Source: an uncultured Actinomycetes bacterium (GTDB taxonomy: Bacteria > Actinomycetota > Acidimicrobiia > Spongiisociales > DATADW01). From it: a stretch of DNA of 64,000 bases. The notes beneath the pieces were generated by a model. That model ran no database searches. It saw nothing but the letters and a program-made list of their open reading frames with translations, and had not been told where the DNA came from. The stretch is from assembly GCA_963824995.1 (NCBI GenBank), contig CAWGRK010000003.1, forward strand, positions 1 through 64,000, in the 5' to 3' direction. Numbering within the stretch: position 1 is the stretch's first letter; every line of letters starts with the position of its first letter. Shown piece by piece: positions 1 to 64,000 of the stretch. The position numbers and the translations under genes were made by a program.

Positions 1-617
1 CTGTAGCCGGGGGCACGCAGGATGTCATTGACCAGCGCCGAGATGAGGAATGCGGCGATCGAGTTGAGCATGATCGTCGTGACCACCTCATGGGCCCCGG
101 TGAATGCCTTGAGGAAGCCGGGGATGAACCCGTAGAAGGCGCCCGCCAGACACCCGGCGATGACCGCCACAGGGCAGGCAACCCAGGGGGACGCATCGGC
201 CAGAGCGGCGCCGACCACTGCCGCGGTGAAACCGCCGATCAGCACCTGACCAGTGCCGCCGATATTGAAGAGGCCCGCTTTGAACCCCACGCCGACCGCA
301 AGCCCCGTGAGAATCAACGGAGCAGTGGCGACCAGCGTGTTCGTGATCTCGGTCGGCCCTCCGAAAGCGCCCTGAAGTAGGGCCCCATACGCGGTGAGCG
401 GCAAGGTCCAGTCGATCGTGCCCTCGACGGCAGGGCTGGACACGAGGATGAGCACCGACCCGGCGAGAAGGCCAAGGACGATCGATGCGACCGGGATCGC
501 CACAACCGCGACCAACCGCCGCCAGCGGCCCTGTGGCAACGGCTCTGGCACCGCCGCATGCGGTGCCGGTCCCCGTTCGCCGAGGTCGTCTTCGAGGCTT
601 GAGGGAGGCTCGGTCAC
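1..617 (-). CDS. ABC transporter permease (nucleoside/BMP-type), runs off the window edge
   Basis: GTG at 617 overlaps the ATPase stop (GTGA); hydrophobic translation with GLAVGVGFKAGLFNIG and GAHEVVTTIMLNSIA motifs; lies downstream of BMP and ATPase genes. Confidence 0.85.
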   Translation of the reverse strand, partial: MTEPPSSLEDDLGERGPAPHAAVPEPLPQGRWRRLVAVVAIPVASIVLGLLAGSVLILVSSPAVEGTIDWTLPLTAYGALLQGAFGGPTEITNTLVATAPLILTGLAVGVGFKAGLFNIGGTGQVLIGGFTAAVVGAALADASPWVACPVAVIAGCLAGAFYGFIPGFLKAFTGAHEVVTTIMLNSIAAFLISALVNDILRAPGY

Positions 618-2175
618 AAGGCTTGCTCGGTCGCGGTAGACGTGTCGCCCTTGCCCCCGGTCGCCATGAGCAGACCGATGTCCTCGCGGTTGGCGGTGGG
701 ACCGTCCACCAGTGCGACCACTTCTCCTCGGTACATCACCGCGATCCGGTCGGAGAGCTCGAGGACCTCGTCGAGCTCGGCTGAGACGAGCAGGATTCCG
801 ATCCCCCGGTCGCGCATCTCGATCGACCTGACGGTGGATGAACTCGATGCTCCCGACGTCGAGCCCCCGGGTTGGCTGATCGAGCACCAAGACCTTGAGG
901 TCTTGACCGAACTCCCTGGCGACCACGGCCTTCTGCTGGTTGCCGCCGGACAAGTTGCCGCAGGGCACGTCGGCCGACGGGGTGCGGATGTCGTAATCGT
1001 CTATCGCCTGCCGCGCCCAGCGACTGATCTCGTCGCTATTCACCATCATCCCTCGGGAGAATGGCTTTCGGTGATAGGTCGTGAGGACCAGATTGTCCTC
1101 GACCGGGAAACTGAGGACCAGACCGAAGCGGTGCCGGTCTCCGGGGACGAATCCGACCCCAGCCTCGCGCATCTCCCGAACGCTGGCGTGGGTGACGTCC
1201 TCGCCGTTGAGGATCACTGTTCCAGCCAGCGGTTTGCGCAGCCCGGTGATCGCCTCGACCAGCTCGTCCTGTCCGTTGCCGGCCACGCCGGCGATCCCCA
1301 GAATCTCACCGGCGCGCAGGTCGAAGTCCACGCCACGGACGACTTCGTGGTGGCGGTCGTCGCGAACCCTGAGACCCTGCACGATCAACACGGCATCGCC
1401 AGGGCTGTGACGCACCGCGGTCCACGGTGAGTTGAACTTCACGACCCACCATCAACTCGGCGAGATCGTCCTCGTCGGTCTCTTCAGGCAGGCGCGATCC
1501 CACCACTTTGCCCCGGCGGATGACGGTGATCCTGTCGGCGATCTCCAGAACCTCGTAAAGCTTGTGGCTGATGAAGATGACGCTGTGACCTTCGTCGGCC
1601 AACCGGCGGAGCACGGCGAAGATCTCCGTGGTCTCCTGGGGGGTGAGGACCGCGGTCGGCTCGTCGAGCACCAGTATCCGAGCCTCTCGGTACAGCGCCT
1701 TGAGGATCTCTACCCGCTGCTGCCACCCCACGGAGAGTGTCTCCACCTTCGCTTCGGGGTCGATTTCGAACCCAAAGCGCTGACCCAGTTCGACGATCCT
1801 CTTGTGCGCCTCGCGCCGATCCAAGAAGATCGGGTTGGCCATTGTCTCGTCGCCGAGGACGATGTTGTCAGCCACGGTGAGCACCGGAACCAGCATGAAA
1901 TGCTGATGGACCATGCTTATCCCACGGGCTATGGCATCAGCCGGCGATGAGATGGTTATCGGCTCGCCATCGAGAAGGATCTCACCATCGTCGGGCGAAG
2001 CCAGCCCGTAGAGGATGTTCATGAGCGTCGACTTGCCCGCACCGTTCTCGCCGAGCAGAGCATGGATCTCGCCGGGATGAACCTCTAGGTCGATCCCGTC
2101 ATTGGCAACCACCCCGGGATAACGCTTGGTGATGCCCCGCATCTCCAGGGCGGGAGCAATGACCTCGTCGCTCAT
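614..2175 (-). CDS. ABC transporter ATP-binding protein (tandem ATPase, sugar/nucleoside type), frameshifted
   Basis: ORF 1306-2175 has GENGAGKST and LDEPT; LSGGNQQK and QPTRGLDV lie in another frame; C-terminus in ORF 614-817 (LLVSAELDEV). Confidence 0.9.
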
Positions 2176-2259
2176 CCCCTGCCTTGTCTCCTCGTCAGGC
2201 GCGCCCGGAACGGTTGCATCCCCCCGGAGCGGGGCGGAGACTAACGGCTCGTCAACGGC

Positions 2260-2289
2260 GGAGGCGGCCGGTCTCGGCCGGCCGCCTCC
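2260..2289. other. GC-rich stem-loop between the substrate-binding and ATPase genes (likely mRNA stabiliser or attenuator)
   Basis: ggaggcggccggt-ctcg-gccggccgcctcc inverted repeat. Confidence 0.55.
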
Positions 2290-2313
2290 ATTTGCATCGG
2301 TTTCCGAATCAGA

Positions 2314-3564
2314 TCACGGACAGTCCGGTGTGGCTGCCGCAGGGCCGGGTGCGTTACAGGGAACGATCGACTCGTCGATCATTCCAGCCATTGCGTCATC
2401 GATGGCCGTCTGTATCTCGGGCGTGATCAGCGATCCCTCGAAGTCGTAGAAGGGGGCGAGACCCACGCCCGGGGGATCGGAGGTGAGCGAGTTGACGATG
2501 TTCCCCCCCTCGGCGGAGCCGTCGGCCACCCGGAGGATGGCAGCCGTCACCGATTCCTCCAGGGCTTTGGTGGCGCTGGTCACGATGCACCCCGCCAGGT
2601 CGGGCAACGTCTGCGTCTGGTCGACATCTACCCCTATCCCGTAGATCTCGGCGTCACACGCTGCCTGAAGGGCACCCTCGCCCGTCAGGCCAGCGATCTG
2701 GAATATGACGTCAGAGCCTTGGGTTATCTGCTGCTCGGCAATCGACCGACCGGTTGCCGGATCGTTGAAGCCGACGGCCGGATCGGGACTGGTCTCCTGA
2801 TAGAGGACGGTGGCGTTGGGAGTGACCGACTTGACCCCGGACTCATAGCCACGGGCGTACCTGACCACAGCCGGGACATTGGTCCCACCTATGGCGCTAA
2901 CCGTGTTGTTCTCGGTGATGCTCCCCGCCACGATCCCGGCGAGGTATCCCGCCTGGTCCTCGGCATAGACGAGACCCTGATAGTTGGGCAGCAGTACTGC
3001 CGGGTCGCCCTCACAGGCGAAGTTCGGGTCGGCTTCAGCCCCCTGAGTGATGCAGATGCCCTGATCGACACCGATGAAGCTCACGTCCGGGTTGGCCAGT
3101 GCGGCCGCGGTGGTATCGGTGCCGATGAGGAACCCAACCGTGACGATCACATCGAAGTCCTGGTCGATGAACGTCTGGATGTTCTGGCTGTAATCCGAGA
3201 TCTCCTCGGTGACGATGACGTCGTGCTCACCGCCCAGCTGTTCGGCGGCGGCGATTGCACCCTCGTTGGACGACTGGTTGAAGGACTTGTCCTCCAATTG
3301 CCCGACATCGGTGACGACACCAACCCGGAGCGCCTCGCCTGCCACTGTGGTGTCGGCTGCAACCGTGGTGTCGGCAGCGACGGTCGTATCGGCCGCGATT
3401 GTGGTGTCGGCACCTACGGTGGTGTCGGCGGCCAACGTGGTGTCGGCGCCCGCTGCGGTGGTGTCAGCTGGCGCTCCCGTCGTGTCTGCAGTTCCCCCGC
3501 TACATGCGGCCACGAACAGCGCGAGCACCGCGGCAATCGCCGCAATCTTGCTCGTGTTCTTCAC
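2314..3564 (-). CDS. BMP family ABC transporter substrate-binding lipoprotein with ADTT-repeat linker
   Basis: Lipobox FVAAC; DKSFNQ, IGVDQ and IGVDVDQ BMP motifs; about 7 ADTTxA repeats after the Cys. Confidence 0.92.
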   Translation of the reverse strand: MKNTSKIAAIAAVLALFVAACSGGTADTTGAPADTTAAGADTTLAADTTVGADTTIAADTTVAADTTVAADTTVAGEALRVGVVTDVGQLEDKSFNQSSNEGAIAAAEQLGGEHDVIVTEEISDYSQNIQTFIDQDFDVIVTVGFLIGTDTTAAALANPDVSFIGVDQGICITQGAEADPNFACEGDPAVLLPNYQGLVYAEDQAGYLAGIVAGSITENNTVSAIGGTNVPAVVRYARGYESGVKSVTPNATVLYQETSPDPAVGFNDPATGRSIAEQQITQGSDVIFQIAGLTGEGALQAACDAEIYGIGVDVDQTQTLPDLAGCIVTSATKALEESVTAAILRVADGSAEGGNIVNSLTSDPPGVGLAPFYDFEGSLITPEIQTAIDDAMAGMIDESIVPCNAPGPAAATPDCP

Positions 3565-3764
3565 GAATCATCCTCCTGATGTTCAATACAGCCGACATCG
3601 CCGGCGGCGGGAGTCTACCGGTCCCTGTGGGACGACCGGCCGGGTGGCCGAGGATTTAGGAGCTGATCGGGAACGTTCATGGCGCCGGGTTCGAGCCGCT
3701 TACAGGCGGTCGAAGCGCGATACGCCGACACTCTGAAGCACTACTTCTTGAACGAGGGTCACTC

Positions 3765-3801
3765 AAACAAAAGGGAATCGGGGCCTTTCGACCCCGATTC
3801 C
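3765..3801 (-). terminator. Rho-independent terminator after the FGLLP-like gene
   Basis: Minus strand ggaatcgggg-tcgaaagg-ccccgattcc followed by cttttgttt. Confidence 0.7.
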
Positions 3802-3885
3802 GCTTCCTGCCTGCGCCCCACTCCTGACGCCTGTCTTGATATCGGTACCTGAGCAGAGCCCTACATGGGTCGGGCGACCCATTGA

Positions 3886-5722
3886 TCAGGTCAGCTCAGG
3901 CTCTTCGAGTACCGGTTGGCGCCGGTCGCGGATGCGGAACCAGCCCCAGAAGCCGACCGAGACCAGCCCGAAACCGGCGAACAACGCCGCCGCGGTGACG
4001 AACGGCACCGCCGACTCGGTCGGCCCGTAACCGGCACCGGGATGGGCGAGCAACTGGAGGAAGGCGAACACCCCAGCCCCGAACAGCAACCCCCACACCA
4101 GCTTCGACCAGCGCAACACCGCCGAGCCGGCCAGGAAGCGCATCGGCACCAGCCCGAACACCAGACCCTCCAGACCGGCGACGAAGAGGGTGGCCAAAGC
4201 GGTGTCCACCACGGTCAACCCGAACGAGGGGTCCGACCCCAGCGAGCGGCTGCAACCACGACCACCCCAGCCACGCCGCCAGCGCCACCAAAGCGGTCAC
4301 CCCAGAAGCCAGAGCAGCCTGCTTGCCCTCGTCCACCGCCGAGAGGGCACCACCGACCACCAGACCGGCCAGCACCCCGTAGAGGTAACCCGGCTCGAAC
4401 CCCACCACCCGGGACAACAGCACACAGGCCGCGGCCACCACCAGCGCCCCGGGGAGCGCCCGCACCGACAACGACACACCGCTGTCACGACGCCGGACGA
4501 ACCAGGCGGAAACCCCCAAACCGACCGCCATCACCCCGAGGAGACCGATACCCAGCCCCCAAAAGGAGCGCCCCCGTCGAGCGGTTCCACCCGAACCCGG
4601 GATCCAAGAGGCCGGCCAGCAGCGTCCCCGCCACCAACACCAACCCCAGGGTCAACCATGACCCCCGCACCCGCGAGCGCCGCTGCGGGGAACGCTCCGA
4701 ACGGCCCCCCGGCAACAGCCGGCGGAACCAACCGGTCACCTCGTCGTAGTGCTCATCGAGGGTCCGGTTGAACAACTCACCAGGGAAAGGCATCAACAAC
4801 ACCAACGCCAAGGCCAACAAAGCGTTGGTCGCCACCACGGGAATAGCCCACGAAACCCCATCGGGACCACGCAACGAAGCAGCCAAAACCGGCACCCCGG
4901 CAGGAGCGGTCGGGCCGCTGGGTGCGGTACCGCCCTCGCCGTCACCGGGATCGACTGGACCCTCGCCACCAGGAACCGCCACGGCGGCAACAGTGGTGGA
5001 GGTGGTGGAAGGGGTGGTGGTAGTCGTGACCTCGGTGGTGGACGTAGTCGTACTGGAAGTGGTCGTGCTCGAGGTTGTGGTGCTCGAGGTCGTCGTGGTT
5101 GTCGGGAGCGGAGCAGGTGCATCGAGCCGGCGTGCTACCGCCTGGACGTCAGCGAGCTGGACGTAGGCCACCCGTCGGGTCGGATCGACGTCGTCCCACC
5201 ACCAATACCCGTAGTCCACCACGGTGCCCGCCCCCGTCAGCATCGTCGCCACCGGCCCCTCGGTGGTCTCGATCATGTCCTTCACTCGGAGCGAGATGTT
5301 GTTGAACGAGGCGACCGTCCGGTCGTATCCCGGCGTGTTGCAGCTCGGCGGCTCTCCCCCCGGCTGGGTCTTGGGAGGAAGCGGGCCCGACAACTGCGCT
5401 CCGTTCCGGGTCCAGGAACAGTCGGGCGCCAGGTTCAGCGTGCAGCTGTCACCGTCGCAGGACGCCGAGAACTCATATTCGCGGCGCTTCTTACTCCCCA
5501 CCGACTCGAGCGGAGGAGCGTCGGCCTCGTAGTCGGCGACAACTTCGGCGGGGGCGTCGAACCGCTGCTCGTCTACGGCTTGGTACGCGTGAAGGTGAAC
5601 TTCCACTCGCCCTCGATGACTGCTTCAGACTTGGGTGTCGCCGGTTCCTGGGCACCCGCCATGGTGGGAACCAGGGAACCAATGAGCACACCGATCACGG
5701 CCAACAGGCGAAGCCAACGCAT
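3886..5722 (-). CDS. FGLLP-motif-like membrane protein with signal peptide, extracellular domain and Thr/Ser-rich linker; frameshifted
   Basis: Signal MRWLRLLAVIGVLIGSLVPTMAGA at 5722; PGELFNRTLDEHYDE, GFEPGYLYG and FGLVPMRFLAG motifs across ORFs 4485-5606, 3896-4534 and 3886-4218. Confidence 0.7.
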
Positions 5723-5899
5723 CCATACTCCCTAAGAACAGGCGGAACCGCGCCCCGGGCCTCTTTGCCACGAGGCGCGATACCGCCCCCTACCGCCGCA
5801 CCCCCCCGGGTGCGCCTGAAAGGACTATCGGTCCGACAGCCGGTGGCTGAATGAGTCGCTAGACCCATCCGCCTGGAGCCGATCACCATGACGAGCGGG

Positions 5900-6766
5900 T
5901 CAGTGCGCTCCGGTCAAGAAGTCGGCCAGGCTCTGGACCAGGGCTTCGGGGTTCTCCTCGGCGACGTGATGGCCCGACTCGATGGAGTGGCCACGCACGT
6001 CCGGCGCCCAACTTCGCCAGACCGTCAACGGGTCGCCATAGAGCCGTTCCAAGTCGTCATGGGACGACCACAACACCAGGGTCGGGCGATCGATGTGATG
6101 ACCGGCGTCCCGGTCGTCCCGTTCGTGGTGTTGGTCGACGCTCAAACCGGCCCGGTAGTCCTCGAGCATCGCAAGCACTGTCTCGGGACGGTTGATCGCC
6201 TCGAGGTACTCGGCGAAATTCTCCTCGCCCATCGCCTCGGGATCACCGCCGTACCAGCCAAGCGGATCCACGTTGATGGCCCGCTCCGGCCTGTCGGGCT
6301 GCGCATAGAAGAACCAGTGGAACCACCGCTCGGCGAACCGGGCGTCGCATCGGTCGAGCGCTTCGCAGATAGGGACGCCGTCGATGACGACGAGACGCTC
6401 GACCCGATCGGGGTGGTCGAGGGCAAGCCGCAAAGCGACGTAGCTCCCCCGGTCGTGACCGACGACGGAGAACCGATCGTGACCGAGTAGCCCCATCACC
6501 TCCACCAGGTCACCGGCAACAGCTCGCTTCGACTGCTGGGAATGGTCGGGAAGGGGAGAAGGAGCGCTCGACCGCCCGTATCCGCGCATGTCCGGGCAGA
6601 CGACACTGAGCCCTGCTTCTATCAGCCCGGGAGCGACACGGTGCCAGGTGGCACCGGTTCGAGGATGACCGTGGATCAGGAGGACCGAAGGACCTGAACC
6701 GCCGTATCGCACCCGGATCGTGACGTCAGCCAGTACCAGCGACTCATCGGTGAAACCGTCGAACAC
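5900..6766 (-). CDS. Alpha/beta hydrolase (haloacetate dehalogenase/epoxide hydrolase-like)
   Basis: HGHP, DMRGYG, GHDRG nucleophile elbow, SGHH. Confidence 0.9.
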   Translation of the reverse strand: MFDGFTDESLVLADVTIRVRYGGSGPSVLLIHGHPRTGATWHRVAPGLIEAGLSVVCPDMRGYGRSSAPSPLPDHSQQSKRAVAGDLVEVMGLLGHDRFSVVGHDRGSYVALRLALDHPDRVERLVVIDGVPICEALDRCDARFAERWFHWFFYAQPDRPERAINVDPLGWYGGDPEAMGEENFAEYLEAINRPETVLAMLEDYRAGLSVDQHHERDDRDAGHHIDRPTLVLWSSHDDLERLYGDPLTVWRSWAPDVRGHSIESGHHVAEENPEALVQSLADFLTGAH

Positions 6767-6778
6767 CTGGTCGGTTTG

Positions 6779-9278
<2,500 letters not shown>

Positions 9279-9319
9279 GTCTGGATCTCCTCCGATCGAG
9301 CCCCTACTGGGGTACCCCG

Positions 9320-9325
9320 AGTATA
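9320..9325 (-). promoter_or_regulatory. Putative -10 element (TATACT) for clpC
   Basis: TATACT about 40 nt upstream of the clpC start, next to a ggggtacccc palindrome. Confidence 0.4.
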
Positions 9326-9563
9326 CCGCTCGACCCTGTCTAGCTCGGGGGGCTCCCGAGCGCCTTACATGGTTATCGGCACCGAGGGCGCTGTCGGATG
9401 AAGCGATCTTGCTTCGCTCCCACCCGAATCGACCCGGGTTAGTAGATCCCGGGGTTCGCCAGCCTCACCCCGTAGACCACTCCTCGGCCCGTGATGTAGA
9501 TGGTGCGCGCCCGTCGGCGTCGCCGAAGGCAGCGTTGGGGGCCAGTCGGGCACGAGGACGTGA

Positions 9564-12500
9564 TCAAGAAGCCGGCTCTTCGGCGGGGCAGGTCTCCGGG
9601 TCGAGGTAGCGGCGGCACTCATCGGGGGTGAGCTCGCGGGTGACCCGGCTCTCAGCCAACTCGATGAGTCGTTCAGGGTCGAGATAGAACTTACGGAGCA
9701 ACGGGCCCGTCGGCGTAGAGGGCATAGCTCCCGTCGGGCGCGAGGGTCATCTGAGGCTAGCCGCCGACGGCGCTCCTGAACTCGACGATCAGCTCGTCGG
9801 TGTCGATGTCCCAGAGCCGGATCAGCGAGTCGAAACCGGCGGTGGCCAAGATGCCATCGCTGGTGATCGACGGTCGCGGGAGCGGTGCCGGTGTGCGCCA
9901 ACTGATTGAACACAAGGGCGTCGACCGCGCTGGCGCCGGCGACCACTCGGCGAGGTCGAGCACCCAGACCATGCCGTCGAGTCGTCCCACCGGCGAGGAA
10001 CCTGCCTTGAGGGTCGAAGGAAGGCCGAGACTGGGCGGTGATGCCCATGTCGCCGGCATTCAGGGTGGCGATCATCTCGCCAGTCTCCAAGTCATAGATG
10101 TGATCACTCGGCCACATCAGTCGTTCGGCTGACAGCCAGGTAGCGGCCGCCGGGAAACTCCCCTCGCCGGGTTGAACGCGCGGAGTACACCCAGCCTCGC
10201 CCAGGTCGAGCACCTCACGGCCAGACTCGACCTCGACCACCCGGCTCCTCAACTCGGCTCCGGGCGGAGGATCCTCGTTGCACACCCATGCCATTGAGCA
10301 AGACGAGCGAGCTGTCAGGACTGAACGCCTTGACGCTGGTGCACGGGGGAAGCTCGGTCACCACCTCGAGCTGCGGTGAAGCCAGATCCCGAATCGTGGC
10401 CCGTGCCGCTGCCTCGCTGCCGCGCAAGCGACCCGAGATATCGCCAGTCAGGGCTGACGACTGGACCGAGGGAAAGCTACTGGATGTCGGTGAGTGAAGC
10501 GAGGGTCTCGCCAGTGTCTATGTCGAGCAGCTCGAAGCCGTCGGGTTCACGTGTGGTCACCGCCACTTGCGACCCGTCGGGTGAGATCTCGGGAACCATT
10601 CGGAGCGCCCGGTGCGGGTTGCGAGCGCTTCCCATTCGGGCGGACCGTCGGCGCTCACGTCCCAGACCCGAGTCACCCCGTCGATGACACGTTCGCCAGC
10701 CGCTCTCCGCCGGGCAAGAAGGCGAGGTCGAAGGTCGACGACCCGCTCCCGGGGAGTTCCATCACGATATCGCCCGTCTCCGCGATCGACCAGCGTGACG
10801 ACTCCCTGGTTCCCCGAGAAGGCGAGATGCTGCCCGTCGGGGCTCCAGTCCAAGGCGGTCGTTTCGGTCAGGTAGGTCTCATCTCAACACCAGGTCGGCG
10901 GGTTTCCAGATCCCACACCTGCAGTTCGCCTGGGATTCTGGGCACCCAGAGCCAATCGCTCACCCGAAGGGTCGAGCGCCATGTCGGTCGGCTGGAAACC
11001 GAAGCCGTCAAGCGACCCGACCTCGGCGCCCATCCGCAGTCGAATAGAACCCGACCCGCTCTGCGCTCGGCTCAAGACGGCCATCGTGTCACCGTCCGGG
11101 CAGGAAGAGCGATCTCGCCGGCTCCGCCTTCCGGCTCGATGGTGAACAGCTCCCTCCCCGAGCGGACCTCCCAAGCGGTCACCCCGATGCAGTCGGTCTG
11201 GTTTGCGGCCGATTAGCTCGCCGTCTGGGCTGAAGGTCGGTACGCGTATGAAGCCGGGGGGACCCGGAATCCGGTCACCTCGGCGCCGGTCTCCGGATCG
11301 AAGACGATGACGGCGGGATGGTCCCCGGTCGGCGGCGTCGTAGCCGACCTCGTCCAATGATTCCGCGGATGGTGTCGTAGCTGAGCCGCCACCAAACTCC
11401 CGCTCGGGCTGGCGGCCATCCCGGCTGAGTCCCGGCTCCGGGTCCGGACCAGCGTCGCCAATTTCTGACCCCTGACGCGTCCCACACGACTGCATCGGGG
11501 CCGTCAGCAACCGATGTCGGTGGCGATCCACTCGCCGTTGGGACTGACCGCCAAGAGTCCGAACCCGCCCTCGAGTCGCATCTCGAGCCTGGATGTCTGA
11601 ACCGCTCGTTGCAGGGCGCCATCGCTTCGGGGAGCACCGGCTCACCGACGGACCGTGTGACTTCGGCGGCTTCGAGGCCGAGCAGGATGGCCAATTCGGG
11701 GTCCTCTTCGAGGGCGAGGATCGACTCGCCGGCCAGCTCCCGGCCGGTGGCCTCCCGCGCCTCGCGTCGGCGCGGGCCGCTTCTCCTCGGCGCGGGCCGC
11801 TTCCTGCTCGGCGCGGGCCGCTTCCTGCTCGGCGCGGGCCTGTTCTTGGGTGGCCCTGTCCGCTTCGTCGGCGGCCCGCTGCTGGTTGGTGAAGGCGACA
11901 CCGGCGGCGGCGAGGGAGACCAGGGCGGCGGCCCCGAACCCGGCGAGGATGCCCTGGCGGCGGCGGCGGCGCTTGGCTCCGTTGCTCGTCGTCGGCGATG
12001 CGGCTGGTCTCGATCAGGTCGCGCTCGTCGCCGCTGAGGGCGAGGTCGCTGGTGGCGGCGAGGGTCTCGAACTGTTCGAGACGTCCCCCGCCGAGCAGAT
12101 AGCTGGGCTCTTTGCCCGATCCTTCCCACTCGGTGGCGGCTTCGGCGAGGCGGCGGTGCAACAGCAGGTCCTCGCGTCGCTCGTCGATCCAGCCCCGCAG
12201 CCGGTCCCAGTGGGTGAGCAGCGCCTCGTGGGCCACCTCGACGGTGGGGGCGCGGGTGGTGGGATGGCGGTCGAAGGTCAACAGCCGGTGCTCGCCGTAG
12301 CGGTCCAACACCTGGTCGACGGCGGCGGTTTCGATGGGGAGACCCCGCAGCTCACGGCGGGCCACCCGGCGCCGGGTGTCCTGGGCGGTCTCGTCGACGG
12401 TGACCAACCGGAGGAACACCTGGCGGGCCGCCTCCTGCCCGGCGTGGTCGAGGCCCTGGTAGATGTCGTCGGCCCGCCGCCCCAGCGCCCCCACCACCCC

Positions 12501-15481
12501 ACCGGAGCGCAGGTAGTCGGCTTCGGAGAGCCGGTCGCTGCTGCGCCGCTCGAACAACTCGGTGAGCGAATACTGCAGCAAGGGGAGAGCACCGGGCTGG
12601 TCGGCGACGTCCCCGGCGATCCGCTCCGCCAGCCCCGGCTCCAAACCGACCGAGACGTTCTCCGCCGGTCGGGTGATCGCCTCGGCCAGCTGCTCGGGGC
12701 CGGGGGCGGCCACCATCACGGTGGAGGCGCCCAACAGGTCACCGAACTCGGGGTAGCGGAGAGGCCGGTCCAAGAAGTCGGCCCGCAAGGTGACCACCAC
12801 CGTCACCGGGGAACGTTCATCGCGGGACAAGGTGACCAGGTTGTCGAGGAAGCGGCGGCGGGTGTCCTCGTCGGGGGTGAGGGTGAACAGCTCCTCGAAC
12901 TGGTCGATCACCAACAGCAACCGGGACCCCGGGGGGAGGATCTCCCTGACGGAACGGAGCAGTCCCCGCTCGTCGGCGGCGAGGTCGTCGACCAGGCTGG
13001 GGGGGCGGCGCACCGCCACCCGCAACAATGCGGCGGCCAGCTCGTCGAAGGGGAAACTCCCCGGGTAGAGGTCGGTGACCAGCCAGTCCCCCCCGAGGGC
13101 ACCGCCCCGCAGCGCCGGGACCAGCCCGGCCCGGACCACCGACGACTTGCCGATCCCCGAGGGTCCCACCACCGCCACCAGCCGATCCGATGAGACCGCC
13201 GCCAACAGCTCGTCGACCACATCGGCCCGGCCGTAGAAGTCGGCGGCGTCGGACTCCTGGAAGGCCTGCAGGCCCTTGTACGGGTTGCGGGCCGCGGTGA
13301 GCGCCGCCTCCGCCATCTCCTCCGGTGCGGCGGGCCGGCCCAGCGCCGCCGAGAGCGCCTCCAAGAACCCCTCGGCGGTGTCGAAGCGATCGGCGGGGTC
13401 GTCCGCTCCGGCCCGGGCGATCACCTCGTCGACCGCAGCCGGGACCCCGGGGCGGAGGCTGCTCACCGCGGGGAGGTCGCCGTCCATCGGCGGCCGGGTC
13501 CCCGAGAGCAGCTCGAAGGTGAGCAGACCCAGGCTGTAGATGTCGGAGCGGGGAGAGAGCGGCTCGCCCCGCAGCTCCTCGGGTGCCAGGTAGGCGGGAG
13601 ACGAGCTCACCGGTGTCCGCTCGTTGTCCTCGGTGAGACGGGAGGCGATCCCGAAGTCGCCCAGATAGCCGTTGCCGTCCTCGTCCAACAGCACGTTGGC
13701 CGGCTTGACGTCACGGTGCACCACCCCGCGGCGATGGGCGTAGGACAAGGCGGCACCCACCTGCCCGATCAGCCTGCCGGCAGGCTCGGGGTTCCACGGT
13801 CCCCGGTCCAGCGCCTCGCGCAGCGACCCGCCCCGCAGCCAGCGGGTGACCAGATAGGCCCCGTCGGGGTCGCGCCAATAGTCGTAGAGCGGGACGATGT
13901 GGGGATGCTCCAACAGGGCGACCAGATGGGCCTCCGCCTCGAAACGGCGCACGAACTCGGCCCGGTTGACGAACTCGGGGCGGATCACCTTGACCGCCAC
14001 CTCCCGGCCCACCGACGGCTGATAGGCCCGGTAGACGATCCCGAAGTCGCCCGCCCCCACCCGCTCCCGCAGCTCATAACCCCGCACCGAGCGGACGCCA
14101 CCGGGCAGTGAGGCCGGCTGCCGATCGATCCGGAGAGGCCCGAAGGTGCCGGGCAGTCCCTCCGAGACCAGCTGGAAGACGTGCTCGGGGCGGCCCAACC
14201 CCTTGAAGCGGTGCTCCCCCAACGACCGCACCTGAAAACCACCCGACACGTCGCCGGCCAGGGCCAGATTCGCTTCCTCGGAGAGCAACACCTGACCACC
14301 GTGACCCGCCGCCATGATCCGGGAGCAGCGGTTCAACGGGGGACCGAAGAAGTCGGCGCCACGGCTCTCCACCTCACCGGTGTCGATCGCCATCCGCACC
14401 GACGAGACCCGTCTCTCCCCAGTCCGCCGCCGCCAGAGCCTCCTGGGCGCTCCGGGCCGCGGTCACCGCCTCCCCCACCGTGGCGAAAGCGGCGCACACC
14501 CCATCCCCCGCCTGGTTGAACACCCGGCCCCCCGCCTGCTCCACCGCCTCGGTGAGCAGCCGGTCGTGGCGGGCGAGCACCTCGGGCATCTCGGCGGGGT
14601 GAAGCTCCCAGAGCAACGTCGAGTCGACGATGTCGGTCATCAGGAACGACATCGTCTGCACCCGGGAGGCGCTCTCCGCCTCCAACCCCGGGTCGTGCTC
14701 CAAGATGCGCTGCTCCAACCCCTGCAGCTCGGGCGAGGGGTCGATCCCCATCTCCTCGGCCAGGAACAGCCGGGTCTTCTGATAGGCCCGCAACGCCTCG
14801 GTCTGGCGCCCCGCCCGATACAACGCCACCATCTGCTGGGCCCGGAAACGCTCCGAGAGCGGGAACTCGTCGGTCAACACCTCCAGCTCGGGCAACAGCT
14901 CGGCATGGCGACCCAGGGCCAGCTCGGCCTCCACCCGATCCTCCACCGCCCCCAACCGCAGCTGCTCCAAGCGGCGCGCCTCCGCCTCCAACCGCGCCGA
15001 CCCCGGCACGTCCGCATAGGGATGGCCCCGCCACAGCGCCAGGGCCTCGCCCAGCAGCTCCGCCGCCTCGGCCGGGCGGGACTCGAGGAGAGACCGGGCC
15101 TCGGCCACCGCGTCCTCGAAGCGGAAGGCGTCCACCTCGTCGCGGGCGCGCATCGAGCCGATAACCGCCCCCCTCGGTGACCAGCCGGTCACCCAGCTGG
15201 GCCCGCAGGTTGGAGACATGGGTCTGGAGGGTGCTCCGGGACCCGGCGGTGGCCTCCTCCCCCCACACCTCCTCCACCAGGGCGTCGGCCATCACCGTCC
15301 GCCCCGCCTCGGCAATGAGCACGGCGAGCACGGTGCGTGGTTTCGGACCCCCCAGACGGACCGTCTCATCCCCCATAGAGGCCCGGATTGGGCCTAGGAC
15401 CGCGAAGTCCACCCCGGAACCGTACTCCAGTGCGGTACCGGCCTGCCGGCCCGAATCCTGCTCCCAGTCCAAGGGCTCCAT
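9564..15481 (-). CDS. Giant signalling protein: SARP wHTH-BTAD + class III cyclase + Ser/Thr kinase + nSTAND1 NTPase + hydrophobic helix/coiled coil + WD40-like repeats; multiply frameshifted
   Basis: FAVLGP..LGGPKPRTVLAVL (wHTH); ALALWRG..PLSERFRAQQMVALYRAGRQTEAL (BTAD); TDIVDST..GDG..GPPLNRCSR (cyclase); HRDVKPAN/DFG/APE (kinase); NPYKGL..GPSGIGKSS..DQFEELFT (nSTAND1); FSPDG/WD repeats; ends RELTPDECRRYL. Confidence 0.85.
11768..11840. repeat. 21-bp tandem repeat encoding EQEAARA heptads
   Basis: ggcgcgggccgcttcctgctc repeated about 3.5 times. Confidence 0.8.
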
Positions 15482-15487
15482 CCAGCG

Positions 15488-15531
15488 AACGTATCGGGCG
15501 GCGCTCCAGAAGCACTCCAGATTCGCTCCGG
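15488..15531 (-). promoter_or_regulatory. SARP-type promoter: three TGGAG-core heptamers at 11-bp period, 9 nt upstream of -10 TACGTT
   Basis: Plus strand aacgta(15488-93)-N9-gctccag-N4-actccag-N4-gctccgg; ATG at 15481 is 6 nt past the -10. Confidence 0.7.
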
Positions 15532-15655
15532 TGTCGTTGCCCCGGCGGCACCCAGTGATATCAGGTCTCCGGCGACGGACGACGCGATCCGGGGTGGGCC
15601 GACCGCCGTGGTCGCTCCACCCCGGATGCTCGTCAGGGTCTCGGGATTGAAACCC

Positions 15656-17025
15656 CTACTTCACGGGGCGCAGAACGTGGGTCACGGTCCAATTGGCGAT
15701 CTTCTCGCCGTGGCGGTTCCCCGTCACCACCGCGTCCCGGAAGTGGAAGCCCACGTAGATTCGGGACACCGCGTTCTCGTTCTCCGCTTGCGAGAACCGG
15801 GTGAAATGACGGAGTGTGGGGGTCGGATCGCTGCAACGTCTCCCCCTCCGGCAGGGTGAAGCTGCATGCCGAGAACCGCATCTGGTCGGTATGGAAGAAC
15901 CGCCTCAGGACCTGTGCCCCGGCTCCTCCTTCGACGGCGTGCCCCGAGTCGTAGTCCGGAATGGCCGGGGTCTGCCGCAAGGGCGTCCACGTCGGGTCGG
16001 CGATGGTCGCTGGATTGCCGTCGATGTCGGCGAGACGAATCGCGGTCACCGGTCGCCAGAACCGATAGTGGTACTTCGTCTCGAACGTGCCGATGTAGCC
16101 GTCGGTCAAGGCCATGTTCAACAGCCCGAACAGTCGGGCGTTCTCCCAGAGATCGAGGCCTTCGGCGGTCGAGACCGTCCGGGCGATCCGGTTCCACTGC
16201 AGAGGCGAGCTCTCCACCCAGAACAGGGCGATCTCGGTCTGGTCGTCGGTACGAGCGCTCGGAGTCGTGACATCGTCGCCACCGAGGCGCTGCACTTCGT
16301 TGACGTCGGCGGCGTACGCGCGGCTGGTCAGTCGGAGCGGCGGACCCGGGCGGAACTGCGATCCGTCCCGCAGGGCGAAGGGGATGAGGTCCTCTCCCAG
16401 ATGCGGGGCGCCGGCGAATGGGGTGCCCGGTGTGTAGCGGTACTCCCCAGGGGCGGTGCCTTCCTGATAGTTCGGGTCGATCAGCGGCGTGTCGTATCCG
16501 TCATCCGCCCGCAACCTCAGAATCGCCTCTGCAGCACGCTGTCCCAGTTCGATGCCCCGCCTTTTCGGCATGCCGTTCGGGATGGCGTCCAGCGCAGCGG
16601 TGTAGTCCGCTTCCACGCTCGCCAACCCGGCGTCGATGCAGTCCTGGTCGAGGAAGAAGGATAAGGAGCCGAGGACCGGGACGAGCACATCACGCGCCGC
16701 CGCAGCCACCGCGGCATCGGCCGAGGTCCGGCGTACTACCCGAAGGTCCGCGGCATACGGGCGGGAGCGACGGTCTATCGCCGTTGAGCGCATCGTGGAT
16801 GGCCACGTGCATCATGGCGTACATGCGCGCTTCCTGCGGCCCGTAGCCGCCGATGAAACACGCCGCAACCGAGGCCTCTCCCGCATTCTCGCTCCAGGCG
16901 ACGACCGCGTCCGGATGATGGGAATCGCGACCGGTCGCCGAGGCGTACCCGGCGGCCCCGGCGGCCGGCCCGGTCGCGAGCACCAAGCTCACGACCACGA
17001 TTGAAAACAGCAACCGATGTCTCAT
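15656..17025 (-). CDS. Secreted vanadium-dependent haloperoxidase/PAP2-like protein, frameshifted
   Basis: Signal peptide; KYHYRFWRPVTAIR, PDYDSGH and SRIYVGFHF active-site motifs. Confidence 0.88.
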
Positions 17026-17156
17026 AAGAACCCCTTTCGGGACACGCCGTGCCCCTCGTTTCTCGGCTCACCAAGGAGGTGTTGCCTCCTCGATGTGGTG
17101 GCGGAGGTCAATCACACCTCCCCTGCTGCCCGGGTCCAATGCCCGGCATGTTGGGC

Positions 17157-17189
17157 AACGTATCGAGGGGCGCTCCAAATCGGCTCCAA
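17157..17189 (-). promoter_or_regulatory. SARP-type promoter of the haloperoxidase gene, same architecture as 15488-15531
   Basis: aacgta(17157-62)-N9-gctccaa-N4-gctccaa. Confidence 0.7.
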
Positions 17190-17277
17190 CCCCGCGGAAA
17201 GCCGGTGATAGGGCGTCGTAGGTGCGAATCGCCCGCGCCGGCGGTCGAGCCGCCCCCCATCACTACCATCCCCCGCC

Positions 17278-18288
17278 GTGACGACCACCGAGCCATCGCT
17301 CCAGGACCTGGTCCCCATCGACGGTGTTTGGGATCGACTAGAACGCGTTGAGGAGCGGCTGTTCGAAGCTTCCGTATCCGACGATGGCTTCCTCACCAAG
17401 GTTGCCCAGCATCTGCTCCAGGCTGGAGGGAAGCGCTTCCGACCCCTGCTTGCTCTGCTGGCATCCGAGTTTGGGCCCGCTGACGATGATCGTCCGGTGG
17501 AGGCCGGGGTCGCCGTGGAGCTGATCCACGTCGGGAGCCTCTACCACGACGACGTGATCGACGAGGCGGACACCCGCCGCGGGGCGGCATCCGTCAACTC
17601 CAACTGGACCAACACGGTGGCGATCCTGGCGGGCGACTTTCTCATGGCGCGCGCCTCGGAGGTGGCGGCGACACGGCTCGGCCAGGAATCGGTCCGATTG
17701 CTCGCCCGCACATACGCTGAATTGGTGGAGGGCCAGACCAGAGAGCTTCAACTGGTCGGCGATCTGGATCACACGGTCGAGGAGTATTACCGGGTGATCG
17801 GGGGCAAGACCGCCAGCCTGATCCGGACCTCGGCCCGTCTGGGGGCGATGGCGTCTGATGCCACTGCAGAGTCCGTCGAGGCGGTGAGCACATGGGCCTG
17901 GGAGCTCGGGCTCGTGTTCCAGATGACCGACGACGCCCTCGACCTGGTGGGGACCGAGGAAGCCATCGGGAAGCCCGCGGGGTCCGACATCAGGGAGGGC
18001 ACCTTCACACTCCCTGTCCTCCTCGCACGCGACGCACCAAACGGCACCGAGGTTCGCCGGCTTCTCTCCCAACCGCGCCCCTACCCCGACGCGGTGGTCG
18101 AGGAGGTGATCTCCCTGGTGCGAGGCGCTGGCTCCGTCGACCGGGTGCTCGACGAGGCGCTCCGTCGCTCGACGATGGCCACCGAGGCGACGGCGACTCT
18201 CGCCGCCGGGATGGCTCGCGATGTCCTCACCACCATGGGGACTTACCTGGTGGAGCGGGTCGAGGCGGTCAGGGAGTCGGCCGCCTAG
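17278..18288 (+). CDS. Polyprenyl diphosphate synthase
   Basis: GGKRFRP, HDDVID..RRG, FQMTDD motifs. Confidence 0.95.
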   Translation: MTTTEPSLQDLVPIDGVWDRLERVEERLFEASVSDDGFLTKVAQHLLQAGGKRFRPLLALLASEFGPADDDRPVEAGVAVELIHVGSLYHDDVIDEADTRRGAASVNSNWTNTVAILAGDFLMARASEVAATRLGQESVRLLARTYAELVEGQTRELQLVGDLDHTVEEYYRVIGGKTASLIRTSARLGAMASDATAESVEAVSTWAWELGLVFQMTDDALDLVGTEEAIGKPAGSDIREGTFTLPVLLARDAPNGTEVRRLLSQPRPYPDAVVEEVISLVRGAGSVDRVLDEALRRSTMATEATATLAAGMARDVLTTMGTYLVERVEAVRESAA

Positions 18289-18332
18289 AGGACGGACCGG
18301 TTTGGTGAGATCCTCCCCCTGGGCGGGCCAAA

Positions 18333-19604
18333 TCACCGCAACGAGGGCTCGGGTTGCACATCCCCGGTCGACGCGAGATTGCTTCCCCGCTCCGCCCAAT
18401 AGACCAGGCCCATGGCCACGACCCCGCACGCCAGGAAACCGATCGAGATCGGGATGATCGTCCCGTCGAAGGACCGGTCGATCAACAAGCCGATGGCGGC
18501 GCCACCGGCAGTGGACAATGTCCCTATCACCGCCGAGGCGGTCCCGGCAACTGCCGCCATCGGATCCATGGCCAGAGTGTTGAGATTCGGTATGAGGAGC
18601 GAGTGCCCAGCCAGGAGAAGAGCGAGTACCGGCGCGAATGCCCAGAAGGGGGGATGGCCGCCGCTGGCCACTGCCATCACCACGGTCAGCGCGGCCACAG
18701 CGACGTACACGGGTAAGACCATCCTCACCAGCCGACCCACCCCCACCCGGCCGACCACGTGGGCGTTGACCAGCATCGCCGCCCCCAGCACGACGGCGAA
18801 GCCCCCGAAAACGAGCGGAAACTGCTCCCCCATGCCGAAAACGTCGGCGACGATGATCTCGCTGCTCGCCAGGTACGAGGTGAACACACCGAACAGAGCG
18901 GTGATGGCCAGGGTGGTGGCGAGGGTCTGCCGATTGCCCAACACGGCGCGGGCTCCCTGGAGAAGAGATGAAAGGCGCAGGTCACGCCGGAACTCCGGCC
19001 GCAGCGTCTCGGGGAGGCGGAGAGACCACAGGGCGACCGCCAGAGCGGCGATCACACAGAAGCCGAACACCCAGCGCCAATCGGCCACACCCACGATCAT
19101 CGCCCCGAGGCTCGGTGCCACCACCGGGACGGCGATGAAGACGGTCATGATCAAGGACATGGCCCTCGCCATTCGGGCACCGGAGAAGGTGTCCCGCACC
19201 ACCGCCAAGGTGATGACCCGAGGCCCCGCCGTTCCGATCCCCCATACGAACCGGGCGGCGTAAAGAGCACCGAGGCTTGGAGCGAGGGCTGCGGCTGCGG
19301 CACCGATCACGTAGATGGCGAACCCGAAGTAGAGCACCGGTTTGCGCCCGAAGCGGTCGGCGAGCGGTCCGTAGAAGAGTTGGGCGACGGCCAACCCGAG
19401 CAGATAGGCGGTGACGATCCCCGCTACCGCGGTGGAGTCGGCCTGAAGGCCGAAGTCGGACCTGATCGCCCCGAAGGCGGGGAGCATGAGGTCGATGCCA
19501 AGTGCTGCCAGCGCCATGATCATGGCGAGCAGCGAGGTGAACTCGATCCGCCCCAAGGATCTCAGCGCGGGAGGTGACTGCTCCGACCGGATCACCATTC
19601 GCAT
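18333..19604 (-). CDS. Bcr/CflA family multidrug efflux MFS transporter
   Basis: IDLMLPA, GPLADRFGRKP, about 12 hydrophobic segments. Confidence 0.92.
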   Translation of the reverse strand: MRMVIRSEQSPPALRSLGRIEFTSLLAMIMALAALGIDLMLPAFGAIRSDFGLQADSTAVAGIVTAYLLGLAVAQLFYGPLADRFGRKPVLYFGFAIYVIGAAAAALAPSLGALYAARFVWGIGTAGPRVITLAVVRDTFSGARMARAMSLIMTVFIAVPVVAPSLGAMIVGVADWRWVFGFCVIAALAVALWSLRLPETLRPEFRRDLRLSSLLQGARAVLGNRQTLATTLAITALFGVFTSYLASSEIIVADVFGMGEQFPLVFGGFAVVLGAAMLVNAHVVGRVGVGRLVRMVLPVYVAVAALTVVMAVASGGHPPFWAFAPVLALLLAGHSLLIPNLNTLAMDPMAAVAGTASAVIGTLSTAGGAAIGLLIDRSFDGTIIPISIGFLACGVVAMGLVYWAERGSNLASTGDVQPEPSLR

Positions 19605-19641
19605 CGTAGGGGCCGGTCGAGTCCGACCGACCCCCCGAGGA

Positions 19642-20889
19642 TCATCGGCGAGGGGTCTGGCCTCGCCTCGCCCGGCGGCGGTTGTGATAGGTGCCTCTGC
19701 CGCGGACGTCACCGACCGTCTCCGGCCGGGTCCTCGCCTGGGGCGAGGCGCCGACACGCAGCCCCCCGTTTCCGAGTTCGGTGGCGATGGGATGCCGCAG
19801 CGGCCCCACCAGTCCCAGTTCACTTTGGATGCGGCCGACCGCTCGAGCCTGATCGCCGGAGACCATCGACACGACCACACCCGACGCTCCGGCTCGGGCC
19901 GTGCGGCCTGACCTGTGGAGGTATGTCTTGGCGTCCAGGGGTGGGTCGAAGTGGATCACGCAGGCGACACCCTCCACGTGGATACCACGGGCAGCGACAT
20001 CGGTAGCAACCAGAACCTGGCTTCGGCCCGTGGAGAACGCGTTCAGGGCACGGTTGCGCTGGCTCTGCGATCGCCCTCCGTGGATGGCCACCGCCTCGAC
20101 TCCCAGCCGGGCGAGCTGCCTGGCCACCTTGTCCGCACCGTGGCGGGTCCTGGTGAAGACGATGGCGGAGCCGGTTGCAGCTACTGCGGCTGCGGTGTGC
20201 TCCAAGCGCTCATCGGGGGCCGCTCGCCAGAAGAAGTGCCTGGCGTCGATTCCTTCGGGTTCGGCGGTACCTGCTTCGTGACGAACCGGGTCCCGCTGGT
20301 AGCGACGGGTCAATTGGGCAATCTCTCCATCGAGCGTCGCCGAGAACAACATCGTCTGGCGGTCGGACGGCGTCTGGTCGAGCAATCGCTTCACCTCGGG
20401 GAGGAAACCCATGTCCGCCATCCGGTCGGCCTCGTCCACCACCACCGTCTCGACCTGGTCGAGCCGGACCCAACCCCGGTCGATCAGATCTGTCAAACGT
20501 CCCGGGCATGCGACGAGAACATCAACTCCCCTGTTCAACTCCTTGCGCTGCCTCTCGTAGGAGACACCCCCGTAGATGGTGCCCACCCAGCGCTGTCTTG
20601 CCTTCGCAAAAGGCGCTAGATCGTTGCGAATCTGCTCGGCAAGCTCACGGGTGGGAGCTAGCACCAGGGCTCGTGGGCGCCCGGGTCTGGCTTTGGCCAC
20701 GGTGGCGATGATCGGCAGCCCAAAGGCGAGGGTCTTGCCCGAACCGGTGGGAGCGCCGCCGCAGACATCCCGGCCGGCGATGGCGTCGGGGATGGTGGCC
20801 GCCTGGATTGGGAACGGGTCGGTGATCCCGGCCCGGTCGAGTATGCCGACGAGGTCGGCGGGCACGCCGAGTTCGGCGAAGGTTGACAT
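19642..20889 (-). CDS. DEAD/DEAH-box RNA helicase
   Basis: APTGSGKT, PTRELA, DEAD, SAT, HRSGRTAR. Confidence 0.95.
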   Translation of the reverse strand: MSTFAELGVPADLVGILDRAGITDPFPIQAATIPDAIAGRDVCGGAPTGSGKTLAFGLPIIATVAKARPGRPRALVLAPTRELAEQIRNDLAPFAKARQRWVGTIYGGVSYERQRKELNRGVDVLVACPGRLTDLIDRGWVRLDQVETVVVDEADRMADMGFLPEVKRLLDQTPSDRQTMLFSATLDGEIAQLTRRYQRDPVRHEAGTAEPEGIDARHFFWRAAPDERLEHTAAAVAATGSAIVFTRTRHGADKVARQLARLGVEAVAIHGGRSQSQRNRALNAFSTGRSQVLVATDVAARGIHVEGVACVIHFDPPLDAKTYLHRSGRTARAGASGVVVSMVSGDQARAVGRIQSELGLVGPLRHPIATELGNGGLRVGASPQARTRPETVGDVRGRGTYHNRRRARRGQTPRR

Positions 20890-21060
20890 GGAAATCGTTT
20901 GCTCCTGGACAGTGGGTTGCTCGCTCGAGCGTCGCCACAGCAGTGCAACGAAATCGAGAGATCGGTCGAGGCGACCGTTCTGAATCCGCCACGGGAGCGC
21001 GTAGATGCGCTGCCTCGAACCGCTGGCGGTGAGGAGAGCTTACCAGATGGGAGATCGTGC

Positions 21061-21642
21061 TCAGGCGCGGTTCGCCGGGCGGCCCTCCTCGCGGAGCCGT
21101 ACGGGACCGGCACCCTCGGGTCGCAAGCCCCGTTTGTCGGAATAGAAGGCGCGAATGAGATCCATGTCGGACGAGAGGTCACCGCTCGGCTGGATGGCGG
21201 GGCCGACGCCAGCTCGACGCGACGGATAGTCGGCAAAGCCGAGCACCATCGGGACGTCGGCTGCCTCGGCGATCCGATAGAAGCCCGACTTCCAGTAGGG
21301 AACAGCCGCCCTGGTCCCTTCGGGCGTGATGAGCAGCGTCATCGGACCGGGTGCTTCACGGATCTCAGCGGCAACCTGATCAACCACTCGGAAGCTGGCG
21401 TCGCGCCGAACCGGGATGCCCCCCAGCCGCCGCATCAGCCATCCGAGCGGCCAGCGAAACAGCCCGTGCTTGGCGATGAAGCGGGGCCTGATCCCCAGGG
21501 TATGGGCCGCGCCAAGGAAGACTATGAAATCCCAGTTGGAGGTGTGAGGGGCGGCTGGGATCACCACCTTTGGGTCGGGGGGCATGGTGCCCTCGAAGGT
21601 CCACCCCCGGAAGCGGAGCAGGGCGCTGAGAAGCCGTCTCAT
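21061..21642 (-). CDS. Lysophospholipid/1-acyl-sn-glycerol-3-phosphate acyltransferase
   Basis: PHTSNWD and TPEGTR motifs. Confidence 0.92.
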   Translation of the reverse strand: MRRLLSALLRFRGWTFEGTMPPDPKVVIPAAPHTSNWDFIVFLGAAHTLGIRPRFIAKHGLFRWPLGWLMRRLGGIPVRRDASFRVVDQVAAEIREAPGPMTLLITPEGTRAAVPYWKSGFYRIAEAADVPMVLGFADYPSRRAGVGPAIQPSGDLSSDMDLIRAFYSDKRGLRPEGAGPVRLREEGRPANRA

Positions 21643-21748
21643 CGCCGCCTATGGTGCCAGGTCTTGTTTTGGGGCACACCTCGGCTCGGACCGCCACCAA
21701 GAATGTCACACCCCGGTCGTACCCTCCGTTGCGGAGGTGAGTGACTGG

Positions 21749-23028
21749 ATGGATGCGGCAATAAAATTGGATCACTCGGTATTGGCTGTGGAGTCGGAGC
21801 ACACGCTCCACGCCATGGTGGAGTTGCGGGCCCCTGAGGCACCGACGGGCGACCGGCCACCGCTGCGACTCGCTCTGGTGATCGACCGTTCCGGGTCGAT
21901 GGCAGGCGAGAAGCTCGAGACGGTGAAGCGGAGTGCGACGTTCCTCCACGACCGGCTGGGTAACGACGACTCGCTGGCGGTGGTTGCCTTCGACGACCAA
22001 GTGCGTCTTGTGACCTCGCTCGGACCCCCACGGCCGGAAGTGCGGGCGGCTCTGGAGCAGATCGACGCCGGCGGGCAGACCAACCTCTCCGGCGGCTGGC
22101 TGAAGGGGGTGGAGGAGCTGCGACGCGGCTCCGATGGGGTCAGGAGAGTGGTGCTATTGACCGACGGGCTGGCCAATGTAGGGATCAGCGATCCCGAGCG
22201 GTTGGCGGCCACGGCGCGTAGCGCCGCCGAGCTCGGGGTGACCACGACGACCATCGGCTACGGCGATGGGTTCCAGGAGGAACTTCTCACCGCCATGGCC
22301 GACGCCGGACGTGGTCGTGCCTACTACGCCGACGGGCCGGATGAGGCGCCGGGGATCTTCGCCGAGGAGTTCGAGGGTCTGGCCGCGATCCAGGCGCAGA
22401 ACCTGTCGATCGAGATACGTCCGGCCCCCGAGGTCGAGAGCGTGTCTTTGATCAGCGACGTCCCGCCGGTCGCGGTCGATGGAGGGATCCAGGTCGAGTT
22501 GGGTGACATCTACGGAGGGGAACTGCGAAGGCTCGTATTTCGACTCCACGTCCCCGCCATTGCCGAACTCGGTCCCAGGGTGCTCGGCGAAGTCGTCATC
22601 CGTTGGGCATCGATCGGCGCCAAGAGCGTCGAGATGGTCCAGAAGACCGTGCCCATCGGGGTGAATCTGGTCACGTCTGCCGAAGCCGGAGAGGTCGATC
22701 CCGACCTCGAGGTGGTAGAGGAGGTGACCGTGCTCTCTGCCGTCCGGGCGCGTCCGCGAAGCGCGGAGGCTTGCCGACAGCGGAGATGTCCAGGGGGCGT
22801 CGGTCCTCCTGCGCGACAGCGCCGACCACCTGCGGGCCATGGCCCCGAGTTCGCCGCGTTCCGCCGAGTTGCTCGACGACGCCGCCGATCTCGAGGGCAG
22901 CGCCGCAGCCATGGCCGTCTCTTATGATTCCCGCGCCAGCAAGCATCTCCACTACGGGGCTCGGGCCCGGGAGAGGTCGATGACGTCACGACGTAGCCGC
23001 CCAGGCGACACCCGATGGGGAGCGGTGA
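21749..23028 (+). CDS. von Willebrand factor A (VWA) domain protein, frameshift near 22750
   Basis: MIDAS DRSGSM, GGQTNL, LTDGLAN; C-terminus continues in ORF 22839. Confidence 0.85.
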
Positions 23029-23561
23029 GCACCGGCACGGCCCAATCGCCCACTGATCGCTCCTATTGGGTGGTCGAAGACCGGCTCCTGGCCGGGGCTT
23101 ACCCCTTCCATGTCAACGAGGAGCAAGCAATCCAACTGATTGGGGACCTGCTCAGGGCCGGCGTGAATGCAGTCGTAGACCTGCACCCACCCCTCTACCG
23201 ACAGTCACCTGAAGCCCTATAAAGACGAACTCGAGCGCCTGGCACCGAATTCGGTGATTGTTCGGCACCCCATCGTCGACATGAGTGTCCCGACAAGAGA
23301 CGCGATGGTCTCAGCGCTCGATGCCATCGACGATCTGCTCGACAAGGACCGCAATGTCTACGTCCACTGCTGGGGCGGGCTCGGCCGCACCGGAACCGTC
23401 GTGGGGGCCTGGTTGATCCGTCACGGCGTCGCGTCACCGGAGCGGGCGCTCGAGCTCCTCACCGAGCTGCGGGTGTCCGACCGCGGTGCCGGGTACCGGG
23501 ACGCACCCCGAAACGCACGAACAGCGCTGCTTTCGTGCGCCACTGGAAACCGGGCGAGTAG
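23025..23561 (+). CDS. Dual-specificity/tyrosine phosphatase family protein, frameshifted
   Basis: SYWVV..LLAGAYP, HPIVD, catalytic HCWGGLGRTG; ends FVRHWKPGE*. Confidence 0.85.
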
Positions 23562-23572
23562 GAGCCACGCCG

Positions 23573-24007
23573 TTGCCGTCGACCGAGGACGTCCACGACA
23601 GCCCGACGGGATGGGTCAACCGCCACATCCGGAGCTACGTCGAGAGCGACGGGAAACAGGGTCACCGATGGCACGGGGTGGACACCCTGCTGCTGACCAC
23701 TCGGGGCAGGAGGACGGGCAAGCTGCGGCGGAGCGCTCTGATCTACGGGCGCGATGGCGACAGCTATGTGGTCGTCGCTTCGAAGGGGGGATCGGAGGAT
23801 CACCCCGCTTGGTACCTGAACCTGGTGGCCGAGCCCGAAGTCCAGGTCCAGGTCGGGGCGGAGAGCTTCCCTGCAAGAGCCTCGACGACGGAAGGTGCAC
23901 GGCGGGAGCGGCTCTGGACCGAGATGGCCGGGATCTGGCCCGACTACGTGAAGTACCAGCGCCGCACCGAGCGGCAGATCCCGGTGGTGGTCCTGGAAAG
24001 GGTCTGA
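23573..24007 (+). CDS. Deazaflavin (F420)-dependent nitroreductase family oxidoreductase
   Basis: LLLTTRGRRTG, VASKGG..HPAWYLNL, YQRRTERQIPVVVL. Confidence 0.92.
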   Translation: MPSTEDVHDSPTGWVNRHIRSYVESDGKQGHRWHGVDTLLLTTRGRRTGKLRRSALIYGRDGDSYVVVASKGGSEDHPAWYLNLVAEPEVQVQVGAESFPARASTTEGARRERLWTEMAGIWPDYVKYQRRTERQIPVVVLERV

Positions 24008-24030
24008 CGGAAGGGTTGGCATGCTGCGGG

Positions 24031-24837
24031 TCAGAGGCCGGCAGCGAACTCGGCGACCTGCTGCGAAGCATCGGTCTCGATGGGATCGCCGTGACCTACC
24101 AACAACACTCCGAATTGGAATCCGGCGAGTTTGCGAACCGACTCGTGAGCCTGATCGAGATCTTCTGTGAACGAGGGGTTTGGGCCGGCGACCACTCCCC
24201 CCTGGACCGAAAGGGCATCGCCCGCCACCAGCAACCCGACAGTGCTGTCGAGCACGCAGACGTGCCCGGGTGTATGTCCGGGGGTGGCGATGATCTCGAG
24301 GTCGAAGACGCGGTCGCCGTCGCCGACCGGTGTGAGCGGCCGGGGAGCGGTGATCGACCCGATGTCGTCGGCGCCGGCGTAGGCGGTGGCCGCGCCGGCC
24401 GCCTCGAGCACCTCGGCCACGCTCCCCGCGTGGTCGTCGTGCTTGTGGGTCAGGATGACATGCCCCACGGCGTCCCAGCCCAGCCCGATCTCCCCGAGAC
24501 CAGCCTCGATGGCGGAGGCGCTCCCGGCGACACCGGTGTCCACCACGGCCGCTTCGCCTTGGCGCGCCAGCACGTAGGCAGAGACGAATCCGAGCGAGAC
24601 CTGATGCCACTCGAGGTCCGACGAGCCTGAGGTCGTTGGCTGAGAGGTTGTGGCCGAGCACCCGTCCCCGGCGACACCGAGTGACGGTGTGCCTTCCGTC
24701 GTGGGAAAGGCCTGGCCGGTGGTGATCTCGCCGCCGCTACCCGAATCCGAGCAAGCCACCAACCCCAGCACCAGGACCGCCACCCCGCCCTTGCCCAGGT
24801 CAGCCAGGAAAAGCCTGCGACTCATGGGACGCTGCAT
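24031..24837 (-). CDS. MBL-fold metallo-hydrolase, Tat lipoprotein
   Basis: SRRLFL Tat motif, LVAC lipobox, THKHDDH, TPGHTPGH, GDA, GHG. Confidence 0.88.
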   Translation of the reverse strand: MQRPMSRRLFLADLGKGGVAVLVLGLVACSDSGSGGEITTGQAFPTTEGTPSLGVAGDGCSATTSQPTTSGSSDLEWHQVSLGFVSAYVLARQGEAAVVDTGVAGSASAIEAGLGEIGLGWDAVGHVILTHKHDDHAGSVAEVLEAAGAATAYAGADDIGSITAPRPLTPVGDGDRVFDLEIIATPGHTPGHVCVLDSTVGLLVAGDALSVQGGVVAGPNPSFTEDLDQAHESVRKLAGFQFGVLLVGHGDPIETDASQQVAEFAAGL

Positions 24838-25002
24838 GATCACCTCGCTCGAAGGGCGACGCCGGTATTCAAGGGCTAACGGTGCAGCTGAGACCCCGAA
24901 CCCAGGGTTCGAACTGTCACACCGCAGCGTTTCGAGCCCACGGAACGGACGCGGACGAGGCGCCCCGCAGGGCGCCTCGTTCGTCCCCAACTTGGTTTCC
25001 CC

Positions 25003-27237
25003 TTACGGGATGCTGCTGATCGACTCGCAGCCACCGTTGTTGGTGTCGGTCCCGGCACCGCCGCTGCAGGCGTCGGGTGAGCCCGATCCGCCGGCGATGC
25101 CGTCGTTGCCGTCTCCGCCGCTAACCGTGTCGGCGCCGTCACCACCCGTCAGGGTGTCGTTTCCGGTGGCTCCGTTGACGGTGTCGCTACCCGCCGCGCC
25201 GTTGGCGGTGTCGTTGTCCGGACCGCCATAGATCGCGTCGCTGCCCTTGGCACCGTTCAGCGTGTCCCCTCCGCTGTTGCCATTCAGGTAGTCGTTTCCG
25301 ACCCCACCGGTGAGGCTGTCAGCGGACTCGTTGCCGTAGAGCGTGTCCGCGCCGCCGGCACCGAAGACGGTGTCCTCACCGCCCGAACCGCACACGACGT
25401 CGTTGCCGGCCAGCCCGTAGATGGTGTCGTTACCGGCCAGACCGTGGATGACATCGGCACCGCTCGTTCCCGTGATCACATCGGATGAGGTCGTGCCGAA
25501 CTGGGTGACGGCGAAGCCACCGCAGCCCGGAGCCGCGAACCCATAGTCGATCGTGTTCTGGAAGTTCGACGCGTTGGCGCCGTTGTTGGCCGTGTTGTGG
25601 CCCAGTGCGGCGCGGTCGCCCCAGTACTCGAGATACGTGCCGGGACGAACGCCGGTCAAGGCGTGGTTCTGGAAGTCGCTGTACTGGACCGAGTCACCCT
25701 CGGACCAGAAGTCGTAGAAGTCCAGAGTCGCCTTCGCCGAGTCCTGGACGTCGATCATCGCACCGGCAACCCGGCCCTCGACGTCGTCACCATCGGCCCA
25801 ACCCGCCGAGTTGACGTCCACGTTCTCCAGATCGAGCGAATGCGCCGCTTGCCCAGCGGAAGAACGGGTCGTTGAGGACGGCGGCCGGTACCCACTCGGC
25901 AAACCCCTCGGTCCAGGCGCAGCCGGTAGAGCTGTCGCCGTTGACGAAGTGCGGGCTGCAGTTGGGGAACGCCGGGTAGTTGTCGTTGTAGACGTCGTCC
26001 ATGGCAGCGTGGGTCGCCTCATGGATGACCACGTGCTCGGCGTCCGGATCGGCGGCAGCCAGGTGGATGTCGTTGCCGGCCAGCGAGTAGTAGGTCCCGT
26101 CGGTGGACGTCTCGGTCCAGTTGACGATCATCTGCCGGCAGGGCGACTCGCCCCAGTCGAAGCAGAGACCGCTCGGATCGTGGCCCCACAGCCAGAACTT
26201 GTTGACGGCATCGAACGCGTGGATACCACGGTGGATGTTGTTGCTCGGCTGGAGGTTGCCGAAGCTGAAATCGACGCCCTCGTTGACGTTGACAACACCC
26301 GAGGTGTTGACGTAGTTGGTGTTCGAAGCGGCTGTATTCGCGCACCCGCCACACGGAGTTCTCCGAGATGAAGCGGACGTAGACCTCCATGGTCCCGGCG
26401 CCCTCTTCGTCGTCGGTGGTGAAGCACCCCGAGTAGCTACCGCCCGAGGTCACGACCGTCGCCATGAGGTCGTCGGTGCCGCTGTCGTCGTCCCAGATCT
26501 GCACCTGGTAGTTGCCTACGCCGGTGTAACCCAACGTCGGGTGCTGGTAGCCCCAGACACCGGTGATGCACGAACCGCCCGGGATCCCCGGCTCCGAGCC
26601 GATGCCCGCCACGTCGGCGGGGAGCGGAGCAGAGACATGGGGCAGGTCGGACGACGGAGCCGAAGGCGCCGTAGGTGACTGCACCGTGCCGCCGGATGTC
26701 TCGGTGACCGAGCCCAGCTGCGACTTGCCCGAGCCGACCGTGAGCGGGACGACGGCGATAGCGCCGTCTACGACCCCATCAGCCAGTTGGGCAGTGGCAC
26801 GGACCTCGACCGGGGCGCTGCCCTCGTCGACCGCACGCACCTCGAAGCCGACGCTCTCGGTACCCGCTCCAGGCGAAAGGATGGCCACCCGCGGAACGAC
26901 CTCACCGACACCATTGGGGGCGGCGACAGCCGGAGCATTGCTGCCCGGACCTGAAGCCACCTCGAGTGTGGTGGGAACGCTGATCTCGACCTCCACCGGG
27001 CCGAGGTCGACCTGGCTCTCGACGTCGACGGTGAGCGTTGCCGTCTCACCGACCGAAGGAGCCCGGTCGAGTGTGGCAGTGACCCTGCAGACACGATGCG
27101 AACTCGGTCTTCGAACCCTGCGGTACCAATGAACAGTCGGGTGCACCCGACTCTGTGCCGGCGGCGACGCCTCCCGGCAATGCCAACGAGCCGACCAAGC
27201 CGGCTGTGGCGACGAAACGAACCCATCGAGCGCGCAT
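25003..27237 (-). CDS. Secreted zinc metalloprotease (mycolysin-like) with C-terminal hemolysin-type Ca-binding (RTX) repeats; frameshifted
   Basis: Signal MRARWVRFVATAGLV; HEATH..NCSPH..SSTGCAWTEGFAE; many GxxGxDxLxG nonapeptides in 25003-25500. Confidence 0.78.
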
Positions 27238-27480
27238 GTTCCCTCCCTGGGGTGACGCATCCTCTCCCGCCCGGATGGCGGGTGAGACGAGGGACTGAGC
27301 CCGTGGATCCGGCTGCGATACGCGTTATGTGCGTCCGTCGTAACCTTCGCTGCCACAACCCGTCCCAAGCGTTTGAAGCTGAACAGAGGGATTCCCCGTC
27401 GGTGCCCGCCCGAGGTAGACGATGAGCCGTGTCGACCGTGACCGGTCACAAAAACGCCCAGTGCCAACCCGCGGTAACCC

Positions 27481-28522
27481 GTGCGCGCTGCGCTGATCAC
27501 AGCGTTCGGGGAGCCGCTGGAAGTCACCGAGGTTGCCGATCCGGACGTGCCCGAGAACGGGGTAGTGCTTCGGGTGGAGGCGACCGGCGTGTGCCGCAGC
27601 GACTGGCATGCATGGATGGGTCACGAGCGGTTGCCGTCATTGCCTCACGTACCCGGGCACGAGATGGCCGGGACCGTGGTGGGGGTGGGACGGCGCGTCG
27701 AACGCTGGCACGTCGGCGACCGGGTAACGGTCCCATTCTCGATGGGTTGCGGTCGTTGCCCCTCGTGCGCCGACGGGCATCTCAACACCTGCGACGAAGG
27801 GTTCACACCCGGGTTCACCACTTGGGGCTCGTTCGCCGAGCTGATCGCCCTCGACCACGCCGACACCAACCTGATCGCGTTGCCCGACGGCTTCGACCCG
27901 GTCAACGCTGCGGCACTCGGGTGCCGTTTCGTGACCGCGTTCCGGGCAGTGGCCGATCGGGGCGGGGTTGAGAGCGGGCAATGGCTGGCGGTGCACGGGT
28001 GCGGTGGGCTGGGTCTCTCGGTTGTGATGGTTGGGGCGGCGCTGGGAGCGAGGGTGGTTGCGGTGGACATCAACCCAGGGCGCCCTCGACCTTGCCTCCG
28101 AGCTGGGGGCGGAGGCGACCGTGGATGCCGCTGCAGTCGCCAGCGTGAGCAGTGCCGTGCGAGAGCTGACCGGTGGCGGAGCACACGTCTCGATAGATGC
28201 ACTGGGGAACACAACCACCGCCACCAACTCGGTCCGATCGCTCCGCAAGCAAGGTCGGCATGTCCAGGTCGGACTGCTCCACGGCGAGGACTCCGAACTG
28301 GTGCTTCCGTGGGAACGAGTGGTGATGTGGGAATTGGAGGTCGTTGGCAGCCGCGGGCTCCCGGCGACCGACTACCAGCGCATCTTCTCCCTGATGAACC
28401 ACGGTGCTGTCGACCCCGGTCGCCTGGTGACGAGGCGCATCGCCTTGGGCGAGGCATCAGACGCCCTGGAAGCGATGAGCCGATTCGACGGCACCGGGGT
28501 GACGGTGATCGATCGCTTCTGA
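27481..28522 (+). CDS. Zinc-dependent alcohol dehydrogenase, frameshift near 28080
   Basis: CRSD, GHE, CGRCPSC..C, GCGGLG. Confidence 0.92.
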
Positions 28523-28560
28523 CGGCGGGGGCCGTTCCTCGCCGGGTAACGTCCGGAGCC

Positions 28561-28940
28561 ATGGCGGAACTTCCCGACGTCGTCGCTACCGGCTTTGTGA
28601 TCGATCGCGACTGCGCTTCTGACTGACCAAGGAGGAACTGATCGAGCGGGCCCGCTCGCACAACGTGGGCCACGCCATCGAGAAGTCCGACTCCGGTCTG
28701 TGCCTGGTCGGCGTGGATGGAGCCGCTTAGGGAGCTGGAGCAGGACGAGTCGGATGCTGTCGCCGAGTTGCTCCCTTCCCACCGCCGGGTCAACGGCCTC
28801 TGGGTGAAGGTGCGCCGAGGCGACGACGGTGTGAAAGCCGAGCCGGCACCTCCCCCCAACCGCGTCGACGAGGCGGCCATCGAATCGTTCCCCGCCTCCG
28901 ACCCCCCTTCGTGGACCCTCGGGAAAGAGAGGGCTGACCG
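28561..28940 (+). CDS. Small hypothetical protein ending in an SFPASDPP motif, frameshifted
   Basis: ggag RBS + ATG at 28561; C-terminal VDEAAIESFPASDPPSWT. Confidence 0.5.
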
Positions 28941-30409
28941 TCAGTCCTCGGGCCGCAGCGCAGGAAAGAGCAGGACCTCCCGGATCGATGCCTGGTCGGT
29001 CAGGAGCATGACCAGCCGGTCCACCCCGATGCCGAGCCCACCTGTCGGTGGCAGCCCATACTCCAGCGCCATTAGATAGTCCTCGTCGAGCGGGTGGGTA
29101 TCCGCCTCTCCGGCGGCTCTCGCCTCCGCCTGGGCCTCGAACCGGGCACGCTGTTCGATCGGGTCGTTGAGCTCCGAGAAGGCGTTGACCAGTTCGGCGC
29201 CGGCAACGATCAGCTCGAACCGCTCCACCTCCGACCCGCCTTGGCGGTGAGCCCGCGCCAGCGGAGACGTCTCCTCGGGGTGATCGAGCACGAAGGTCGG
29301 CTCCCACAGGTATGGCTCGACGTGCTGCTCGAACAATTCGGCGATCAACCGTCCCGGCCCCCAAGCGGGATGCACCTCGGTCCCTGCGGCCTCCACCAAC
29401 GCCTTCAACTCATGCAGTGGAGTCTCGTACCCGATGCCGTCGTTCACCGCCTCTTGCACCAGGTCGAGGTAGCGGGCACGCCGGTATGGCGGGGTCATGT
29501 CGAGGGTGCGGCCCTGGTAGGTGAGTTCGGTGCCACCGGTGGTGGCGGCGACGACCTCCCCCATCACGACTCTCGACCAGGCCGAGGACGTCTTCGTAGT
29601 CGGCAAACGCCTGGTAAGCCTCGAGCATGGTGAACTCGGGGTTGTGGGTGGAGTCGATCCCCTCGTTGCGGAACACCCTCCCCAACTCGAACACCCGTTC
29701 CAATCCGCCGACGACCAGCCTCTTGAGCGGCAGTTCGAGGGCGATGCGGAGATACATGTCGACATCTAGTGCGTTGTGGTGGGTGACGAAGGGACGGGCG
29801 AGCCCGCCCCCTGCCTGGAGTTGCAACGTCGGCGTCTCCACCTCGAGAAACCCGCGATCCTCGAACGCACTGCGCAGGGCGCGCAACGTCGCCGCCCGGC
29901 GGAGCGCCGTCTCCCTCGCCTCCTCGTTGACTATCAGGTCGAGGTACCGCCGCCGGCTCCGCACTTCGACGTCCACCAAGCCATGCCATTTCTCGGGTAG
30001 AGATCGGAGCGCCTTGGCCAGCAACTCGAAGCGCTCGACGCGGACGGTCAGCTCGCCCTTGCGGGTCGTCACCACCCTGCCCTCCGCTCCAACCCAGTCG
30101 CCCAGGTCGAGACCGGCGAAAGCGTCGAACTGCTCGCAGCTCGGACCTGTCCGCCATCAGCTGGATTCGTCCCGTTCCGTCCTGGAGCGTGGCGAACACC
30201 AGTCGCCCGAAGCTCCTCTGCAGGACCAGACGCCCGGCGACGACCGTTCGCTCACCACTGTCGGCGTCAGGTTCCAGCGAGGCGAACCGCTCGTGCAGTT
30301 CAGCAGCGGTGGCGGTGCGCTCGAAGCGATACGGGTAGCCACCCGACCGGAGGTGCGCCTCGTGCTTGGCCAGGCGGAGTTGGTGCTCGTCGGGCAGGTT
30401 CTCGCTCAT
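28941..30409 (-). CDS. lysS: Lysine--tRNA ligase (class II), two frameshifts
   Basis: OB fold; [38 protein letters not shown]. Confidence 0.96.
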
Positions 30410-30443
30410 GCCGTGGCCGAGGGTACCGAGCAAGCTCCGTGGT

Positions 30444-31206
30444 TCATGGTGAAGTCTGCAGCCGATAGATGATCCGCAAACCCTCCAGGGTGAGCGAGTC
30501 GTCGACGATGATCTCGGCCCGACACAGCGGTGCCACCACGGGAGCCAGGCCGCCCGTGGCTACCACCGAGGGCCGGGCATCTATCTCGGCGGAGATCATT
30601 TCGATGGCGCGGTCGATCATCCCGGCGTGGCCGTAGAGCAGACCCGACTGGATGGCAGTGACCGTGTTGCGCCCGATCGACCCGTGGAGGCGCCACCAGT
30701 TCCACGCGGCGGAGCGCTGCGGTGTGACCGACCAGGCCATCCATCGATACCTCGAGACCCGGAGCGATCATTCCCCCGAGATAGTCACCGGCTGCACCCA
30801 CGACATCCACCGTGGTCGCCGTACCGAAGTCGACCACCACCACAGGGGCCCCGTAACGTTCCACGGCCGCCACGGCGTTGACCACCCGGTCGGCACCAAC
30901 CTCGCGTGGGTTGTCCGTGTGGATGGCGATCCCGGTGCGAACCCCGGGGCCCACCACCACCACCGGGCCGTCCACCATGTCCCTTGCGGCGACCTGGACC
31001 GCCGCCGTTGCAGCCGGGACGACGCTCGAGATCGCCGCTCCCTCCAGGGACAATTCGCTCGAAGCGAGCAGTCCCGAGAAGAGGAGGCGGTACTCGTCGG
31101 CGGTGCGCTCGGCGATGGTGGACAACCGCCAGCGCTGCGCCACCCGGTCGTCGCTGACCAATCCGACGGCGGTGGTCGAGTTGCCCACGTCAACCACCAG
31201 CAGCAC
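30444..31206 (-). CDS. coaX: Type III pantothenate kinase, frameshift near 30685
   Basis: VDVGNS, VGADR, VDFGTATT, ATGG, LTLEGL. Confidence 0.93.
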
Positions 31207-31208
31207 CT

Positions 31209-32084
31209 TCAGACCTCCCCGATGCGTTGATCGAGTGGGCGGCCACGGTCGACCTTGGGACTGCCGTCCACCCAATCGACATGGATGTTGTCGATGAGAC
31301 GGGTGCCCCCGACCCGGGCGGCGACTGCCAGAAAGGCGGGACGGTCGAGCACATCGAGCCGAGCGACCTCATCCTGGGACCGCAGTTCGGCGTAGTCGAG
31401 TTCGAGCCCCGACTCGCCGGCCGCCACGGCCTCGAGTGTCGGCCCCGTAGACGTGCCGGCCTCGATGGCATCCGCCGCCGCCATCAGACCACGGCTGAGC
31501 CCGAGAGCGTCCTCACGGTCCGCTACCGACAGGTAGCTGTTGCGACTCGACAGAGCGAGCCCGTCGGCGTCGCGCACCGTGGGGCAGCCGATCACCTCCA
31601 GGGGGAAGGAAAGATCTCGCGCCAGCCGCCGGACCACGGCCAGCTGTTGGGCATCCTTGCGACCGAAGAACGCCAGGTCCGGTCGGAGCCCGGCGAAGAG
31701 TTTGGTAACCACTGTTGCCACACCAGTGAAGTGGCCCGGCCGGTGAGCACCCTCCATGCTCTCGGTGAGGTCCTCCACATGCACCGCCGCCTTGGGGTCG
31801 GAGGGGTACATCTCGGCGATCGAGGGAGCGAAGAGAATTTGCGCCCCGGTTGTGGCGACAAGCCGCCGGTCACGATCGGGGTTACGCGGGTAGCTCTCCA
31901 GGTCCTCGGCGGGGCCGAACTGGAGCGGGTTGACGAATGACGAGACGATCACGGTGTCGGCCGATGCCAATGCCTCCTCGATCAATGAGAGGTGACCCTC
32001 GTGGAGGAACCCCATCGTCGGGACGAGACCGACCACTCCGGAAGCCTCCTTGCGGGCCTCGGCGAAGGTGGCCGCCTCGATCAA
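31209..32084 (-). CDS. panC: Pantoate--beta-alanine ligase
   Basis: PTMGFLHEGH, RPGHF, FGRKDAQQ, LSSRN, RLIDN. Confidence 0.96.
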   Translation of the reverse strand: MIEAATFAEARKEASGVVGLVPTMGFLHEGHLSLIEEALASADTVIVSSFVNPLQFGPAEDLESYPRNPDRDRRLVATTGAQILFAPSIAEMYPSDPKAAVHVEDLTESMEGAHRPGHFTGVATVVTKLFAGLRPDLAFFGRKDAQQLAVVRRLARDLSFPLEVIGCPTVRDADGLALSSRNSYLSVADREDALGLSRGLMAAADAIEAGTSTGPTLEAVAAGESGLELDYAELRSQDEVARLDVLDRPAFLAVAARVGGTRLIDNIHVDWVDGSPKVDRGRPLDQRIGEV

Positions 32085-32894
32085 GGGAGCACCTCTGCGA
32101 TCTCGTCACTTCGTCCGGCCGCTCCGGCGATGAGCCGCAGCGCGGCGACGAACTCATCGAGCACCGCCGGGTCGGCGGAACGAACCGCATCGATCTGCGC
32201 GGTCACGGTCGCCATGTCGCCCCTCGACACCGGGCCGGTGAGAGCTGCGGCTGCGCCACCTCCGAGGCTGTGGGAAACGACCTTCTCCACCAGCGGCCGG
32301 GCAACCTCGGGATCGACCCCGGCGCCTTCGAAGAGCCGATCGGCCAGCCAGAGCGCAGCCACCACCGCATTCGAAGCAACCGATGCCGCCGCGTGGTAGA
32401 GCGCCCGATGATCATCACCGAGGTTGAAGGCGGTCATTCCGAGATCGGCGGCCAAACCCTCGAGCACTTCGTGAAGGTCGGGGTTCGTTGTGGTTATCGC
32501 CACGGCCGAACCGGCGAGCGCTCGAGCTCCCCGGTCGGGGTCAGGGAGGCTCTGCAGGGGGTGGAACGCACCTACGGCTATCCCCCGCGAGGCAAACGGC
32601 TGCAGAGCCGAGACCGGGACGGCCCCACTGAGATGGACGGCACCGCCCACATCGGTGACCCTGCCGCGCCACGCTTCCTGCCACTTCTGCGATGGCCTCA
32701 TCGCCCACCGCTACCACCACCAGGTCCGCCGGCGGTAGCGGGCTGTCCGGTCCAAGAACCTCTGCCCCGAGCCGCTCGGCAGACCGGGTGGCGTCGCTGC
32801 GTCCCACCACTCCCACGATCCGGTGCCCGGCTTCGGTCAACGCAATACCGAGCGACATCCCGGCGCGCCCCGGACCGACGAGGATGACCTTCAT
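32081..32894 (-). CDS. Rossmann-like/DUF2520 domain protein (PanG-like ketopantoate reductase candidate), frameshift near 32690
   Basis: GPGRAG, HLSGA, FHPLQS, YHAAA..ASN, LTGPVSRGD; adjacent to panC. Confidence 0.85.
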
Positions 32895-32963
32895 CGCGCC
32901 GGACGCTAACGCAGGGCCTGGCTTCCCTCGGGCGCCGGATGCCCCGTCCTACGCTCCCCGAGG

Positions 32964-33563
32964 ATGCGAGGCGGAGCCGCTTTCTTGGTCATGGTCCTCG
33001 TGGCCGGGTGTTCGGCTGCTCCGGGCGACACCACGCAGGAGCGACCTTCGGCCACCGGCGCTCCACCCAATACCACCGCGGCACCGGCGACGACCACTCA
33101 GAGCCTGACGACCACCAACTCCTCGGTGGCCCCCTCCACGACGCTGACCGTGCCGGCCCGACCGGATCCGCCTCTGCTGAGGAGAGAGGTCGAGGTGCAC
33201 CGTGGCGCACGGACGGCGCTTTACACCCTCCCCGCCGACCTCCTCTTCGACAGTGGTGAAACTGAGCTCCGCCCTGGCTCCACCGTGATCATCGGAGAGG
33301 TGGCTCGGGATATATCCGGACGTTTCCCCGGCAGACCGATCATCGTCCGCGGCCACACCGACTCGGTGGGAGGGTCCCGCGCAAACCGGGAGCTCTCGAG
33401 ACGCCGAGCTGAGACTGTCGCCGACATCCTTGATCAGCAGGGAGGCATCGAGTCGATCACGATCGAGGCGTTCGGCGAGCTAAGCCCACGCTCCTCCAAC
33501 GACAACGCCGCAGGGCGTGCCCTGAACCGCCGTGTCGAGATCCTCGTGCGCACTAGGCGCTGA
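32964..33563 (+). CDS. OmpA-like peptidoglycan-binding domain lipoprotein
   Basis: LVAGC lipobox, Thr-rich linker, LLFD, GHTD, LSRRRA, NRRVEI. Confidence 0.88.
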   Translation: MRGGAAFLVMVLVAGCSAAPGDTTQERPSATGAPPNTTAAPATTTQSLTTTNSSVAPSTTLTVPARPDPPLLRREVEVHRGARTALYTLPADLLFDSGETELRPGSTVIIGEVARDISGRFPGRPIIVRGHTDSVGGSRANRELSRRRAETVADILDQQGGIESITIEAFGELSPRSSNDNAAGRALNRRVEILVRTRR

Positions 33564-33583
33564 CGGCGCGTGAGCGAGCAACG

Positions 33584-33787
33584 ATTCCCCGGAAGCCTGC
33601 GACTCGGGGGAGGGGGAATGTTTCACTCCAGAAGCGCGATCGGCGCGCGTCGAGCGCCGTTGGGAGCTTGGGGCTCCCCCTACCCGCCGCTTCGCAGCGC
33701 CCTTCCCCCGTTCGGGGGGACGGAGAGAATGGGCGGCGAGGCGCACCGCGGGGATTGCCCGCCGTCCGCCGTCCGCCGTCCGCCGTC
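33584..33787. repeat. REP-like hairpin cluster plus ccgtccg heptamer tandem repeat between convergent genes
   Basis: attcccc..ggggaat and cccccg-ttcg-ggggg hairpins; (ccgtccg)x3-4 at about 33762-33787. Confidence 0.45.
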
Positions 33788-33792
33788 TCGGT

Positions 33793-34531
33793 TCACCTAG
33801 CCGCCATTCGCTCGGGCACCAGTTCGGTGAGGAGGTCGATCATCGTGTCGGCGTCCCTGATGGCGGCGGCACCGGGGTCGTTGTTGAAGTAGACGAAGAC
33901 TTCCTCGGCGTCACTTCTGGCGATGCGCTCCGCCCAAGGGCGGAGTCGGTCGCGCCCGTACTCCCACGAACCATCGAAATCGGCGCGGTGAAATCGCATG
34001 TAGAGCCAGCCACCGGTCGGTCTGTCTCGTGCGATCGGGCCCGGGTCGGCCCAGACCAATGCCGCCATGTGGCGGTCGAGCAGCTCGTGGACCTCGGGCA
34101 CGTCCCACGAGGGGTCGCGGAACTCGAGGGCGGGACGCATCCCGGAAGGGAGAGCCTCGAGCAGACCGGTCAGCCTGTCGATGTCGAGCTTGAAGGTGGG
34201 TGGGAGTTGGAAGAGCACGGGACCGAGCCTCGGGCCTAGCCCCAAGGCGCGCTCCCAGAGGCGTTGGACCGGCTCTCCGGGATCGACGAGTCGCCTCACG
34301 TGGGTCAGGTACCGGCTTGCCTTGACCGTGAAACAGAACCCCTCGGGAGTTTCCTCGCGCCAGCGCTCGAAGGTGCCCCGCTCGGGGAAGGCGGTAGAAG
34401 GTGTTGTTGACCTCGATGGTGGGGAACCGTCGAGAGCACACCTCGAGCCACCGCCGTTTGGGCAGGTCGTCTGGGTAGAAGGTCCCTCGCCAGTCGTCGT
34501 ATTGCCAGCCGCTGGTCCCGACCCGGATCAC
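33793..34531 (-). CDS. DUF72 domain protein, frameshift near 34385
   Basis: IRVGTSGW, EVNNTFY, LFQLPP, EFRDPSW, YFNND. Confidence 0.92.
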
Positions 34532-34552
34532 CCGGGTGATTCTGGCGTCGGA

Positions 34553-35290
34553 TCAAGTGGACTTGAAGGCTCTCCCTATCGCCCGGAACGGTGTGCCCAT
34601 CGTGTAGAGCACCGAGCGGATGGCGGCGTTGTGCTTGATGTACCCGGCGTAGCGCCACTGGCGGCGCTTGTCGAGGATCGTCGCCGCAAGCTCCGGCTCG
34701 GCAGTCGAACCGAAGTGGGCCGCCAGCGAGCGGAGAGTGTGCAACCAGATCTTGTCCTCCATCCGACCCGCACCCATCATGAAAGCAAGCTCATAGAGAG
34801 GGTCGCTGGGCCGGATGAGCACCTGCACCTGGGCGATCGTCCCGCCTTCGGCCTCGAACGAGCTGAAGGTCACCCACCCGGCGAACAGATGTCCCTCCGG
34901 GGTCATGAAGGTGAAGGAGACGTCGTCGGCATAGAGCACCATCACTCCGGTGGAGAGCGTCATGGGGCCCTGGACGGTGTTGATCGTGCCCACTTCGCCC
35001 GGTTTGATTCCGGCGATCGGGGCGTAGAACCGGTTGTACGAGGGCCAGAAGTCCCCGTAGTTCTCCTTCCAGACCGAGATCACACCGCTCGGGGTGACCT
35101 CGCCCACGTTCACCTTGTAGGTCTTCTGCCAAAGGCGGCCGAATCCCTGCAGGGGACCGGTGAGGCGGCGCCCTGCGACGTTGAGCGAAAGCGCTCCGGG
35201 CGAGGCAGGTCCCACCACTAGGCGATCGACTGGCTGTGCCCAGTTCTCCGTGTCGCTCCCGTTGGGCGACTGATCATTGACGGTCATCAT
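34553..35290 (-). CDS. Hypothetical protein (possible SRPBCC/DUF1990-like fold), putative output of the signalling locus
   Basis: GGAGG RBS; GPLQGFGRLWQKTY and FTFMTPEGHLFAGWVTF; own direct-repeat promoter. Confidence 0.75.
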   Translation of the reverse strand: MMTVNDQSPNGSDTENWAQPVDRLVVGPASPGALSLNVAGRRLTGPLQGFGRLWQKTYKVNVGEVTPSGVISVWKENYGDFWPSYNRFYAPIAGIKPGEVGTINTVQGPMTLSTGVMVLYADDVSFTFMTPEGHLFAGWVTFSSFEAEGGTIAQVQVLIRPSDPLYELAFMMGAGRMEDKIWLHTLRSLAAHFGSTAEPELAATILDKRRQWRYAGYIKHNAAIRSVLYTMGTPFRAIGRAFKST

Positions 35291-35315
35291 TCCTCCAGTG
35301 GATCGACCTTCGATG

Positions 35316-35348
35316 GTTCTACCGCGAGGTCGTCCGGACATCGTTACG
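35316..35348 (-). promoter_or_regulatory. SARP-type direct-repeat promoter (box 3)
   Basis: Minus strand CGTAACG-atgt-CCGGACG-N9-TAGAAC. Confidence 0.65.
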
Positions 35349-35396
35349 GACGCGGCACCGCCGGTCGGGAGACCGGCGGCGACGTCGTCAGACTGC

Positions 35397-35759
35397 TCAA
35401 CCGGCGGCGGCTACTGCCGACGCCTCGTCGGGATGGACGCCGATCGCCTCGTCGAGGCGGGTCAGCGAAAGAATCTGGCGGTAGTGCTCGTTGAGGCCAT
35501 AAGCGAGCAGCTGCTGTCCGGCACGGTTCGCCCGGATGAGCACGGTCACGAGCAGACCGATGCCGCCACTGTTCATGTACTGCAGCCCCTCGAAATTGAG
35601 GATCACGGCACGCACCCCATTGCCGCTGGCCTCGGCGAAGGCGTCCATGAGGACACCCTCGGAAAACGCCGTGACCTCGCCATCGATATCGATGACGCGG
35701 ACCCCCGGAGCCGCCTCTCTCACTTCCATTGCAACCTCTGCCTGTGGCATGTTCCCCAC
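35397..35759 (-). CDS. STAS domain anti-sigma factor antagonist
   Basis: IDIDGEV, LNFEGLQYMNSGGIG, LTRLD. Confidence 0.92.
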   Translation of the reverse strand: MGNMPQAEVAMEVREAAPGVRVIDIDGEVTAFSEGVLMDAFAEASGNGVRAVILNFEGLQYMNSGGIGLLVTVLIRANRAGQQLLAYGLNEHYRQILSLTRLDEAIGVHPDEASAVAAAG

Positions 35760-35766
35760 TCCCTAC

Positions 35767-36123
35767 CTAGGACGCCGCGTTTGCCGCCAGCGCCGCTTCC
35801 TCGTTCGGATATATGTGCACGAAATCGGCCAGCCGGGTGATCTGGAAGATCTCCCGATAGTGGTCACTCAGTCCGAAGGCCGACATGTCGCGCTGCTCGG
35901 CACGGGCCCGGGCGAGCACCCCCACGATCGCCGCGATCCCTGTGCTGTTGATGTACCCGACCTGGGTGAAGTCGAGCACGACGGAACTTGGCTCAAGGAC
36001 CGCCGCTTCTTCGTAGGCGGCGGCGAGGCGCTCCCGCGCGTTCCCGTCGAGGTCCCCTTCGAGTCGGATCAGCGCCCGTCTCTCCTCGTCGTGCACGGTC
36101 GCCTCAAAGGCGCTCGCCTGCAT
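35767..36123 (-). CDS. STAS domain anti-sigma factor antagonist
   Basis: LEGDLD, LDFTQVGYINSTGI, FQITRL. Confidence 0.92.
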   Translation of the reverse strand: MQASAFEATVHDEERRALIRLEGDLDGNARERLAAAYEEAAVLEPSSVVLDFTQVGYINSTGIAAIVGVLARARAEQRDMSAFGLSDHYREIFQITRLADFVHIYPNEEAALAANAAS

Positions 36124-37711
36124 CGCTTTCTCCTTCCAGGCTCATCTCGAGTTCGAGAGTGTGATGGCGATCTGTGGTGTGGACCCGAAGGTCGTCCACC
36201 ATGCTGCGGATCAGGAACAGGCCCCAACCGCGCGGCGTCTGCAATCCCTCCAGCTTGGCGTCGAGGTCGGGGGTCTCCGGGTCGGGAACCTCCCGCCCGC
36301 CGCCCTGGTCGATGATGGTGACCTTCACCGCTCCGACGTTGGCGCACACCTCTATCTCTACCGGCTTGTCCGGCTCGTTGCCGTTGCCATGCTCGATGGC
36401 ATTCATGGTCGCCTCGGCTACCGCCGTCTTCAATCTCTCCATGCGACCCGGCTCCATACCGAGCGGACTGACCCACTCGGCGACCCGATCCATGGCGACC
36501 CTTTCATTCCCGGCGATGCTGGGGAGCGTGAACTCGCCGAGTGACTGCCAGTCGCCGCCGTCGATGAAGGCGCGGGCGCTCTGCTCGGCCGACGAGCAGC
36601 GGCTGACCAGGACGAGCGTCACGTCGTCCTCCTGCTCCCAATCGGGCCCGGTCCAGGTGTCGAGCTCGGAGAGCACGACTCCGATGAGGCTCTCGCCCTC
36701 GGGACGCGATCCGATGGTGTCGATGACACGCGACACTCCGAGCATCTCGCGTTCCGGCGAGTGGGCTTCGGTGAGACCATCGCTGGAGAGCAACATCACG
36801 TCTCCCGTTTGCAGGGTCGCCTTTTTCTCCTCATAGGTCATCCCGGGCATCAGGCCGAGGGGCATCCCGGTCGCCCTGAGCTCGATCACACCGGTGTCAC
36901 TCCGCACATATGGAAGGACGTGGCCAGCATTCGCAAAGTCCAATTCGCCGGTGGCGGGGTCGAGAATGGCGAAGAGACAGGTCACGAACATCCCCTCGGG
37001 GATGTCGGCCACGAGGATCTCGTTGGCGCGGGCCAGGATCTCGCCTGGAGTCGCACCGGACGTGGCGTTGGCGCGGAGCACCGAACGACAGGTTGCCATC
37101 ACCAGCGCCGCCGGTACGCCCTTGTCGGTGACGTCGCCCACCACGACGCCGAAGCGGCCACCGTCGAGGGGGATGAAATCGTAGAAGTCGCCCCCGACCT
37201 CGCGGGCCGGCCGGTAATAAGCCTCGATCTCCCAACCGGGCAACGAGGGGAGCTGACGGGGCAGCAGTGTCTGCTGGATCAGCGAGGCGACCCGCAACTC
37301 GTGCTCGATCCGCTCCCTTTCCTTGGCCTCGGCCTGTTGGCGGCGGACGAGTTGGGCAACGCGGATCGCAGGCGCCACCTGGGAGGCGAGTCCTTCGAGA
37401 AGCTTGCGGTCGTCGGACGAATACGGCTGATCGGAGAGTCGGCGGCCAAGGTTGAGCATCCCGATGAGCTCACCCTGGCTGATGAGCGGGACCACCAATT
37501 CGACTCCGGCTTCGCGCAACTCTGCCACCGCCGGGGAGTCGAGGCTGAGCCGCTCCAACTCGACAGGCGCGCCCGCGGTCTGCAGATAGGGCAGCAGCGG
37601 ATCGTTGGGAGCGATATCGACATGGATCGACGCCGCCGGCGCCGTCTCCATTTCCTGCGGCTCGGACTCGGCTGCGGAACGACCCTTGCGGATGCGTGAC
37701 AGGACCACCAT
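36104..37711 (-). CDS. Soluble partial-GAF + SpoIIE/PP2C phosphatase + HATPase_c (RsbW-like) fusion
   Basis: VVPLISQGELIGMLNLG..YSSDDRKLLEGLASQVAPAI (GAF C-terminal part); VGGDFYD, GDVTDKG, SDGLTE, EDDVT (PP2C); EATMNAIEHG, DQGGG, RGWGLFLI (HATPase). Confidence 0.93.
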   Translation of the reverse strand: MVVLSRIRKGRSAAESEPQEMETAPAASIHVDIAPNDPLLPYLQTAGAPVELERLSLDSPAVAELREAGVELVVPLISQGELIGMLNLGRRLSDQPYSSDDRKLLEGLASQVAPAIRVAQLVRRQQAEAKERERIEHELRVASLIQQTLLPRQLPSLPGWEIEAYYRPAREVGGDFYDFIPLDGGRFGVVVGDVTDKGVPAALVMATCRSVLRANATSGATPGEILARANEILVADIPEGMFVTCLFAILDPATGELDFANAGHVLPYVRSDTGVIELRATGMPLGLMPGMTYEEKKATLQTGDVMLLSSDGLTEAHSPEREMLGVSRVIDTIGSRPEGESLIGVVLSELDTWTGPDWEQEDDVTLVLVSRCSSAEQSARAFIDGGDWQSLGEFTLPSIAGNERVAMDRVAEWVSPLGMEPGRMERLKTAVAEATMNAIEHGNGNEPDKPVEIEVCANVGAVKVTIIDQGGGREVPDPETPDLDAKLEGLQTPRGWGLFLIRSMVDDLRVHTTDRHHTLELEMSLEGESDAGERL

Positions 37712-37720
37712 GTTGCCTTT

Positions 37721-37753
37721 CTTCTACCCCGCCCTCGTGACGGCATCGTTACG
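37721..37753 (-). promoter_or_regulatory. SARP-type direct-repeat promoter (box 2)
   Basis: Minus strand CGTAACG-atgc-CGTCACG-N9-TAGAAG. Confidence 0.7.
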
Positions 37754-37867
37754 AATGACCCGTTCCATGCCTCTGAGGACGCGAAACATCAAACCTGAAA
37801 GCCGCTTGGCCCTGTATCGGCAGATAGAGCCGCCGCCTAAACGGTCGAAACGGGTGCGGAATGGTGA

Positions 37868-39037
37868 TCACCCGCCCTCCCCGCGTAGCCAGAGCCGGAC
37901 GGTCGCCGGGCGGAGCGTCCGTCCGACGACCCTCGAGAGATCGTCGGTGAGCCCGTCGAGATCCACCTCACTTCGCAACCGCGAGGCGAACTCGTCGACG
38001 ACGCGACCTGCGTCGTACCGGGACCGATCAAAGCGACGGTCGATGAAGCCTTGGACCCTGCGGCGAACCGGGGTGAACAAGGCTGCCGCCGCCAGCGTGG
38101 CACCTGCCACCGCCAACGGATTGTCTTGACCGACGACCGCACCCAGGGCCACGGCGAACCCGGCATAGACCGCCACCAAGACCGCTGCCACGATCGCATA
38201 TGAGACGGTGCGGCTGATGAGCCGATCGATGTCATAGAGGCGGTAACGGAGGATCGCGATGGCGACCGCTATCGGGAAGCCCAGACCGGCAACCACCCAA
38301 GGCACCAGCCCCACCAGGTCGCCCTCGAAACCCAACAATTCGGAGACGAGCATGAAGACCAAACCGAGGAGCGCCGCCACCAGGGCCAGCGCGACCCACT
38401 TCAGTTGACCGCGCTCCACGCCCGACGCCTTTCTGTACCGCCCGATGAGCGACAGAGCACCGAGCACGATCACCAGGACGAGGATCACCACGGCGACGGG
38501 GACGACCGACTCCAGCCACTCCGCTCCGTCGATGCCCATTGGGTTGTCGCCCACACCCGAAGGGGTCACGATGGTGGGTTTGAACAACGATGCCAGGGCG
38601 AAGACAACCAGAGCGGCGTAGCCAACCGCCACCACCGGTCGCCACCTCGACCCGGGCAAATGACCATCTGGGAAATAGAACGTCGCCGGGAAGGCGATGA
38701 GGCCGAAAGCGGGAGGCACCAGGATCGCACCGACGAGGGCCACCCATCCTGCCCAAGATGCGGTCTGCACCGGGAACCAGACAGATTCGGCGATGCTCTG
38801 CAGGTTGACGGCCAGTCCGAGCGCGGTGACTCCCGCCAGCCAGCACCAACCCAAGGGGTGTTCGGGCCGGCGAGCTGCCAGCAGCAACCCGACGATTGGG
38901 AACCCCATGAATGCGGACGCCCAAATCACGTCATCGATCACGACCTCGGCCCCGGAGTTGAACAGGAAGCCGAGGAGCCACGATGCGATCGCGACGACGA
39001 ACAGCAACCCCGCTGCCCACGGCGCCCACCTTTTCAT
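37868..39037 (-). CDS. Array membrane receptor paralog 13 (last), intact
   Basis: MKRWAPW...YRLYDIDRLISRT...DRRFDRSRYD...RLRSEVDLDGL...TLRPATVRLWLRGEGG*. Confidence 0.88.
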   Translation of the reverse strand: MKRWAPWAAGLLFVVAIASWLLGFLFNSGAEVVIDDVIWASAFMGFPIVGLLLAARRPEHPLGWCWLAGVTALGLAVNLQSIAESVWFPVQTASWAGWVALVGAILVPPAFGLIAFPATFYFPDGHLPGSRWRPVVAVGYAALVVFALASLFKPTIVTPSGVGDNPMGIDGAEWLESVVPVAVVILVLVIVLGALSLIGRYRKASGVERGQLKWVALALVAALLGLVFMLVSELLGFEGDLVGLVPWVVAGLGFPIAVAIAILRYRLYDIDRLISRTVSYAIVAAVLVAVYAGFAVALGAVVGQDNPLAVAGATLAAAALFTPVRRRVQGFIDRRFDRSRYDAGRVVDEFASRLRSEVDLDGLTDDLSRVVGRTLRPATVRLWLRGEGG

Positions 39038-39051
39038 GGGCTCTACATCCG

Positions 39052-39495
39052 TCACGGTGCGGTTCCATTGAGCCAGAGAGAAACCGACGCAGGCCGCAAC
39101 GTCTTGTTGACGACGGCAGTGAGGTCGGTCGGGAATATCAGCAGCAACACGAGCAACGCGCAGATGCTGACCACCCATCCCCAAGAGCCATACCAGGCGA
39201 TCAAGTGCTCCAACGGCCATGCGGTGGCAGACGCCAGCGATGAGAGGACATAGACCTGCCCCATCGACGTCAGGGTCTGCGCCACACCGGCCACGATGCA
39301 GAGCACACCGATACGGTTCCCTGGGCGGTGGGCGAGGATGATCGCCCCCACCACGGCGAACGCCGGCCAGGGAATAGCATCGGCGAGCGGCCGGAGATTG
39401 GTGAGCGTGGCCGACCGGTCGACCATGAATGCGACGATGGCGACCCAAGCCACGGCGAAGCCGGCGGCCACTCCCAACCACATTCGCCGCCTCAT
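39052..39495 (-). pseudogene. Array paralog 12: in-frame internal deletion relic
   Basis: N-terminal helices to LLIFPT joined directly to the family C-terminus DLTAVVNKTLRPASVSLWL. Confidence 0.8.
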
Positions 39496-40646
39496 CGGTT
39501 CTCCTCGCGCAGCCACAGGGCGACGCTTGCGGGCCGCAGCGTCTGTCCGACGACGGCGGTGAGGTCGGTGGCGAGACCGTCGAGATCAACCTCGTCCCGG
39601 AGCCGTGCACCAAAGCCGTCCACGATCACGCCGGCGTCATATCGCGAGCGGTCGAAGCGGCGGTCGACAAAGCCCTGCACCCGTCGCCGAACTGGCTGGA
39701 ACAACGCCGCTGCGGCCAACGTCGAGGCAGCCACAGCAAGCGGGTCGTTCGAGCCGAGAATGGCCTGCAATCCGAGGATCGAGCCGATGTAGACACCGGC
39801 CACCACGACCGACACCAGACCGTATGTCAGCGTGCGTCGGATCACCTTGTCGAAGTCGTAGAGGCGGTAGCGCAGCACGGCAACGGCGATCGAAGAGACC
39901 AAAACCAACACCACCAGCGCGAAAACCAGGTTGGCGTCCTGGGTGTAACCCAGTTCGTAGAGAACCATGTTGAGGACTATCGCCGTCACCGCAACGGCGA
40001 GGGCTGCGGCAAAGACCCTGATCTGTTGGCGCTCAATCCCCACAGACCGGCGGTACCGCTGGACCGCCCCAAACAGTGCCGCGCCCACCGCCACCAGCAC
40101 CAGCGCCATGCCTACCACTGCGGCCGGCTCGAAGAAGGGTGACAGTCTGGGAAAGCTGATCGGAAGGGCAATGGTGGTCGGGTCGGATGCCGTGCCCACT
40201 GTTACCGACTCCACGAAGGCGTTTCCGAAGATGAATAGCCCAAGCCCGGTCAGCGTCGCCGGCGCCACCCACCGATAGCGGGCGGAGGGCAGTCTGCCAT
40301 CGGGGAAGAAGAGCGGAAGGAATACGAGAAGCAGCACCAGTGAGGCCGCCCACAGCCAAATCCCGAGCCATGCGCTCCATCCCGCCAAGGGCCCTCCGGC
40401 CGCAGAAACGCCCTCTCCCATCACGCCGAGTGCGAAGGTGAGGCCGAAACCGGCGAGGATCAAGCCCACCGGATTCTCGGGGAGCCGCCAGACCAGATAG
40501 GCGCCGACGACGCTGGGAGAGGCGATCGCCAGCAGCCCCATTGCGTCGACCAGCCAACCGTCGCTCTGCTGGTTCTGAGTCTGCCCATACACGATGACGG
40601 CGACGCTTACCAGGGCGATGCCGATGCCCAACCAGCGCCGGATCAT
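39492..40646 (-). CDS. Array membrane receptor paralog 11, intact
   Basis: MIRRWLGIG...FFPDGRLP...YRLYDFD...TLRPASVALWLREENR*. Confidence 0.88.
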   Translation of the reverse strand: MIRRWLGIGIALVSVAVIVYGQTQNQQSDGWLVDAMGLLAIASPSVVGAYLVWRLPENPVGLILAGFGLTFALGVMGEGVSAAGGPLAGWSAWLGIWLWAASLVLLLVFLPLFFPDGRLPSARYRWVAPATLTGLGLFIFGNAFVESVTVGTASDPTTIALPISFPRLSPFFEPAAVVGMALVLVAVGAALFGAVQRYRRSVGIERQQIRVFAAALAVAVTAIVLNMVLYELGYTQDANLVFALVVLVLVSSIAVAVLRYRLYDFDKVIRRTLTYGLVSVVVAGVYIGSILGLQAILGSNDPLAVAASTLAAAALFQPVRRRVQGFVDRRFDRSRYDAGVIVDGFGARLRDEVDLDGLATDLTAVVGQTLRPASVALWLREENR

Positions 40647-40750
40647 GATGGTTCCTTCCGCAGCCATACCAGTGATAGCCCCGGCAGGAGGCCGAGTCCC
40701 GGGCGCCGGCCCACCCCCGCGGCGGCAGAAGTCGTTGGGGTAGAGCCCAT
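40643..40750 (-). pseudogene. Array unit 10: 35-aa mini-ORF relic
   Basis: MGSTPTTS...LSLVWLRKEPS*; TGATG overlap upstream and ATGA overlap downstream; C-terminus resembles the family SLWLRxE tail. Confidence 0.55.
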
Positions 40751-41879
40751 CAGCCCCTCTCCTTGACCCACAGCGAGACCGTCTCGGGGTGGAGCGTCCG
40801 CCGCACGACGCTGGTCACGTCGCCAACTAGGCCGTCGAGATCTATGCCTTGACGCAGCCGCGAGGAGAACGTCGTCCACTTCCTGGGCTGCGTCGTATCT
40901 CGCCCGATCGAAGCGTCGGTCGATGAAGGCCTGCACCCGGCGCCGCACCGGCGTGAAGAGCGCCGCCGAAGCAAGCGTTGCTCCCGCAACGGCCAGGGGG
41001 TTGCCCCGCCCCACCAGGGATCCGAGGGCCAGGATTGAACCCGCATACACCGCCACAAGGACCGCCGCCACTACCGCGTAGGAAACGGTGCGGCTGATCA
41101 GCTTGTCGATGTCGTAGAGCCGGTAGCGGAGGATGGCGACGCCGATGGCCGCTGGTATGGCGTTGAGGGCGATGAAGACGAGTGACACATCGAGGATGAC
41201 GCTCTCCGGGACCAACTGAGTGATCACCAGCATCACGATCACGAACGCGATCGCCGTCATCAACCATGGGTACTGGAGCCGCTCCACCCCGCTGCTGGCG
41301 CGCCACCTCCGTACCAGGCTGCCCAAGGCGACGAGGAGGAGCAACGGGATCACGAAGAACCCCTGGTCGAGCATGAAGGCGGTGAAACCGGAGAGACGTG
41401 TCGACTGCCAGCGGGCTCACCAGGCCGGTGATCTCCTTGGGGGCCGGGCTGACGAGCTCGGCAAAGACCACTGCACCCAAGACGACAAGTAGCGCCCTGC
41501 TCAGGAATCGATCCAAACCGGTGGCTGGTGCGCCATGCGGGAACCACACCGGAATGAGGGCTAGACCAACGAACGCCGAGTAACCGAGAGACGAGCTCAG
41601 CATTTCGACCCAAACGCTGACGATTCCGATCATCTCTCCGGCTAACAGCCCCTCGAGGAAGAAGGTCAGGCTCCATGCCAAGCCAATGAACAAAAGGAGC
41701 CGCCCCATCCGGTTCCCCGGTCTCTTCCACAGGATGAACGCACCGACGGTCGGAAATCCCACCCAGCTGAGCATCCACCAGCTGTCGGACAGGGTTATCG
41801 CCCCGATGATCAGGCCGGCGAGCGCCAGCAGGAACAGCAGCGTGAGCCCCAGCCGCGAGGCAACGGTTGCCTGCTTCAC
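40750..41879 (-). CDS. Array membrane receptor paralog 9, frameshifted
   Basis: VKQATVASRLG...KRPGNRMG...YRLYDIDKLISRT...TLHPETVSLWVKERG*. Confidence 0.82.
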
Positions 41880-43070
41880 GCGTCCTCCCGGAGCCAGACC
41901 GACATGGTCGTCGGGTTGCAGTGTCTGGCCCACGACACCCGAGAGATCGGAAGTGAGCCCCGGGAGGTCCACCTCCGCCCGGAGCCTCGAGGCAAAGCCG
42001 TCGACCACCCTCGCTGCGTCGTACCGCGATCTGTTGAAGCGCCGATCGATGAAGGACTGAACCCGGCGGCGCAACGGGTTGAACAATGCCGCCGCAGCCA
42101 GAGTGGCCCCTGCCACCGCCAGCGGATTGCCGCGGCCCACCAGCGATCCGAGAGCCAGGATGGAACCGGCGTACACCGCTACCAGGACGACGGCAATGAC
42201 CGCGTAGGAGACGGTGCGACTGATGAGCCGATCAATCTCATAGAGGCGATAGCGGAAGATGGCCACGCCGATGGCGAGCGGCAAGAGGCTGATGGCTACG
42301 GCGAAGGGGACGTCGGTTTCAACCGAGAGGTCCGCCAGCGACTGGAGGAGGTCCTCGGTCGACCGGTATCAGCGCGGTGACGAGGGCAGCGAATGTGAAC
42401 CACTTGAGCTGTAGCCGCTCGTCGCCCCGGGAGCGTCGGTATCGCACCACCACCGAGGACGCCGCAGCGAGGATCGAGCGCGGCAAGCAGAATGAAGAGC
42501 GCGCTGCCGATGGTGCTGTCCTCGACATCGGGCATGCCGGCAAAGCCGACTGGGTTGGGCAGCGAGAAGTCGGGCTCTCCGAGGTTCTCGGAGAGCGCCG
42601 CCATCACCGTTATCACCCCGGTGACAGCAATCCCGAGCCACAGAACCGGTCGCCACCGACGGCTCACCGGTGTGCCGTCCGGAAAGAGGAGCGGCGTAAA
42701 GAAGAGCACCAAGGCGAGCGTCGGGTACCAGTACCACTCGGCGAGCCAGGCCGCCGGTATCAATGCGGGCGCATCCACCATCCTCGCTTCGACCACATAT
42801 GCGACGTACTCACCAGCCAGGGCGCCGATCATCACCAGCAGGCCAATGGAAGAAAGTATCCAGCCCATCGCATTGCCAGGACGACGGAGGATGATCAGCA
42901 AGCCGGTGGCCATGTAGGCGGAGAAGGCCAGGAGGAGGCCGACATTGCCCGCAGGGTCGTCGGCGAACCGACCACTCCGTGCGTTGAACAGCTGGATCAG
43001 GAAGGCGCAGGTGACGTAGACCACCACCATGGCTACGACGACAAGCCATGAGTCGGGATCGGAGCTTCAC
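41876..43070 (-). CDS. Array membrane receptor paralog 8, frameshifted
   Basis: RRPGNAMGW, LLFPDG..RRWRP, ERLQLKW, YRLYEIDRLISRT; ends PTTMSVWLREDA* after a 1-nt correction. Confidence 0.82.
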
Positions 43071-43148
43071 GGCGCTTCCCGCAACCGTGTGAACCGACGA
43101 CTCACGGGTATACCACCACGGCGACTGCGAGCGGGTAGACGAACCGTC

Positions 43149-44387
43149 TCACGACTCCGCCTCCCGCACCCAGAGAGACATCGTGGCGGGGCGGAGTGTT
43201 TCCTCGATCACCCCGGTCAGGTCGCTGCGCAAGCCGTCCAGATCGGTCTCAGCTCGCAGTCGATAGGAGAACTGCTCCACAACCTGTTGGGCGTCATAGC
43301 GTGCACGATCGAATCGGCGGTCCACCCAACTCTGGACACGGCGTCGAACCGGGTTGAACAGCGCTGCGGCTGCCAGGGTGGCGCCCGCCACAGCCAACGG
43401 GTTGTCGCGACCGATGATGGTGCCCAAGGTGGTGACGCTCCCCAGGTAGACGAGCGCCAGTAGCACAGCCACGGCCGTATAAGTGAACGTACGGCGGACG
43501 AGTCGATCTATCTCATAGAGGCGATATCGGATCACAGCAACGGCGATGGCCACCGGGATAGCGGCGATCGAGATGACAAAGAGGAGGTCCAGCCACGCCG
43601 GCGTTTCCTCACCACCGGAGAAAGCGAACATGGAGGAGTAGACGGTGGCGAACATCCCGACGGCGTAGGCGAGCCACTTGATCTGCTGGCGTTCCTCCGC
43701 CCGGGCGCGGCGATAGCGGACGATGACCGCCGACGCGCTCCCCAGAGCCAGGATTACCAACCCCACCCCCCACACAGGCGAGAAGCCCCCCTCCCAGAAT
43801 TCACTGGTGATGAACCCGATCGGATTGGGCACCGACCAGATGGTTGTTTCCCCAACTACCAGCTCGAGCTCTGCGGAGAAGACGGTGAGGAGCGTGAAGA
43901 CCAGGAGCATCCCCGCCTCCAACGCCACCAGCCATCGCCAGCGTGGGGTGGGAACCGTGCCGGTTGGGAACACCAGGGGCAGATGGAAGATCGGAAAGAT
44001 GAACAGAACCCAGGACCAGCCCTGAAACCAGATCAGTAGCCAGACGCCGAGGTCAACGGTCGGCGGAGCCGTCAAGGACGAAAGTGGGATGGCGGTCAGA
44101 CCCGACAACGAGGCTCCCAGGGCCCAGACCAGTAGCAGCCAACCGATCGGGTTGCGGGGACGGGAGGCGAGGATGAGCATCGCCGCCGCTGCAGTGATTA
44201 ATGGAATGAGCACCAAGACCGGATCCCCATCCAATCGGTCCAACTCACCCTGGCGGATCGTGATGAGGATGTAGGACACCGAGATGGCGAGAACGATCAC
44301 AGCGATGCCCCAGGCCAGCGGTCGCCGCCAGCCGAAGCCCACGACCTCATGTTCCGCGGACGGTGCCCCTCGGTCCGGGTCGGCCAT
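43149..44387 (-). CDS. Array membrane receptor paralog 7, intact (412 aa)
   Basis: RPRNPIGW, FPTG..PRWRW, ERQQIKW, YRLYEIDRL, TLRPATMSLWVREAES*. Confidence 0.9.
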   Translation of the reverse strand: MADPDRGAPSAEHEVVGFGWRRPLAWGIAVIVLAISVSYILITIRQGELDRLDGDPVLVLIPLITAAAAMLILASRPRNPIGWLLLVWALGASLSGLTAIPLSSLTAPPTVDLGVWLLIWFQGWSWVLFIFPIFHLPLVFPTGTVPTPRWRWLVALEAGMLLVFTLLTVFSAELELVVGETTIWSVPNPIGFITSEFWEGGFSPVWGVGLVILALGSASAVIVRYRRARAEERQQIKWLAYAVGMFATVYSSMFAFSGGEETPAWLDLLFVISIAAIPVAIAVAVIRYRLYEIDRLVRRTFTYTAVAVLLALVYLGSVTTLGTIIGRDNPLAVAGATLAAAALFNPVRRRVQSWVDRRFDRARYDAQQVVEQFSYRLRAETDLDGLRSDLTGVIEETLRPATMSLWVREAES

Positions 44388-45561
44388 CAGGCATCACCTC
44401 TTGTCGATGCCAGCCACACCCCGGTGATGGTGGGACGAAGCGTGTGGTTTACAACTCCTTCCAGGTCGGCGGTGAGCGCATCCAGTTCCATCTGGTCGCG
44501 CAGGCGCGCCGAGAACCCGGCCACGACCTGCACACTGTCGTAGCGCGCCCTGTCGAAGCGGCGGTCCACCCACCCCTGGACCCGCCGTCGCAACCGGGGT
44601 GAAGAGCGCGGCCGCCGCCAGGGTGGCTCCCGCGACCGCCAACGGATTGTCCCGACCGACGACAGCGCCGAGCGCAGCTATCCCCCCGAGATACGCGCCG
44701 GCGACGATCACGGCCACGATCGCGTAGGCCAGAGTCCGAGTGATGAGCCGATCGATCTCGTACAGACCGAGGCGCGTCACAGCCACGAACAGCGTGCCGC
44801 CAATCGAGGATGACGAAGCCGATGTTGATGAAAGAGGACAGCAGGGGCGGTATGTCGCCGGGGATGGACACGGCGAAGAAGATCACCGCGACGACGCCGA
44901 CCCAGGCAAACCACTTGATCTGCTGGCGCTGCACCGTACCGGCGCGCCGAAAGCGGAAAATGAGCGAGGTGACCCCGATCAACGAGGCGACGGGGATGGC
45001 GTTGAAGACGATCGGTGCTAGCGCTTCTGCGATGGGCATGAAGCTGGCGATTCCCAGCGGGTTGTTCAAACCAGGTAATAGCTCTTCGTCCACCGGTCCC
45101 GAGGCAAAGGCGCTGATCAAGAACGTGAGCCCAACCAGCGTCCAGAGCAGCCATAACAGAGGGCGCCACCGAGGAGATGCCGGCCGACCGTCTGGATAGA
45201 GCGCTAGGAGGAAGGGGATCGAATAGGGCCCTGGGATCCACACCCAGAGGGAGCACCACCCCGCCACCAAGGTCACCCAATGATCGGGCCCCAAATTGGT
45301 CAGGCCATAGTGGGCGAGGTCCGAGAGCAGTGCTTCCAGTGGGAAAACCAGACCGGGTATGAGGGCCAGCCATGCCACTGCGTTGGTTGGCTGACGACGC
45401 GCGATGAGGAAGCCGAACGTCCCGAGGATGACGAATGCGAACAGTTCGACCGCTTCGAGCACCGGGCTGGCACCCGCCGATGGCGCATACGCGCCGTAGA
45501 CAACGGCTGCCAACCAGGAGACGATGCTCGCCAGCCAGACGACCAGGGCTGCCCGTCTCAC
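44387..45561 (-). CDS. Array membrane receptor paralog 6, frameshifted
   Basis: VRRAALVVWL...QPTNAVAW...YPDGRP...QRQQIKW...LYEIDRLITRT...TLRPTITGVWLASTRGDA*. Confidence 0.82.
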
Positions 45562-46735
45562 GAGCTCCTCTCCGACCAGCACCACCGACATCGTGGCCGG
45601 GCGCAGCGTCGAGCCGACGATTGTCGTGAGGTCAGTGGTCAATCCCTCCAGATCCACCTCGTCGCGTAGCCGGGCCGAAAACCCTTCCGCCACGCGGACA
45701 GCGTCGTAGCGGCCCCGGTCGAAGCGGCGATCCACCCAACGTTGCACCCGGCGGCGTAGCGGGTTGAACAACGCCGCCGCCGCCAGGGTCGCCCCGGCCA
45801 CCGCCAGCGGGTTCTCACTCCCGACGAGCGCTCCCAGCGCCGCCACCCCACCTAGGTACACCAGGGCGAGCAGCACGGCCACCACGGTGTAGCTCACGGT
45901 ACGACGGACGAGGCGGTCAATCTCGTAAAGGCGGTAGCGGAGCACCGCGATCCCGATGGCAATCGGGAAAACCAGCACGGCCAGAACGAAACTGGCATTC
46001 TCGACCGCATCCGGCACGTCGACACCGAAGGCCACCGCAATCTCCTGTGACACGATCGCGACCGCCACCAGCGCCATCGCGAACGTGAGCCAGGAGAGCT
46101 GCTTCCGTTCGACACCCGAGGCTTTGCGGAACCTGACCACCAGTGAGGCCGACGCCAAGACAACGCCAGCAAGGATGCCGAAGATGACCATTGTCTCCGC
46201 CAAAGAGCCCTCGGAATAGTCGGGCGCCATCCCCACGCCAAGCGGGTTCGAGATCACCCCGTTCAGGGTGGGCTGAACGAGCGCGAGCGCGGTGTGGCAC
46301 ACGACAACTCCCAATGCCCCCCACCCGACCCAGGCCCATCCGGGAGTGGGTGGCCGACCGGTCGGGAAGAGCAGCGGGAGGATGACCACGGTGCAGACGA
46401 CGGCAGCGATGAAGAAGATGTCGCTCACCAGGAATCCGGCGACTGCCAGGCCGGTCGATCCACCGGTCGAGGCTCGCTCGGCGATAGGACTCCCCACCGC
46501 GCTCGATGAGAGCGATCGCTCCGATCGCCACCATCACCCAGCCGACGCGGTTCCCGCCGGTCCGCCAGACGATGGTGGCTCCCACCAGTGACATGGCCAG
46601 GAAGGCTGCCGCCAGCGGGTCGAGGCCTTCCCAAGTATCACTTGTCCCCGCGGGCAAGAACCCGTAGGCGATTACCCCCGCCAGAGTCGCCCCGAAGAGA
46701 GACCACGCCAGGACCGTCTGCGTCCGAGGCTTCAT
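45558..46735 (-). CDS. Array membrane receptor paralog 5, frameshifted
   Basis: MKPRTQTVLAW...GGNRVGW...LLFPTGRP...ERKQLSW...YRLYEIDRL...TLRPATMSVVL. Confidence 0.82.
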
Positions 46736-47908
46736 GACCCCTCCCCGGCCAGCCACATCGATACGCCGGCCGGGCGGAGGGTCTCGCCCACAATTCGGGT
46801 GAGACCGCCCGTGAGTCCTTCGAGGTCCACCTCGTCGCGTAGCCGTTCCGAGAAAGCGGAAACTACCTGCGAAGTGTCGTAGCGGGTCCGATCGAATCGG
46901 CGATCCACCCACCCCTGAACCCGCCGGCGGACAGGAGTGAAAAGCGCTGCCGCTGCCAGAGTCGCACCTGCCACGGCCAATGGGTTATCGCTCCCGACAA
47001 CCGCTCCGAGGGCCGCCACTCCTCCCAGATCGACCGCGGCGAGGACCGCAGCAACCAATCCGTAGCTCACCGTCCGGCTTATCAACCGGTCGATGTCGTA
47101 CAGCCGATACCGGAATATTGCGACCGCCATTGCCGCAGGGAGCAATACACCGGCAACGGCCTCGTTTATCTGGTCGAGCACGCCAGGAAGGTCGATGGCC
47201 CAGGATGGGAGACTGAACACTGCCGCCAAGGCGAGCCACTTGATCTGCCTTCGCTCGACCCCGGAGGCTTTTCGGTAGCGGAGCAGCACGGACAGGACGC
47301 CCAGGGGCACTCCGGCAAAGAGCACTATCAAGAGCACGCTCCCCGCCGGCTCGAGAGCTTGAGCGGATGTCTTGCTCACCACGCCGCTCCATGTGGCCGG
47401 AAAAGTGCCGCTTTCAGCTGGGAGCATCCAGATTCGCCGCCGCCATCAGCCCCACGGCGATGGAAGTCGTCCAGGCCACGATTCGCCAGAATGTTGAGGA
47501 GAGTCTGCCGTCGGGGAAAAGGAGCAAGACGAGACCTATCAGCCATAACGAGGAGAGGAAGCCGTAGTCGCCGATCAGACCGAGCAGCCCCGTAGATAGC
47601 GGTCCCGTCTGCCCGGAGGCGAGCAGGAAAACCCCGTAGTCACGGCATGCCGATTGCATTATCTGGGCAAATCCCAGACCCAACCAAGCCCATCCGTACC
47701 CCTTGTCTGGGAAACGGGTCACCAGCAGCCAGCCGACTGCAGCAATAGCGAGCCCGCTCGGGTACGAGGCGAGCCGGGTCGCCCAAGGGGCGACGTCGGC
47801 GAGTGCCGGGAAGTTCCGGCTAGCCAAGGCCGACCAGATCCCTACCAGTGCAATTGCCACCGTCACCAGGGCCACGATCGTGGCGCTCGCGGCGAAGCGA
47901 CGTCTCAT
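46732..47908 (-). CDS. Array membrane receptor paralog 4, frameshifted
   Basis: MRRRFAASA...LLFPDGRL...ERRQIKW...YRLYDIDRL...TLRPAGVSMWLAGEGS*. Confidence 0.82.
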
Positions 47909-49065
47909 GTCCGCTCCCCCACAAGCACCAAGGAGACGGCGGCCGGTCGGAGGGTGTCGCCGACGAGTCGGGTGAGGTCTCCAGTGAGACCTTGGAGATC
48001 AACCTCGTCGCGGAGCCTCGCCGAGAACTCCTCGACGACCTTGTGGGCGTCGTATCGGGTTCGATCGAACCGACGGTCCACCCATTGCTGGATCCGGCGC
48101 CTCAACGGGTTGAACAGAGCGGCCGCAGCCAGAGTGGCGGCGGCAACTGCCAGCGGGTTGGTCCTTCCCAAAACTGTCCCCACCAGCGCAACGGACGCCA
48201 GGTAGACCCCGGCAAGCACCGCGGCCACCAACGTGTAGCCGGCCGTCCTCCTGATCAATCGATCGATGTCGTAGAGGTGGTAGCGGAAGACGGCAACGGC
48301 GATCGAGACCGGAAGCAGGACGAGGCCGAGGAAGAGGAGCTCGGCGATCACACTTCCCTGTGCGGTGAACTCGGCGACGATGCCCGCTGCGACGACCGCC
48401 ACCGCCAACAGGAACCACTTGACCTGGGCCTGCTCGACACCCCGTGAACGGCGAAATCGCACGATCACAGATCCGAGAGCCGCCACCGCCCCGAAGAGCA
48501 TCATTGGTACACCCACCGTGTTCAGCACAGCGAGGATCGGGCTCGTCGGCTGGAGTTCGTCGCCGGTGAAGAGCTGGACCGGCGACAACTCGAGGGCGGC
48601 AGGCAGCCCGGCAACTGCGACGAACACGAACCCCGTGACACCGACCCATGCGATCCAACGCCACCGGGGTGTCGGAGGCCGGCCGTTGGGGAACAGGAGC
48701 GGGAGCAGGCAGGTCAGGACGGTCACCCAGCCGAAGAAACCGACGCCGCCAAGCCAGTAGAAGATCTGCGGCCATGGTGCCGCCACCCCAGCCGTGGCCA
48801 GGGCCTCCATGATCTCGTCGGCTAAGACGTTGAGCGCGGCGAGAAGCCCAACGAGAGCAACCAGCCAACCGACAGGCTCCTCGGGACGGCGCGCGACCAG
48901 AACGGCTCCCGTCAGCGTGAACGAGACCAGCATCCAGCCAAAGACCAGCACCTCGGAGGAAAAGCCCTCATCCCCGGTGGCGAAGAGGACGAATGCCGCG
49001 ATCCCGCTCACGACCGAGATCCCCGCCATGACCAAGCCCCAGCGACGACGCACGGCGGGGCTCAC
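47905..49065 (-). CDS. Array membrane receptor paralog 3, intact (386 aa)
   Basis: RRPEEPVGW, LLFPNGRPPTPRWR, EQAQVKW, YHLYDIDRL, TLRPAAVSLVL. Confidence 0.9.
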   Translation of the reverse strand: MSPAVRRRWGLVMAGISVVSGIAAFVLFATGDEGFSSEVLVFGWMLVSFTLTGAVLVARRPEEPVGWLVALVGLLAALNVLADEIMEALATAGVAAPWPQIFYWLGGVGFFGWVTVLTCLLPLLFPNGRPPTPRWRWIAWVGVTGFVFVAVAGLPAALELSPVQLFTGDELQPTSPILAVLNTVGVPMMLFGAVAALGSVIVRFRRSRGVEQAQVKWFLLAVAVVAAGIVAEFTAQGSVIAELLFLGLVLLPVSIAVAVFRYHLYDIDRLIRRTAGYTLVAAVLAGVYLASVALVGTVLGRTNPLAVAAATLAAAALFNPLRRRIQQWVDRRFDRTRYDAHKVVEEFSARLRDEVDLQGLTGDLTRLVGDTLRPAAVSLVLVGERT

Positions 49066-50210
49066 CTGCTCGACTTCCCGAACAGGACCACACCGGCGGA
49101 AACCGGGCGAAGCGTGGCTGCCACGACCCCTGTCAGTCCCGTGGTCAGTCCGTCGAGATCGACCTCGTCACGCAGTCGAGCCGAAAACCCCTCGACGACT
49201 TGCCCCGTGTCGTAACGAGCCCGGTCGAAGCGGTGATCGACCCATGCCTGAACTCGGCGCCGAACCGGGTTGAACAAGGCCGCGGCGACCAATGTGGCGC
49301 CGGCTACTGCGAGCGGGCTTGTTCGCCCCACCAAAGCCCCGATGGCGGCGATGCCGCCGAGATACATCGCCGCAAGGAGCACGGCAACAAGTGTGTAGGT
49401 CACCGTCCGTCGGACCAACTGGCCAATGTCGTACAAGCGGTAGCGGAGCACGGCTATCCCAATCGCAACCGGGAAGACGGACACTGCGAACACGAAAGAG
49501 GAATTCCCAACCCAATCCGGTATCTCGAGACCCAAGATGGGCGCAAGCTCTTGGGCGACGAGCGTGACCGCGATCATTGCCACCGCGTACGTCAGCCAGG
49601 CGACCTGCTTGCGCTCGACGCCTGTAGAGTGCCGGAACCTGACCACGAGACTCGCCGCGGCGAGGACCATGCACGCCAGCAGGACGACGATCACGGCCGT
49701 CCCGATGGCCGAGTCCTCGGCTCCCGGGGCTCCGGCGACCCCGAGCGGGTTGGGGACCCCGTCTGCCACGGTGGGCTGGATCACTACGAGCACCGCGTTC
49801 ACCACTACGGCGCCCACGGCCGCCCACGCAACCCAACCCGAGCGGGGAGTCGGGAGGCGCCCATTAGGAAAGAGGAGGGGGAGGAACACGAAGGTCCCGG
49901 CGAGGGTGGCGAAGAACATCGAATCGGAAAACAGCGAACCGAGCACCAACGACCACTCGGGCACATCGCTCCGATCGGCGAGGATTCCTGTCAACGCGCT
50001 CGACACCGCGATCAACCCGATGCCGACCATGACCCATCCCACGGGGTTGCCCCCGGTGCGCGAAACGATCACCGCCCCAACGAGCGCCATGGCGAGGTAC
50101 GGGATCGAGAGCGAGTCGAAGGCGTGCTGAGCGATTTGGTTAATTACGACGCCGGCCAGGATCAAGACGAAGATCGACCACGCCACCACTGACTGGGTGC
50201 GCCGGTTCAT
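49062..50210 (-). CDS. Array membrane receptor paralog 2, intact (382 aa)
   Basis: GGNPVGW, LLFPNGRL, ERKQVAW, YRLYDIG, TLRPVSAGVVL. Confidence 0.9.
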   Translation of the reverse strand: MNRRTQSVVAWSIFVLILAGVVINQIAQHAFDSLSIPYLAMALVGAVIVSRTGGNPVGWVMVGIGLIAVSSALTGILADRSDVPEWSLVLGSLFSDSMFFATLAGTFVFLPLLFPNGRLPTPRSGWVAWAAVGAVVVNAVLVVIQPTVADGVPNPLGVAGAPGAEDSAIGTAVIVVLLACMVLAAASLVVRFRHSTGVERKQVAWLTYAVAMIAVTLVAQELAPILGLEIPDWVGNSSFVFAVSVFPVAIGIAVLRYRLYDIGQLVRRTVTYTLVAVLLAAMYLGGIAAIGALVGRTSPLAVAGATLVAAALFNPVRRRVQAWVDHRFDRARYDTGQVVEGFSARLRDEVDLDGLTTGLTGVVAATLRPVSAGVVLFGKSSR

Positions 50211-51355
50211 CGTTCATCCATGAGCCAGAGCGACGCCCCCTTCGGGCGGAGGGTGACGTTGACCACGCGCGTCAATTCCGAGCTGAGTCCTAGAAGGTCG
50301 ACCTCGTCGCGTAGCTTGGCGGTGAACCCCTCGACCACCCTCTGGGCGTCGTACTTCGACCGGGAGAAGCGCCGGTCAACCCACCCCTGCACCCGCCGTC
50401 GCACCGGTGTGAACAGCGCGGCAGCGGCGAGGGTGGCCGCCGCAACCGCAAGCGGGTTCTCACTCCCGACCAGAGCGCCCAAGGCGGCGACGCCACCGAG
50501 GTACACCGCCGCCAGCGCCACCACGACTACGGCGTAGGTGACGGTGCGATTGACTATCCGGTCTATCTCGTAGAGCCGATAGCGGAAGATTGCTATTCCG
50601 ATCGCGACGGGGAGCAACAGGTACGAAACGCCGTAGAGGATGCTCTCGAGGGTCTCGTTCAGCTCCAGCAGGTCGAGGGTTCCGACCACCACGATGAACA
50701 CGGCTGCGGCGTAGAGCAGCCACCCGATCTGCCGGCGCTCGAGCCCACCAGATCGGACAAATCGCACGACGAGGGAGATCACCGAGACCACCCCGACGAC
50801 GAGGAATCCGGTGAGGAGAGCAGGGCCGATCGCCAAACCGATATCGACCAGCAATGGTATGGCGATCGGGTTGGCGAAGTCGGGCTCCACCTGACCGAAG
50901 GCGCTCAGTATCACGAATAGCCCGCCGACCGCGACGGTGACCCTCACCACCCAACGCCAGCCAGGACTCGGGGGTCGGCCCGTCGGGTAGAGCAGGAACA
51001 GCAGTCGGGATCAGGGCCAATCCGGCGTTCCAACCCCAGAGGAGAACCAACGACCGATCACGGCGCCCGGTCGGCCGGTCGTCGCCCACATCACTCCTGC
51101 GACGCTGAGCCAGACAAAGAGCCCGTCGAGCAGAAGCAGCCAACCCACCGGATTGCCCCGCCGTATCACGATCAGGGATCCGACTGTGCTGAGGGCGAGA
51201 AAGGCGATCCCGATGTCAGTCCCCTCGAGGTCGGGGATCCTGTCCCGACAGTTGCATGACGGCAACGAGGGCAAAACAGGGACGACCAGCGCAAGGATCG
51301 CCATCGCCAGCACCCGGAGCGGGCGCGACGGAATAGCCCACTCCCTCTCCGTCAT
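50207..51355 (-). CDS. Array membrane receptor paralog 1 (first), frameshifted
   Basis: MTEREWAIPS...RGNPVGW...YPTGRP...ERRQIGW...YRLYEIDRIVNRT...TLRPKGASLWLMDER*. Confidence 0.82.
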
Positions 51356-51402
51356 CTCTTCACCGCGCCGTACCACTCGATCTCCTGGCTGCGGTCAGCG
51401 TC

Positions 51403-51435
51403 AGGGTCCCCTACTCCCGTGACGGTGCCGTTACG
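51403..51435 (-). promoter_or_regulatory. SARP-type direct-repeat promoter (box 1) heading the receptor array
   Basis: Minus strand CGTAACG-gcac-CGTCACG-N9-GACCCT. Confidence 0.68.
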
Positions 51436-51670
51436 ACAATCAGGCCCAAGACCGATCGGCCCGGGCCCGTAATCGTTGAAATGTCGTTCTGCGAGCGCCG
51501 GACTCTCGCGTTGGTGCTCGAGCGGGGCGCTCCCAAGGCATCATCGGCACCGGGGACGAAGCAAATGAAGCGTCTAGTTGCCAGCACCGTCAGAGATCAA
51601 CCGAGGTCGACCCTCCTGGGCGGTGATCACGCCCCGAAATATCGAGCCATCGTTACGATCTCGGCTCGGG

Positions 51671-54513
51671 ATGGGAGATCGTCACGCCATTGGTCAAGAC
51701 TCCGTTGCACTCGAGGTGCATCTGCTCGGACCGCCCGAGATCTTGGTCGACGGCCACCCGATGAAGGTCGACACGCGCAAGGCGGTGGCTCTGCTCGCCT
51801 ACCTCGCCGTCACCGGCACCCCGCACAACCGCGATGTCCTTGCGACCCTGCTCTGGCCGGGGGACGATCCAGACCGGGCGAGAGGCAGCCTGCGTCGCAC
51901 CCTCTCCACATTGAGGTCGGGGCTTGCCGACCGATGGGTCCGAGCTGACAGGGAGTGGGTCTCGTTCGACCCGAACACCGAGGTGTTCGTCGACATCGAC
52001 TACGTCGGGGACCGCCTCGCAGAGATCGAGGAGCACGGACATCCTGCAACGCGAGGTGTGCGCTCGGTGTGTCCCCATCCTGACCGATGCGGCGACGCCT
52101 GCATCGTGGCGACTTCCTCGCCGGATTCTCGTTGCGAGACAGCCCGGACTGGGATGACTGGCAGTCGGCCCAGGCAGAGATGCACCGCCGAAGCCTTGGC
52201 GGGATCCTGGAGCGGCTCGCCATCGGGCAGGCGGCCGCAGGCATGTACCGCCAGGCGATAGACGCCGCCGAGCGCTGGCTCTCGCTCGACCCGCTCGACG
52301 AGGCGGCACACCGTCAGTTGATGCTGCTCTATGCGTGGGCAGGGGATCGCGCCTCGGCCCTGGAGCAGTACCTCAAGGCGGTTCGGATCCTCGACGAGGA
52401 GTTGGGGGTACCGCCGCTGCCCGAGACCACCGAGCTCAACGACGCCATCCTCGAAGACGACATCCCTCCGGCACCCTCAGCGGGACGAAGGGTGACCGCC
52501 GCTCCGCACCAGCCCCGGCTGCCGGTCGAGAGCCCGATGATCCCGTTGGTGGGAAGAGAATCGGATCTGATCCTCATCAACGGGGCGATGACGCCGGGCG
52601 CGGTGCTCGCCATCGAGGGAGAGGCGGGCATCGGCAAGACCAGGCTCCTCGAGGAACTTGTCACCTCCCTCGACGAGCCGGTCCTCGTCCAGGCCTATCA
52701 AGGGGAGGCCGGACTGGCTTATGGCTTGATTCGTGAGGCGATCGAGCATGCCGTGCGCGCCGGGGGTGAAGCGCGACTCGCCGGAGTCTCGCCCGACGCC
52801 CTCGGCCAAGCAGCGCGTCTCTTTCCCGACCTGGCCCCGGTGCCGCTCCCGCCATTGGACACCGACGCCGCCGCTGCTCGCACTCGGCTGTTCGACGGTG
52901 TGTCGCGAACCCTCGCCGCCCTCTGCGGAGCGAGGGCACTGGTGATCGATGATGTCCATTGGGCGGACGAAGCCTCGATCGAACTTCTCTCTTATCTCGT
53001 GCGGCGGCTCCACCGGCTTGAGATGACACTCGTCGTCACCTGGCGCACCGAGGAGTTCCCCCCCGGACATGGGCTGCGGAGGGTCGTGGCCGCCGCTCAC
53101 CGACAGGGTGGTGGCGTGCTGGTCAAACTCGATCGTCTCGACTCCGCAGCAGTGGCGCAGCTCGCATCGGCGTTTCTCGGCGATGACGTCGATCCGGGAA
53201 TCGTGGACATCGTCTTCGCCGAGACCGAGGGGCTCCCGTTCTTCGTGGTCGAGTACCTGACCTCGATCAAGGAAGGTCGGCCGGAATCGATCGACGTCCC
53301 CGACCTCCTCGACGCGAGGCTCTCCGGGCTGAGCGACATCGCCCGGCAGGTTGCGTCGGCTGCGGCGGTGATCGGACGGTCGTTCGATGTCGAGTCACTT
53401 CGCGCCGTCTGTGGTCGGAGTGACGACGAGGTCGTCACCTCTCTTGAAGAATTGCTGCGACGGGGGGTGGTGAGGGAGCCGGCAGGTGTGGCGTCCGGCT
53501 ATGACTTCTCCCACGAGTTGCTCCGGCGTCATGTGCTGGCGTCGACGTCCCTGGCGAGGCGCCGCCTGCTACACCAAAGGACGGCTGACGTGCTCGTCGG
53601 GCGCCACCGTCGAGATACAGAGGCGATGGCGGCGCAGATCGGATTTCACCTCGAGGCGGCCGGCAACGATCTGGAAGCGGCGGATCAGTACGCCTTGGCC
53701 GCGGGTCGGGCAGCGGCGCTGTATGCCAACCGCGAGGCGCTCGACCTGTACCAACGATCTTTGGCGTTGGGGCATCAGGATCCGGCAGCGCTCCACGCAG
53801 CCATCGGCGACCTCGAGGCGCTTGCAGGGGCATACGGCTCGGCGGTGAGCTCGTACCAGACCGCAATCGCCCTGGGCGGACCATCGGCGCGGGGTGAGCG
53901 GCGGCTGGCTCAGGTGTACTCCTATCTAGGGGCCTGGGAGGTGGCGGAGGCCCACATGCTTCAAGCCGAGAAGCTGCTGGCTCCTGACGATCCGGAGCTG
54001 ATGACGGCGGCGGTGGAGCACGCTTTGATCGCCCACAGGAGCGGAGACGACGAGCGTGCCGGGGAACTGGCGGGAGCAGCCTTGGAAGCGGCCGACGCCG
54101 CCGCCGGTCCCGGCGACCGGGCACGGGTCAACAACCTGCTCGGGATCCTCCGTCGGAACGACGACCCCGAGCTTGCCCTCGAATACCTCACGACCGCCCG
54201 TGAACTGGCGGTCGAATCAGAGGACCCCGGTCTGCTTGCCGGCGTCCTCAACAACCTGGCGCTGGCATATCTCGCCGATGGTGAAGCGGAGAAGGGCATA
54301 GAGGCGGCCGAGCAGGCGCTCGACGTGTACCGACGAATAGGGGACCGCCACCGTGAGGCGGCCGTTCACAACAACCTCGCCGACATGTTGCACAAGACAG
54401 GACGAGGCGAGGCGGCCATGGCCCACCTCAAACAGGCAGTGGCGATCTTCGCCGAGGTCGGCACCGAGCCCGGTGCCTACGAGCCGGCAGTGTGGAAACT
54501 CGCCGAGCTATAG
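51671..54513 (+). CDS. SARP/BTAD transcriptional activator with AAA ATPase and TPR repeats, frameshifted near 52040-52100
   Basis: HLLGPP..RKAVALLAYL (wHTH); RGDFLAGF..DPLDEAAHRQLM (BTAD); GEAGIGKT, DDVHWAD (ATPase); NNLA TPRs. Confidence 0.9.
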
Positions 54514-54519
54514 AACCCC

Positions 54520-54564
54520 TTTGGCGTCACTCAACGCGGTCCCGGCCCCAGAAGTGACGCCAAA
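54520..54564. terminator. 12-bp inverted repeat between convergent genes (possible bidirectional terminator)
   Basis: tttggcgtcact-N21-agtgacgccaaa. Confidence 0.5.
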
Positions 54565-54569
54565 ACGGA

Positions 54570-54851
54570 TCACTTTCCCTTGCGAAGTGCGCTGATCAGT
54601 TCCTTCTTGTTCATCGAGGAACGGCCCGGGACCCCGACCTTCTTGGCTCGGGCATAAAGCTGGTCCTTGGTCATGTCGGCGTAGTTCTTGGCCTTGCCGC
54701 CTCGCTTGCCGGCTACCGATGCCGGCGTGTTGGCGATCCGGGCGGCCTTCTTCTTGCTCATCCCCTGTTTGCGCAGAGCCTCGTACCGTCGGTCGTCTTG
54801 AATCGTCGGCCCGTGGTTCTTGGCCTTACCCTTACCTTTGCCCTTGGGAAT
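54570..54851 (-). CDS. Small basic protein with a Rho termination factor N-terminal-like domain
   Basis: HGPTIQDDRRYEALRKQGMSKKKAARIAN...TKDQLYARAKKVGVPGRSSMNKKELISAL; AGGAGG RBS precedes an in-frame ATT at 54851. Confidence 0.8.
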   Translation of the reverse strand: MPKGKGKGKAKNHGPTIQDDRRYEALRKQGMSKKKAARIANTPASVAGKRGGKAKNYADMTKDQLYARAKKVGVPGRSSMNKKELISALRKGK

Positions 54852-54900
54852 CCGGTCACCTCCTCGTGGTGCCTGCTCAGATACCCCCCACCGGTTCGGG

Positions 54901-55368
54901 TCAACCCTCGGATGCGCACAGGAGGTCGAGTGCCTCGGAGGCGGTGAGCCCAGGCGCCACCTCGGCGTCGGGCCACACCTCGACCAGCGGCACCAGCACG
55001 AAGCGACGCTCGGCGGCGCGGGGATGGGGAAGGGTCAGCTGGGCGCTATCCCGCCGCATCCCCTCCATCACGACCAGATCGAGATCGAGCGTGCGGGGGC
55101 CCCACCGCTCCACCCTCACCCTCCCGTGGTCGTCCTCGACCGCCTGCAACCGGGCCAGAAGCTGTTCCGGTGACAGGTCGGTTTCGAACACCACCACCGC
55201 GTTGAGGAAGTCGCCCTGCTCCGGTCCCCCCACGGGAGTCGTCTCGTGGAATCCGGAAACGGCCACCACCTCACCCAGATGCGCGAGAGCGGCAAGCGCC
55301 GAGCGGAGCGTTGCGTTCCGGTCGCCGAGATTCGACCCGAGCGCCACAGCAGCGCGTGTCAGCGCCAC
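54901..55368 (-). CDS. folK: 2-amino-4-hydroxy-6-hydroxymethyldihydropteridine diphosphokinase
   Basis: ALGSNLGD, FLNAV, WGPRTLDLD, LPHP..RRFVLVP. Confidence 0.95.
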   Translation of the reverse strand: MALTRAAVALGSNLGDRNATLRSALAALAHLGEVVAVSGFHETTPVGGPEQGDFLNAVVVFETDLSPEQLLARLQAVEDDHGRVRVERWGPRTLDLDLVVMEGMRRDSAQLTLPHPRAAERRFVLVPLVEVWPDAEVAPGLTASEALDLLCASEG

Positions 55369-56222
55369 CGCCTGATCGTCACCGACACGTCGGAGAACGG
55401 CACCGCGATCGGTGCTTCGGGTTTGTGCACCGTTACCTCCACATCCCGAACCCGCTCGTCTTCCAACACGAGTTGCGCAACGCGCTCCGCTACCCGCTCC
55501 AGCAGATTCCATCGCTCGCTGGCGACCAGGTCGTGGATCCTCTGGGCAAGAGATCCGTAGTCCACCGTGTCCTTCAACCGATCGCTCTTCCCTGCAGCCG
55601 ACAGGTCGATCTGAGCGACGACATCGACCATGAACTCCTGACCCTTCTCCTGCTCTTCTGGGTGGACCCCGTGGTGGGCCTGCACCCTGATCCCGCGGAG
55701 GCGGATCTCATCTGCCGACGGCGGTGCCATTGCGGCGGCGGGTGCCGTGGCGGCGGGTCGTAGGCGGCCTGCCTGCTCAGGATGAACAGCGACGACTTGG
55801 TCGACGACCTTCGCCCGTACCGTCGCCAGGTCGGTACCCGACGCCACCAGGATCTGCGCCCCCACACCATCGCCCTCGCGGAGCAGTCCGAGGAGGATGT
55901 GCTCGGTCCCGATGTGGTTGTGCCCGAGTGCCAACGCCTCTCGGAGCGACAGTTCCATCACCTTCTTTGCCCGCGGGGTGAACGGGATCTCACTCCCCTC
56001 GACGAGACCGGGACCCTCCCCAATGAGCTCAAACACACGCTGGCGGGTCGTCTCGAGGTCGATCCCAAGGTCGGCTAGAACGCGCGCCGCCACCCCATCC
56101 TCTTCGGCGATCAGCCCCAGTAGGAGGTGCTCGGTGCCGATGTAGGAGTGCTCGAGTCTGCGGGATTCCATTTGGGCCAGGACGATGACACGCCGCGCCC
56201 TGTCCGTGAAGCGCTCGAACAT
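55359..56222 (-). CDS. folB: Dihydroneopterin aldolase fused to an N-terminal ClpC-type Clp repeat domain
   Basis: aa 1-140 [30 protein letters not shown]; aa ~170-287 HHGVHPEEQ..GQEF..D..TVDYG..LLERVA..HKP. Confidence 0.88.
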   Translation of the reverse strand: MFERFTDRARRVIVLAQMESRRLEHSYIGTEHLLLGLIAEEDGVAARVLADLGIDLETTRQRVFELIGEGPGLVEGSEIPFTPRAKKVMELSLREALALGHNHIGTEHILLGLLREGDGVGAQILVASGTDLATVRAKVVDQVVAVHPEQAGRLRPAATAPAAAMAPPSADEIRLRGIRVQAHHGVHPEEQEKGQEFMVDVVAQIDLSAAGKSDRLKDTVDYGSLAQRIHDLVASERWNLLERVAERVAQLVLEDERVRDVEVTVHKPEAPIAVPFSDVSVTIRRWR

Positions 56223-56704
56223 CAGCTGGGCTCGGGTGTCGGGATCAAGGCCCGTCCTTCCGGTCCGAGCGGCCTGCCGATGATCTCCTGGATCACCGCG
56301 GCCGCCATCACCTGGTTGTCGAGCAGGTCCGAGTGCACCAGGTACCCACCGAGGATCCCGGCGACCGTGTCGTCGATGCCGTCGCGGTGGAGCAGCACGA
56401 CTTCGCTGGGATCGGAAAGCACGCCGTCGAGTACCTCGAACACCTCTTCGGTGTCCTTGGGCAGCGCCATCCCGATCACCGGGACTTCGTGGACCCGGAA
56501 CCCGCCTTGCTCGTAGGCGGCGACGTTCTGGCCGCCCGAGAGAAGCGAGACGATGGTGGTGACACCGGCCTCCTTGGAGAGCCAGACCAGTTCTTCCTCG
56601 CGCCGCACTCTGCGGTGCTGCACGCCGGTGCCGCCGATCCTCTCACAGGTGGCGACCCGGCCAGCGATGACCCAGACGAACCCCCTAGGTTTCAGCCCCG
56701 TCAC
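56222..56704 (-). CDS. Hypothetical protein, possibly a degenerate tyrosine-phosphatase-like fold
   Basis: FVWVI..TIVSLL..HEVPV..VLLHRDG pattern resembles PTP/DSP with the catalytic Cys replaced; coupled within the fol operon. Confidence 0.65.
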   Translation of the reverse strand: MTGLKPRGFVWVIAGRVATCERIGGTGVQHRRVRREEELVWLSKEAGVTTIVSLLSGGQNVAAYEQGGFRVHEVPVIGMALPKDTEEVFEVLDGVLSDPSEVVLLHRDGIDDTVAGILGGYLVHSDLLDNQVMAAAVIQEIIGRPLGPEGRALIPTPEPS

Positions 56705-56707
56705 CGT

Positions 56708-57619
56708 TCACCCACCGTCCTCGCCGTGCGGCACCATAGCGAACACCAGAGCAGCGGCTTGGCGCGCTGCGGGTACATCGTGGACCCTGACGACCGCTGT
56801 GCCTCGCTCCGCCGCCAGCGCAACGGTGACCGCGGTTGCGAGATCGCGCTCTTCAGGCTCGGGCAGATCGAGCAGACGGCCGAGGAAGGATTTGCGGGAG
56901 GTCCCCACCATCACCGGGAAGCCGCACGACGTGATTTCCTCGAGACGAGCCAGGATCTGCAGGTTGTGGTCGAGGTTCTTTCCGAAGCCGATGCCGGGAT
57001 CGATGCAGATCCGTTCCGGGGCGACACCGGCGGCGACGGCCGAACGGGCGCGCAACAGGAGAAACCCGCGCACTTCTCCTACCACGTCCCCGTAGTCGGC
57101 GGATAGATGCATGGTGCGGGGATCGCCCGGCATGTGCATGATCACCAGCGATGACCCTCGTTCCGACACCGTTGCGATCATCTCCGGGTCGGACAGCCCG
57201 GTGACGTCGTTCACCACCAGCGCCCCTGCCTCGAGTGCAACTCTCGCCACCGACGCCTTGCCCGTGTCGATCGACACGGCCACCCCTTCTTCGACGAGGC
57301 GAGCCACCACCGGCTCGACCCGCCTCAGTTCCTCTGCCGCATCGACCGACTCGGCGCCGGGACGGGTCGATTCGCCCCCGACGTCCACGAGGTCGGCGCC
57401 CTGTCTCCACAGTTCGAGACCACGCAGCACCGCGATGTCGGGATCGGCATAGAGGCCGCCGTCGGAAAAGGAGTCAGGGGTGACGTTGAGGATCCCCATG
57501 ACGGCCACCCGTCCTGTCTCGCCGAGCATCCGTTCCCCCACCCGCCATGGCTGTGGAGGGGCGATTGTGCTGGCTATGGCTGGGCCCCGGTCGTCACCGG
57601 ACGAGTCGACCCCCGACAC
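56708..57619 (-). CDS. folP: Dihydropteroate synthase
   Basis: NVTPDSFSDGG, GGESTRPG, DPGIGFGK, SRKSF, RVHDV. Confidence 0.96.
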   Translation of the reverse strand: MSGVDSSGDDRGPAIASTIAPPQPWRVGERMLGETGRVAVMGILNVTPDSFSDGGLYADPDIAVLRGLELWRQGADLVDVGGESTRPGAESVDAAEELRRVEPVVARLVEEGVAVSIDTGKASVARVALEAGALVVNDVTGLSDPEMIATVSERGSSLVIMHMPGDPRTMHLSADYGDVVGEVRGFLLLRARSAVAAGVAPERICIDPGIGFGKNLDHNLQILARLEEITSCGFPVMVGTSRKSFLGRLLDLPEPEERDLATAVTVALAAERGTAVVRVHDVPAARQAAALVFAMVPHGEDGG

Positions 57620-58207
57620 TCATCGCCCGCCGTTGAGCAGCGAGAAAGCCTCGGCGCGCGTTGACGCGCTGTCGGCGAAGATCCCCCGCACCGCCGAGGT
57701 GACCGTCATCGCCCCTGGTTTCCGTACCCCGCGCATACTCATGCAGAGGTGTTCCGCCTCGACCACGACCAGTACGCCGTGCGGCTCGAGGACCTTCATC
57801 AACGTGTCGGCCACCTGTGCGGTGAGCCTCTCCTGCATCTGTGGGCGGCGGGCGTAGACGTCCACGAGACGGGCCAGCTTCGACAGACCGGTGACTCGCC
57901 CCTTTGGCAGGTAGGCGACGTGCGCTCGACCGTGGAACGGCACGAGATGGTGCTCGCAACACGAATAGAAGGGGATGTCGCGGACCATCACGATCTCTTC
58001 GTGGTGCTCCTCCCCGAAGAAGGCATCGACCACCTCGTCCGGCTCTTCTTGGAGCCCGGAGAAGATCTCGGCGTAGAGCCGGGCAACCCGCTCGGGGGTT
58101 TCGACCAGGCCCTCGCGCCCCGGGTCCTCACCAATGGCTTTGAGTATCTGCCGTACCGCTTCGGCGATGGCGGTCTCGTCGATCGGCCCCGGCGCTTCCG
58201 GGTCCAT
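57620..58207 (-). CDS. folE: GTP cyclohydrolase I
   Basis: [34 protein letters not shown]. Confidence 0.96.
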
Positions 58208-58209
58208 GG

Positions 58210-60132
58210 TCAGGAAGTGGGGCGGGCCTCGTGGGTTGCGGTGGTGGCGGCCGCCACACCGTTTACCGCGGCCCTTCCGTTGGGGTGCTGGATGCGGATG
58301 GCTCCGTTGGGGGCGTGCTCCCACTTGGGGACGTCGGCGAAGATCTGCCCGACCTCCTTGGCGTCCACTGTCTCCTTCTCCAGGAGCACCTTCACCATCC
58401 GCTCCATGGCGTCCTGATGGGTCTCGATGATCTCGCGCGCCTCCTCGTGGGCCTGCCCGATGAGTCGCCGCACTTCCTCGTCGATGTGGGCCGCCACCTC
58501 GTCCGAGTAATCCGGCTGACGGCCGTAGTCGCGTCCCAGGAACACCTCGCCGGATGGACGTCCGTACTGCATCGGTCCGAGGCGGTCGCTCATCCCGTAC
58601 TCCATCACCATCCGCCGGGCGATCTCGGTCGCCTTCTCGATGTCGTTGGCGGCGCCTGTGGTCGGGTCGGTGAAGATCCGCTCCTCGGCGGTGCGGCCGC
58701 CGAGCAGCATGGCGAGCTGGTCCACGAGCTCGCTCCGCCGCATCAGGTACTTGTCCTGGGTGGGGAGCGCCAATGTGTGCCCCAGCGATCGGCCCCGGGA
58801 GACGATGGTGATCTTGTGAAGCGGGTCGGCATGGGGCAGGGCCCAACCCACCAGGGCATGGCCGGTCTCGTGGTAGGCGATGACCAGTTTCTCCTCGTCC
58901 GAGATGATCCTGCTCTTCCGCTCCGGCCCGGCAATGACCCGGTCTATTGCCTCCTCGAGCTCCGACATCCCGATCTGCTGCTTGTTGCGCCTGGCGGCGA
59001 GCAGGGCGGACTCGTTGATGAGGTTGGCCAGGTCGGCCCCGGTGAAGCCGGGGGTCTGACGGGCCAGCACCTCGAGTTCGATGCCCTCCTCGAGCGGCTT
59101 GCCCCGGGAGTGAACCCCCAGGATGGCGATACGGCCTACCAGATCGGGACGGTCCACGACGATCTGACGGTCGAACCGTCCCGGACGGAGGAGGGCCGGG
59201 TCGAGGATGTCGGGCCGGTTGGTGCCGGCGATCACGATCACACCGGTCTGCGCCTCGAACCCGTCCAACTCGACCAGCAACTGGTTGAGGGTCTGCTCCC
59301 GCTCGTCGTGGCCGCCACCGAGACCGGCACCGCGGTGGCGGCCGACGGCGTCGATCTCATCGATGAACACGATCGCCGGGGCGTTGTTCTTGGCCTGCTC
59401 GAAGAGGTCGCGGACCCGGGCAGCGCCAACACCGACGAACATCTCGACGAAGTCTGACCCCGAGATGGAGAAGAAGGGGACGCCCGCTTCACCGGCCACC
59501 GCCCGGGCGAGCAGCGTCTTTCCCGTCCCCGGTGGGCCGAAGAGGAGGACTCCCTTGGGGATCTTGGCGCCCATGGCGCGGAACTTGTCCGGGTGCTGGA
59601 GGAACTCTTTGATCTCCTCGAGTTCCTCGATCGCCTCATCCAGTCCGGCAACATCCTTGAAGGTGACCTTCGGGGTGTCCTTGGTGATCTGGCGGGCCTT
59701 GGCCTTGCCAAATTGCATCACCCGGTTTCCCGACCCCTGCATCTGCATGAAGATGAAGATCATGAACCCGATGAGGAACAGCCAGGGGAGGAAGTTGATC
59801 AGGATGTCGAGCAGACCGGGCGGCTCGGCATCGGTCTCGAATTCGACGTCGCCGGCCAACAGCGCGTTGACCAACTGCTCCTGGTATCCGTCGGGGTAGC
59901 GGACCATGAAGTCGAAGTTGTCTCCGGCGGTGTCTTCGTACTGACCTCGGACCACCTGTGACCGCTCGAAGATGGTCGCCGACTCGACCTCGCCCTCTTC
60001 GACCGCGGTGAAGAACTCGTCGAGCCCGATCTCCTCCGGCTCGCCGGCGCTCCTGAACCACTGCTGGCCGACCACCGCAATCATGAGGATGGCCAAGCCG
60101 TATATGAGGATGGTGCGAAGCGTCCGGTTCAC
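58210..60132 (-). CDS. ftsH: ATP-dependent zinc metalloprotease FtsH
   Basis: Two TM segments, [20 protein letters not shown]. Confidence 0.97.
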
Positions 60133-60265
60133 CGTTCTCCCTTTGGGACCAGGACACGAGCGTGCGTCGCAAAACTATCACGCCACGTCCGGCAGATTTC
60201 GTTGCCAATCATCGTATGGCAAGCCCGGAACTATGCGGCGGCAGCGGCGGCGGAGCCGCCGCGGC

Positions 60266-60784
60266 TCACTCGTCCATGACGGCTACGTACGGCAGGTTCC
60301 GATAGCGGCCGGCGTAGTCGAGGCCGTAGCCGATGACGAACTGCGGACCGATGCCAAAGCCCACGTAGCGGACGTCGAGCGGCACCCGCTGGATGCCCTC
60401 TTTGACCAACAGCGCGGCGACCTCGAGTGACGCCGGCCGGCGCACCCGAAGGCTCTTGAGCAGGTAGTTGAGGGTCAACCCGGAATCGATGATGTCCTCG
60501 ACGACGAGGACGTCACGCCCGGCGATCTCCTGGTCGAGGTCCTTGAGTATCCGGACGACTCCCGAGGTCTGGGTCGCCGCGCCGTACGACGACACGGCCA
60601 TGAAGTCGAACTGGACGGGGAGATCGATGGCGCGGGCGAGGTCGGCCATGACGATGAAGGCGCCCTTGAGGACGGCAACCACCAGCAGATCGCGCCCCTC
60701 GTAGTCCTCGGTGATCTGCCGGCCCATCTCTTCGATCTTCGCCTCGATCTCGGCAGCCGAGATGAGGACCTTGCCTACCTCCAT
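60266..60784 (-). CDS. hpt: Hypoxanthine phosphoribosyltransferase
   Basis: VLKGA, VEDIIDSGLT, GYGLDY..YRNLP. Confidence 0.96.
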   Translation of the reverse strand: MEVGKVLISAAEIEAKIEEMGRQITEDYEGRDLLVVAVLKGAFIVMADLARAIDLPVQFDFMAVSSYGAATQTSGVVRILKDLDQEIAGRDVLVVEDIIDSGLTLNYLLKSLRVRRPASLEVAALLVKEGIQRVPLDVRYVGFGIGPQFVIGYGLDYAGRYRNLPYVAVMDE

Positions 60785-62085
60785 CTTTCCTCTCGTTGCG
60801 CCGCCAGCCAAAGGTAGCGGGTTGTCGCCTGCCCGACGCCGGGCCCCATCACCCGAACCCGCGGGACCCAGACAAGGCCTCCGCCGGACTCCACCACCGG
60901 CCAGGTCTCACGTTCCCGGCGGTCCACACCTGCGGCGGCCATCACATCTACGAGCGGCGCGTGCCCACCGGGCACCGCAACCCGGTCGCCGTTTTGCGGC
61001 ACACGGATAACGAGAGCATCGCCCACCCGGTCGGCGTCGAGCACCGCCGACCCCGCGCCGAGCGGAAAGGCAATGGGCGGCGTCGTCTCCACCCAGGAGT
61101 CCATGTCCCACGGGCCGAAACGAACCGGGCCGGGGAGAGCCCAATCGACCTGCGATGGCACCGCCGGAGAGCCACTCGGCCCGATCACCACCAACGCGCC
61201 GCGCCGCGATGCCACGAGCCCCTCGGCGAGAGTGGCCCCTTTCCGGGATCCACGCGCAACTTCCAGTACCGCGAGCACTTCCTCATGGGTTCCGGCATGC
61301 GGACCCCGTACCTGCCGAATCGCCCTCCTCACCACCTCGCGGGCGACCGCTTCGCGACGCGTTGTGAGATCTGCTGCCGCCATCGCCACCTCCAGAGCTC
61401 GATGCTGGATGGGCACCCCATCGGCCAGATGCTCCACCACGTCGGAGACGTGTCCGATCGACTCGGCCATCCGGTTGAGCGAAGGGCGGAGCCCCCGGTT
61501 GTAACGGCCCTCCAGTTCGGGGATGAGGTTGCGGCGGATGTCCGTCCTTCTCCCGGCCAGTCCGGTCGCGGCCGGGTCGTCCCGCCAGGGAAGACCGAGC
61601 ACCGTTGCCAGCCGACGGGTCTCGGAGCGGCTGATGCCGAGGAGCGGGCGGACAATGCGATCGCGTCGCCCCGGGATCCCGGCGAGGCCGCGCGCTCCGC
61701 TCCCCCGTAGCACCGCCATGAGCACCGTCTCTGCCTGGTCGTCGGAGGTATGCCCAGTCACCACCCAGGACGAGCCGGCCATCTCGAGGAGCGCCTGGTA
61801 CCTGGCACGGCGGGCGGCGTCCTCCCACGATCCGGCCGGCTCGACGGTGACCTCGCGTGTCAGCACATCGACATCCAATGACCGAGCGATTGCGACGGCG
61901 GCGGACTGCATCTCGTCGGAGGTGGGCAACCCGTGATGCACGTGGGCAGCGACCACCTCTGGGCTCCGCTGGCATGCCGCCCAGGCGGCGACAGCGCTGT
62001 CGGCGCCTCCACTCAGCGCCACGACCAGCGGGCCATCGGGAAGACAGGCAGTTGCGCCGAGCACCCGGCGGCGAATCTGGTCCAT
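60775..62085 (-). CDS. tilS: tRNA(Ile)-lysidine synthetase
   Basis: SGGADS, HVHHGL, AARRARY, GHTSDDQAET, RPLL. Confidence 0.93.
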   Translation of the reverse strand: MDQIRRRVLGATACLPDGPLVVALSGGADSAVAAWAACQRSPEVVAAHVHHGLPTSDEMQSAAVAIARSLDVDVLTREVTVEPAGSWEDAARRARYQALLEMAGSSWVVTGHTSDDQAETVLMAVLRGSGARGLAGIPGRRDRIVRPLLGISRSETRRLATVLGLPWRDDPAATGLAGRRTDIRRNLIPELEGRYNRGLRPSLNRMAESIGHVSDVVEHLADGVPIQHRALEVAMAAADLTTRREAVAREVVRRAIRQVRGPHAGTHEEVLAVLEVARGSRKGATLAEGLVASRRGALVVIGPSGSPAVPSQVDWALPGPVRFGPWDMDSWVETTPPIAFPLGAGSAVLDADRVGDALVIRVPQNGDRVAVPGGHAPLVDVMAAAGVDRRERETWPVVESGGGLVWVPRVRVMGPGVGQATTRYLWLAAQREERWR

Positions 62086-62095
62086 CAGCGCCCGT

Positions 62096-63127
62096 TCAGG
62101 CGACCCGCGCCAACCACCGTCCCGGTTGCTCGATCTCGTCGAGCGAGGGGAGGCTGGCCGGGTCCTCCCAGACAGCGTCGAGAGCTTCCCACCCGGCAGC
62201 CTCTTCCACACCCATGACGAAACGCTCGCCCAACTCGTACTGCTTCATCTTGAGATCGAGACCGGTGAGCCGGAAGAGAGCCGCCATCCGCGGGTCGGCA
62301 CGACGAGCCTTGAGGAGGCGGGACATCCTCTCCTGGGTCCGGAGGACCCGCTCTCCCACACGATCCATCACCACGTGGCCATGACCCTCGAGCAATGACA
62401 TCAGCGCCTGGACTCGCCGCAGCACGGCACGCTGCTCGGGGGAGGCGAACAGCCCGATGAGCCCGGTGTCGTCAACCACCGGCCGCTTGGTGCGCAGTGC
62501 CTTTGCTACCTCGGCGGCGACACGGATGAGCCGGCCGGGCTCGGGTTGTGCGCTCTCGACCAATTCGTTCACCAGGCCACGGAAGTAATCGCGTAGCCAT
62601 GGGACGGCGGTGAACTGGAGGCGATGGGTGCACTCGTGGAGAGCGAGCCAGGTGCGGAACTCGGTGGGGTCGAGCTGGTGCGTGCGCTCCAGGGCGAGGA
62701 TGTTGGCGCCCACCAGTGTGACGATGTCCGCCTCCGACCCGGTGGGCAGCACCAACTCGTACTGGCCGAGGACCCGTCGCGCCAACAGTCCGAGGAGTGC
62801 CCCGGTCTCTGCAGCGAGGACTCGCCGGCTCAGCCCAGCACTGGAGTCGCCGGCAGCTGCGGCGAGGCGTTCTTCGGCGGGTGCCAATAGCACGGCGAAC
62901 GATGCGACATTCCGCTCCGCCCACTCCGACCGGGTGACGACCATGACCTCGGGCATCCCCCGGCTCCGCAGGCCCGTCTCCTCCTCGACCAACCGAGCGG
63001 CGCTCTCGACCAAAGCAGGCGCCTGCTCGGTTAGATGGTGAAAGTGGTACGAGCCCTCGAGCGGGTAACTACCAGCGAGCCGGGCGGCGACCCGCGATGC
63101 GCTCGACCAGGGGATGGTCGAGGTCAC
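62096..63127 (-). CDS. Zinc-dependent metalloprotease (zincin, DUF2342-like)
   Basis: VLGQYE, WLALHECTHRLQF, MSLLEGH, KMKQYELGERF; usual tilS neighbour in actinobacteria. Confidence 0.88.
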   Translation of the reverse strand: MTSTIPWSSASRVAARLAGSYPLEGSYHFHHLTEQAPALVESAARLVEEETGLRSRGMPEVMVVTRSEWAERNVASFAVLLAPAEERLAAAAGDSSAGLSRRVLAAETGALLGLLARRVLGQYELVLPTGSEADIVTLVGANILALERTHQLDPTEFRTWLALHECTHRLQFTAVPWLRDYFRGLVNELVESAQPEPGRLIRVAAEVAKALRTKRPVVDDTGLIGLFASPEQRAVLRRVQALMSLLEGHGHVVMDRVGERVLRTQERMSRLLKARRADPRMAALFRLTGLDLKMKQYELGERFVMGVEEAAGWEALDAVWEDPASLPSLDEIEQPGRWLARVA

Positions 63128-63498
63128 CGTACCGGCCGGTACCTGGCCCGAACCACCCGGACGAAGTATTGGATGATCGTCACCACCACGGCCAACCCAC
63201 CGATGACCAGCACCGCCGGGATCAGGTACCGATAGGTCCAAGGCACATCCTCGGGTAGTGCAGCCGTTTCTTCGACGGGAGCAGCGGGGACGATGGTCGG
63301 TCCGGGAGCGGTTGTCTCGGCACCGCCACCACCTTCGCCGGCGACGGTCGTTCCGGTCCCCCCGCCCTCTGCAACGGTGGTCGCAGTCTCCGCCGGCACC
63401 GTCGTCTCCTGGGCGACAGCGGCGCCACCTGCCAAGGGGACCGCCATTGCAAGGGTGAGCAACGTCAGAGTGAAGAAACCGAGGAGGCGATCCCGCAT
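63124..63498 (-). CDS. Hypothetical membrane-anchored protein
   Basis: Signal peptide, Thr-rich region, C-terminal TM helix; GTGA-coupled to the next gene. Confidence 0.7.
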   Translation of the reverse strand: MRDRLLGFFTLTLLTLAMAVPLAGGAAVAQETTVPAETATTVAEGGGTGTTVAGEGGGGAETTAPGPTIVPAAPVEETAALPEDVPWTYRYLIPAVLVIGGLAVVVTIIQYFVRVVRARYRPVR

Positions 63499-63540
63499 CG
63501 GGTCCGAGGATACCGCGCCGGGATCAGGGGTCGAGCCAGG

Positions 63541-63789
63541 TCAGGCCTCGCTTCCGGCCCCGGCTTCACGGAGCATCCGATGCAGCTTCTCCAACAGTTC
63601 AGCCGGGCACTCGTCCTGGCTGCGCTCCCTCACCACTTCGCGCACCCGGGTCTCGAAGACAAAGGCGACCTCACATGGTGGGCAACGACGCAGGTGGTAG
63701 CGGATCCTCACCTTCCGATACCAGGTCATCTCCTCGTCGAGATAGTCGTAGACCTTGGCAATCGCCTGATCGCATTTGTGGTCAGCCAT
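63541..63789 (-). CDS. rsrA: Zinc-binding (ZAS) anti-sigma factor, RsrA/RshA-like
   Basis: [14 protein letters not shown] (HxxxCxxC), CPAEL. Confidence 0.85.
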
Positions 63790-64000
63790 CTGCCGTCTCC
63801 GGGCTCACGAGTCCGCGTTGCGCTGCGAATTCCCACAACGCTCGCTGCAGCGCTCTTCTTCCACGATGGAGCCGAGACATGACCGTTCCGATGGGGATGT
63901 CCATGATCTCGGCGATCTCCTTGTAGGAGAAACCCTCGACGTCCGCCAGGATGACGGGGAGCCGGAAGTGCTCGGGCAGGCTCTCGAGCGCACCCTTGAC
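63782..64000 (-). CDS. ECF sigma factor (SigR/SigH-like), C-terminal part
   Basis: [42 protein letters not shown] region 4, upstream of the anti-sigma gene. Confidence 0.9.

Follow-up and report, generated by a model that had tools for sequence, protein, structure and literature searches.

A GAF domain encoded in two genes as a putative socket through which many membrane receptors share one soluble phosphatase-kinase

The window analysed here, the whole stretch of 64,000 nucleotides from an uncultured Actinomycetes bacterium, quite probably encodes a signalling system in which many receptors feed one enzyme through a GAF domain that is divided between two genes and would be completed by docking in trans. 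By profile matching and structural modelling, each of the non-catalytic membrane proteins ends in the predicted first part of the domain: a long helix, then helix a2 and the strand b1. The predicted remainder, namely a short helix, three strands (b3, b4, b5) and the closing helix, opens a soluble enzyme that each genome encodes once; behind it come a linker helix, the PP2C phosphatase and, in most cases, a kinase resembling RsbW.

The receptor array runs on the minus strand from 51355 to 37868 in head-to-tail units of ~1.15-1.26 kb joined by overlapping stop/start codons (Table 1). The first-pass annotation had described eleven multi-pass membrane proteins without a catalytic domain. Hydropathy and the Pfam and NCBIfam searches uphold their character, and the count becomes 12 gene units, eleven with a full tail and one, unit 11, internally deleted; relative to L001 it has lost ~690 nt in frame, leaving three N-terminal helices and the last third of the tail. 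The hydropathy scan gave 8-10 membrane segments per intact unit (n=5), and no catalytic Pfam or NCBIfam family scored above its cut-off in the intact receptors tested. HisKA_7TM (PF16927) matched one of five receptor sequences, at 18.2 bits against a cut-off of 28.6, and its Atlas score of 0.82 on the receptors is a lead only. Paralogous receptors are 64% identical in their tails versus 29% in the sensor part, dN/dS against the L001 orthologs is 0.03-0.31, and the paralog order is preserved throughout the genus. No Rfam family or tRNA was detected within the window, and the sequencing runs listed included no RNA data set carrying it. The frame is unbroken in five of the 12 units (2, 3, 7, 10 and 12), and 1-base shifts occur in units 1, 4, 5, 6, 8 and 9. 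These shifts are most likely long-read assembly errors, since contigs built from the short reads of two further runs differ in length by one base at 41403, 41912, 42360/42361, 44592 and 51006, units 4, 6, 8 and 9 have intact relatives (79-100% identical), and lysS in the window is likewise broken across two frames.

Table 1. Features of the module, with positions in the window
Feature	Position	Strand	Remarks
Conserved 245-aa module protein	34553..35290	-	resembles DUF1990 in language-model features (only a lead)
Second SARP-geometry promoter	35316..35349	-	genome's top-scoring site
STAS protein 2	35397..35750	-	Ser61 in MNSGG
STAS anti-anti-sigma-like protein 1	35767..36123	-	Ser60 in INSTG; begins inside the 3' end of the enzyme gene
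Soluble enzyme	36104..37711	-	535 aa
Enzyme domains (residues)			basic leader 1-32; half-GAF about 33-125; linker helix; PP2C (SpoIIE 183-370); RsbW/SpoIIAB-like kinase (404-521)
SARP-geometry promoter before the enzyme gene	37721..37754	-	repeat pair at 11-bp spacing, followed by TAGAAG
Receptor unit 12	37868..39037	-	389 aa, intact
Predicted tail of receptor unit 12 (GAF long helix, a2, b1)	38074-37871	-	
Receptor unit 11	39052..39495	-	in-frame deletion of ~690 nt; three helices and tail end
Receptor unit 10	39492..40646	-	384 aa, intact
Receptor unit 9	40750..41879	-	two frameshifts, one of them spanned by the complete tail
Receptor unit 8	41876..43152	-	several frameshifts, one of them spanned by the complete tail
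Receptor unit 7	43149..44387	-	412 aa, intact
Receptor unit 6	44387..45561	-	two frameshifts; full tail
Receptor unit 5	45560..46735	-	frameshift near 46500; stop out of frame, reads into unit 6; full tail
Receptor unit 4	46732..47908	-	one frameshift near 47430; full tail
Receptor unit 3	47905..49065	-	386 aa, intact
Receptor unit 2	49062..50210	-	382 aa, intact
Receptor unit 1	50207..51355	-	frameshifted in the assembly; full tail
Heptamer repeat, 11-bp period (CGTAACG-n4-CGTCACG)	51418..51435	-	upstream of the array; without a -10 TA at the usual distance
AfsR-like regulator, divergent (BTAD, AAA/NOD, TPR)	51578..54513	+	assembly frameshift near 52090-52260; start uncertain

A conserved receptor tail had been annotated as extending about 50 residues past the last membrane helix and ending in SLWL. 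The tail is indeed present, with a length of ~65-70 residues and a closing beta-type motif that varies (SLWL, SLVL, GVVL), and its long helix continues the last membrane helix. A tail profile run on the 2.9-Mb genome matched the 12 units at E-values of 1e-36 to 2.5e-6 and nothing else, so the array is not a product of chance. The tail profile does not resemble the half-GAF profile (probability 0.3%), and its single match among solved structures, a designed helical protein, was taken as chance.

The enzyme starts as first described, with a 32-residue leader and then IAPNDPLL, and no membrane segment was found in its N-terminal half by the hydropathy scan, in agreement with its annotation as soluble. 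The earlier view that its N-terminus does not form a whole GAF fold alone is borne out in three ways. It covers only positions 53-133 of the 133 of Pfam GAF (35.9 bits against a cut-off of 22.4). The AlphaFold model of the lone half-GAF is confident (pLDDT 88) and contains three strand elements only, lacking helix a2 and strand b1 and with residues 1-13 unstructured. Finally, this model aligns to the GAF domain 3eea_B over residues 52-162 (Z 6.2, rmsd 3.4, 97 aligned), and in fold comparison the lone half reaches Z 6.4. Further partial profiles (GAF_2 91-135 of 136, GAF_3 76-127 of 129), the C-terminal b4-b5-helix signature of GAF, and fold matches that are GAF domains characterize the same segment, and the half-GAF profile gave weak matches only among solved structures, to C-terminal parts of GAF domains. 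The half-GAF may be stable on its own or as a homodimer. All 120 of the 120 enzyme relatives among the matches listed start close to the DPL motif, at a distance of 4-50 residues. The phosphatase domain scores 169.5 bits for PF07228 (cut-off 25) and carries GGDFYD, GDVTDKG, SDGLTE and EDDVT, which we take to be the metal-binding aspartate motifs of SpoIIE/RsbU-type PPM phosphatases. The kinase domain scores 75.2 bits for HATPase_c_2 (cut-off 27.4), has N, G1 and G2 boxes, and falls below the NCBIfam equivalog cut-offs for RsbW/SpoIIAB, the true anti-sigma factors (TIGR01925, 46 versus 135; NF003144, 30.8 versus 145). The enzyme is also present in a cultured species, Rubrobacter tropicus (P0210, name from its source).

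Both pieces occur in one frame in natural fused relatives (P0006, P0007, P0098, L015, L016, L079-L082, L084 and L085), where tail and half-GAF lie back to back without overlap, joined by linkers of varying length; profile mapping and alignments thus confirm the fused membrane-GAF-PP2C proteins that the first-pass annotation had referred to. P0029 carries the tail profile at 345-409 and the half-GAF profile at 415-544, the PrsK model TIGR02916 shows weak matches in order at 130-345 and 405-462, and the membrane module also forms single chains with histidine kinases and with cyclases. In the model of the fused protein L016 (pLDDT 94), the tail part forms helices 2-33 and 39-53 and strand 59-63, as predicted for the GAF long helix, a2 and b1. 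In fold comparison the model aligns with complete GAF domains (3jab_B, Z 14.0, rmsd 3.3, 150 aligned; 3eea_B residues 12-162, Z 12.3), with 71 chains at Z >= 8. Because it is a single chain whose input alignment mixed fused with split rows, it is evidence of compatibility rather than of trans docking. In the split forms the core positions of a2, b1, b5 and the closing helix are 94-100% hydrophobic, and E116, N122, Q130, D135 and R137 (L016 numbering) are near-invariant polar residues on the split enzyme. An ancestral origin of every fused form was not supported: a single clade of them is rejected (p-AU 0.003), subject to caveats, and some nest among split ones. Some fused forms look like re-fusions rather than ancestors, and with fused forms outside a single clade and partly nested in this way, the fusion evidence may come in part from adjacent genes fusing.

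The two proteins might instead cooperate without a shared fold, which we regard as unlikely: tails would pair with tails and half-GAFs with half-GAFs, and the two would meet at different surfaces or be bridged by an adaptor, either a STAS protein or the protein resembling DUF1990. The confident model of the lone half-GAF and the conservation of the adaptor candidates in the module are compatible with this, GAF and PP2C proteins usually dimerise (available text of PMC12143880), and co-occurrence would be explained equally well. However, the cut falls exactly at the variable linker of the fused relatives, both sides conserve the same residues in fused and split forms, and the 65-residue tail, having a single strand, lacks a sheet by itself, all of which tells against this alternative.

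Among 401 Actinomycetota and 251 Chloroflexota genomes sampled, a strong half-GAF hit, the criterion used, occurs in 56 and 12, respectively (about 14% and 5%), and tails accompany it in 56/56 (median 9) and 12/12, the near-perfect co-occurrence in two phyla that had been anticipated; these counts overstate independence because the sampled genomes are related and the module is inherited as a block. There are up to 15 or more receptor chains per genome for one output chain, and a tail-only gene ends 189-605 nt upstream of the half-GAF in 21 of 29 enzyme loci. Genomes having only fused forms are mostly without extra tails (G008, G024, G569, G585, G601, G440), one genome (G426) has a separate tail/half-GAF-EAL pair, and, for the family of hypothetical proteins, 5580 of 8000 scored candidates match the C-terminal region. 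Strong tails are found without a half-GAF enzyme or STAS2 match in G246, G362, G415 and G417 (88-98% complete, 110-380 contigs), part of them carrying stops and part intact, and G640 shows no enzyme hit beside its single tail-only gene, which is weak.

Tails kept without an enzyme, together with the many 1-base errors of the present assembly and a long-read protein, P0002, in which frameshifts join receptors and enzyme into one, could be taken to mean that the halves have no physical link, the split being a gene-fission relic or a frameshift/read-through artefact and the co-occurrence reflecting one inherited block. This is very improbable, as the enzyme gene begins 157 nt past the last receptor's stop and has a promoter box, a start and a conserved basic leader of its own, the split point is identical in two phyla and also in short-read assemblies, receptors in several genomes lie downstream of the enzyme or are spread over many contigs, and purifying selection acts on both halves. 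Read-through or frameshifting from receptor into enzyme was rejected on the same gap, promoter, start and gene placement.

In the mechanism that we propose, the tail strand would add to the sheet edge of the enzyme and a2 would pack on the closing helix, completing the GAF fold, and the docked tail would hold the enzyme at the membrane with the assistance of the basic leader. A signal on the variable membrane part would move the tail helix, and this would order or disorder the linker and so control PP2C dimerisation, with the balance of phosphatase and kinase setting the phosphorylation state of both STAS proteins. Binding of RsbT to RsbU provides a template for control of a PP2C-dimerising linker (available text of PMC12143880). 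We slightly favor stable docking, in which receptors share a limited enzyme pool, over docking that is gated by the signal. The tails could also dock as brakes or tethers, the signal being release by proteolysis or paralog competition, or the completed GAF could itself sense a ligand. Here the near-invariant polar residues could form a ligand or partner site, and the partner-switch family often acts by sequestration, which is established for RsbS/RsbT. We nevertheless judge these variants improbable, since the membrane parts are diverse in each genome and yet their orthologs are under purifying selection, as expected of sensors with different inputs, and the same membrane module acts through the chain when fused to histidine kinases and cyclases.

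Downstream of the enzyme, the hallmarks of a canonical sigma-B/F partner switch are found in part: the STAS serine is present (Ser60, Ser61) and a module-encoded cognate sigma factor is absent. None of the five genomes searched has a SigBFG match at the module; in G000 the best match lies on C1, adjoining its own STAS pair and PP2C, and G404 has none above the cut-off. Judging from sequence patterns, the module also includes a regulator resembling AfsR and a promoter box of SARP type; transcription of the enzyme operon is probably driven by this regulator, with the repeat box as its putative site. SARP promoters carry direct repeats of 11-bp period immediately before the -10 box (available text of PMC10936776). 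The strict form of this pattern (direct repeats 11 bp apart, -10 box just downstream) occurs in 32 of 41 upstream regions, and TA at offset 26 in 32 of 39. BTAD, NOD and TPR domains are all found in the regulator; positions 51578-52258, where an OmpR-type DNA-binding domain was sought, have no Pfam or NCBIfam match and are conserved in relatives of about 1000 aa. A bolder reading, to which we give somewhat less than an even chance, is that the module represents an undescribed signalling class with up to 15 or more interchangeable receptors per genome, a reusable GAF socket (as in the EAL pair of G426), and a sigma-less loop from the STAS proteins to the AfsR-like regulator to the enzyme operon.

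The closest known proteins are uncharacterised single chains of the types membrane-GAF-SpoIIE(-HATPase_c_2) and membrane-GAF-HisKA_3 in Actinomycetota and Chloroflexota (such as P0006, P0007, P0098, L015 and L016) and, distantly, PrsK. Their membrane module, tail, reduced GAF, output domains and domain order are all alike, whereas in the present system the cut lies within the GAF and a single output chain would serve up to 15 or more inputs per genome. Many non-catalytic sensors also act on one soluble enzyme in chemoreceptor arrays with CheA/CheW and among the RsbR paralogs of the stressosome, which couple via adaptors and lattices of whole domains; by Pfam, the present receptors have no such signalling domain. 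If docking is real, it would be a third bacterial route from many sensors to one output, with a two-gene domain serving as the plug, a new input gained by duplicating one gene, and a role for a very large family of hypothetical proteins, and the predicted wiring would be common in soil bacteria. One chain completes the fold of another in donor-strand complementation of chaperone-usher pili and in the intermolecular PH domains proposed in animals, but these are a structural polymer and a eukaryotic case rather than interchangeable bacterial receptors sharing one enzyme. We found no description of a split-GAF receptor system in the largely open-access literature covered.

As far as the available text of PMC12143880 describes it, the RsbT-RsbU-RsbV-RsbW-sigma B switch of Bacillus subtilis likewise comprises a PPM phosphatase with an N-terminal domain, a helical linker and a partner in trans, a STAS substrate with a conserved serine, and an RsbW-like kinase. 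It differs in that RsbT is a folded kinase, whereas the partner here would be a membrane-protein tail forming part of the enzyme's own domain, and here phosphatase and kinase are in one chain, there are two STAS proteins, and the locus has no sigma factor. In the same text, Mycobacterium tuberculosis Rv1364c and Streptomyces OsaC are chains that join a sensor to PP2C, and Rv1364c also has an anti-sigma-type kinase fused to it; both, however, carry whole sensor domains (PAS, GAF) in cis (PMC12143880). The regulator and promoter resemble Streptomyces AfsR/SARP systems in the BTAD-NOD-TPR architecture and the 11-bp-period direct repeats upstream of the -10 box; compared with AfsR as described in the available text of PMC10936776, the repeat sequence is different, the score is far under the AfsR family cut-off, and the target is a signalling operon. 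The output half of the module (PP2C, kinase and STAS) is of a known kind, and the novelty would lie in the wiring of the input.

The enzyme of the module begins at its own start codon 157 nt past the stop of the last receptor and is a soluble protein of 535 aa, with Pfam matches to GAF (positions 53-133/133), SpoIIE, and HATPase_c_2. Its catalytic motifs are present, and its output domains belong to known partner-switch families. The first-pass annotation had proposed that this N-terminus is not a whole GAF domain by itself and that the receptor tails correspond to the early GAF elements, contiguous with the half-GAF and not overlapping it, and all three points held. Fused membrane-GAF-SpoIIE chains occur among the 120 matches listed of 187 longer relatives (proteins P0006, P0007, P0098), and genome searches gave others (loci L015, L016, L079-L082, L084, L085); in their alignment (A4) a variable linker separates the end of the tail from the start of the half, and overlap is zero. 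The tail and half-GAF profiles have no resemblance to each other, and they map in order on the fused protein P0029, which is absent from both profiles (345-409 and 415-544), and, weakly, on the PrsK family model (E 3e-4 and 9e-4). The model of the lone half (pLDDT 88) leaves residues 1-13 unstructured and then has helices 14-21, 35-42, and 74-117 together with two strands (47-53, 56-62) and a short bridge. Among solved structures it comes closest to GAF domains (Z ≤ 6.4), which it joins from about 40 residues into the domain (aligned part 52-162 of 3eea_B). In the model of the natural fused chain L016 (pLDDT 94), the tail contributes helices 2-33 and 39-53 and strand 59-63 to what matches a whole GAF domain, 3jab_B (Z 14.0, rmsd 3.3, 150 aligned) and 3eea_B 12-162 (Z 12.3, rmsd 3.0, 123 aligned). 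Strand b2 was assigned in neither model. Strand b1 lies beside b5 in GAF domains, and judging from the models b1 would be an edge strand next to b5, a place at the sheet edge that makes its addition in trans plausible. It should be noted that the L016 model is a single chain, with split rows also in its alignment, and so is no test of docking. Hydrophobicity at the core positions of a2, b1, b5, and the closing helix stands at 94-100% across 35 split tails and 27 split halves, and 8 fused chains show the same. We regard it as unlikely that receptors and enzyme cooperate without completing one fold.

The missing elements do not come from the enzyme leader before the DPL motif, which is too short for that and too little conserved: among the 120 matches listed of 2755 relatives it varies and measures 4-50 residues (median 41). 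In 118 of these 120 the leader is basic, with at least 3 R/K within the first 22 residues, and its start often looks amphipathic (the enzyme and P0121-P0240); it is possible that it serves as a membrane tether. Next after the enzyme come two STAS genes, both encoding the conserved serine, and then the conserved 245-aa gene, which has tandem duplicates at loci L087 and L089 and is a candidate for a main target of the module. Other arrangements were also seen. The kinase domain is encoded apart from half-GAF-PP2C in one family (at L087 and in 389-aa relatives), and genome G486 has, together with the usual enzyme, another stand-alone half-GAF-PP2C (at L111) that is diverged and has no kinase domain. 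Two representatives, P0486 and P0504, place the half-GAF before histidine-kinase-like sequence, by motif presumably a NarL-type histidine kinase, and may be fragments or chimeras. At L086, a single case in which a frameshift is possible, a long ORF with a diverged tail ends in an ATGA overlap with a second ORF, in which a basic leader precedes part of a GAF domain (Pfam GAF 46-133/133) and, as output, an EAL phosphodiesterase domain.

The receptor array consists of 12 head-to-tail units, mostly coupled through overlapping stop and start codons. Of the eleven receptors claimed initially, the number stands for complete conserved tails, which 11 units possess, and not for the units, as unit 11 lacks about 690 nt in frame relative to the sister-genome locus L001 and keeps only the last third of its tail. 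The two ends of this deletion, which may be real or an assembly artefact, share a short sequence stretch, and the frame is preserved. Five unbroken units encode 382-412 aa with 8-10 membrane segments by hydropathy scan. Six have frame breaks in the assembly that look like long-read errors, because independent short-read contigs show a 1-base length difference at 5 of the break points, four of the broken units have intact relatives (79-100% identical), and lysS is also split; lysS, the DUF72 gene, and the AfsR-like regulator, each over two frames, show the indel rate of the assembly. Identity among the five intact paralogs is 29% (24-33) in the sensor part and 64% (58-75) in the tail, dN/dS against the L001 orthologs of three genes is 0.13-0.31 and 0.03-0.17, respectively, and in four further genomes of the genus the paralog types follow largely the same order, with few gains or losses. 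The units are distinct, maintained genes and not copies in decay. They match no Pfam or NCBIfam family above cut-off, and their nearest Atlas clusters are without names.

Coordinates of features in the window and at three other loci
Feature	Position (strand)	Remark
Second BTAD protein, then protein kinase-nSTAND1 ORF	10887-15291 (-)	Probably one frameshifted gene
lysS	28944-30156 (-)	Two frames
DUF72 gene	33793-34550 (-)	Two frames
245-aa gene	34553-35290 (-)	DUF1990-like, by features only
Promoter-box site	35349	Before 245-aa gene
Enzyme	36104-37711 (-)	
Enzyme leader	37616-37711 (-)	
Promoter-box site	37754	Before enzyme
Tail of last receptor (unit 12)	37871-38074 (-)	
Receptor array	51355 to 37868 (-)	
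Unit 11	39052-39495 (-)	Internal deletion
35-codon ORF between units 9 and 10	40643-40750 (-)	Coupled to both; end SLVWLRKEPS resembles tail end; may be leftover of a 13th unit, almost wholly deleted
Repeats before array	51435	Without TA
AfsR-like regulator	51578-54513 (+)	Two frames
Clp N-terminal domain + FolB dihydroneopterin aldolase	55359-56222 (-)	Single open frame in folate cluster (fusion or lost stop)
SigB/F-like sigma gene cluster	G000:C1:217792-222106	Host genome; sigma gene frameshifted
Separate kinase domain	L087:11148-12652	Genome G406
Split pair with EAL output	L086:1520-2658	Genome G426

The expected co-occurrence of tail-only receptors with half-GAF enzymes was borne out in two phyla. 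Among 41 relatives, tails are found in 12 (six from one genus; G010 and G021 unpublished), exactly those with a half-GAF match below E 1e-17, and the enzyme is stand-alone in ten of them and only fused in two. Among 401 genomes of Actinomycetota, a strong match to the enzyme N-terminus (E 6e-35 or better) occurs in 56 (49 without the unpublished 7), with tails in 56/56, two or more in 54, a median of 9, and at least 15 in 15. None of the 29 enzyme loci inspected from these 56 has a tail in frame, and in 21 (5 unpublished) the 1.5 kb considered ahead of the half-GAF contains the end of a tail-only gene, at a distance of 189-605 nt. Tails occur in 64 of the 401, seven of them without an enzyme match: three have a single weak tail, and four (G246, G362, G415, G417) have strong tails, some with stops within, in fragmented assemblies in which profile search gave neither a half-GAF nor a STAS2 match. 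Among 251 Chloroflexota genomes the stand-alone enzyme is present in 12, with tails in 12/12 (1-15), and fused forms in five more; a longer fused form is found in G440, and G640 carries a weak tail-only gene with no enzyme match. The enzyme also occurs in a cultured genus, Rubrobacter. Fused-only genomes are mostly without extra tails, the exception being G515, with one extra tail and a second half-GAF match truncated at a contig end. Receptors lie upstream, downstream, or over many contigs, and in the host genome (85% complete) there is only one half-GAF enzyme and every tail belongs to the array. The best 150 cluster representatives have the half N-terminal in 92, fused to a tail in 20, and further in without a tail in 12, most of which look like mis-called starts, the other 26 being unrelated multi-GAF repeats. 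Because related genomes have the module from common ancestors, the counts cannot be treated as independent of one another. Receptors and enzyme without any link is the reading to which we give the least credence, a very unlikely one.

A quick tree built from the half-GAF and PP2C regions (69 rows, rooted at the midpoint, L083 labelled split though cut at a contig start) needs a minimum of three switches from one state to the other, fused or split, with P0006, P0007, and L082 nested with four split enzymes in a 98%-supported group. A single clade of 16 fused rows versus 45 others is rejected (p-AU 0.003) in a test that omitted eight of the rows (four branches that were long or odd, with both outgroups counted among them or next to them, plus L083 and two near-copies) and whose fused group was chosen after the first tree had been inspected. 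The tree, lacking a firm root, suggests that this one linker was the site of fission and re-fusion more than once.

GTAACG lies upstream of 39/41 enzyme genes, in both phyla, with TA at offset 26 in 32/39, and YCGTAACG-n5-nnnACR-n9-TA fits 32/41 upstream regions; GTAAC is found in 31/32 regions, whereas 500 shuffles gave 3.7 on average and never more than 10. This box has the geometry of SARP promoters, whose repeats at 11 bp spacing adjoin the -10 box (PMC10936776). A weight matrix gave two sites above 14 bits over the host genome, before the enzyme and the 245-aa gene. Divergent from the array is the BTAD-NOD-TPR regulator, whose DNA-binding domain was recognised by no profile searched; its N-terminus has a close match in 17/401 genomes (two unpublished), all among the 56 with the enzyme, and it also adjoins the module in L088-L091. 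No sigma factor was found at the module in 5/5 genomes searched, and the host SigB/F-like sigma gene, with its own two STAS genes and PP2C, belongs to a separate partner switch.

With the anatomy, complementary cut, conservation of both faces, and genomic association established, we consider it likely that the tails complete the GAF domain of the enzyme in trans, a step that we infer, and that many receptors feed one phosphatase-kinase. Full-text searching, with subscription journals mostly outside its reach, found no published description of a split-GAF system. We propose that the receptor tail would supply the missing GAF part. Its long helix would connect the final transmembrane helix with the helix that closes the GAF domain and runs on into the pre-PP2C linker, and phosphatase and kinase in one chain would set the state of both STAS proteins. 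Docking of the tail as a brake or tether seems to us to have only a slim chance. In completing the fold, the tail would take the role of an RsbU-type partner: partner binding orders the RsbU linker into a coiled coil and so yields the active phosphatase dimer, a linker mechanism that its authors extend to GAF-containing phosphatases (PMC12143880).

Follow-up and report, generated by a model that had tools for sequence, protein, structure and literature searches.

A partner-switching cassette with an input GAF domain encoded in two pieces and possibly completed in trans by an array of membrane receptors

In the stressosome-RsbT-RsbU pathway of Bacillus subtilis, as set out in the available portions of PMC12143880 and PMC11821858, paralogous sensors act through one PP2C phosphatase on a STAS anti-anti-sigma protein, and the phosphatase is activated by a partner protein via its N-terminal domain and linker. 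Cis GAF-PPM phosphatases, such as C. difficile RsbZ and S. coelicolor OsaC (PMC12143880, in part), keep the GAF domain undivided on a single chain, each enzyme having one sensor. According to the available part of PMC8707292, the GAF sheet has the strand order 2-1-5-4-3, so that beta1 sits between beta2 and beta5.

Other relevant systems have in common a cytoplasmic GAF domain placed after a multi-pass membrane module. These include PrsK-type and LytS/BtsS-type kinases and HisKA_7TM (PF16927) sensors; the receptors described below match PF16927 and PrsK weakly. Completion of one protein's fold by another has its own precedents. In chaperone-usher pilins, a second protein donates the strand that an incomplete beta-sheet fold lacks, and fold complementation between two proteins is reportedly also found for myomesin with obscurin-like-1.

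The window analysed here comprises 64,000 nucleotides from an uncultured Actinomycetes bacterium (GenBank assembly GCA_963824995.1, contig CAWGRK010000003.1). With an intact receptor as the tblastn query, 11 paralogous multi-pass membrane units and one deletion remnant were located on the minus strand (37868-51376), followed by a single soluble enzyme (Table 1). This locus is probably a partner-switching cassette in which the input GAF domain is divided between receptor and enzyme genes and completed in trans by the receptor tails.

Like the B. subtilis pathway, as far as it is covered by the portions cited above, the locus combines several paralogous sensors, one PP2C phosphatase and a likely STAS protein target. 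The RsbR/RsbS STAS scaffold and the RsbT kinase were not found here, the only STAS proteins being the two small downstream ones. In contrast to the stressosome, the sensors here lie in the membrane and lack STAS domains, and the proposed coupling would be fold completion, not release of a diffusible activator. Unlike the PrsK, LytS/BtsS and HisKA_7TM kinases, the receptors carry no kinase and stop inside the GAF domain. The nearest relatives are the fused proteins P0135, P0138, P0142 and P0144, which have the same membrane module, GAF subfamily and PP2C domain and are 46-54% identical to the window enzyme. Compared with these, the chain in the window is cut between beta1 and the rest of the domain, with as many as 11 sensors ahead of a single enzyme. 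The resemblance to donor-strand complementation is by analogy only, since the folds there are structural and Ig-like, serve assembly or mechanics and have no array of alternative donors, whereas a cytoplasmic signalling domain and an array of putative alternative donors are involved here.

Table 1. Features of the cassette and its neighbours in the window
Feature	Coordinates	Strand	Remarks
STAS anti-sigma-factor antagonist 2	35397..35759	-	120 aa; Ser in NSGG site
STAS anti-sigma-factor antagonist 1	35767..36123	-	118 aa; Ser/Thr in NSTG site
PP2C/RsbW-like enzyme	36104..37711	-	soluble, 535 aa
Receptor unit 11	37868..39022	-	intact, 384 aa; start taken as Met at 39022; last unit before phosphatase
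Receptor remnant	39067..39342	-	internally deleted, N-terminal piece joined to tail end; full unit, ~700 bases longer, at this site in close relatives
Receptor unit 10	39492..40667	-	intact, 391 aa
Receptor unit 9	40750..41880 (start approximate)	-	frameshift within tail
Receptor unit 8	41880..43030 (end approximate)	-	several frameshifts; tail continues into unit 9
Receptor unit 7	43149..44387	-	intact, 412 aa; query in homologue searches
Receptor unit 6	44394..45560 (start approximate)	-	distributed across three frames
Receptor unit 5	45560..46735 (ends approximate)	-	frameshifted; tail without stop, continues into unit 6
Receptor unit 4	46732..47908	-	frameshift gives two ORFs, 47414-47908 and 46732-47427; tail complete
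Receptor unit 3	47905..49065	-	intact, 386 aa
Receptor unit 2	49062..50210	-	intact, 382 aa; 4-base overlap with next gene
Receptor unit 1	50207..51376	-	membrane module and tail ending ASLWLMDER; one in-frame stop ~51011-51013
BTAD-AAA_16-TPR regulator	51704..54513	+	divergent; frameshift as assembled, located between 52006 and 52099

The array of eleven sensors proposed in the preliminary description was recovered as eleven units, but only five are intact ORFs as assembled and the other six are broken. That description had also confined the system to 36104..51355. The array and the enzyme do lie there, but the cassette reaches further, taking in two STAS genes and a divergent regulator. Across related loci, STAS genes follow the enzyme in all 66 that could be assessed, and STAS protein 1 is probably acted on by both the phosphatase and the kinase domain. 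The BTAD-AAA-TPR regulator is likewise a conserved neighbour of the cassette and, by its position, a candidate partner of the switch.

Hydropathy gives each receptor about 8-9 hydrophobic segments, then a charged tail of 66-90 residues. No receptor piece scored above cut-off for any Pfam or NCBIfam family, and the Pfam scan found no kinase, STAS or GAF domain, in line with the earlier view of multi-pass membrane proteins without a catalytic domain. The conserved tail motif given in that view is present in all seven readable tails, but the distance put at about 50 aa from the last helix is closer to 63-65 aa when counted from RRRVQ. Each of the seven stops 125-127 residues past RYRLYDID, 3-6 residues past LWL or its variants. 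Such a common end is no chance pattern, since in related loci the stop of 203 of 222 complete tails also falls no more than 13 residues from the end of the profile; for example, all nine receptors in two cultured Kribbella genomes end in SLWLR plus 3-12 residues. The window paralogues share 28% identity over the N-terminal membrane part and 63% over the tail, by which measure the sensor part is diversified and the output end conserved.

Identification of the receptors as HisKA_7TM or PrsK sensor kinases was rejected. PF16927 matched 3 of the 11 receptor pieces at 18.2-24.8 bits (cut-off 28.6) and TIGR02916 (PrsK) scored 19.7 bits against a cut-off of 300, all below cut-off, and the proteins stop 3-6 residues after LWL with no kinase. 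Close receptor homologues do occur fused to a compact cis GAF domain and HisKA_3 kinase.

The output enzyme consists of a partial GAF domain (about aa 30-120), a long linker helix, a PP2C/SpoIIE domain (183-370) and an RsbW-like HATPase_c_2 domain (404-521). PF07228 scores 169.5 bits against a cut-off of 25, covering profile positions 1-190 of 192. The SpoIIE domain above cut-off, together with an RsbW-like kinase domain and STAS genes in the same operon, are RsbU-like features. The translation contains no hydrophobic segment and starts with the residues quoted previously, as had been described. Two in-frame stops and a GAAAGG-like ribosome-binding site separate it from the last receptor, and it is therefore an independent gene. 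Anti-phage defence models (PADLOC) matched none of the five proteins scanned.

Several lines of evidence indicate that the GAF domain of this enzyme is incomplete. Pfam GAF profiles cover only aa 37-116 and only the later profile positions (53-133 of 133 for PF01590, 91-135 of 136 for PF13185 and 76-127 of 129 for PF13492), and the same partial coverage was seen in all four homologous enzymes scanned from other loci. A profile built from 70 enzyme N-termini aligned with no more than the C-terminal third of GAF sequences of solved structure, such as residues 101-151 of 153 in DevS. An AF2 model of aa 1-140 (mean pLDDT 83.8, and 93-96 across aa 31-130) contains only the elements H39-46, H60-67, E72-78, E81-88 and H99-139, with neither alpha1 nor beta1, and residues 30-38 are confident and unpaired. 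Foldseek matches listed for this model are all GAF or GAF-like, apart from one engineered fusion that contains such a domain; they align 57-107 columns with target-normalised TM scores of 0.11-0.48, the best E value being 4.7e-3 and none reaching E <= 0.001. In the model, the enzyme N-terminus alone is thus a confidently predicted but partial GAF domain, as had been proposed. The linker helix between GAF and PPM in this model is also a feature of the cis GAF-PPM phosphatases, according to the available part of PMC12143880.

The missing start of the domain is found on the receptors. In the single-chain relatives P0135, P0142, P0138, P0144 and P0147, the receptor alignment ends at residues 535, 534, 444, 399 and 463, and the enzyme alignment starts at 557, 551, 480, 414 and 482, respectively. 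Tail and enzyme N-terminus are thus adjacent and non-overlapping in these proteins, and together they fill the GAF profile (positions 1-133 in P0142 and P0138, 3-133 in P0147 and 8-127 in P0135). The GAF match starts at the DLExL helix of the tail in P0142 and P0138, and at the equivalent position in P0147. At the level of sequence, the GAF domain is therefore split between genes, its pieces colinear with the fused forms. Both the contiguity of the pieces and the mapping of the tails to the GAF N-terminus had been anticipated. The tail does supply the GAF start, but as alpha1-beta1 rather than the alpha1-alpha2-beta1 originally suggested, the equivalent in receptor unit 11 being the last ~27 residues (DLDGL...RLWL). 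The cis fusions mentioned in the preliminary description also exist in databases, both as GAF-PP2C proteins and as cis GAF with HisKA_3 kinase. Two results count against the interpretation: between the half-GAF profile and the cis-GAF region in this kinase family there is only a weak match (probability 1.3%, E 0.04), and the tail profile alone found no GAF domain among PDB sequences. Overall, the split-GAF interpretation is partly supported; the computational checks suggested in the preliminary description and carried out here all favoured it.

The distribution of the two forms was examined in 80 related loci, of which the 64 with at least 1500 nt upstream, from Actinomycetota and Chloroflexota, were assessable. 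Receptor-module matches occur in 65 of the 80, every one on the strand of the enzyme. At least one complete-tail receptor lies upstream in 53 of the 64 loci and a masked or frameshifted tail in two more, so that the expected co-occurrence of tail-only receptors and half-GAF enzymes is found in 55. In these split loci, cultured Kribbella included, the number of tail-only receptors directly upstream on the enzyme's strand is 1-8. Short forms account for 98 of the best 150 representatives (50% clustering), and 15 carry an N-terminal extension of at least 250 aa. A careful tree requires nine changes between fused and short forms, at least five of them forced by strongly supported branches, and grouping of all fused forms in one clade is rejected by the AU test (delta lnL 202, p 5e-8). 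By these trees, fused and split forms have interconverted repeatedly at the same point inside the domain.

A further point against the split-GAF interpretation is that some "fused" database proteins may be gene-calling artefacts; P0133 and P0137 look frameshifted.

The proposed mechanism would work as follows. Each receptor would consist of a divergent multi-pass sensor module and a conserved cytoplasmic tail ending in GAF alpha1 and beta1, while the enzyme would hold the remaining GAF elements and then the long helix into the phosphatase domain. The tail would insert alpha1-beta1 into the incomplete GAF domain, beta1 becoming the inner strand of the 2-1-5-4-3 sheet, and completion of the fold would also tether the enzyme to the membrane. 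We infer this physical docking because fused relatives hold both pieces on one chain. The state of the membrane module could then pass through the completed GAF domain and the linker helix to the PP2C switch, which would set the phosphorylation state of the two downstream STAS proteins. With the tails as the first GAF piece and the phosphatase as the rest, many sensors may plug into one enzyme. The paralogous receptors, up to 11 here and 0-8 in related loci, would share or compete for it, and both this role as alternatives or competitors and the allosteric route are conjectural.

A different reading, unlikely though deserving of weight, is that these genes form one pathway in which nothing is completed in trans. 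The alpha1-beta1 of the tail would then be a vestige of an ancient fission or serve another role, such as receptor oligomerisation, and the reduced GAF domain alone would act as a dimerisation or linker-capping module, with any coupling via other surfaces or merely co-expression. The high confidence of the AF2 model of the half-GAF alone favours this reading, as does the absence of a tail-enzyme covariation signal (of the 50 top-ranked pairs, 13 fall in the half-GAF, which makes up 29% of the columns; Neff 48). Extra receptor genes also lie away from the enzyme, for instance at 15860-18249 in locus L049, adjoining a P450 gene. Furthermore, nine loci (L006, L010, L011, L013, L021, L022, L024, L051 and L068) encode a short-form enzyme with no receptor within 10 kb (20 kb searched); the regulator lies directly upstream of the enzyme in eight of them, and their half-GAF is equally conserved, with invariant residues kept. 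In these cassettes, the half-GAF may function by itself, or else its receptors are encoded at another place. A vestige is, however, unlikely to have stayed as it is, because the last ~27 residues of the tail are as conserved as the rest and the stop is fixed within a few residues for 203 of the 222 tails. Moreover, all 15 long N-terminal extensions of this GAF subfamily are the receptor C-terminal module, directly before the half-GAF, and fusion and fission recur at the same intradomain point. The enzyme-alone model also lacks a core element, because beta1 lies inside the GAF sheet, according to the available part of PMC8707292.

It is far less probable that a fused receptor-enzyme is produced by stop-codon read-through, frameshifting or recombination between tail repeats, the array being a set of cassettes rather than of separate proteins. 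The last receptor and the enzyme do share a frame in the window, the tails, as repeated DNA, could recombine, reading continues from unit 5 into 6 and from unit 8 into 9, and double and triple receptor proteins are present in databases. Against this, the stops and the ribosome-binding-site-like sequence intervene between the genes, and the units are in tandem on one strand with overlapping stop and start codons as typical of an operon. The receptor/enzyme frame relation is 16:13:11 across 40 loci and hence unconstrained, and none of the 73 enzyme ORFs located in loci is fused to a receptor.

That an artefact (mis-assembly or sequencing indels) or the decay of a once-fused gene into pseudogenes accounts for the split is largely refuted and scarcely credible: frameshifts affect six receptor units and, in the same assembly, the unrelated DUF72 and regulator genes, and the enzyme ORF is truncated in the closest relatives (L001, L002 and L004), but the same stop position and separate enzyme start recur in the 55 split loci from independent assemblies, isolate genomes of two Kribbella species included, and short forms dominate the diverse representatives.

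Trans-completion of the GAF domain by the receptor tails thus remains the preferred reading. A literature search found no description of a naturally split GAF domain. The split arrangement appears to be old, spanning at least Actinomycetota and Chloroflexota, and to have been repeatedly fused and split within the domain. Whether it amounts to a natural trans-complementation hub, in which an obligately incomplete GAF domain accepts alpha1 and the inner strand beta1 from up to a dozen divergent receptors, is evenly balanced. If it does, receptor choice, membrane recruitment and allosteric activation would be one folding event.

In fused relatives, which carry the receptor module, a GAF domain and an output on one chain, the receptor tail and the N-terminus of the soluble enzyme correspond to successive pieces of a single GAF domain. 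The longer relatives of the tail comprise 53 proteins, including the membrane-GAF-PP2C and membrane-GAF-kinase fusions that the preliminary description had mentioned. In BLASTP comparisons of receptor and enzyme with fused proteins, the receptor alignment ends and the enzyme alignment starts at residues 535 and 557 in P0135, 534 and 551 in P0142, 444 and 480 in P0138, 399 and 414 in P0144, and 463 and 482 in P0147, so that the two pieces are contiguous and do not overlap. Pfam GAF matches in the fused proteins cover profile positions 1-133 or nearly the whole profile, starting at the tail's DLExL helix in P0142 and P0138, at the equivalent position in P0147, and 8 profile positions in for P0135. 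These matches place GAF alpha1-beta1 in the last ~27 residues of each window receptor. Of the alpha1-alpha2-beta1 segment originally assigned to the tail, alpha1 and beta1 can thus be mapped through the fused-protein GAF profile, but alpha2 cannot, as the tail has one helix fewer.

A second, more distant fused family consists of HisKA_3 kinases of ~700 residues. The tail profile matches this family with an hhalign probability of 95% (E 4e-8), and the half-GAF profile aligns in the correct order in a match that is not significant. Part of P0147 had no match at E <= 0.01 among solved-structure sequences. Across 190 tail/enzyme pairs (Neff just 48), the top 50 covarying pairs were divided 13/3/34 between half-GAF, linker and PP2C, for column shares of 94/36/193, with no enrichment in the half-GAF. 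Three other proteins (P0143, P0145 and P0171; 1207-1268 residues) combine the receptor tail region with AAA/ATPase-type domains (PF13401, PF01637, PF13191), which suggests that the receptor module may join outputs besides PP2C and kinases.

The enzyme combines a full SpoIIE/PP2C domain with an RsbW-like HATPase_c_2 domain, and two in-frame stops and a GAAAGG-like site before its ATG mark it as a separate gene. Three Pfam GAF models match it by their C-terminal part only (starting at profile position 53, 91 or 76 and running to the end), and a profile of enzyme N-termini aligns to solved GAF sequences in their last third only. An AlphaFold2 model of residues 1-140, built from an alignment of 70 homologues, has a mean pLDDT of 83.8, with the first 25 residues disordered. 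Its confident part consists solely of a helix at 39-46, another at 60-67, a hairpin (72-78/81-88) and a long helix (99-139) that continues from the last helix of the GAF into the PP2C domain. The Foldseek matches listed for this model are all GAF or GAF-like, except one engineered fusion containing such a domain; they span just 57-107 columns and none reaches E <= 0.001. On the partial model and the C-terminal profile matches, the enzyme N-terminus appears to form only a partial GAF by itself. In the GAF sheet order stated in PMC8707292 (2-1-5-4-3), the beta1 strand absent from the enzyme is an inner strand. Residues 30-36, which are without a partner strand in the model of the enzyme alone, are likely to represent beta2.

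Homologues of enzyme residues 1-140 number 1618 (294-937 residues), the best 120 all being 308-578 residues long, and in all eight inspected a short, variable N-terminus precedes the DIAPNDP motif. In two Rubrobacter loci, the RsbW-like kinase is a gene of its own after a 389-residue half-GAF-PP2C protein, so the enzyme itself also occurs in split and fused forms. A defence-system identity was rejected, as PADLOC returned no match for the five proteins scanned.

The receptors were described as multi-pass membrane proteins without a catalytic domain, and this agrees with the absence of any Pfam or NCBIfam family above cut-off (the best being sub-threshold HisKA_7TM and PrsK) and with a hydropathy profile of ~8-9 hydrophobic segments followed by a charged tail of 66-90 residues. 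The tails are conserved and end at a fixed point: the seven that can be read form a gap-free alignment and terminate 125-127 residues past the RYRLYDID motif. Among the five intact paralogues, mean identity is 28% in the N-terminal membrane part, 60% from RYRLYDID to the last membrane helix and 63% in the tail. At least 5627 receptor homologues (226-721 residues) were found among 8000 candidates scored, nearly all of ~400 residues and named hypothetical, and matches in the ESM Atlas were to unnamed clusters only. Against solved-structure sequences, the tail profile gave only chance matches to helical repeat and apolipoprotein sequences; no GAF is recognisable from the tail alone.

In the window, ORF listing, translation and tblastn with an intact receptor identified 11 tandem paralogous units and one remnant. 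The count of eleven receptors therefore holds for units, but only five are intact as ORFs in this assembly. The other six are broken, one by an in-frame stop and five by frameshifts or lost stops, and within each of two pairs (units 5-6 and 8-9) the units read into one another. Outside the array, an unrelated DUF72 gene is spread across two ORFs in different frames, one matching profile positions 1-49 and the other 64-216. The regulator gene is frameshifted as well, and the enzyme ORFs of the nearest relatives (loci L001, L002 and L004) are truncated. The broken DUF72 and regulator genes point to indel errors in the assembly and, together with the truncated enzyme ORFs, suggest that the receptor breaks may be assembly errors rather than decay. 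The remnant joins an N-terminal piece of a unit to its tail end; at its position the same three relatives have a full unit, ~700 bases longer. It stems either from deletion between repeated units or from collapse of the assembly. Database proteins P0121-P0132 (729-1005 residues) contain two or three receptor units without a Pfam domain and may be real tandem receptors or artefacts.

Coordinates of the cassette and neighbouring genes in the window, and of selected genes in related loci (L numbers)
Sequence	Feature	Coordinates	Strand	Remark
Window	DUF72 gene	33793-34531	-	split over two frames
Window	STAS anti-sigma-factor-antagonist gene	35397-35759	-	downstream of enzyme
Window	STAS anti-sigma-factor-antagonist gene	35767-36123	-	downstream of enzyme
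Window	enzyme	36104-37711	-	535 aa
Window	receptor array	51376 down to 37868	-	11 units and remnant
Window	intact receptor ORF	37868-39022	-	ORF listing/translation
Window	receptor remnant	39067-39342	-	internal deletion
Window	intact receptor ORF	39492-40667	-	ORF listing/translation
Window	receptor units 8-9	~40750-43030	-	
Window	intact receptor ORF	43149-44387	-	ORF listing/translation
Window	receptor units 5-6	~44394-46735	-	
Window	intact receptor ORF	47905-49065	-	ORF listing/translation
Window	intact receptor ORF	49062-50210	-	ORF listing/translation
Window	BTAD-AAA_16-TPR regulator	51704-54513	+	upstream of array, divergent
Window	frameshift in regulator	52006-52099	+	
Window	Clp_N-FolB ORF	55359-56222	-	287 residues
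L049	RsbW-like kinase	10711-11592		Rubrobacter
L038	RsbW-like kinase	8942-9817		Rubrobacter
L049	tail-only receptor	15860-18249		downstream of enzyme
L038	tail-only receptor	13620-14948		downstream of enzyme
L029	tail-only receptor	14551-15675		downstream of enzyme
L034	tail-only receptor	9893-11308		downstream of enzyme
L040	tail-only receptor	12944-14218		downstream of enzyme
L018	tail-only receptor	13103-14221		downstream of enzyme
L007	tail-only receptor	4857-6704		downstream of enzyme

In a composition scan, A strongly exceeds T on the plus strand at 38000-52000 (window G+C ~65-68%), consistent with minus-strand genes rich in hydrophobic codons. No Rfam family was found in 35000-52500, and a motif scan found no sigma-70-like promoter and terminator-like sites at chance level only. 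The flanks hold pantothenate and folate genes, indicating ordinary chromosome. One neighbouring ORF pairs Clp_N (two stretches) with dihydroneopterin aldolase (FolB), an unusual pairing that may reflect either a genuine fusion or the joining of two genes through an indel.

Half-GAF enzymes are genomically associated with tail-only receptors well beyond the window, as had been anticipated. A scan of species-representative genomes gave 552 enzyme relatives, and the best 80 loci were kept; these come from Acidimicrobiia, Rubrobacter, Thermoleophilia/Solirubrobacterales, Kribbella and several Chloroflexota classes. In 65 of the 80, six-frame ORFs match the profile of the window's receptor C-terminal module, and every match shares the strand of the enzyme. 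Upstream counts rest on the 73 loci in which the enzyme motif was located by pattern, leaving out L015, L025, L041, L050, L064, L070 and L075, all with receptor matches. Among the 64 loci with at least 1500 nt upstream of the enzyme, 53 have one to eight complete-tail receptors there (within 1500 nt in 49), and two more have an upstream receptor with a masked or frameshifted tail. The tail stop lies no more than 13 residues from the profile end in 203 of 222 tails. Kribbella steppae and K. caucasensis, both represented by isolate genomes (loci L078 and L080), have runs of five and four receptors respectively, lying back to back. Each of the nine ends in SLWLR followed by 3-12 residues, and 10 bases separate the last receptor stop from the enzyme start in K. 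steppae. Nine loci, mostly from one Acidimicrobiia clade, have the enzyme and STAS cassette with no receptor in 20 kb; they retain the invariant half-GAF residues and, except L051, the regulator. Further tail-only receptors occur downstream of the enzyme in seven loci. Unrelated genes intervene in L049 and L038, where these receptors adjoin a cytochrome P450 gene.

The wider cassette is similarly constant. STAS ORFs follow the enzyme in all 66 loci with enough sequence, 62 of which have two such ORFs, and a Pfam scan of 35 of 58 ORFs from five loci agrees. Both window STAS proteins have a serine at the usual phosphorylation site. Of the 80 loci, 43 have a homologue of the regulator; it invariably runs on the opposite strand and nearly always sits just before the first receptor, or before the enzyme if there is no array. 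It thereby marks the upstream array end, and loci so bounded have one to seven complete-tail receptors. The window array, with 11 units and a remnant, is the largest seen.

Among 1.84 billion representatives, the half-GAF profile matched 16441 proteins at E <= 0.001, of which 287 reached E <= 1e-30. The best 150 matches comprise 98 short forms, 15 with an N-terminal extension of at least 250 residues, 10 with an intermediate extension (four with a partial receptor module), 11 matching only the later part of the profile and 16 giant multi-GAF proteins. The receptor C-terminal module immediately precedes the half-GAF in all 15 long extensions, and in this sample no member of the GAF subfamily was completed by anything except the receptor tail. 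Giant proteins (P0294, P0322, P0337, P0339, P0346 and others; 1566-3952 residues) contain 6-20 repeats, and these match the half-GAF profile in its later part alone.

Read-through or recoding into a fused protein was rejected on frames and stops: none of the 73 located enzyme ORFs is a receptor-enzyme fusion, the four long open frames at enzyme ORFs are in a different frame from the receptor, and the 16:13:11 frame relation between last receptor and enzyme, across the 40 loci in which the two lie near each other, argues against it. Fusion and fission have occurred repeatedly at one intradomain point, with the caveat that the fused entries derive from unscreened gene calls and that P0133 and P0137, at least, resemble frameshift artefacts. 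Trees were built from the half-GAF and PP2C region (113 rows, thinned from 232), and both FastTree and IQ-TREE require 9-10 changes between fused and short forms. In a careful tree without six very long branches (P0402, P0415, P0423, P0306, P0395 and P0330) and P0137, strongly supported branches force at least five changes. A single fused clade is rejected by the AU test (delta lnL 202, p 5e-8). Repeated fusion and fission at one point is a classical sign of two gene products working as one unit.

The best-supported reading of these sequence comparisons is that the receptor tail completes the enzyme's GAF. The completed domain would anchor the enzyme at the membrane, and the state of the receptor would set that of the linker and switch, with the divergent membrane modules providing different inputs. 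Both binding and allostery are inferred. PMC12143880 proposes that PPM phosphatases with N-terminal sensor domains, including GAF, are controlled via a dimeric helical linker and that, for RsbU, a partner protein orders this linker and so activates the enzyme. The window enzyme resembles these phosphatases in its modelled helix linking GAF to PP2C domain. The receptors may act as alternatives, as competitors or as parts of a mixed complex.

Bacterial signalling proteins are usually described as whole domains in varied order. The membrane sensor, the GAF domain and PP2C partner switching are all of known kinds, and the stressosome is an already known multi-sensor input to one PP2C. The new element is the intradomain break with its array of alternative donors. 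In keeping with the earlier statement that no such system was known, the literature searched, mostly in non-subscription journals, described neither this cassette nor a GAF that is naturally split, truncated, partial or halved; it also covered fold or strand complementation in signalling, and partner switching by GAF-PP2C proteins with membrane sensors. Compact versions of four to five receptors occur in cultured and non-pathogenic Kribbella species, which makes the system directly testable.

In summary, a break between proteins lies inside a domain, is conserved across phyla and is accompanied by arrays of alternative donors. If the proposed docking is true, this would be a new way of wiring many sensors to one output and a natural precedent for split-domain biosensor design, and it would explain thousands of ~400-residue 'hypothetical' membrane proteins.

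Follow-up and report, generated by a model that had tools for sequence, protein, structure and literature searches.

A tandem array of paralogous membrane proteins beside a phosphatase with an incomplete GAF domain: a candidate split sensor switch

We wanted to understand what a head-to-tail array of paralogous membrane-protein genes, lying on the minus strand from 51355 to 37868 of the window (the whole stretch of 64,000 nucleotides analysed), could be doing as a group, and with which neighbouring gene its products might work.

Units of the array and their broken frames

With four intact copies as tblastn queries, each remaining copy was matched at E 1e-40 to 1e-80, and 16 of 16 matches across the 2.9-Mb genome (G000) fell within the 64-kb window. 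A profile HMM of the array detected 12 C-terminal ends, and the array is therefore made of 12 units, 11 full-length and one relic. The preliminary description of this locus had counted 13 units, two of them relics; its 11 full-length genes stand, while the HMM found no 13th unit and U11 is the only relic. The features are listed below, where private indels are those absent from the compared same-genus genomes.

50207..51355, minus strand: U1, full-length, HMM positions 27-391, ATG at 51355
49062..50210, minus strand: U2, intact, 382 aa, ATGA overlap with U1
47905..49065, minus strand: U3, intact, 386 aa, GTGA overlap with U2
46732..47908, minus strand: U4, full-length, private 1-nt insertion near 47436, ATGA overlap with U3
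45558..46735, minus strand: U5, full-length, frame change near 46507, assembled frame continuing into U6
44387..45561, minus strand: U6, full-length, private indels near 45560, 44806 and 44593, TGATG overlap with U7
43149..44387, minus strand: U7, intact, 412 aa, the unit used for structure prediction
43071..43148, minus strand: 78-nt gap between U7 and U8
41876..43070, minus strand: U8, full-length, 1-nt insertions near 42477, 42360 and 41917
40643..41879, minus strand: U9, full-length, frame changes near 41404 and 40870, GTGA overlap with U8
39492..40646, minus strand: U10, intact, probable start at ATG 40646 (ATGA overlap), longest ORF from 40667
39052..39495, minus strand: U11, relic, N-terminal ~123 aa joined in frame to the last ~23 aa
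37868..39037, minus strand: U12, intact, 389 aa, last unit of the array, aligning to residues 60-398 of the fused protein P0127 (see below)

Twelve units make 11 junctions, nine of which overlap (ATGA five times, GTGA three times, TGATG once), and not ten of 12 as announced earlier; the two gaps, of 78 nt (43148-43071) and 14 nt (39051-39038), are found where they had been placed. At the U5/U6 junction, the frame as assembled falls one base short of the GTGA stop. For U10 and U11, the most likely starts, judging from the sequence, are the ATGs of their ATGA overlaps (40646 and 39495) and not the upstream starts of the longest ORFs. It is solely from the overlapping stops and starts that we infer co-expression of the array. 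All six shared motifs that had been picked out before correspond to conserved columns of the paralog alignment. Copy number differs between relatives: four same-genus genomes carry about 1.2 kb at the 43071..43148 gap, including a C-terminal half-unit, and U5 is without ortholog in four same-genus genomes, its nearest paralog being U2 (about 60% at the amino-acid level). The relic U11 has a deletion of ~690 nt compared to relatives, which have a full unit there, and its last ~23 aa include part of the GAF helix a1 and strand b1 discussed below.

As assembled, only U2, U3, U7, U10 and U12 are open. The six others (U1, U4, U5, U6, U8 and U9) together contain at least 11 indels that are not multiples of three, so that the two 1-nt corrections proposed earlier were too few. 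In U1, the frame is lost and regained twice, at 1-nt indels near 51280/51236 and again near 51040/51004, private to G000, with one TGA inside the second short shifted stretch; in U8, the insertion near 42477 is also present in G005 and those near 42360 and 41917 are private to G000. One could see here a decaying array in which six of the 11 full-length units are true pseudogenes. The clumping of the indels would fit, since the private indels of G000 hit six full-length units and leave the other five without any, more unevenly than an even error rate predicts, and both the relic U11 and the differences in copy number among species are real events of decay or recombination. However, private frame-breaking indels are as frequent in the array (10 in 11.8 kb, 0.84/kb) as in the flanking single-copy genes (3 in 3.6 kb, 0.83/kb), where the essential lysS and a DUF72 gene are also split. 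They are mostly insertions and occur in all five genomes, at sites that differ from one genome to another, and G002 has open orthologs of the broken units. Moreover, in contigs from an independent run one base is missing at 42360/42361 and another at 41912, positions that coincide with, or lie no more than 5 nt from, two of the insertions private to G000; these contigs cover just two frameshift sites, at a depth of 2-5, and a strain difference is possible. True pseudogenes are thus very improbable. By sequence comparison, the frameshifts are most likely long-read assembly errors, so the full-length units are probably all intact, and frameshifts in such arrays from long-read metagenome-assembled genomes should not be taken as pseudogenes. 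It is still less credible that the array itself is a chimeric mis-assembly of fewer copies. A repeated gene family in a long-read metagenome assembly does invite this suspicion, but the DNA identity between paralogs is only 63-76% even in the tails, with no long identical tracts, and orthologous units stand in the same order in four other same-genus assemblies (80-95% identity).

Topology and evolution of the unit protein

The predicted model and the positive-inside rule point to a ten-helix membrane protein with both termini inside (N-in/C-in), the K+R content being 0.28 in predicted cytoplasmic segments versus 0.03 in predicted outside segments. In the model of U7, the membrane part has a pLDDT of 85-93 and the a1-b1 stretch one of about 40. 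Helices 1-8 make up a variable 7TM-like bundle, and helices 9-10 with the cytoplasmic tail are conserved. When nine paralogs are compared in pairs, helices 1-8 show an identity of 0.16-0.28 and four of the five outside loops one of 0.11-0.27, against 0.48-0.73 in the cytoplasmic loops, 0.63 in the tail and 0.80-0.88 in helix 10 and the RRRVQ helix. These values bear out the variable sensor part and constant tail of the preliminary description. Its prediction of variability in the outside loops also holds, but the variability is not confined to them, as the entire 7TM-like bundle varies.

No Pfam family was found for the units in a Pfam scan. HisKA_7TM (PF16927) matched residues 41-262 of U2 with an E of 0.0024 and 18.2 bits, below the gathering threshold of 28.6; it did not match U3, U7 or U10, and a few homologs carry it as a precomputed family. 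This family is the N-terminal 7TM region of histidine kinases, whereas the units have ten helices and a GAF fragment. Compared with 7TM receptors, the predicted bundle shows a generic likeness only (Z 9-11.5). A two-component histidine kinase was considered for the units and rejected: they end about 300 residues before the ends of their kinase homologs, and neither a HisKA-type phosphoacceptor nor HATPase_c is present in the four intact units.

The array was plausibly built by repeated duplication, although the sensor parts of a single array differ from each other as much as from the units of other phyla. In nine ortholog pairs, dN/dS is 0.10-0.25 (0.08-0.16 in the C part); dS in the C part of U2 and U7 is 3-5 times higher. 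The orthologs are under purifying selection and the genes are maintained, and for this reason the diversity of the sensors is old and not the product of ongoing diversification. Sensor parts have an identity of 0.290 within arrays and 0.279 between arrays, with a nearest neighbour from the same array for 19 of 76 units. For the C-terminal parts, identity is 0.648 within versus 0.496 between arrays, and the nearest neighbour comes from the same array for 65 of 76 units. Gene conversion alone could produce this likeness of tails within an array.

The partner gene and the split GAF domain

The genes that flank the array on either side are the following.

36104..37711, minus strand: partner, 535 aa, GAF remainder-PP2C-RsbW-like
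35767..36123, minus strand: STAS-1, 118 aa, PF01740 at E 3.6e-14, with a 20-nt overlap of the partner stop
35397..35759, minus strand: STAS-2, 120 aa, PF01740 at E 5.5e-13
51578..54513, plus strand: divergent AfsR/SARP-like regulator with BTAD, AAA_16 and TPR

The partner is composed, in this order, of a short basic N-terminal peptide, a spacer, a GAF remainder starting from strand b2, a helical linker, a PP2C domain of the SpoIIE family (residues 183-370, PF07228, E 1e-49) and a HATPase_c_2 domain (PF13581, E 5.8e-21; RsbW/SpoIIAB-like). Its matches to the NCBIfam SpoIIAB and RsbW models are under the curated cut-offs. The basic peptide is conserved and the spacer variable. STAS-1 looks, by its sequence, like an RsbV/SpoIIAA-like anti-sigma-factor antagonist. 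Three parts of a partner-switching module are thus present: a PP2C phosphatase, an RsbW-like kinase and STAS proteins. No sigma-factor family was found among the ORFs scanned beside the cassette. The regulator (BTAD E 1.9e-18, AAA_16 E 8.7e-18, TPR_12 E 1.5e-15) is split into two ORFs as assembled (51578-52261 and 52087-54513), with private 1-nt insertions near 52096 and 52047 breaking its frame; the N-terminal ORF, 51578-52261, where a regulator of this family would have its winged-helix DNA-binding domain, matched no Pfam or NCBIfam family. In other phyla too, the regulator is conserved, divergent and upstream of the first unit. The PADLOC models of anti-phage defence gave no family for U7, the partner or the regulator.

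The preliminary description saw a constant tail but missed that this tail is the beginning of a GAF domain, the rest of which is encoded by the next gene. The tail of the units ends with GAF helix a1 and strand b1; the units have no Pfam GAF match and end after b1, and in 74 loci all unit ends lie within a few residues of one point after b1. The partner covers only positions 53-133 of the 133 of the Pfam GAF profile (PF01590). We looked for a complete GAF on one polypeptide at this locus and rejected it, given where the units end and what the partner covers. Complete forms exist elsewhere as single-gene TM-GAF-PP2C proteins (P0126, P0127 and P0218, labelled 'serine phosphatase RsbU' by their source, and one at L054), with the same membrane module, tail and GAF. 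P0127, of 758 aa, is collinear with U12 followed by the partner: its residues 60-398 align to U12 (40% identity, E 2e-46), its residues 406-755 to partner residues 31-380 (60% identity, E 2e-139), and its residues 371-491 are a Pfam GAF over profile positions 3-133. The TM-GAF-HisKA_3-HATPase_c kinases of Actinomycetota and Chloroflexota share the same three parts, and the alignment of the units to TM-GAF-HisKA_3 kinases runs to the first GAF strand and then ceases. In the predicted model of the natural fusion L054:1980-2606, a1 (58-73) and b1 (78-82) have a pLDDT of about 92 and the remainder one of 94-96; between them, the linker (87-100) drops below 50. All 50 of its 50 listed structural matches are GAF domains (Z 11.6-13.2), and the alignments cross the split, with 137 of 151 residues of 3eea aligned over model residues 53-197 and 145 of 155 residues of 3cit over 30-202. 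Compared to these fused proteins, the present locus is cut inside the GAF after b1 and has 11-12 diverged copies of the membrane half for a single output half, which also bears an RsbW-like kinase domain.

Recurrence of the cassette and a proposed mechanism

Cassette or unit loci were found 74 times, in Actinomycetota and Chloroflexota; 45 have at least two units and 31 at least four. Among runs of four or more units, 16 of 23 have the partner no more than 1.5 kb beyond the last unit, on its downstream side; the same holds for 6 of 12 runs of two or three units and for 3 of 32 single units. No partner is directly downstream, and unrelated genes follow, in 29 of the 32 single-unit runs, 6 of the 12 runs with two or three units and 7 of the 23 larger ones. 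Where this was checked, all five genomes with a partnerless unit locus (5/5) encode the partner elsewhere. In 26 of 26 loci, the gene order continues from the partner to a STAS gene, and most of them have a second one; 25 loci have the regulator, and 20 combine it with both partner and STAS. In G000, the GAF remainder occurs once and the tails only in the array. Among 41 order-level genomes, a strong match to the PP2C-type GAF remainder (E <= 1e-30) was obtained in 10, all of which carry stand-alone units (8 of 8 without the unpublished genomes G010 and G021), and none of the 18 genomes without unit matches gave one. The proposed stress-signalling switch is common in soil bacteria.

We consider it rather probable that the array provides 11 alternative membrane sensors, plus a relic, of a naturally split TM-GAF-PP2C protein, which jointly control one partner-switching output. 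As the fused form is predicted to be a complete GAF across the split, the units may complete the fold: the a1-b1 of a unit would insert into the incomplete GAF of the partner, which would complete the domain and tether the enzyme to the membrane. The GAF and, behind it, the linker helix would then relay the state of the sensor to the PP2C and kinase domains, and these would set the phosphorylation state of the STAS proteins, the partner-switching output. A single output protein would be shared among the 11 sensors, or they would compete for it. Physical complementation, signal direction, the stimuli perceived and a sigma factor or other target further down are all deduced here and are put forward as such. 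A fuller version has about an even chance of being right, namely that any of about 11 sensors can lend its a1-b1 to a single soluble phosphatase/kinase whose GAF is incomplete, with only one sensor completing it at a time, that competition integrates or time-shares membrane signals, and that all tails co-evolve with the single partner of their genome.

Synteny and co-occurrence show linkage and not the mode of contact, and units, partner, STAS proteins and regulator could cooperate in another way, with the tail as a docking or oligomerisation element, or as an inhibitor or decoy, and the shortened GAF of the partner sufficient by itself. The conserved basic peptide and the variable spacer of the partner might substitute for the missing elements. 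We find this rather unlikely: the spacer is unconserved, the units of 74 loci end near the same point, and the fused form contains a1 and b1 as confidently predicted elements of a fold whose alignments to complete GAFs continue across the split. The units might also be autonomous membrane proteins, for example transporters or enzymes, with a phosphatase neighbourhood that is historical and a tail that is the vestige of a lost kinase or phosphatase fusion. This would agree with their having no Pfam family, with the many single units that have no adjacent partner, and with the size of the family (43,958 cluster representatives at E <= 1e-3, mostly stand-alone). But the tail is the best-conserved part of the protein, the C part is under purifying selection, partnerless loci have a partner elsewhere in the genome wherever this was checked, and hundreds of kinases, phosphatases and cyclases have this module as their N-terminal input (among 12 long ORFs of order-level relatives, HisKA_3 and/or HATPase_c is found in 10). 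Autonomous units are accordingly improbable. With such a huge and mostly stand-alone family, some members may nonetheless work without this partner.

One paper reports that sensor domains including GAF control PPM phosphatases via a helical linker and that RsbT activates RsbU in the RsbU/RsbV/RsbW partner switching of Bacillus subtilis, and it names the multidomain PP2C regulators S. coelicolor OsaC and M. tuberculosis Rv1364c (PMC12143880). Like RsbU/RsbV/RsbW, the present cassette has a PP2C phosphatase, an RsbW-like kinase/anti-sigma domain and STAS antagonists; unlike RsbU and RsbW, its phosphatase and kinase are fused. As RsbT does with RsbU, a separate protein would activate the phosphatase by way of its linker and regulatory N-terminal part. 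RsbT, however, is kinase-like and binds a four-helix bundle, whereas the activator here would be a membrane sensor that supplies missing GAF elements. OsaC and Rv1364c, also from Actinomycetota, likewise have a sensor domain, PP2C and anti-sigma-type domains on one polypeptide, but neither a membrane-sensor array nor a split domain. OsaC has GAF and PAS N-terminal domains and Rv1364c is a PAS-PP2C-anti-sigma-antagonist fusion, both being soluble with complete sensor domains. The array also resembles the RsbR paralogs of the Bacillus stressosome, soluble STAS proteins in a large complex that join variable sensing parts to a conserved signalling part and one phosphatase-controlled output; unlike the units, they are not membrane proteins, do not form tandem arrays of this size and have no split domain.

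In the literature searched, we found no description of this array with a split-GAF switch, and a wiring of many inputs to one output of this kind would be undescribed for bacterial signalling. The usual view of partner-switching phosphatases and sensor kinases is that one polypeptide joins one sensor to one output; in the present locus, the cut between sensor and output falls within a folded domain, and it is the sensor half that exists in many copies. The operon type recurs across two phyla of poorly studied soil bacteria, and the proposed reading gives it a concrete, testable role. If complementation is true, it would explain a large family without Pfam entry (about 44,000 cluster representatives), offer a mechanism for many-to-one integration of signals at the membrane, present in thousands of soil Actinomycetota and Chloroflexota, and provide natural orthogonal split-domain pairs usable for synthetic signalling.

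Finally, the locus has eleven N-fragments for one C-fragment, an odd stoichiometry for an obligate complementation.

A tandem array of probable membrane sensor genes

The window covers the initial 64 kb of contig C3 in a 2.9-Mb MAG (17 contigs, 66% G+C, estimated 85% complete), and its closest named homologs come from Acidimicrobiia. Four intact copies used as tblastn queries, together with a profile HMM built from five, revealed 12 units arranged head to tail, each ~1.17 kb long. Eleven of them are full length; the relic, U11 (39495-39052), has its first ~123 residues fused in frame to the last ~23. A whole-genome search returned 16 unit matches, all within the array stretch. The genes discussed here are the following.

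51355-37868, minus strand: array of probable membrane sensor genes, U1 to U12
37711-36104, minus strand: partner gene, 535 aa, with a GAF remainder, PP2C and RsbW-like kinase
36123-35767, minus strand: first STAS gene (PF01740, E 3.6e-14)
35759-35397, minus strand: second STAS gene (PF01740, E 5.5e-13)

The two STAS genes lie directly 3' of the partner, and an AfsR/SARP-like BTAD-AAA_16-TPR regulator is encoded divergently upstream of U1. The preliminary description of the array was confirmed in part. It had counted 13 units, and no 13th was located by tblastn or the profile HMM; overlapping stop and start codons were indeed found, at nine of 11 junctions (five ATGA, three GTGA and one TGATG) instead of ten of 12. 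The two gaps it reported, of 78 and 14 nt, are the two remaining junctions, and each of its six motifs corresponds to conserved columns. A promoter and terminator scan gave no signal exceeding the shuffled expectation. The cassette lies between panC-coaX-lysS and folB-folP-folE-ftsH-tilS (window 27000-33000 and 55000-63000), a housekeeping neighbourhood conserved in Actinomycetota. A 287-aa ORF (55359-56222, minus strand) combines Clp_N with a full FolB (dihydroneopterin aldolase) domain, which could reflect an unusual fusion or an indel that joined two genes.

As assembled, only U2, U3, U7, U10, and U12 are open. Each unit was aligned with its orthologs from four other genomes of the genus, where the array has the same order at 80-95% nucleotide identity. 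The frame breaks were found to be 1-nt indels private to the window's genome, while the other four genomes carry private 1-nt indels of their own at different sites, and the flanking single-copy genes show the same pattern. In a count across 10 blocks of units and two of flank, private indels of a length not divisible by three numbered 10 in 11.8 kb of the array (0.84 per kb; 8 insertions, 2 deletions) and 3 in 3.6 kb of the flanks (0.83 per kb). The essential lysyl-tRNA synthetase gene (28941-30433, minus strand) is itself frameshifted into two overlapping ORFs (OB-fold part 29564-30433, class II core 28941-29765), which fits assembly indels throughout the genome. The DUF72 gene (33793-34531, minus strand), with profile positions 1-49 in one ORF (33911-34531) and 64-216 in another (33793-34299), likely holds a further assembly indel, and the regulator adjoining the array is also in two ORFs as assembled. 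Four of the broken units, U1, U4, U6, and U8, have open orthologs in the same-genus relative G002. Among public runs, none of RNA was found for the array. The only run found (X1), with a small share (0.05) of the sampled words, contains part of the stretch as short low-depth contigs with 0-3 other differences from the window, and three indel rows were listed for them. Two sites in its contigs, 42360/42361 and 41912, are one base shorter, and each coincides with a private insertion of the window's genome or lies no more than 5 nt from one. We regard the frameshifts as very probably long-read assembly errors, with the caveat that they are clumped, being confined to six units. Mis-assembly of the whole array is unlikely, since the paralogs are 63-76% identical in DNA even in their tails and five assemblies have the same order. 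A contig joint from 39684 to 48257 (side 35 nt) was left unused, as most likely a paralog chimera or from another organism. An excess of private insertions at methylation-type motifs (TCGA/GATC) was unconvincing (12 of 69 versus 6.8 expected, with a maximum of 14 in 300 random draws).

Fold and conservation of the unit protein

The units matched no Pfam or NCBIfam family, a sub-threshold HisKA_7TM hit in U2 being the sole match, and PADLOC gave none for U7, the partner or the regulator. Unit homologs made up 1,826 of 8,000 scored candidates from a 90%-clustered collection at E <= 1e-3, and a 44-sequence profile retrieved 43,958 representatives of 50%-identity clusters at E <= 1e-3 and 12,760 at E <= 1e-30. 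Of the 150 best profile matches, nearly all were stand-alone proteins of 385-440 aa. The family is very large, although neither database has a model for it.

An AlphaFold2 model of U7 (44 sequences) reached a mean pLDDT of 76, with 85-93 in the membrane part, and showed ten helices with a hairpin following helix 5, while the last 33 residues were unstructured (pLDDT ~40). Foldseek found no match to the model in the PDB at E <= 1e-3. An all-versus-representatives structure search returned only generic 7TM bundles (GPCRs, rhodopsins) over residues 45-300, at Z 9-11.5, which is below the tool's meaningful level for helical bundles. The assigned topology is a predicted N-in/C-in arrangement; across nine paralogs, lysine and arginine make up 28% of segments placed in the cytoplasm versus 3% of those placed outside. 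These paralogs, five units of the window's genome and the open G002 orthologs of U1, U4, U6, and U8, with U5, U9, and U11 excluded, also served to measure conservation.

Pairwise identity among nine unit paralogs, by region
Helices 1-8: 0.16-0.28
Outside loops, four of five: 0.11-0.27
Outside loop 9 (the fifth): 0.69
Cytoplasmic loops: 0.48-0.73
Helix 9: 0.48
Helix 10: 0.88
Tail: 0.63

A GAF domain divided between two genes

In other families of the order, the unit module is the N-terminal part of proteins of 700-800 aa, and 10 of 12 such ORFs contain HisKA_3 and/or HATPase_c, several with an intervening GAF. The units align to these longer proteins through the first GAF strand, and then stop.

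Module fusions among the longer proteins
GAF-HisKA_3-HATPase_c: majority
GAF-PP2C: P0126, P0127, P0218
Class III adenylate cyclase: P0166, P0213
STAND/NB-ARC-type NTPases with HTH: P0149, P0175

The fused 758-aa protein P0127 is collinear with U12 followed by the partner: its residues 60-398 are 40% identical to U12 46-388, and its residues 406-755 are 60% identical to partner residues 31-380. In Pfam, the GAF domain of P0127 spans 371-491 (profile 3-133), and the break thus falls ~28 residues into it. In line with this, the partner matches GAF profile positions 53-133 only, followed by SpoIIE/PP2C and HATPase_c_2. We then folded a natural fusion of the two parts from another genome (L054:1980-2606; 209 aa, 35-row alignment), in which residues up to 86 are homologous to the unit and those from 103 onward to the partner. 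The GAF elements a1 (58-73) and b1 (78-82) were modelled at pLDDT ~92 and the remainder at 94-96, with a linker (87-100) of pLDDT <50 at the split position. All 50 structural matches listed for this model were GAF domains (Z 11.6-13.2), and whole stand-alone GAF structures aligned with it across both sides of the split site. The unit tail is the start of a GAF domain, the rest of which is in the downstream gene. P0127 and L054 have as a single chain what the window carries as two genes, the cut falling within the GAF fold.

Partners are ~60% identical over the GAF remainder. Split partners (window 37622-37711, minus strand; L024-L097) start with a conserved short basic peptide, approximately M-T-x-L-T-R-P-x-R-R-L-L-G-R, and a non-conserved spacer of 25-45 residues separates it from the GAF remainder. 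A similar sequence, A-L-F-x-P-V-R-R-R-V-Q, directly follows helix 10 in the units, and the peptide may be a leftover of it. From the U12 stop to the partner ATG there are 156 nt (37712-37867, minus strand), a multiple of three, and U12 and the partner thus share a frame; the interval has at least two stops, one of them ~5 codons ahead of the ATG.

Occurrence, divergence and proposed signalling of the cassette

The GAF remainder is found once in the window's genome, and tails are found in the array only. Strong matches to the PP2C-type GAF remainder (E <= 1e-30) were obtained in 10 of 41 order-level genomes (G000-G005, G009, G010, G019, G021), and in G001, G009, G010, and G019 it adjoins stand-alone units on the same contig. 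It was absent from 13 genomes with only longer kinase-type frames and from 18 without unit matches, and a weak match in G016 lies in a 759-aa frame. All 10 have stand-alone units, a co-occurrence that is 8/8 when the unpublished genomes G010 and G021 are excluded, and these genomes are kin from four families, the counts not being a statistical test.

A locus scan with one genome per species, covering at most ±10 kb per locus, gave 75 loci, or 74 without G002. They were labelled Acidimicrobiia, Rubrobacteraceae, Nocardioidaceae, Mycobacteriales, other Actinomycetota, Chloroflexia, Limnocylindria, and Anaerolineales, and a few Acidobacteriota. Within this span, 45 of the 74 loci have at least two units and 31 at least four, with a maximum of 10. 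Of 85 runs, 67 were assessable. The last unit is followed by a partner within 1.5 kb in 16 of 23 runs with at least four units, in six of 12 runs of two or three, and in three of 32 single units; at three loci, the partner sits upstream, or in the middle of two runs. The partner has a STAS gene on its 3' side at 26/26 loci, mostly as a pair. Twenty-five loci include the regulator, usually transcribed away from the first unit, and 20 combine it with both the partner and STAS. The fused form is found at one locus, L054. The genes downstream of partner-less runs are unrelated (P450, pyridine-nucleotide-disulphide oxidoreductase, chaperonin, SufB, and others), with no alternative partner among the 16 ORFs scanned, and all five checked genomes with a partner-less unit locus encode the GAF remainder elsewhere (E 1e-35 to 1e-41). 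A SufB gene adjoining a single unit at L031:8649-11300 contains an intein (Hint and LAGLIDADG domains).

A quick maximum-likelihood tree was made from 76 units, each covering at least 330 HMM positions within one ORF; nine belong to the window's genus, and the others to ten large arrays picked from the 74 loci. Units clustered by array, with support of 94-99 for six arrays. When the alignment was split, this grouping proved to be due to the C-terminal 140 columns only.

Relatedness of 76 units in the two parts of the alignment
C-terminal 140 columns: identity 0.648 within vs 0.496 between arrays; nearest neighbour in the same array 65/76; label changes on the tree 16
Sensor part (244 columns): identity 0.290 within vs 0.279 between arrays; nearest neighbour in the same array 19/76; label changes 47 (shuffled mean 57)

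These identities indicate that the sensors diverged anciently, while the tails are genome-specific. This pattern fits co-evolution of the tails with the single partner, gene conversion, or both. When U2 and U7 were compared with their orthologs, dS in the C-terminal third was 3-5 times that of the N-terminal two-thirds (U2, 0.43-0.55 vs 0.09-0.15; U7, 0.87 vs 0.17), which hints at gene conversion among tails. Between-species dN/dS of orthologs was 0.10-0.25 in nine pairs (one pair was skipped for stops), and 0.09-0.42 in the variable part. The array itself changes slowly. U5 (45558-46735, minus strand) is extra in the window's genome: it has no ortholog in the four same-genus genomes, is closest to U2 (~60% amino acid identity), and looks like a unit inserted via recombination between tails. 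As assembled, its frame continues into U6 as a 682-aa ORF (44449-46497), and three contigs of run X1 part from the window at 45560. Between U7 and U8, G002-G005 (L007-L010) carry the C-terminal half of a unit (HMM 187-390) within ~1.2 kb. It is missing from the window's genome, where only the 78-nt gap (43071-43148) is found, and U11 of the window's genome has an internal deletion.

The components of the cassette are of known kinds: a kinase-type membrane input module, GAF, PP2C, RsbW-like kinase, STAS, and a SARP-type regulator. In the literature covered, subscription journals being outside it, we found no description of the cassette, of any GAF domain that is naturally split across two genes, or of a sensor half multiplied into arrays. 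Here, there are 11 copies of the membrane half, diverged, kept by selection and closely overlapping in frame, and one copy of the output half; two STAS genes and the regulator accompany the set across two phyla. The earlier reading of the array as a co-expressed receptor repertoire with a constant signalling tail is supported in part, and extended. We propose that a1-b1 of a unit would complete the GAF domain of the partner, and that the completed domain would anchor the PP2C/RsbW-like enzyme to that sensor. The state of the sensor could then be passed through the GAF domain and the following helix to the phosphatase, and the enzyme would in turn set the phosphorylation of the STAS proteins. 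Sensor domains, GAF included, are proposed to act on PPM phosphatases in this way, via a helical linker (PMC12143880).
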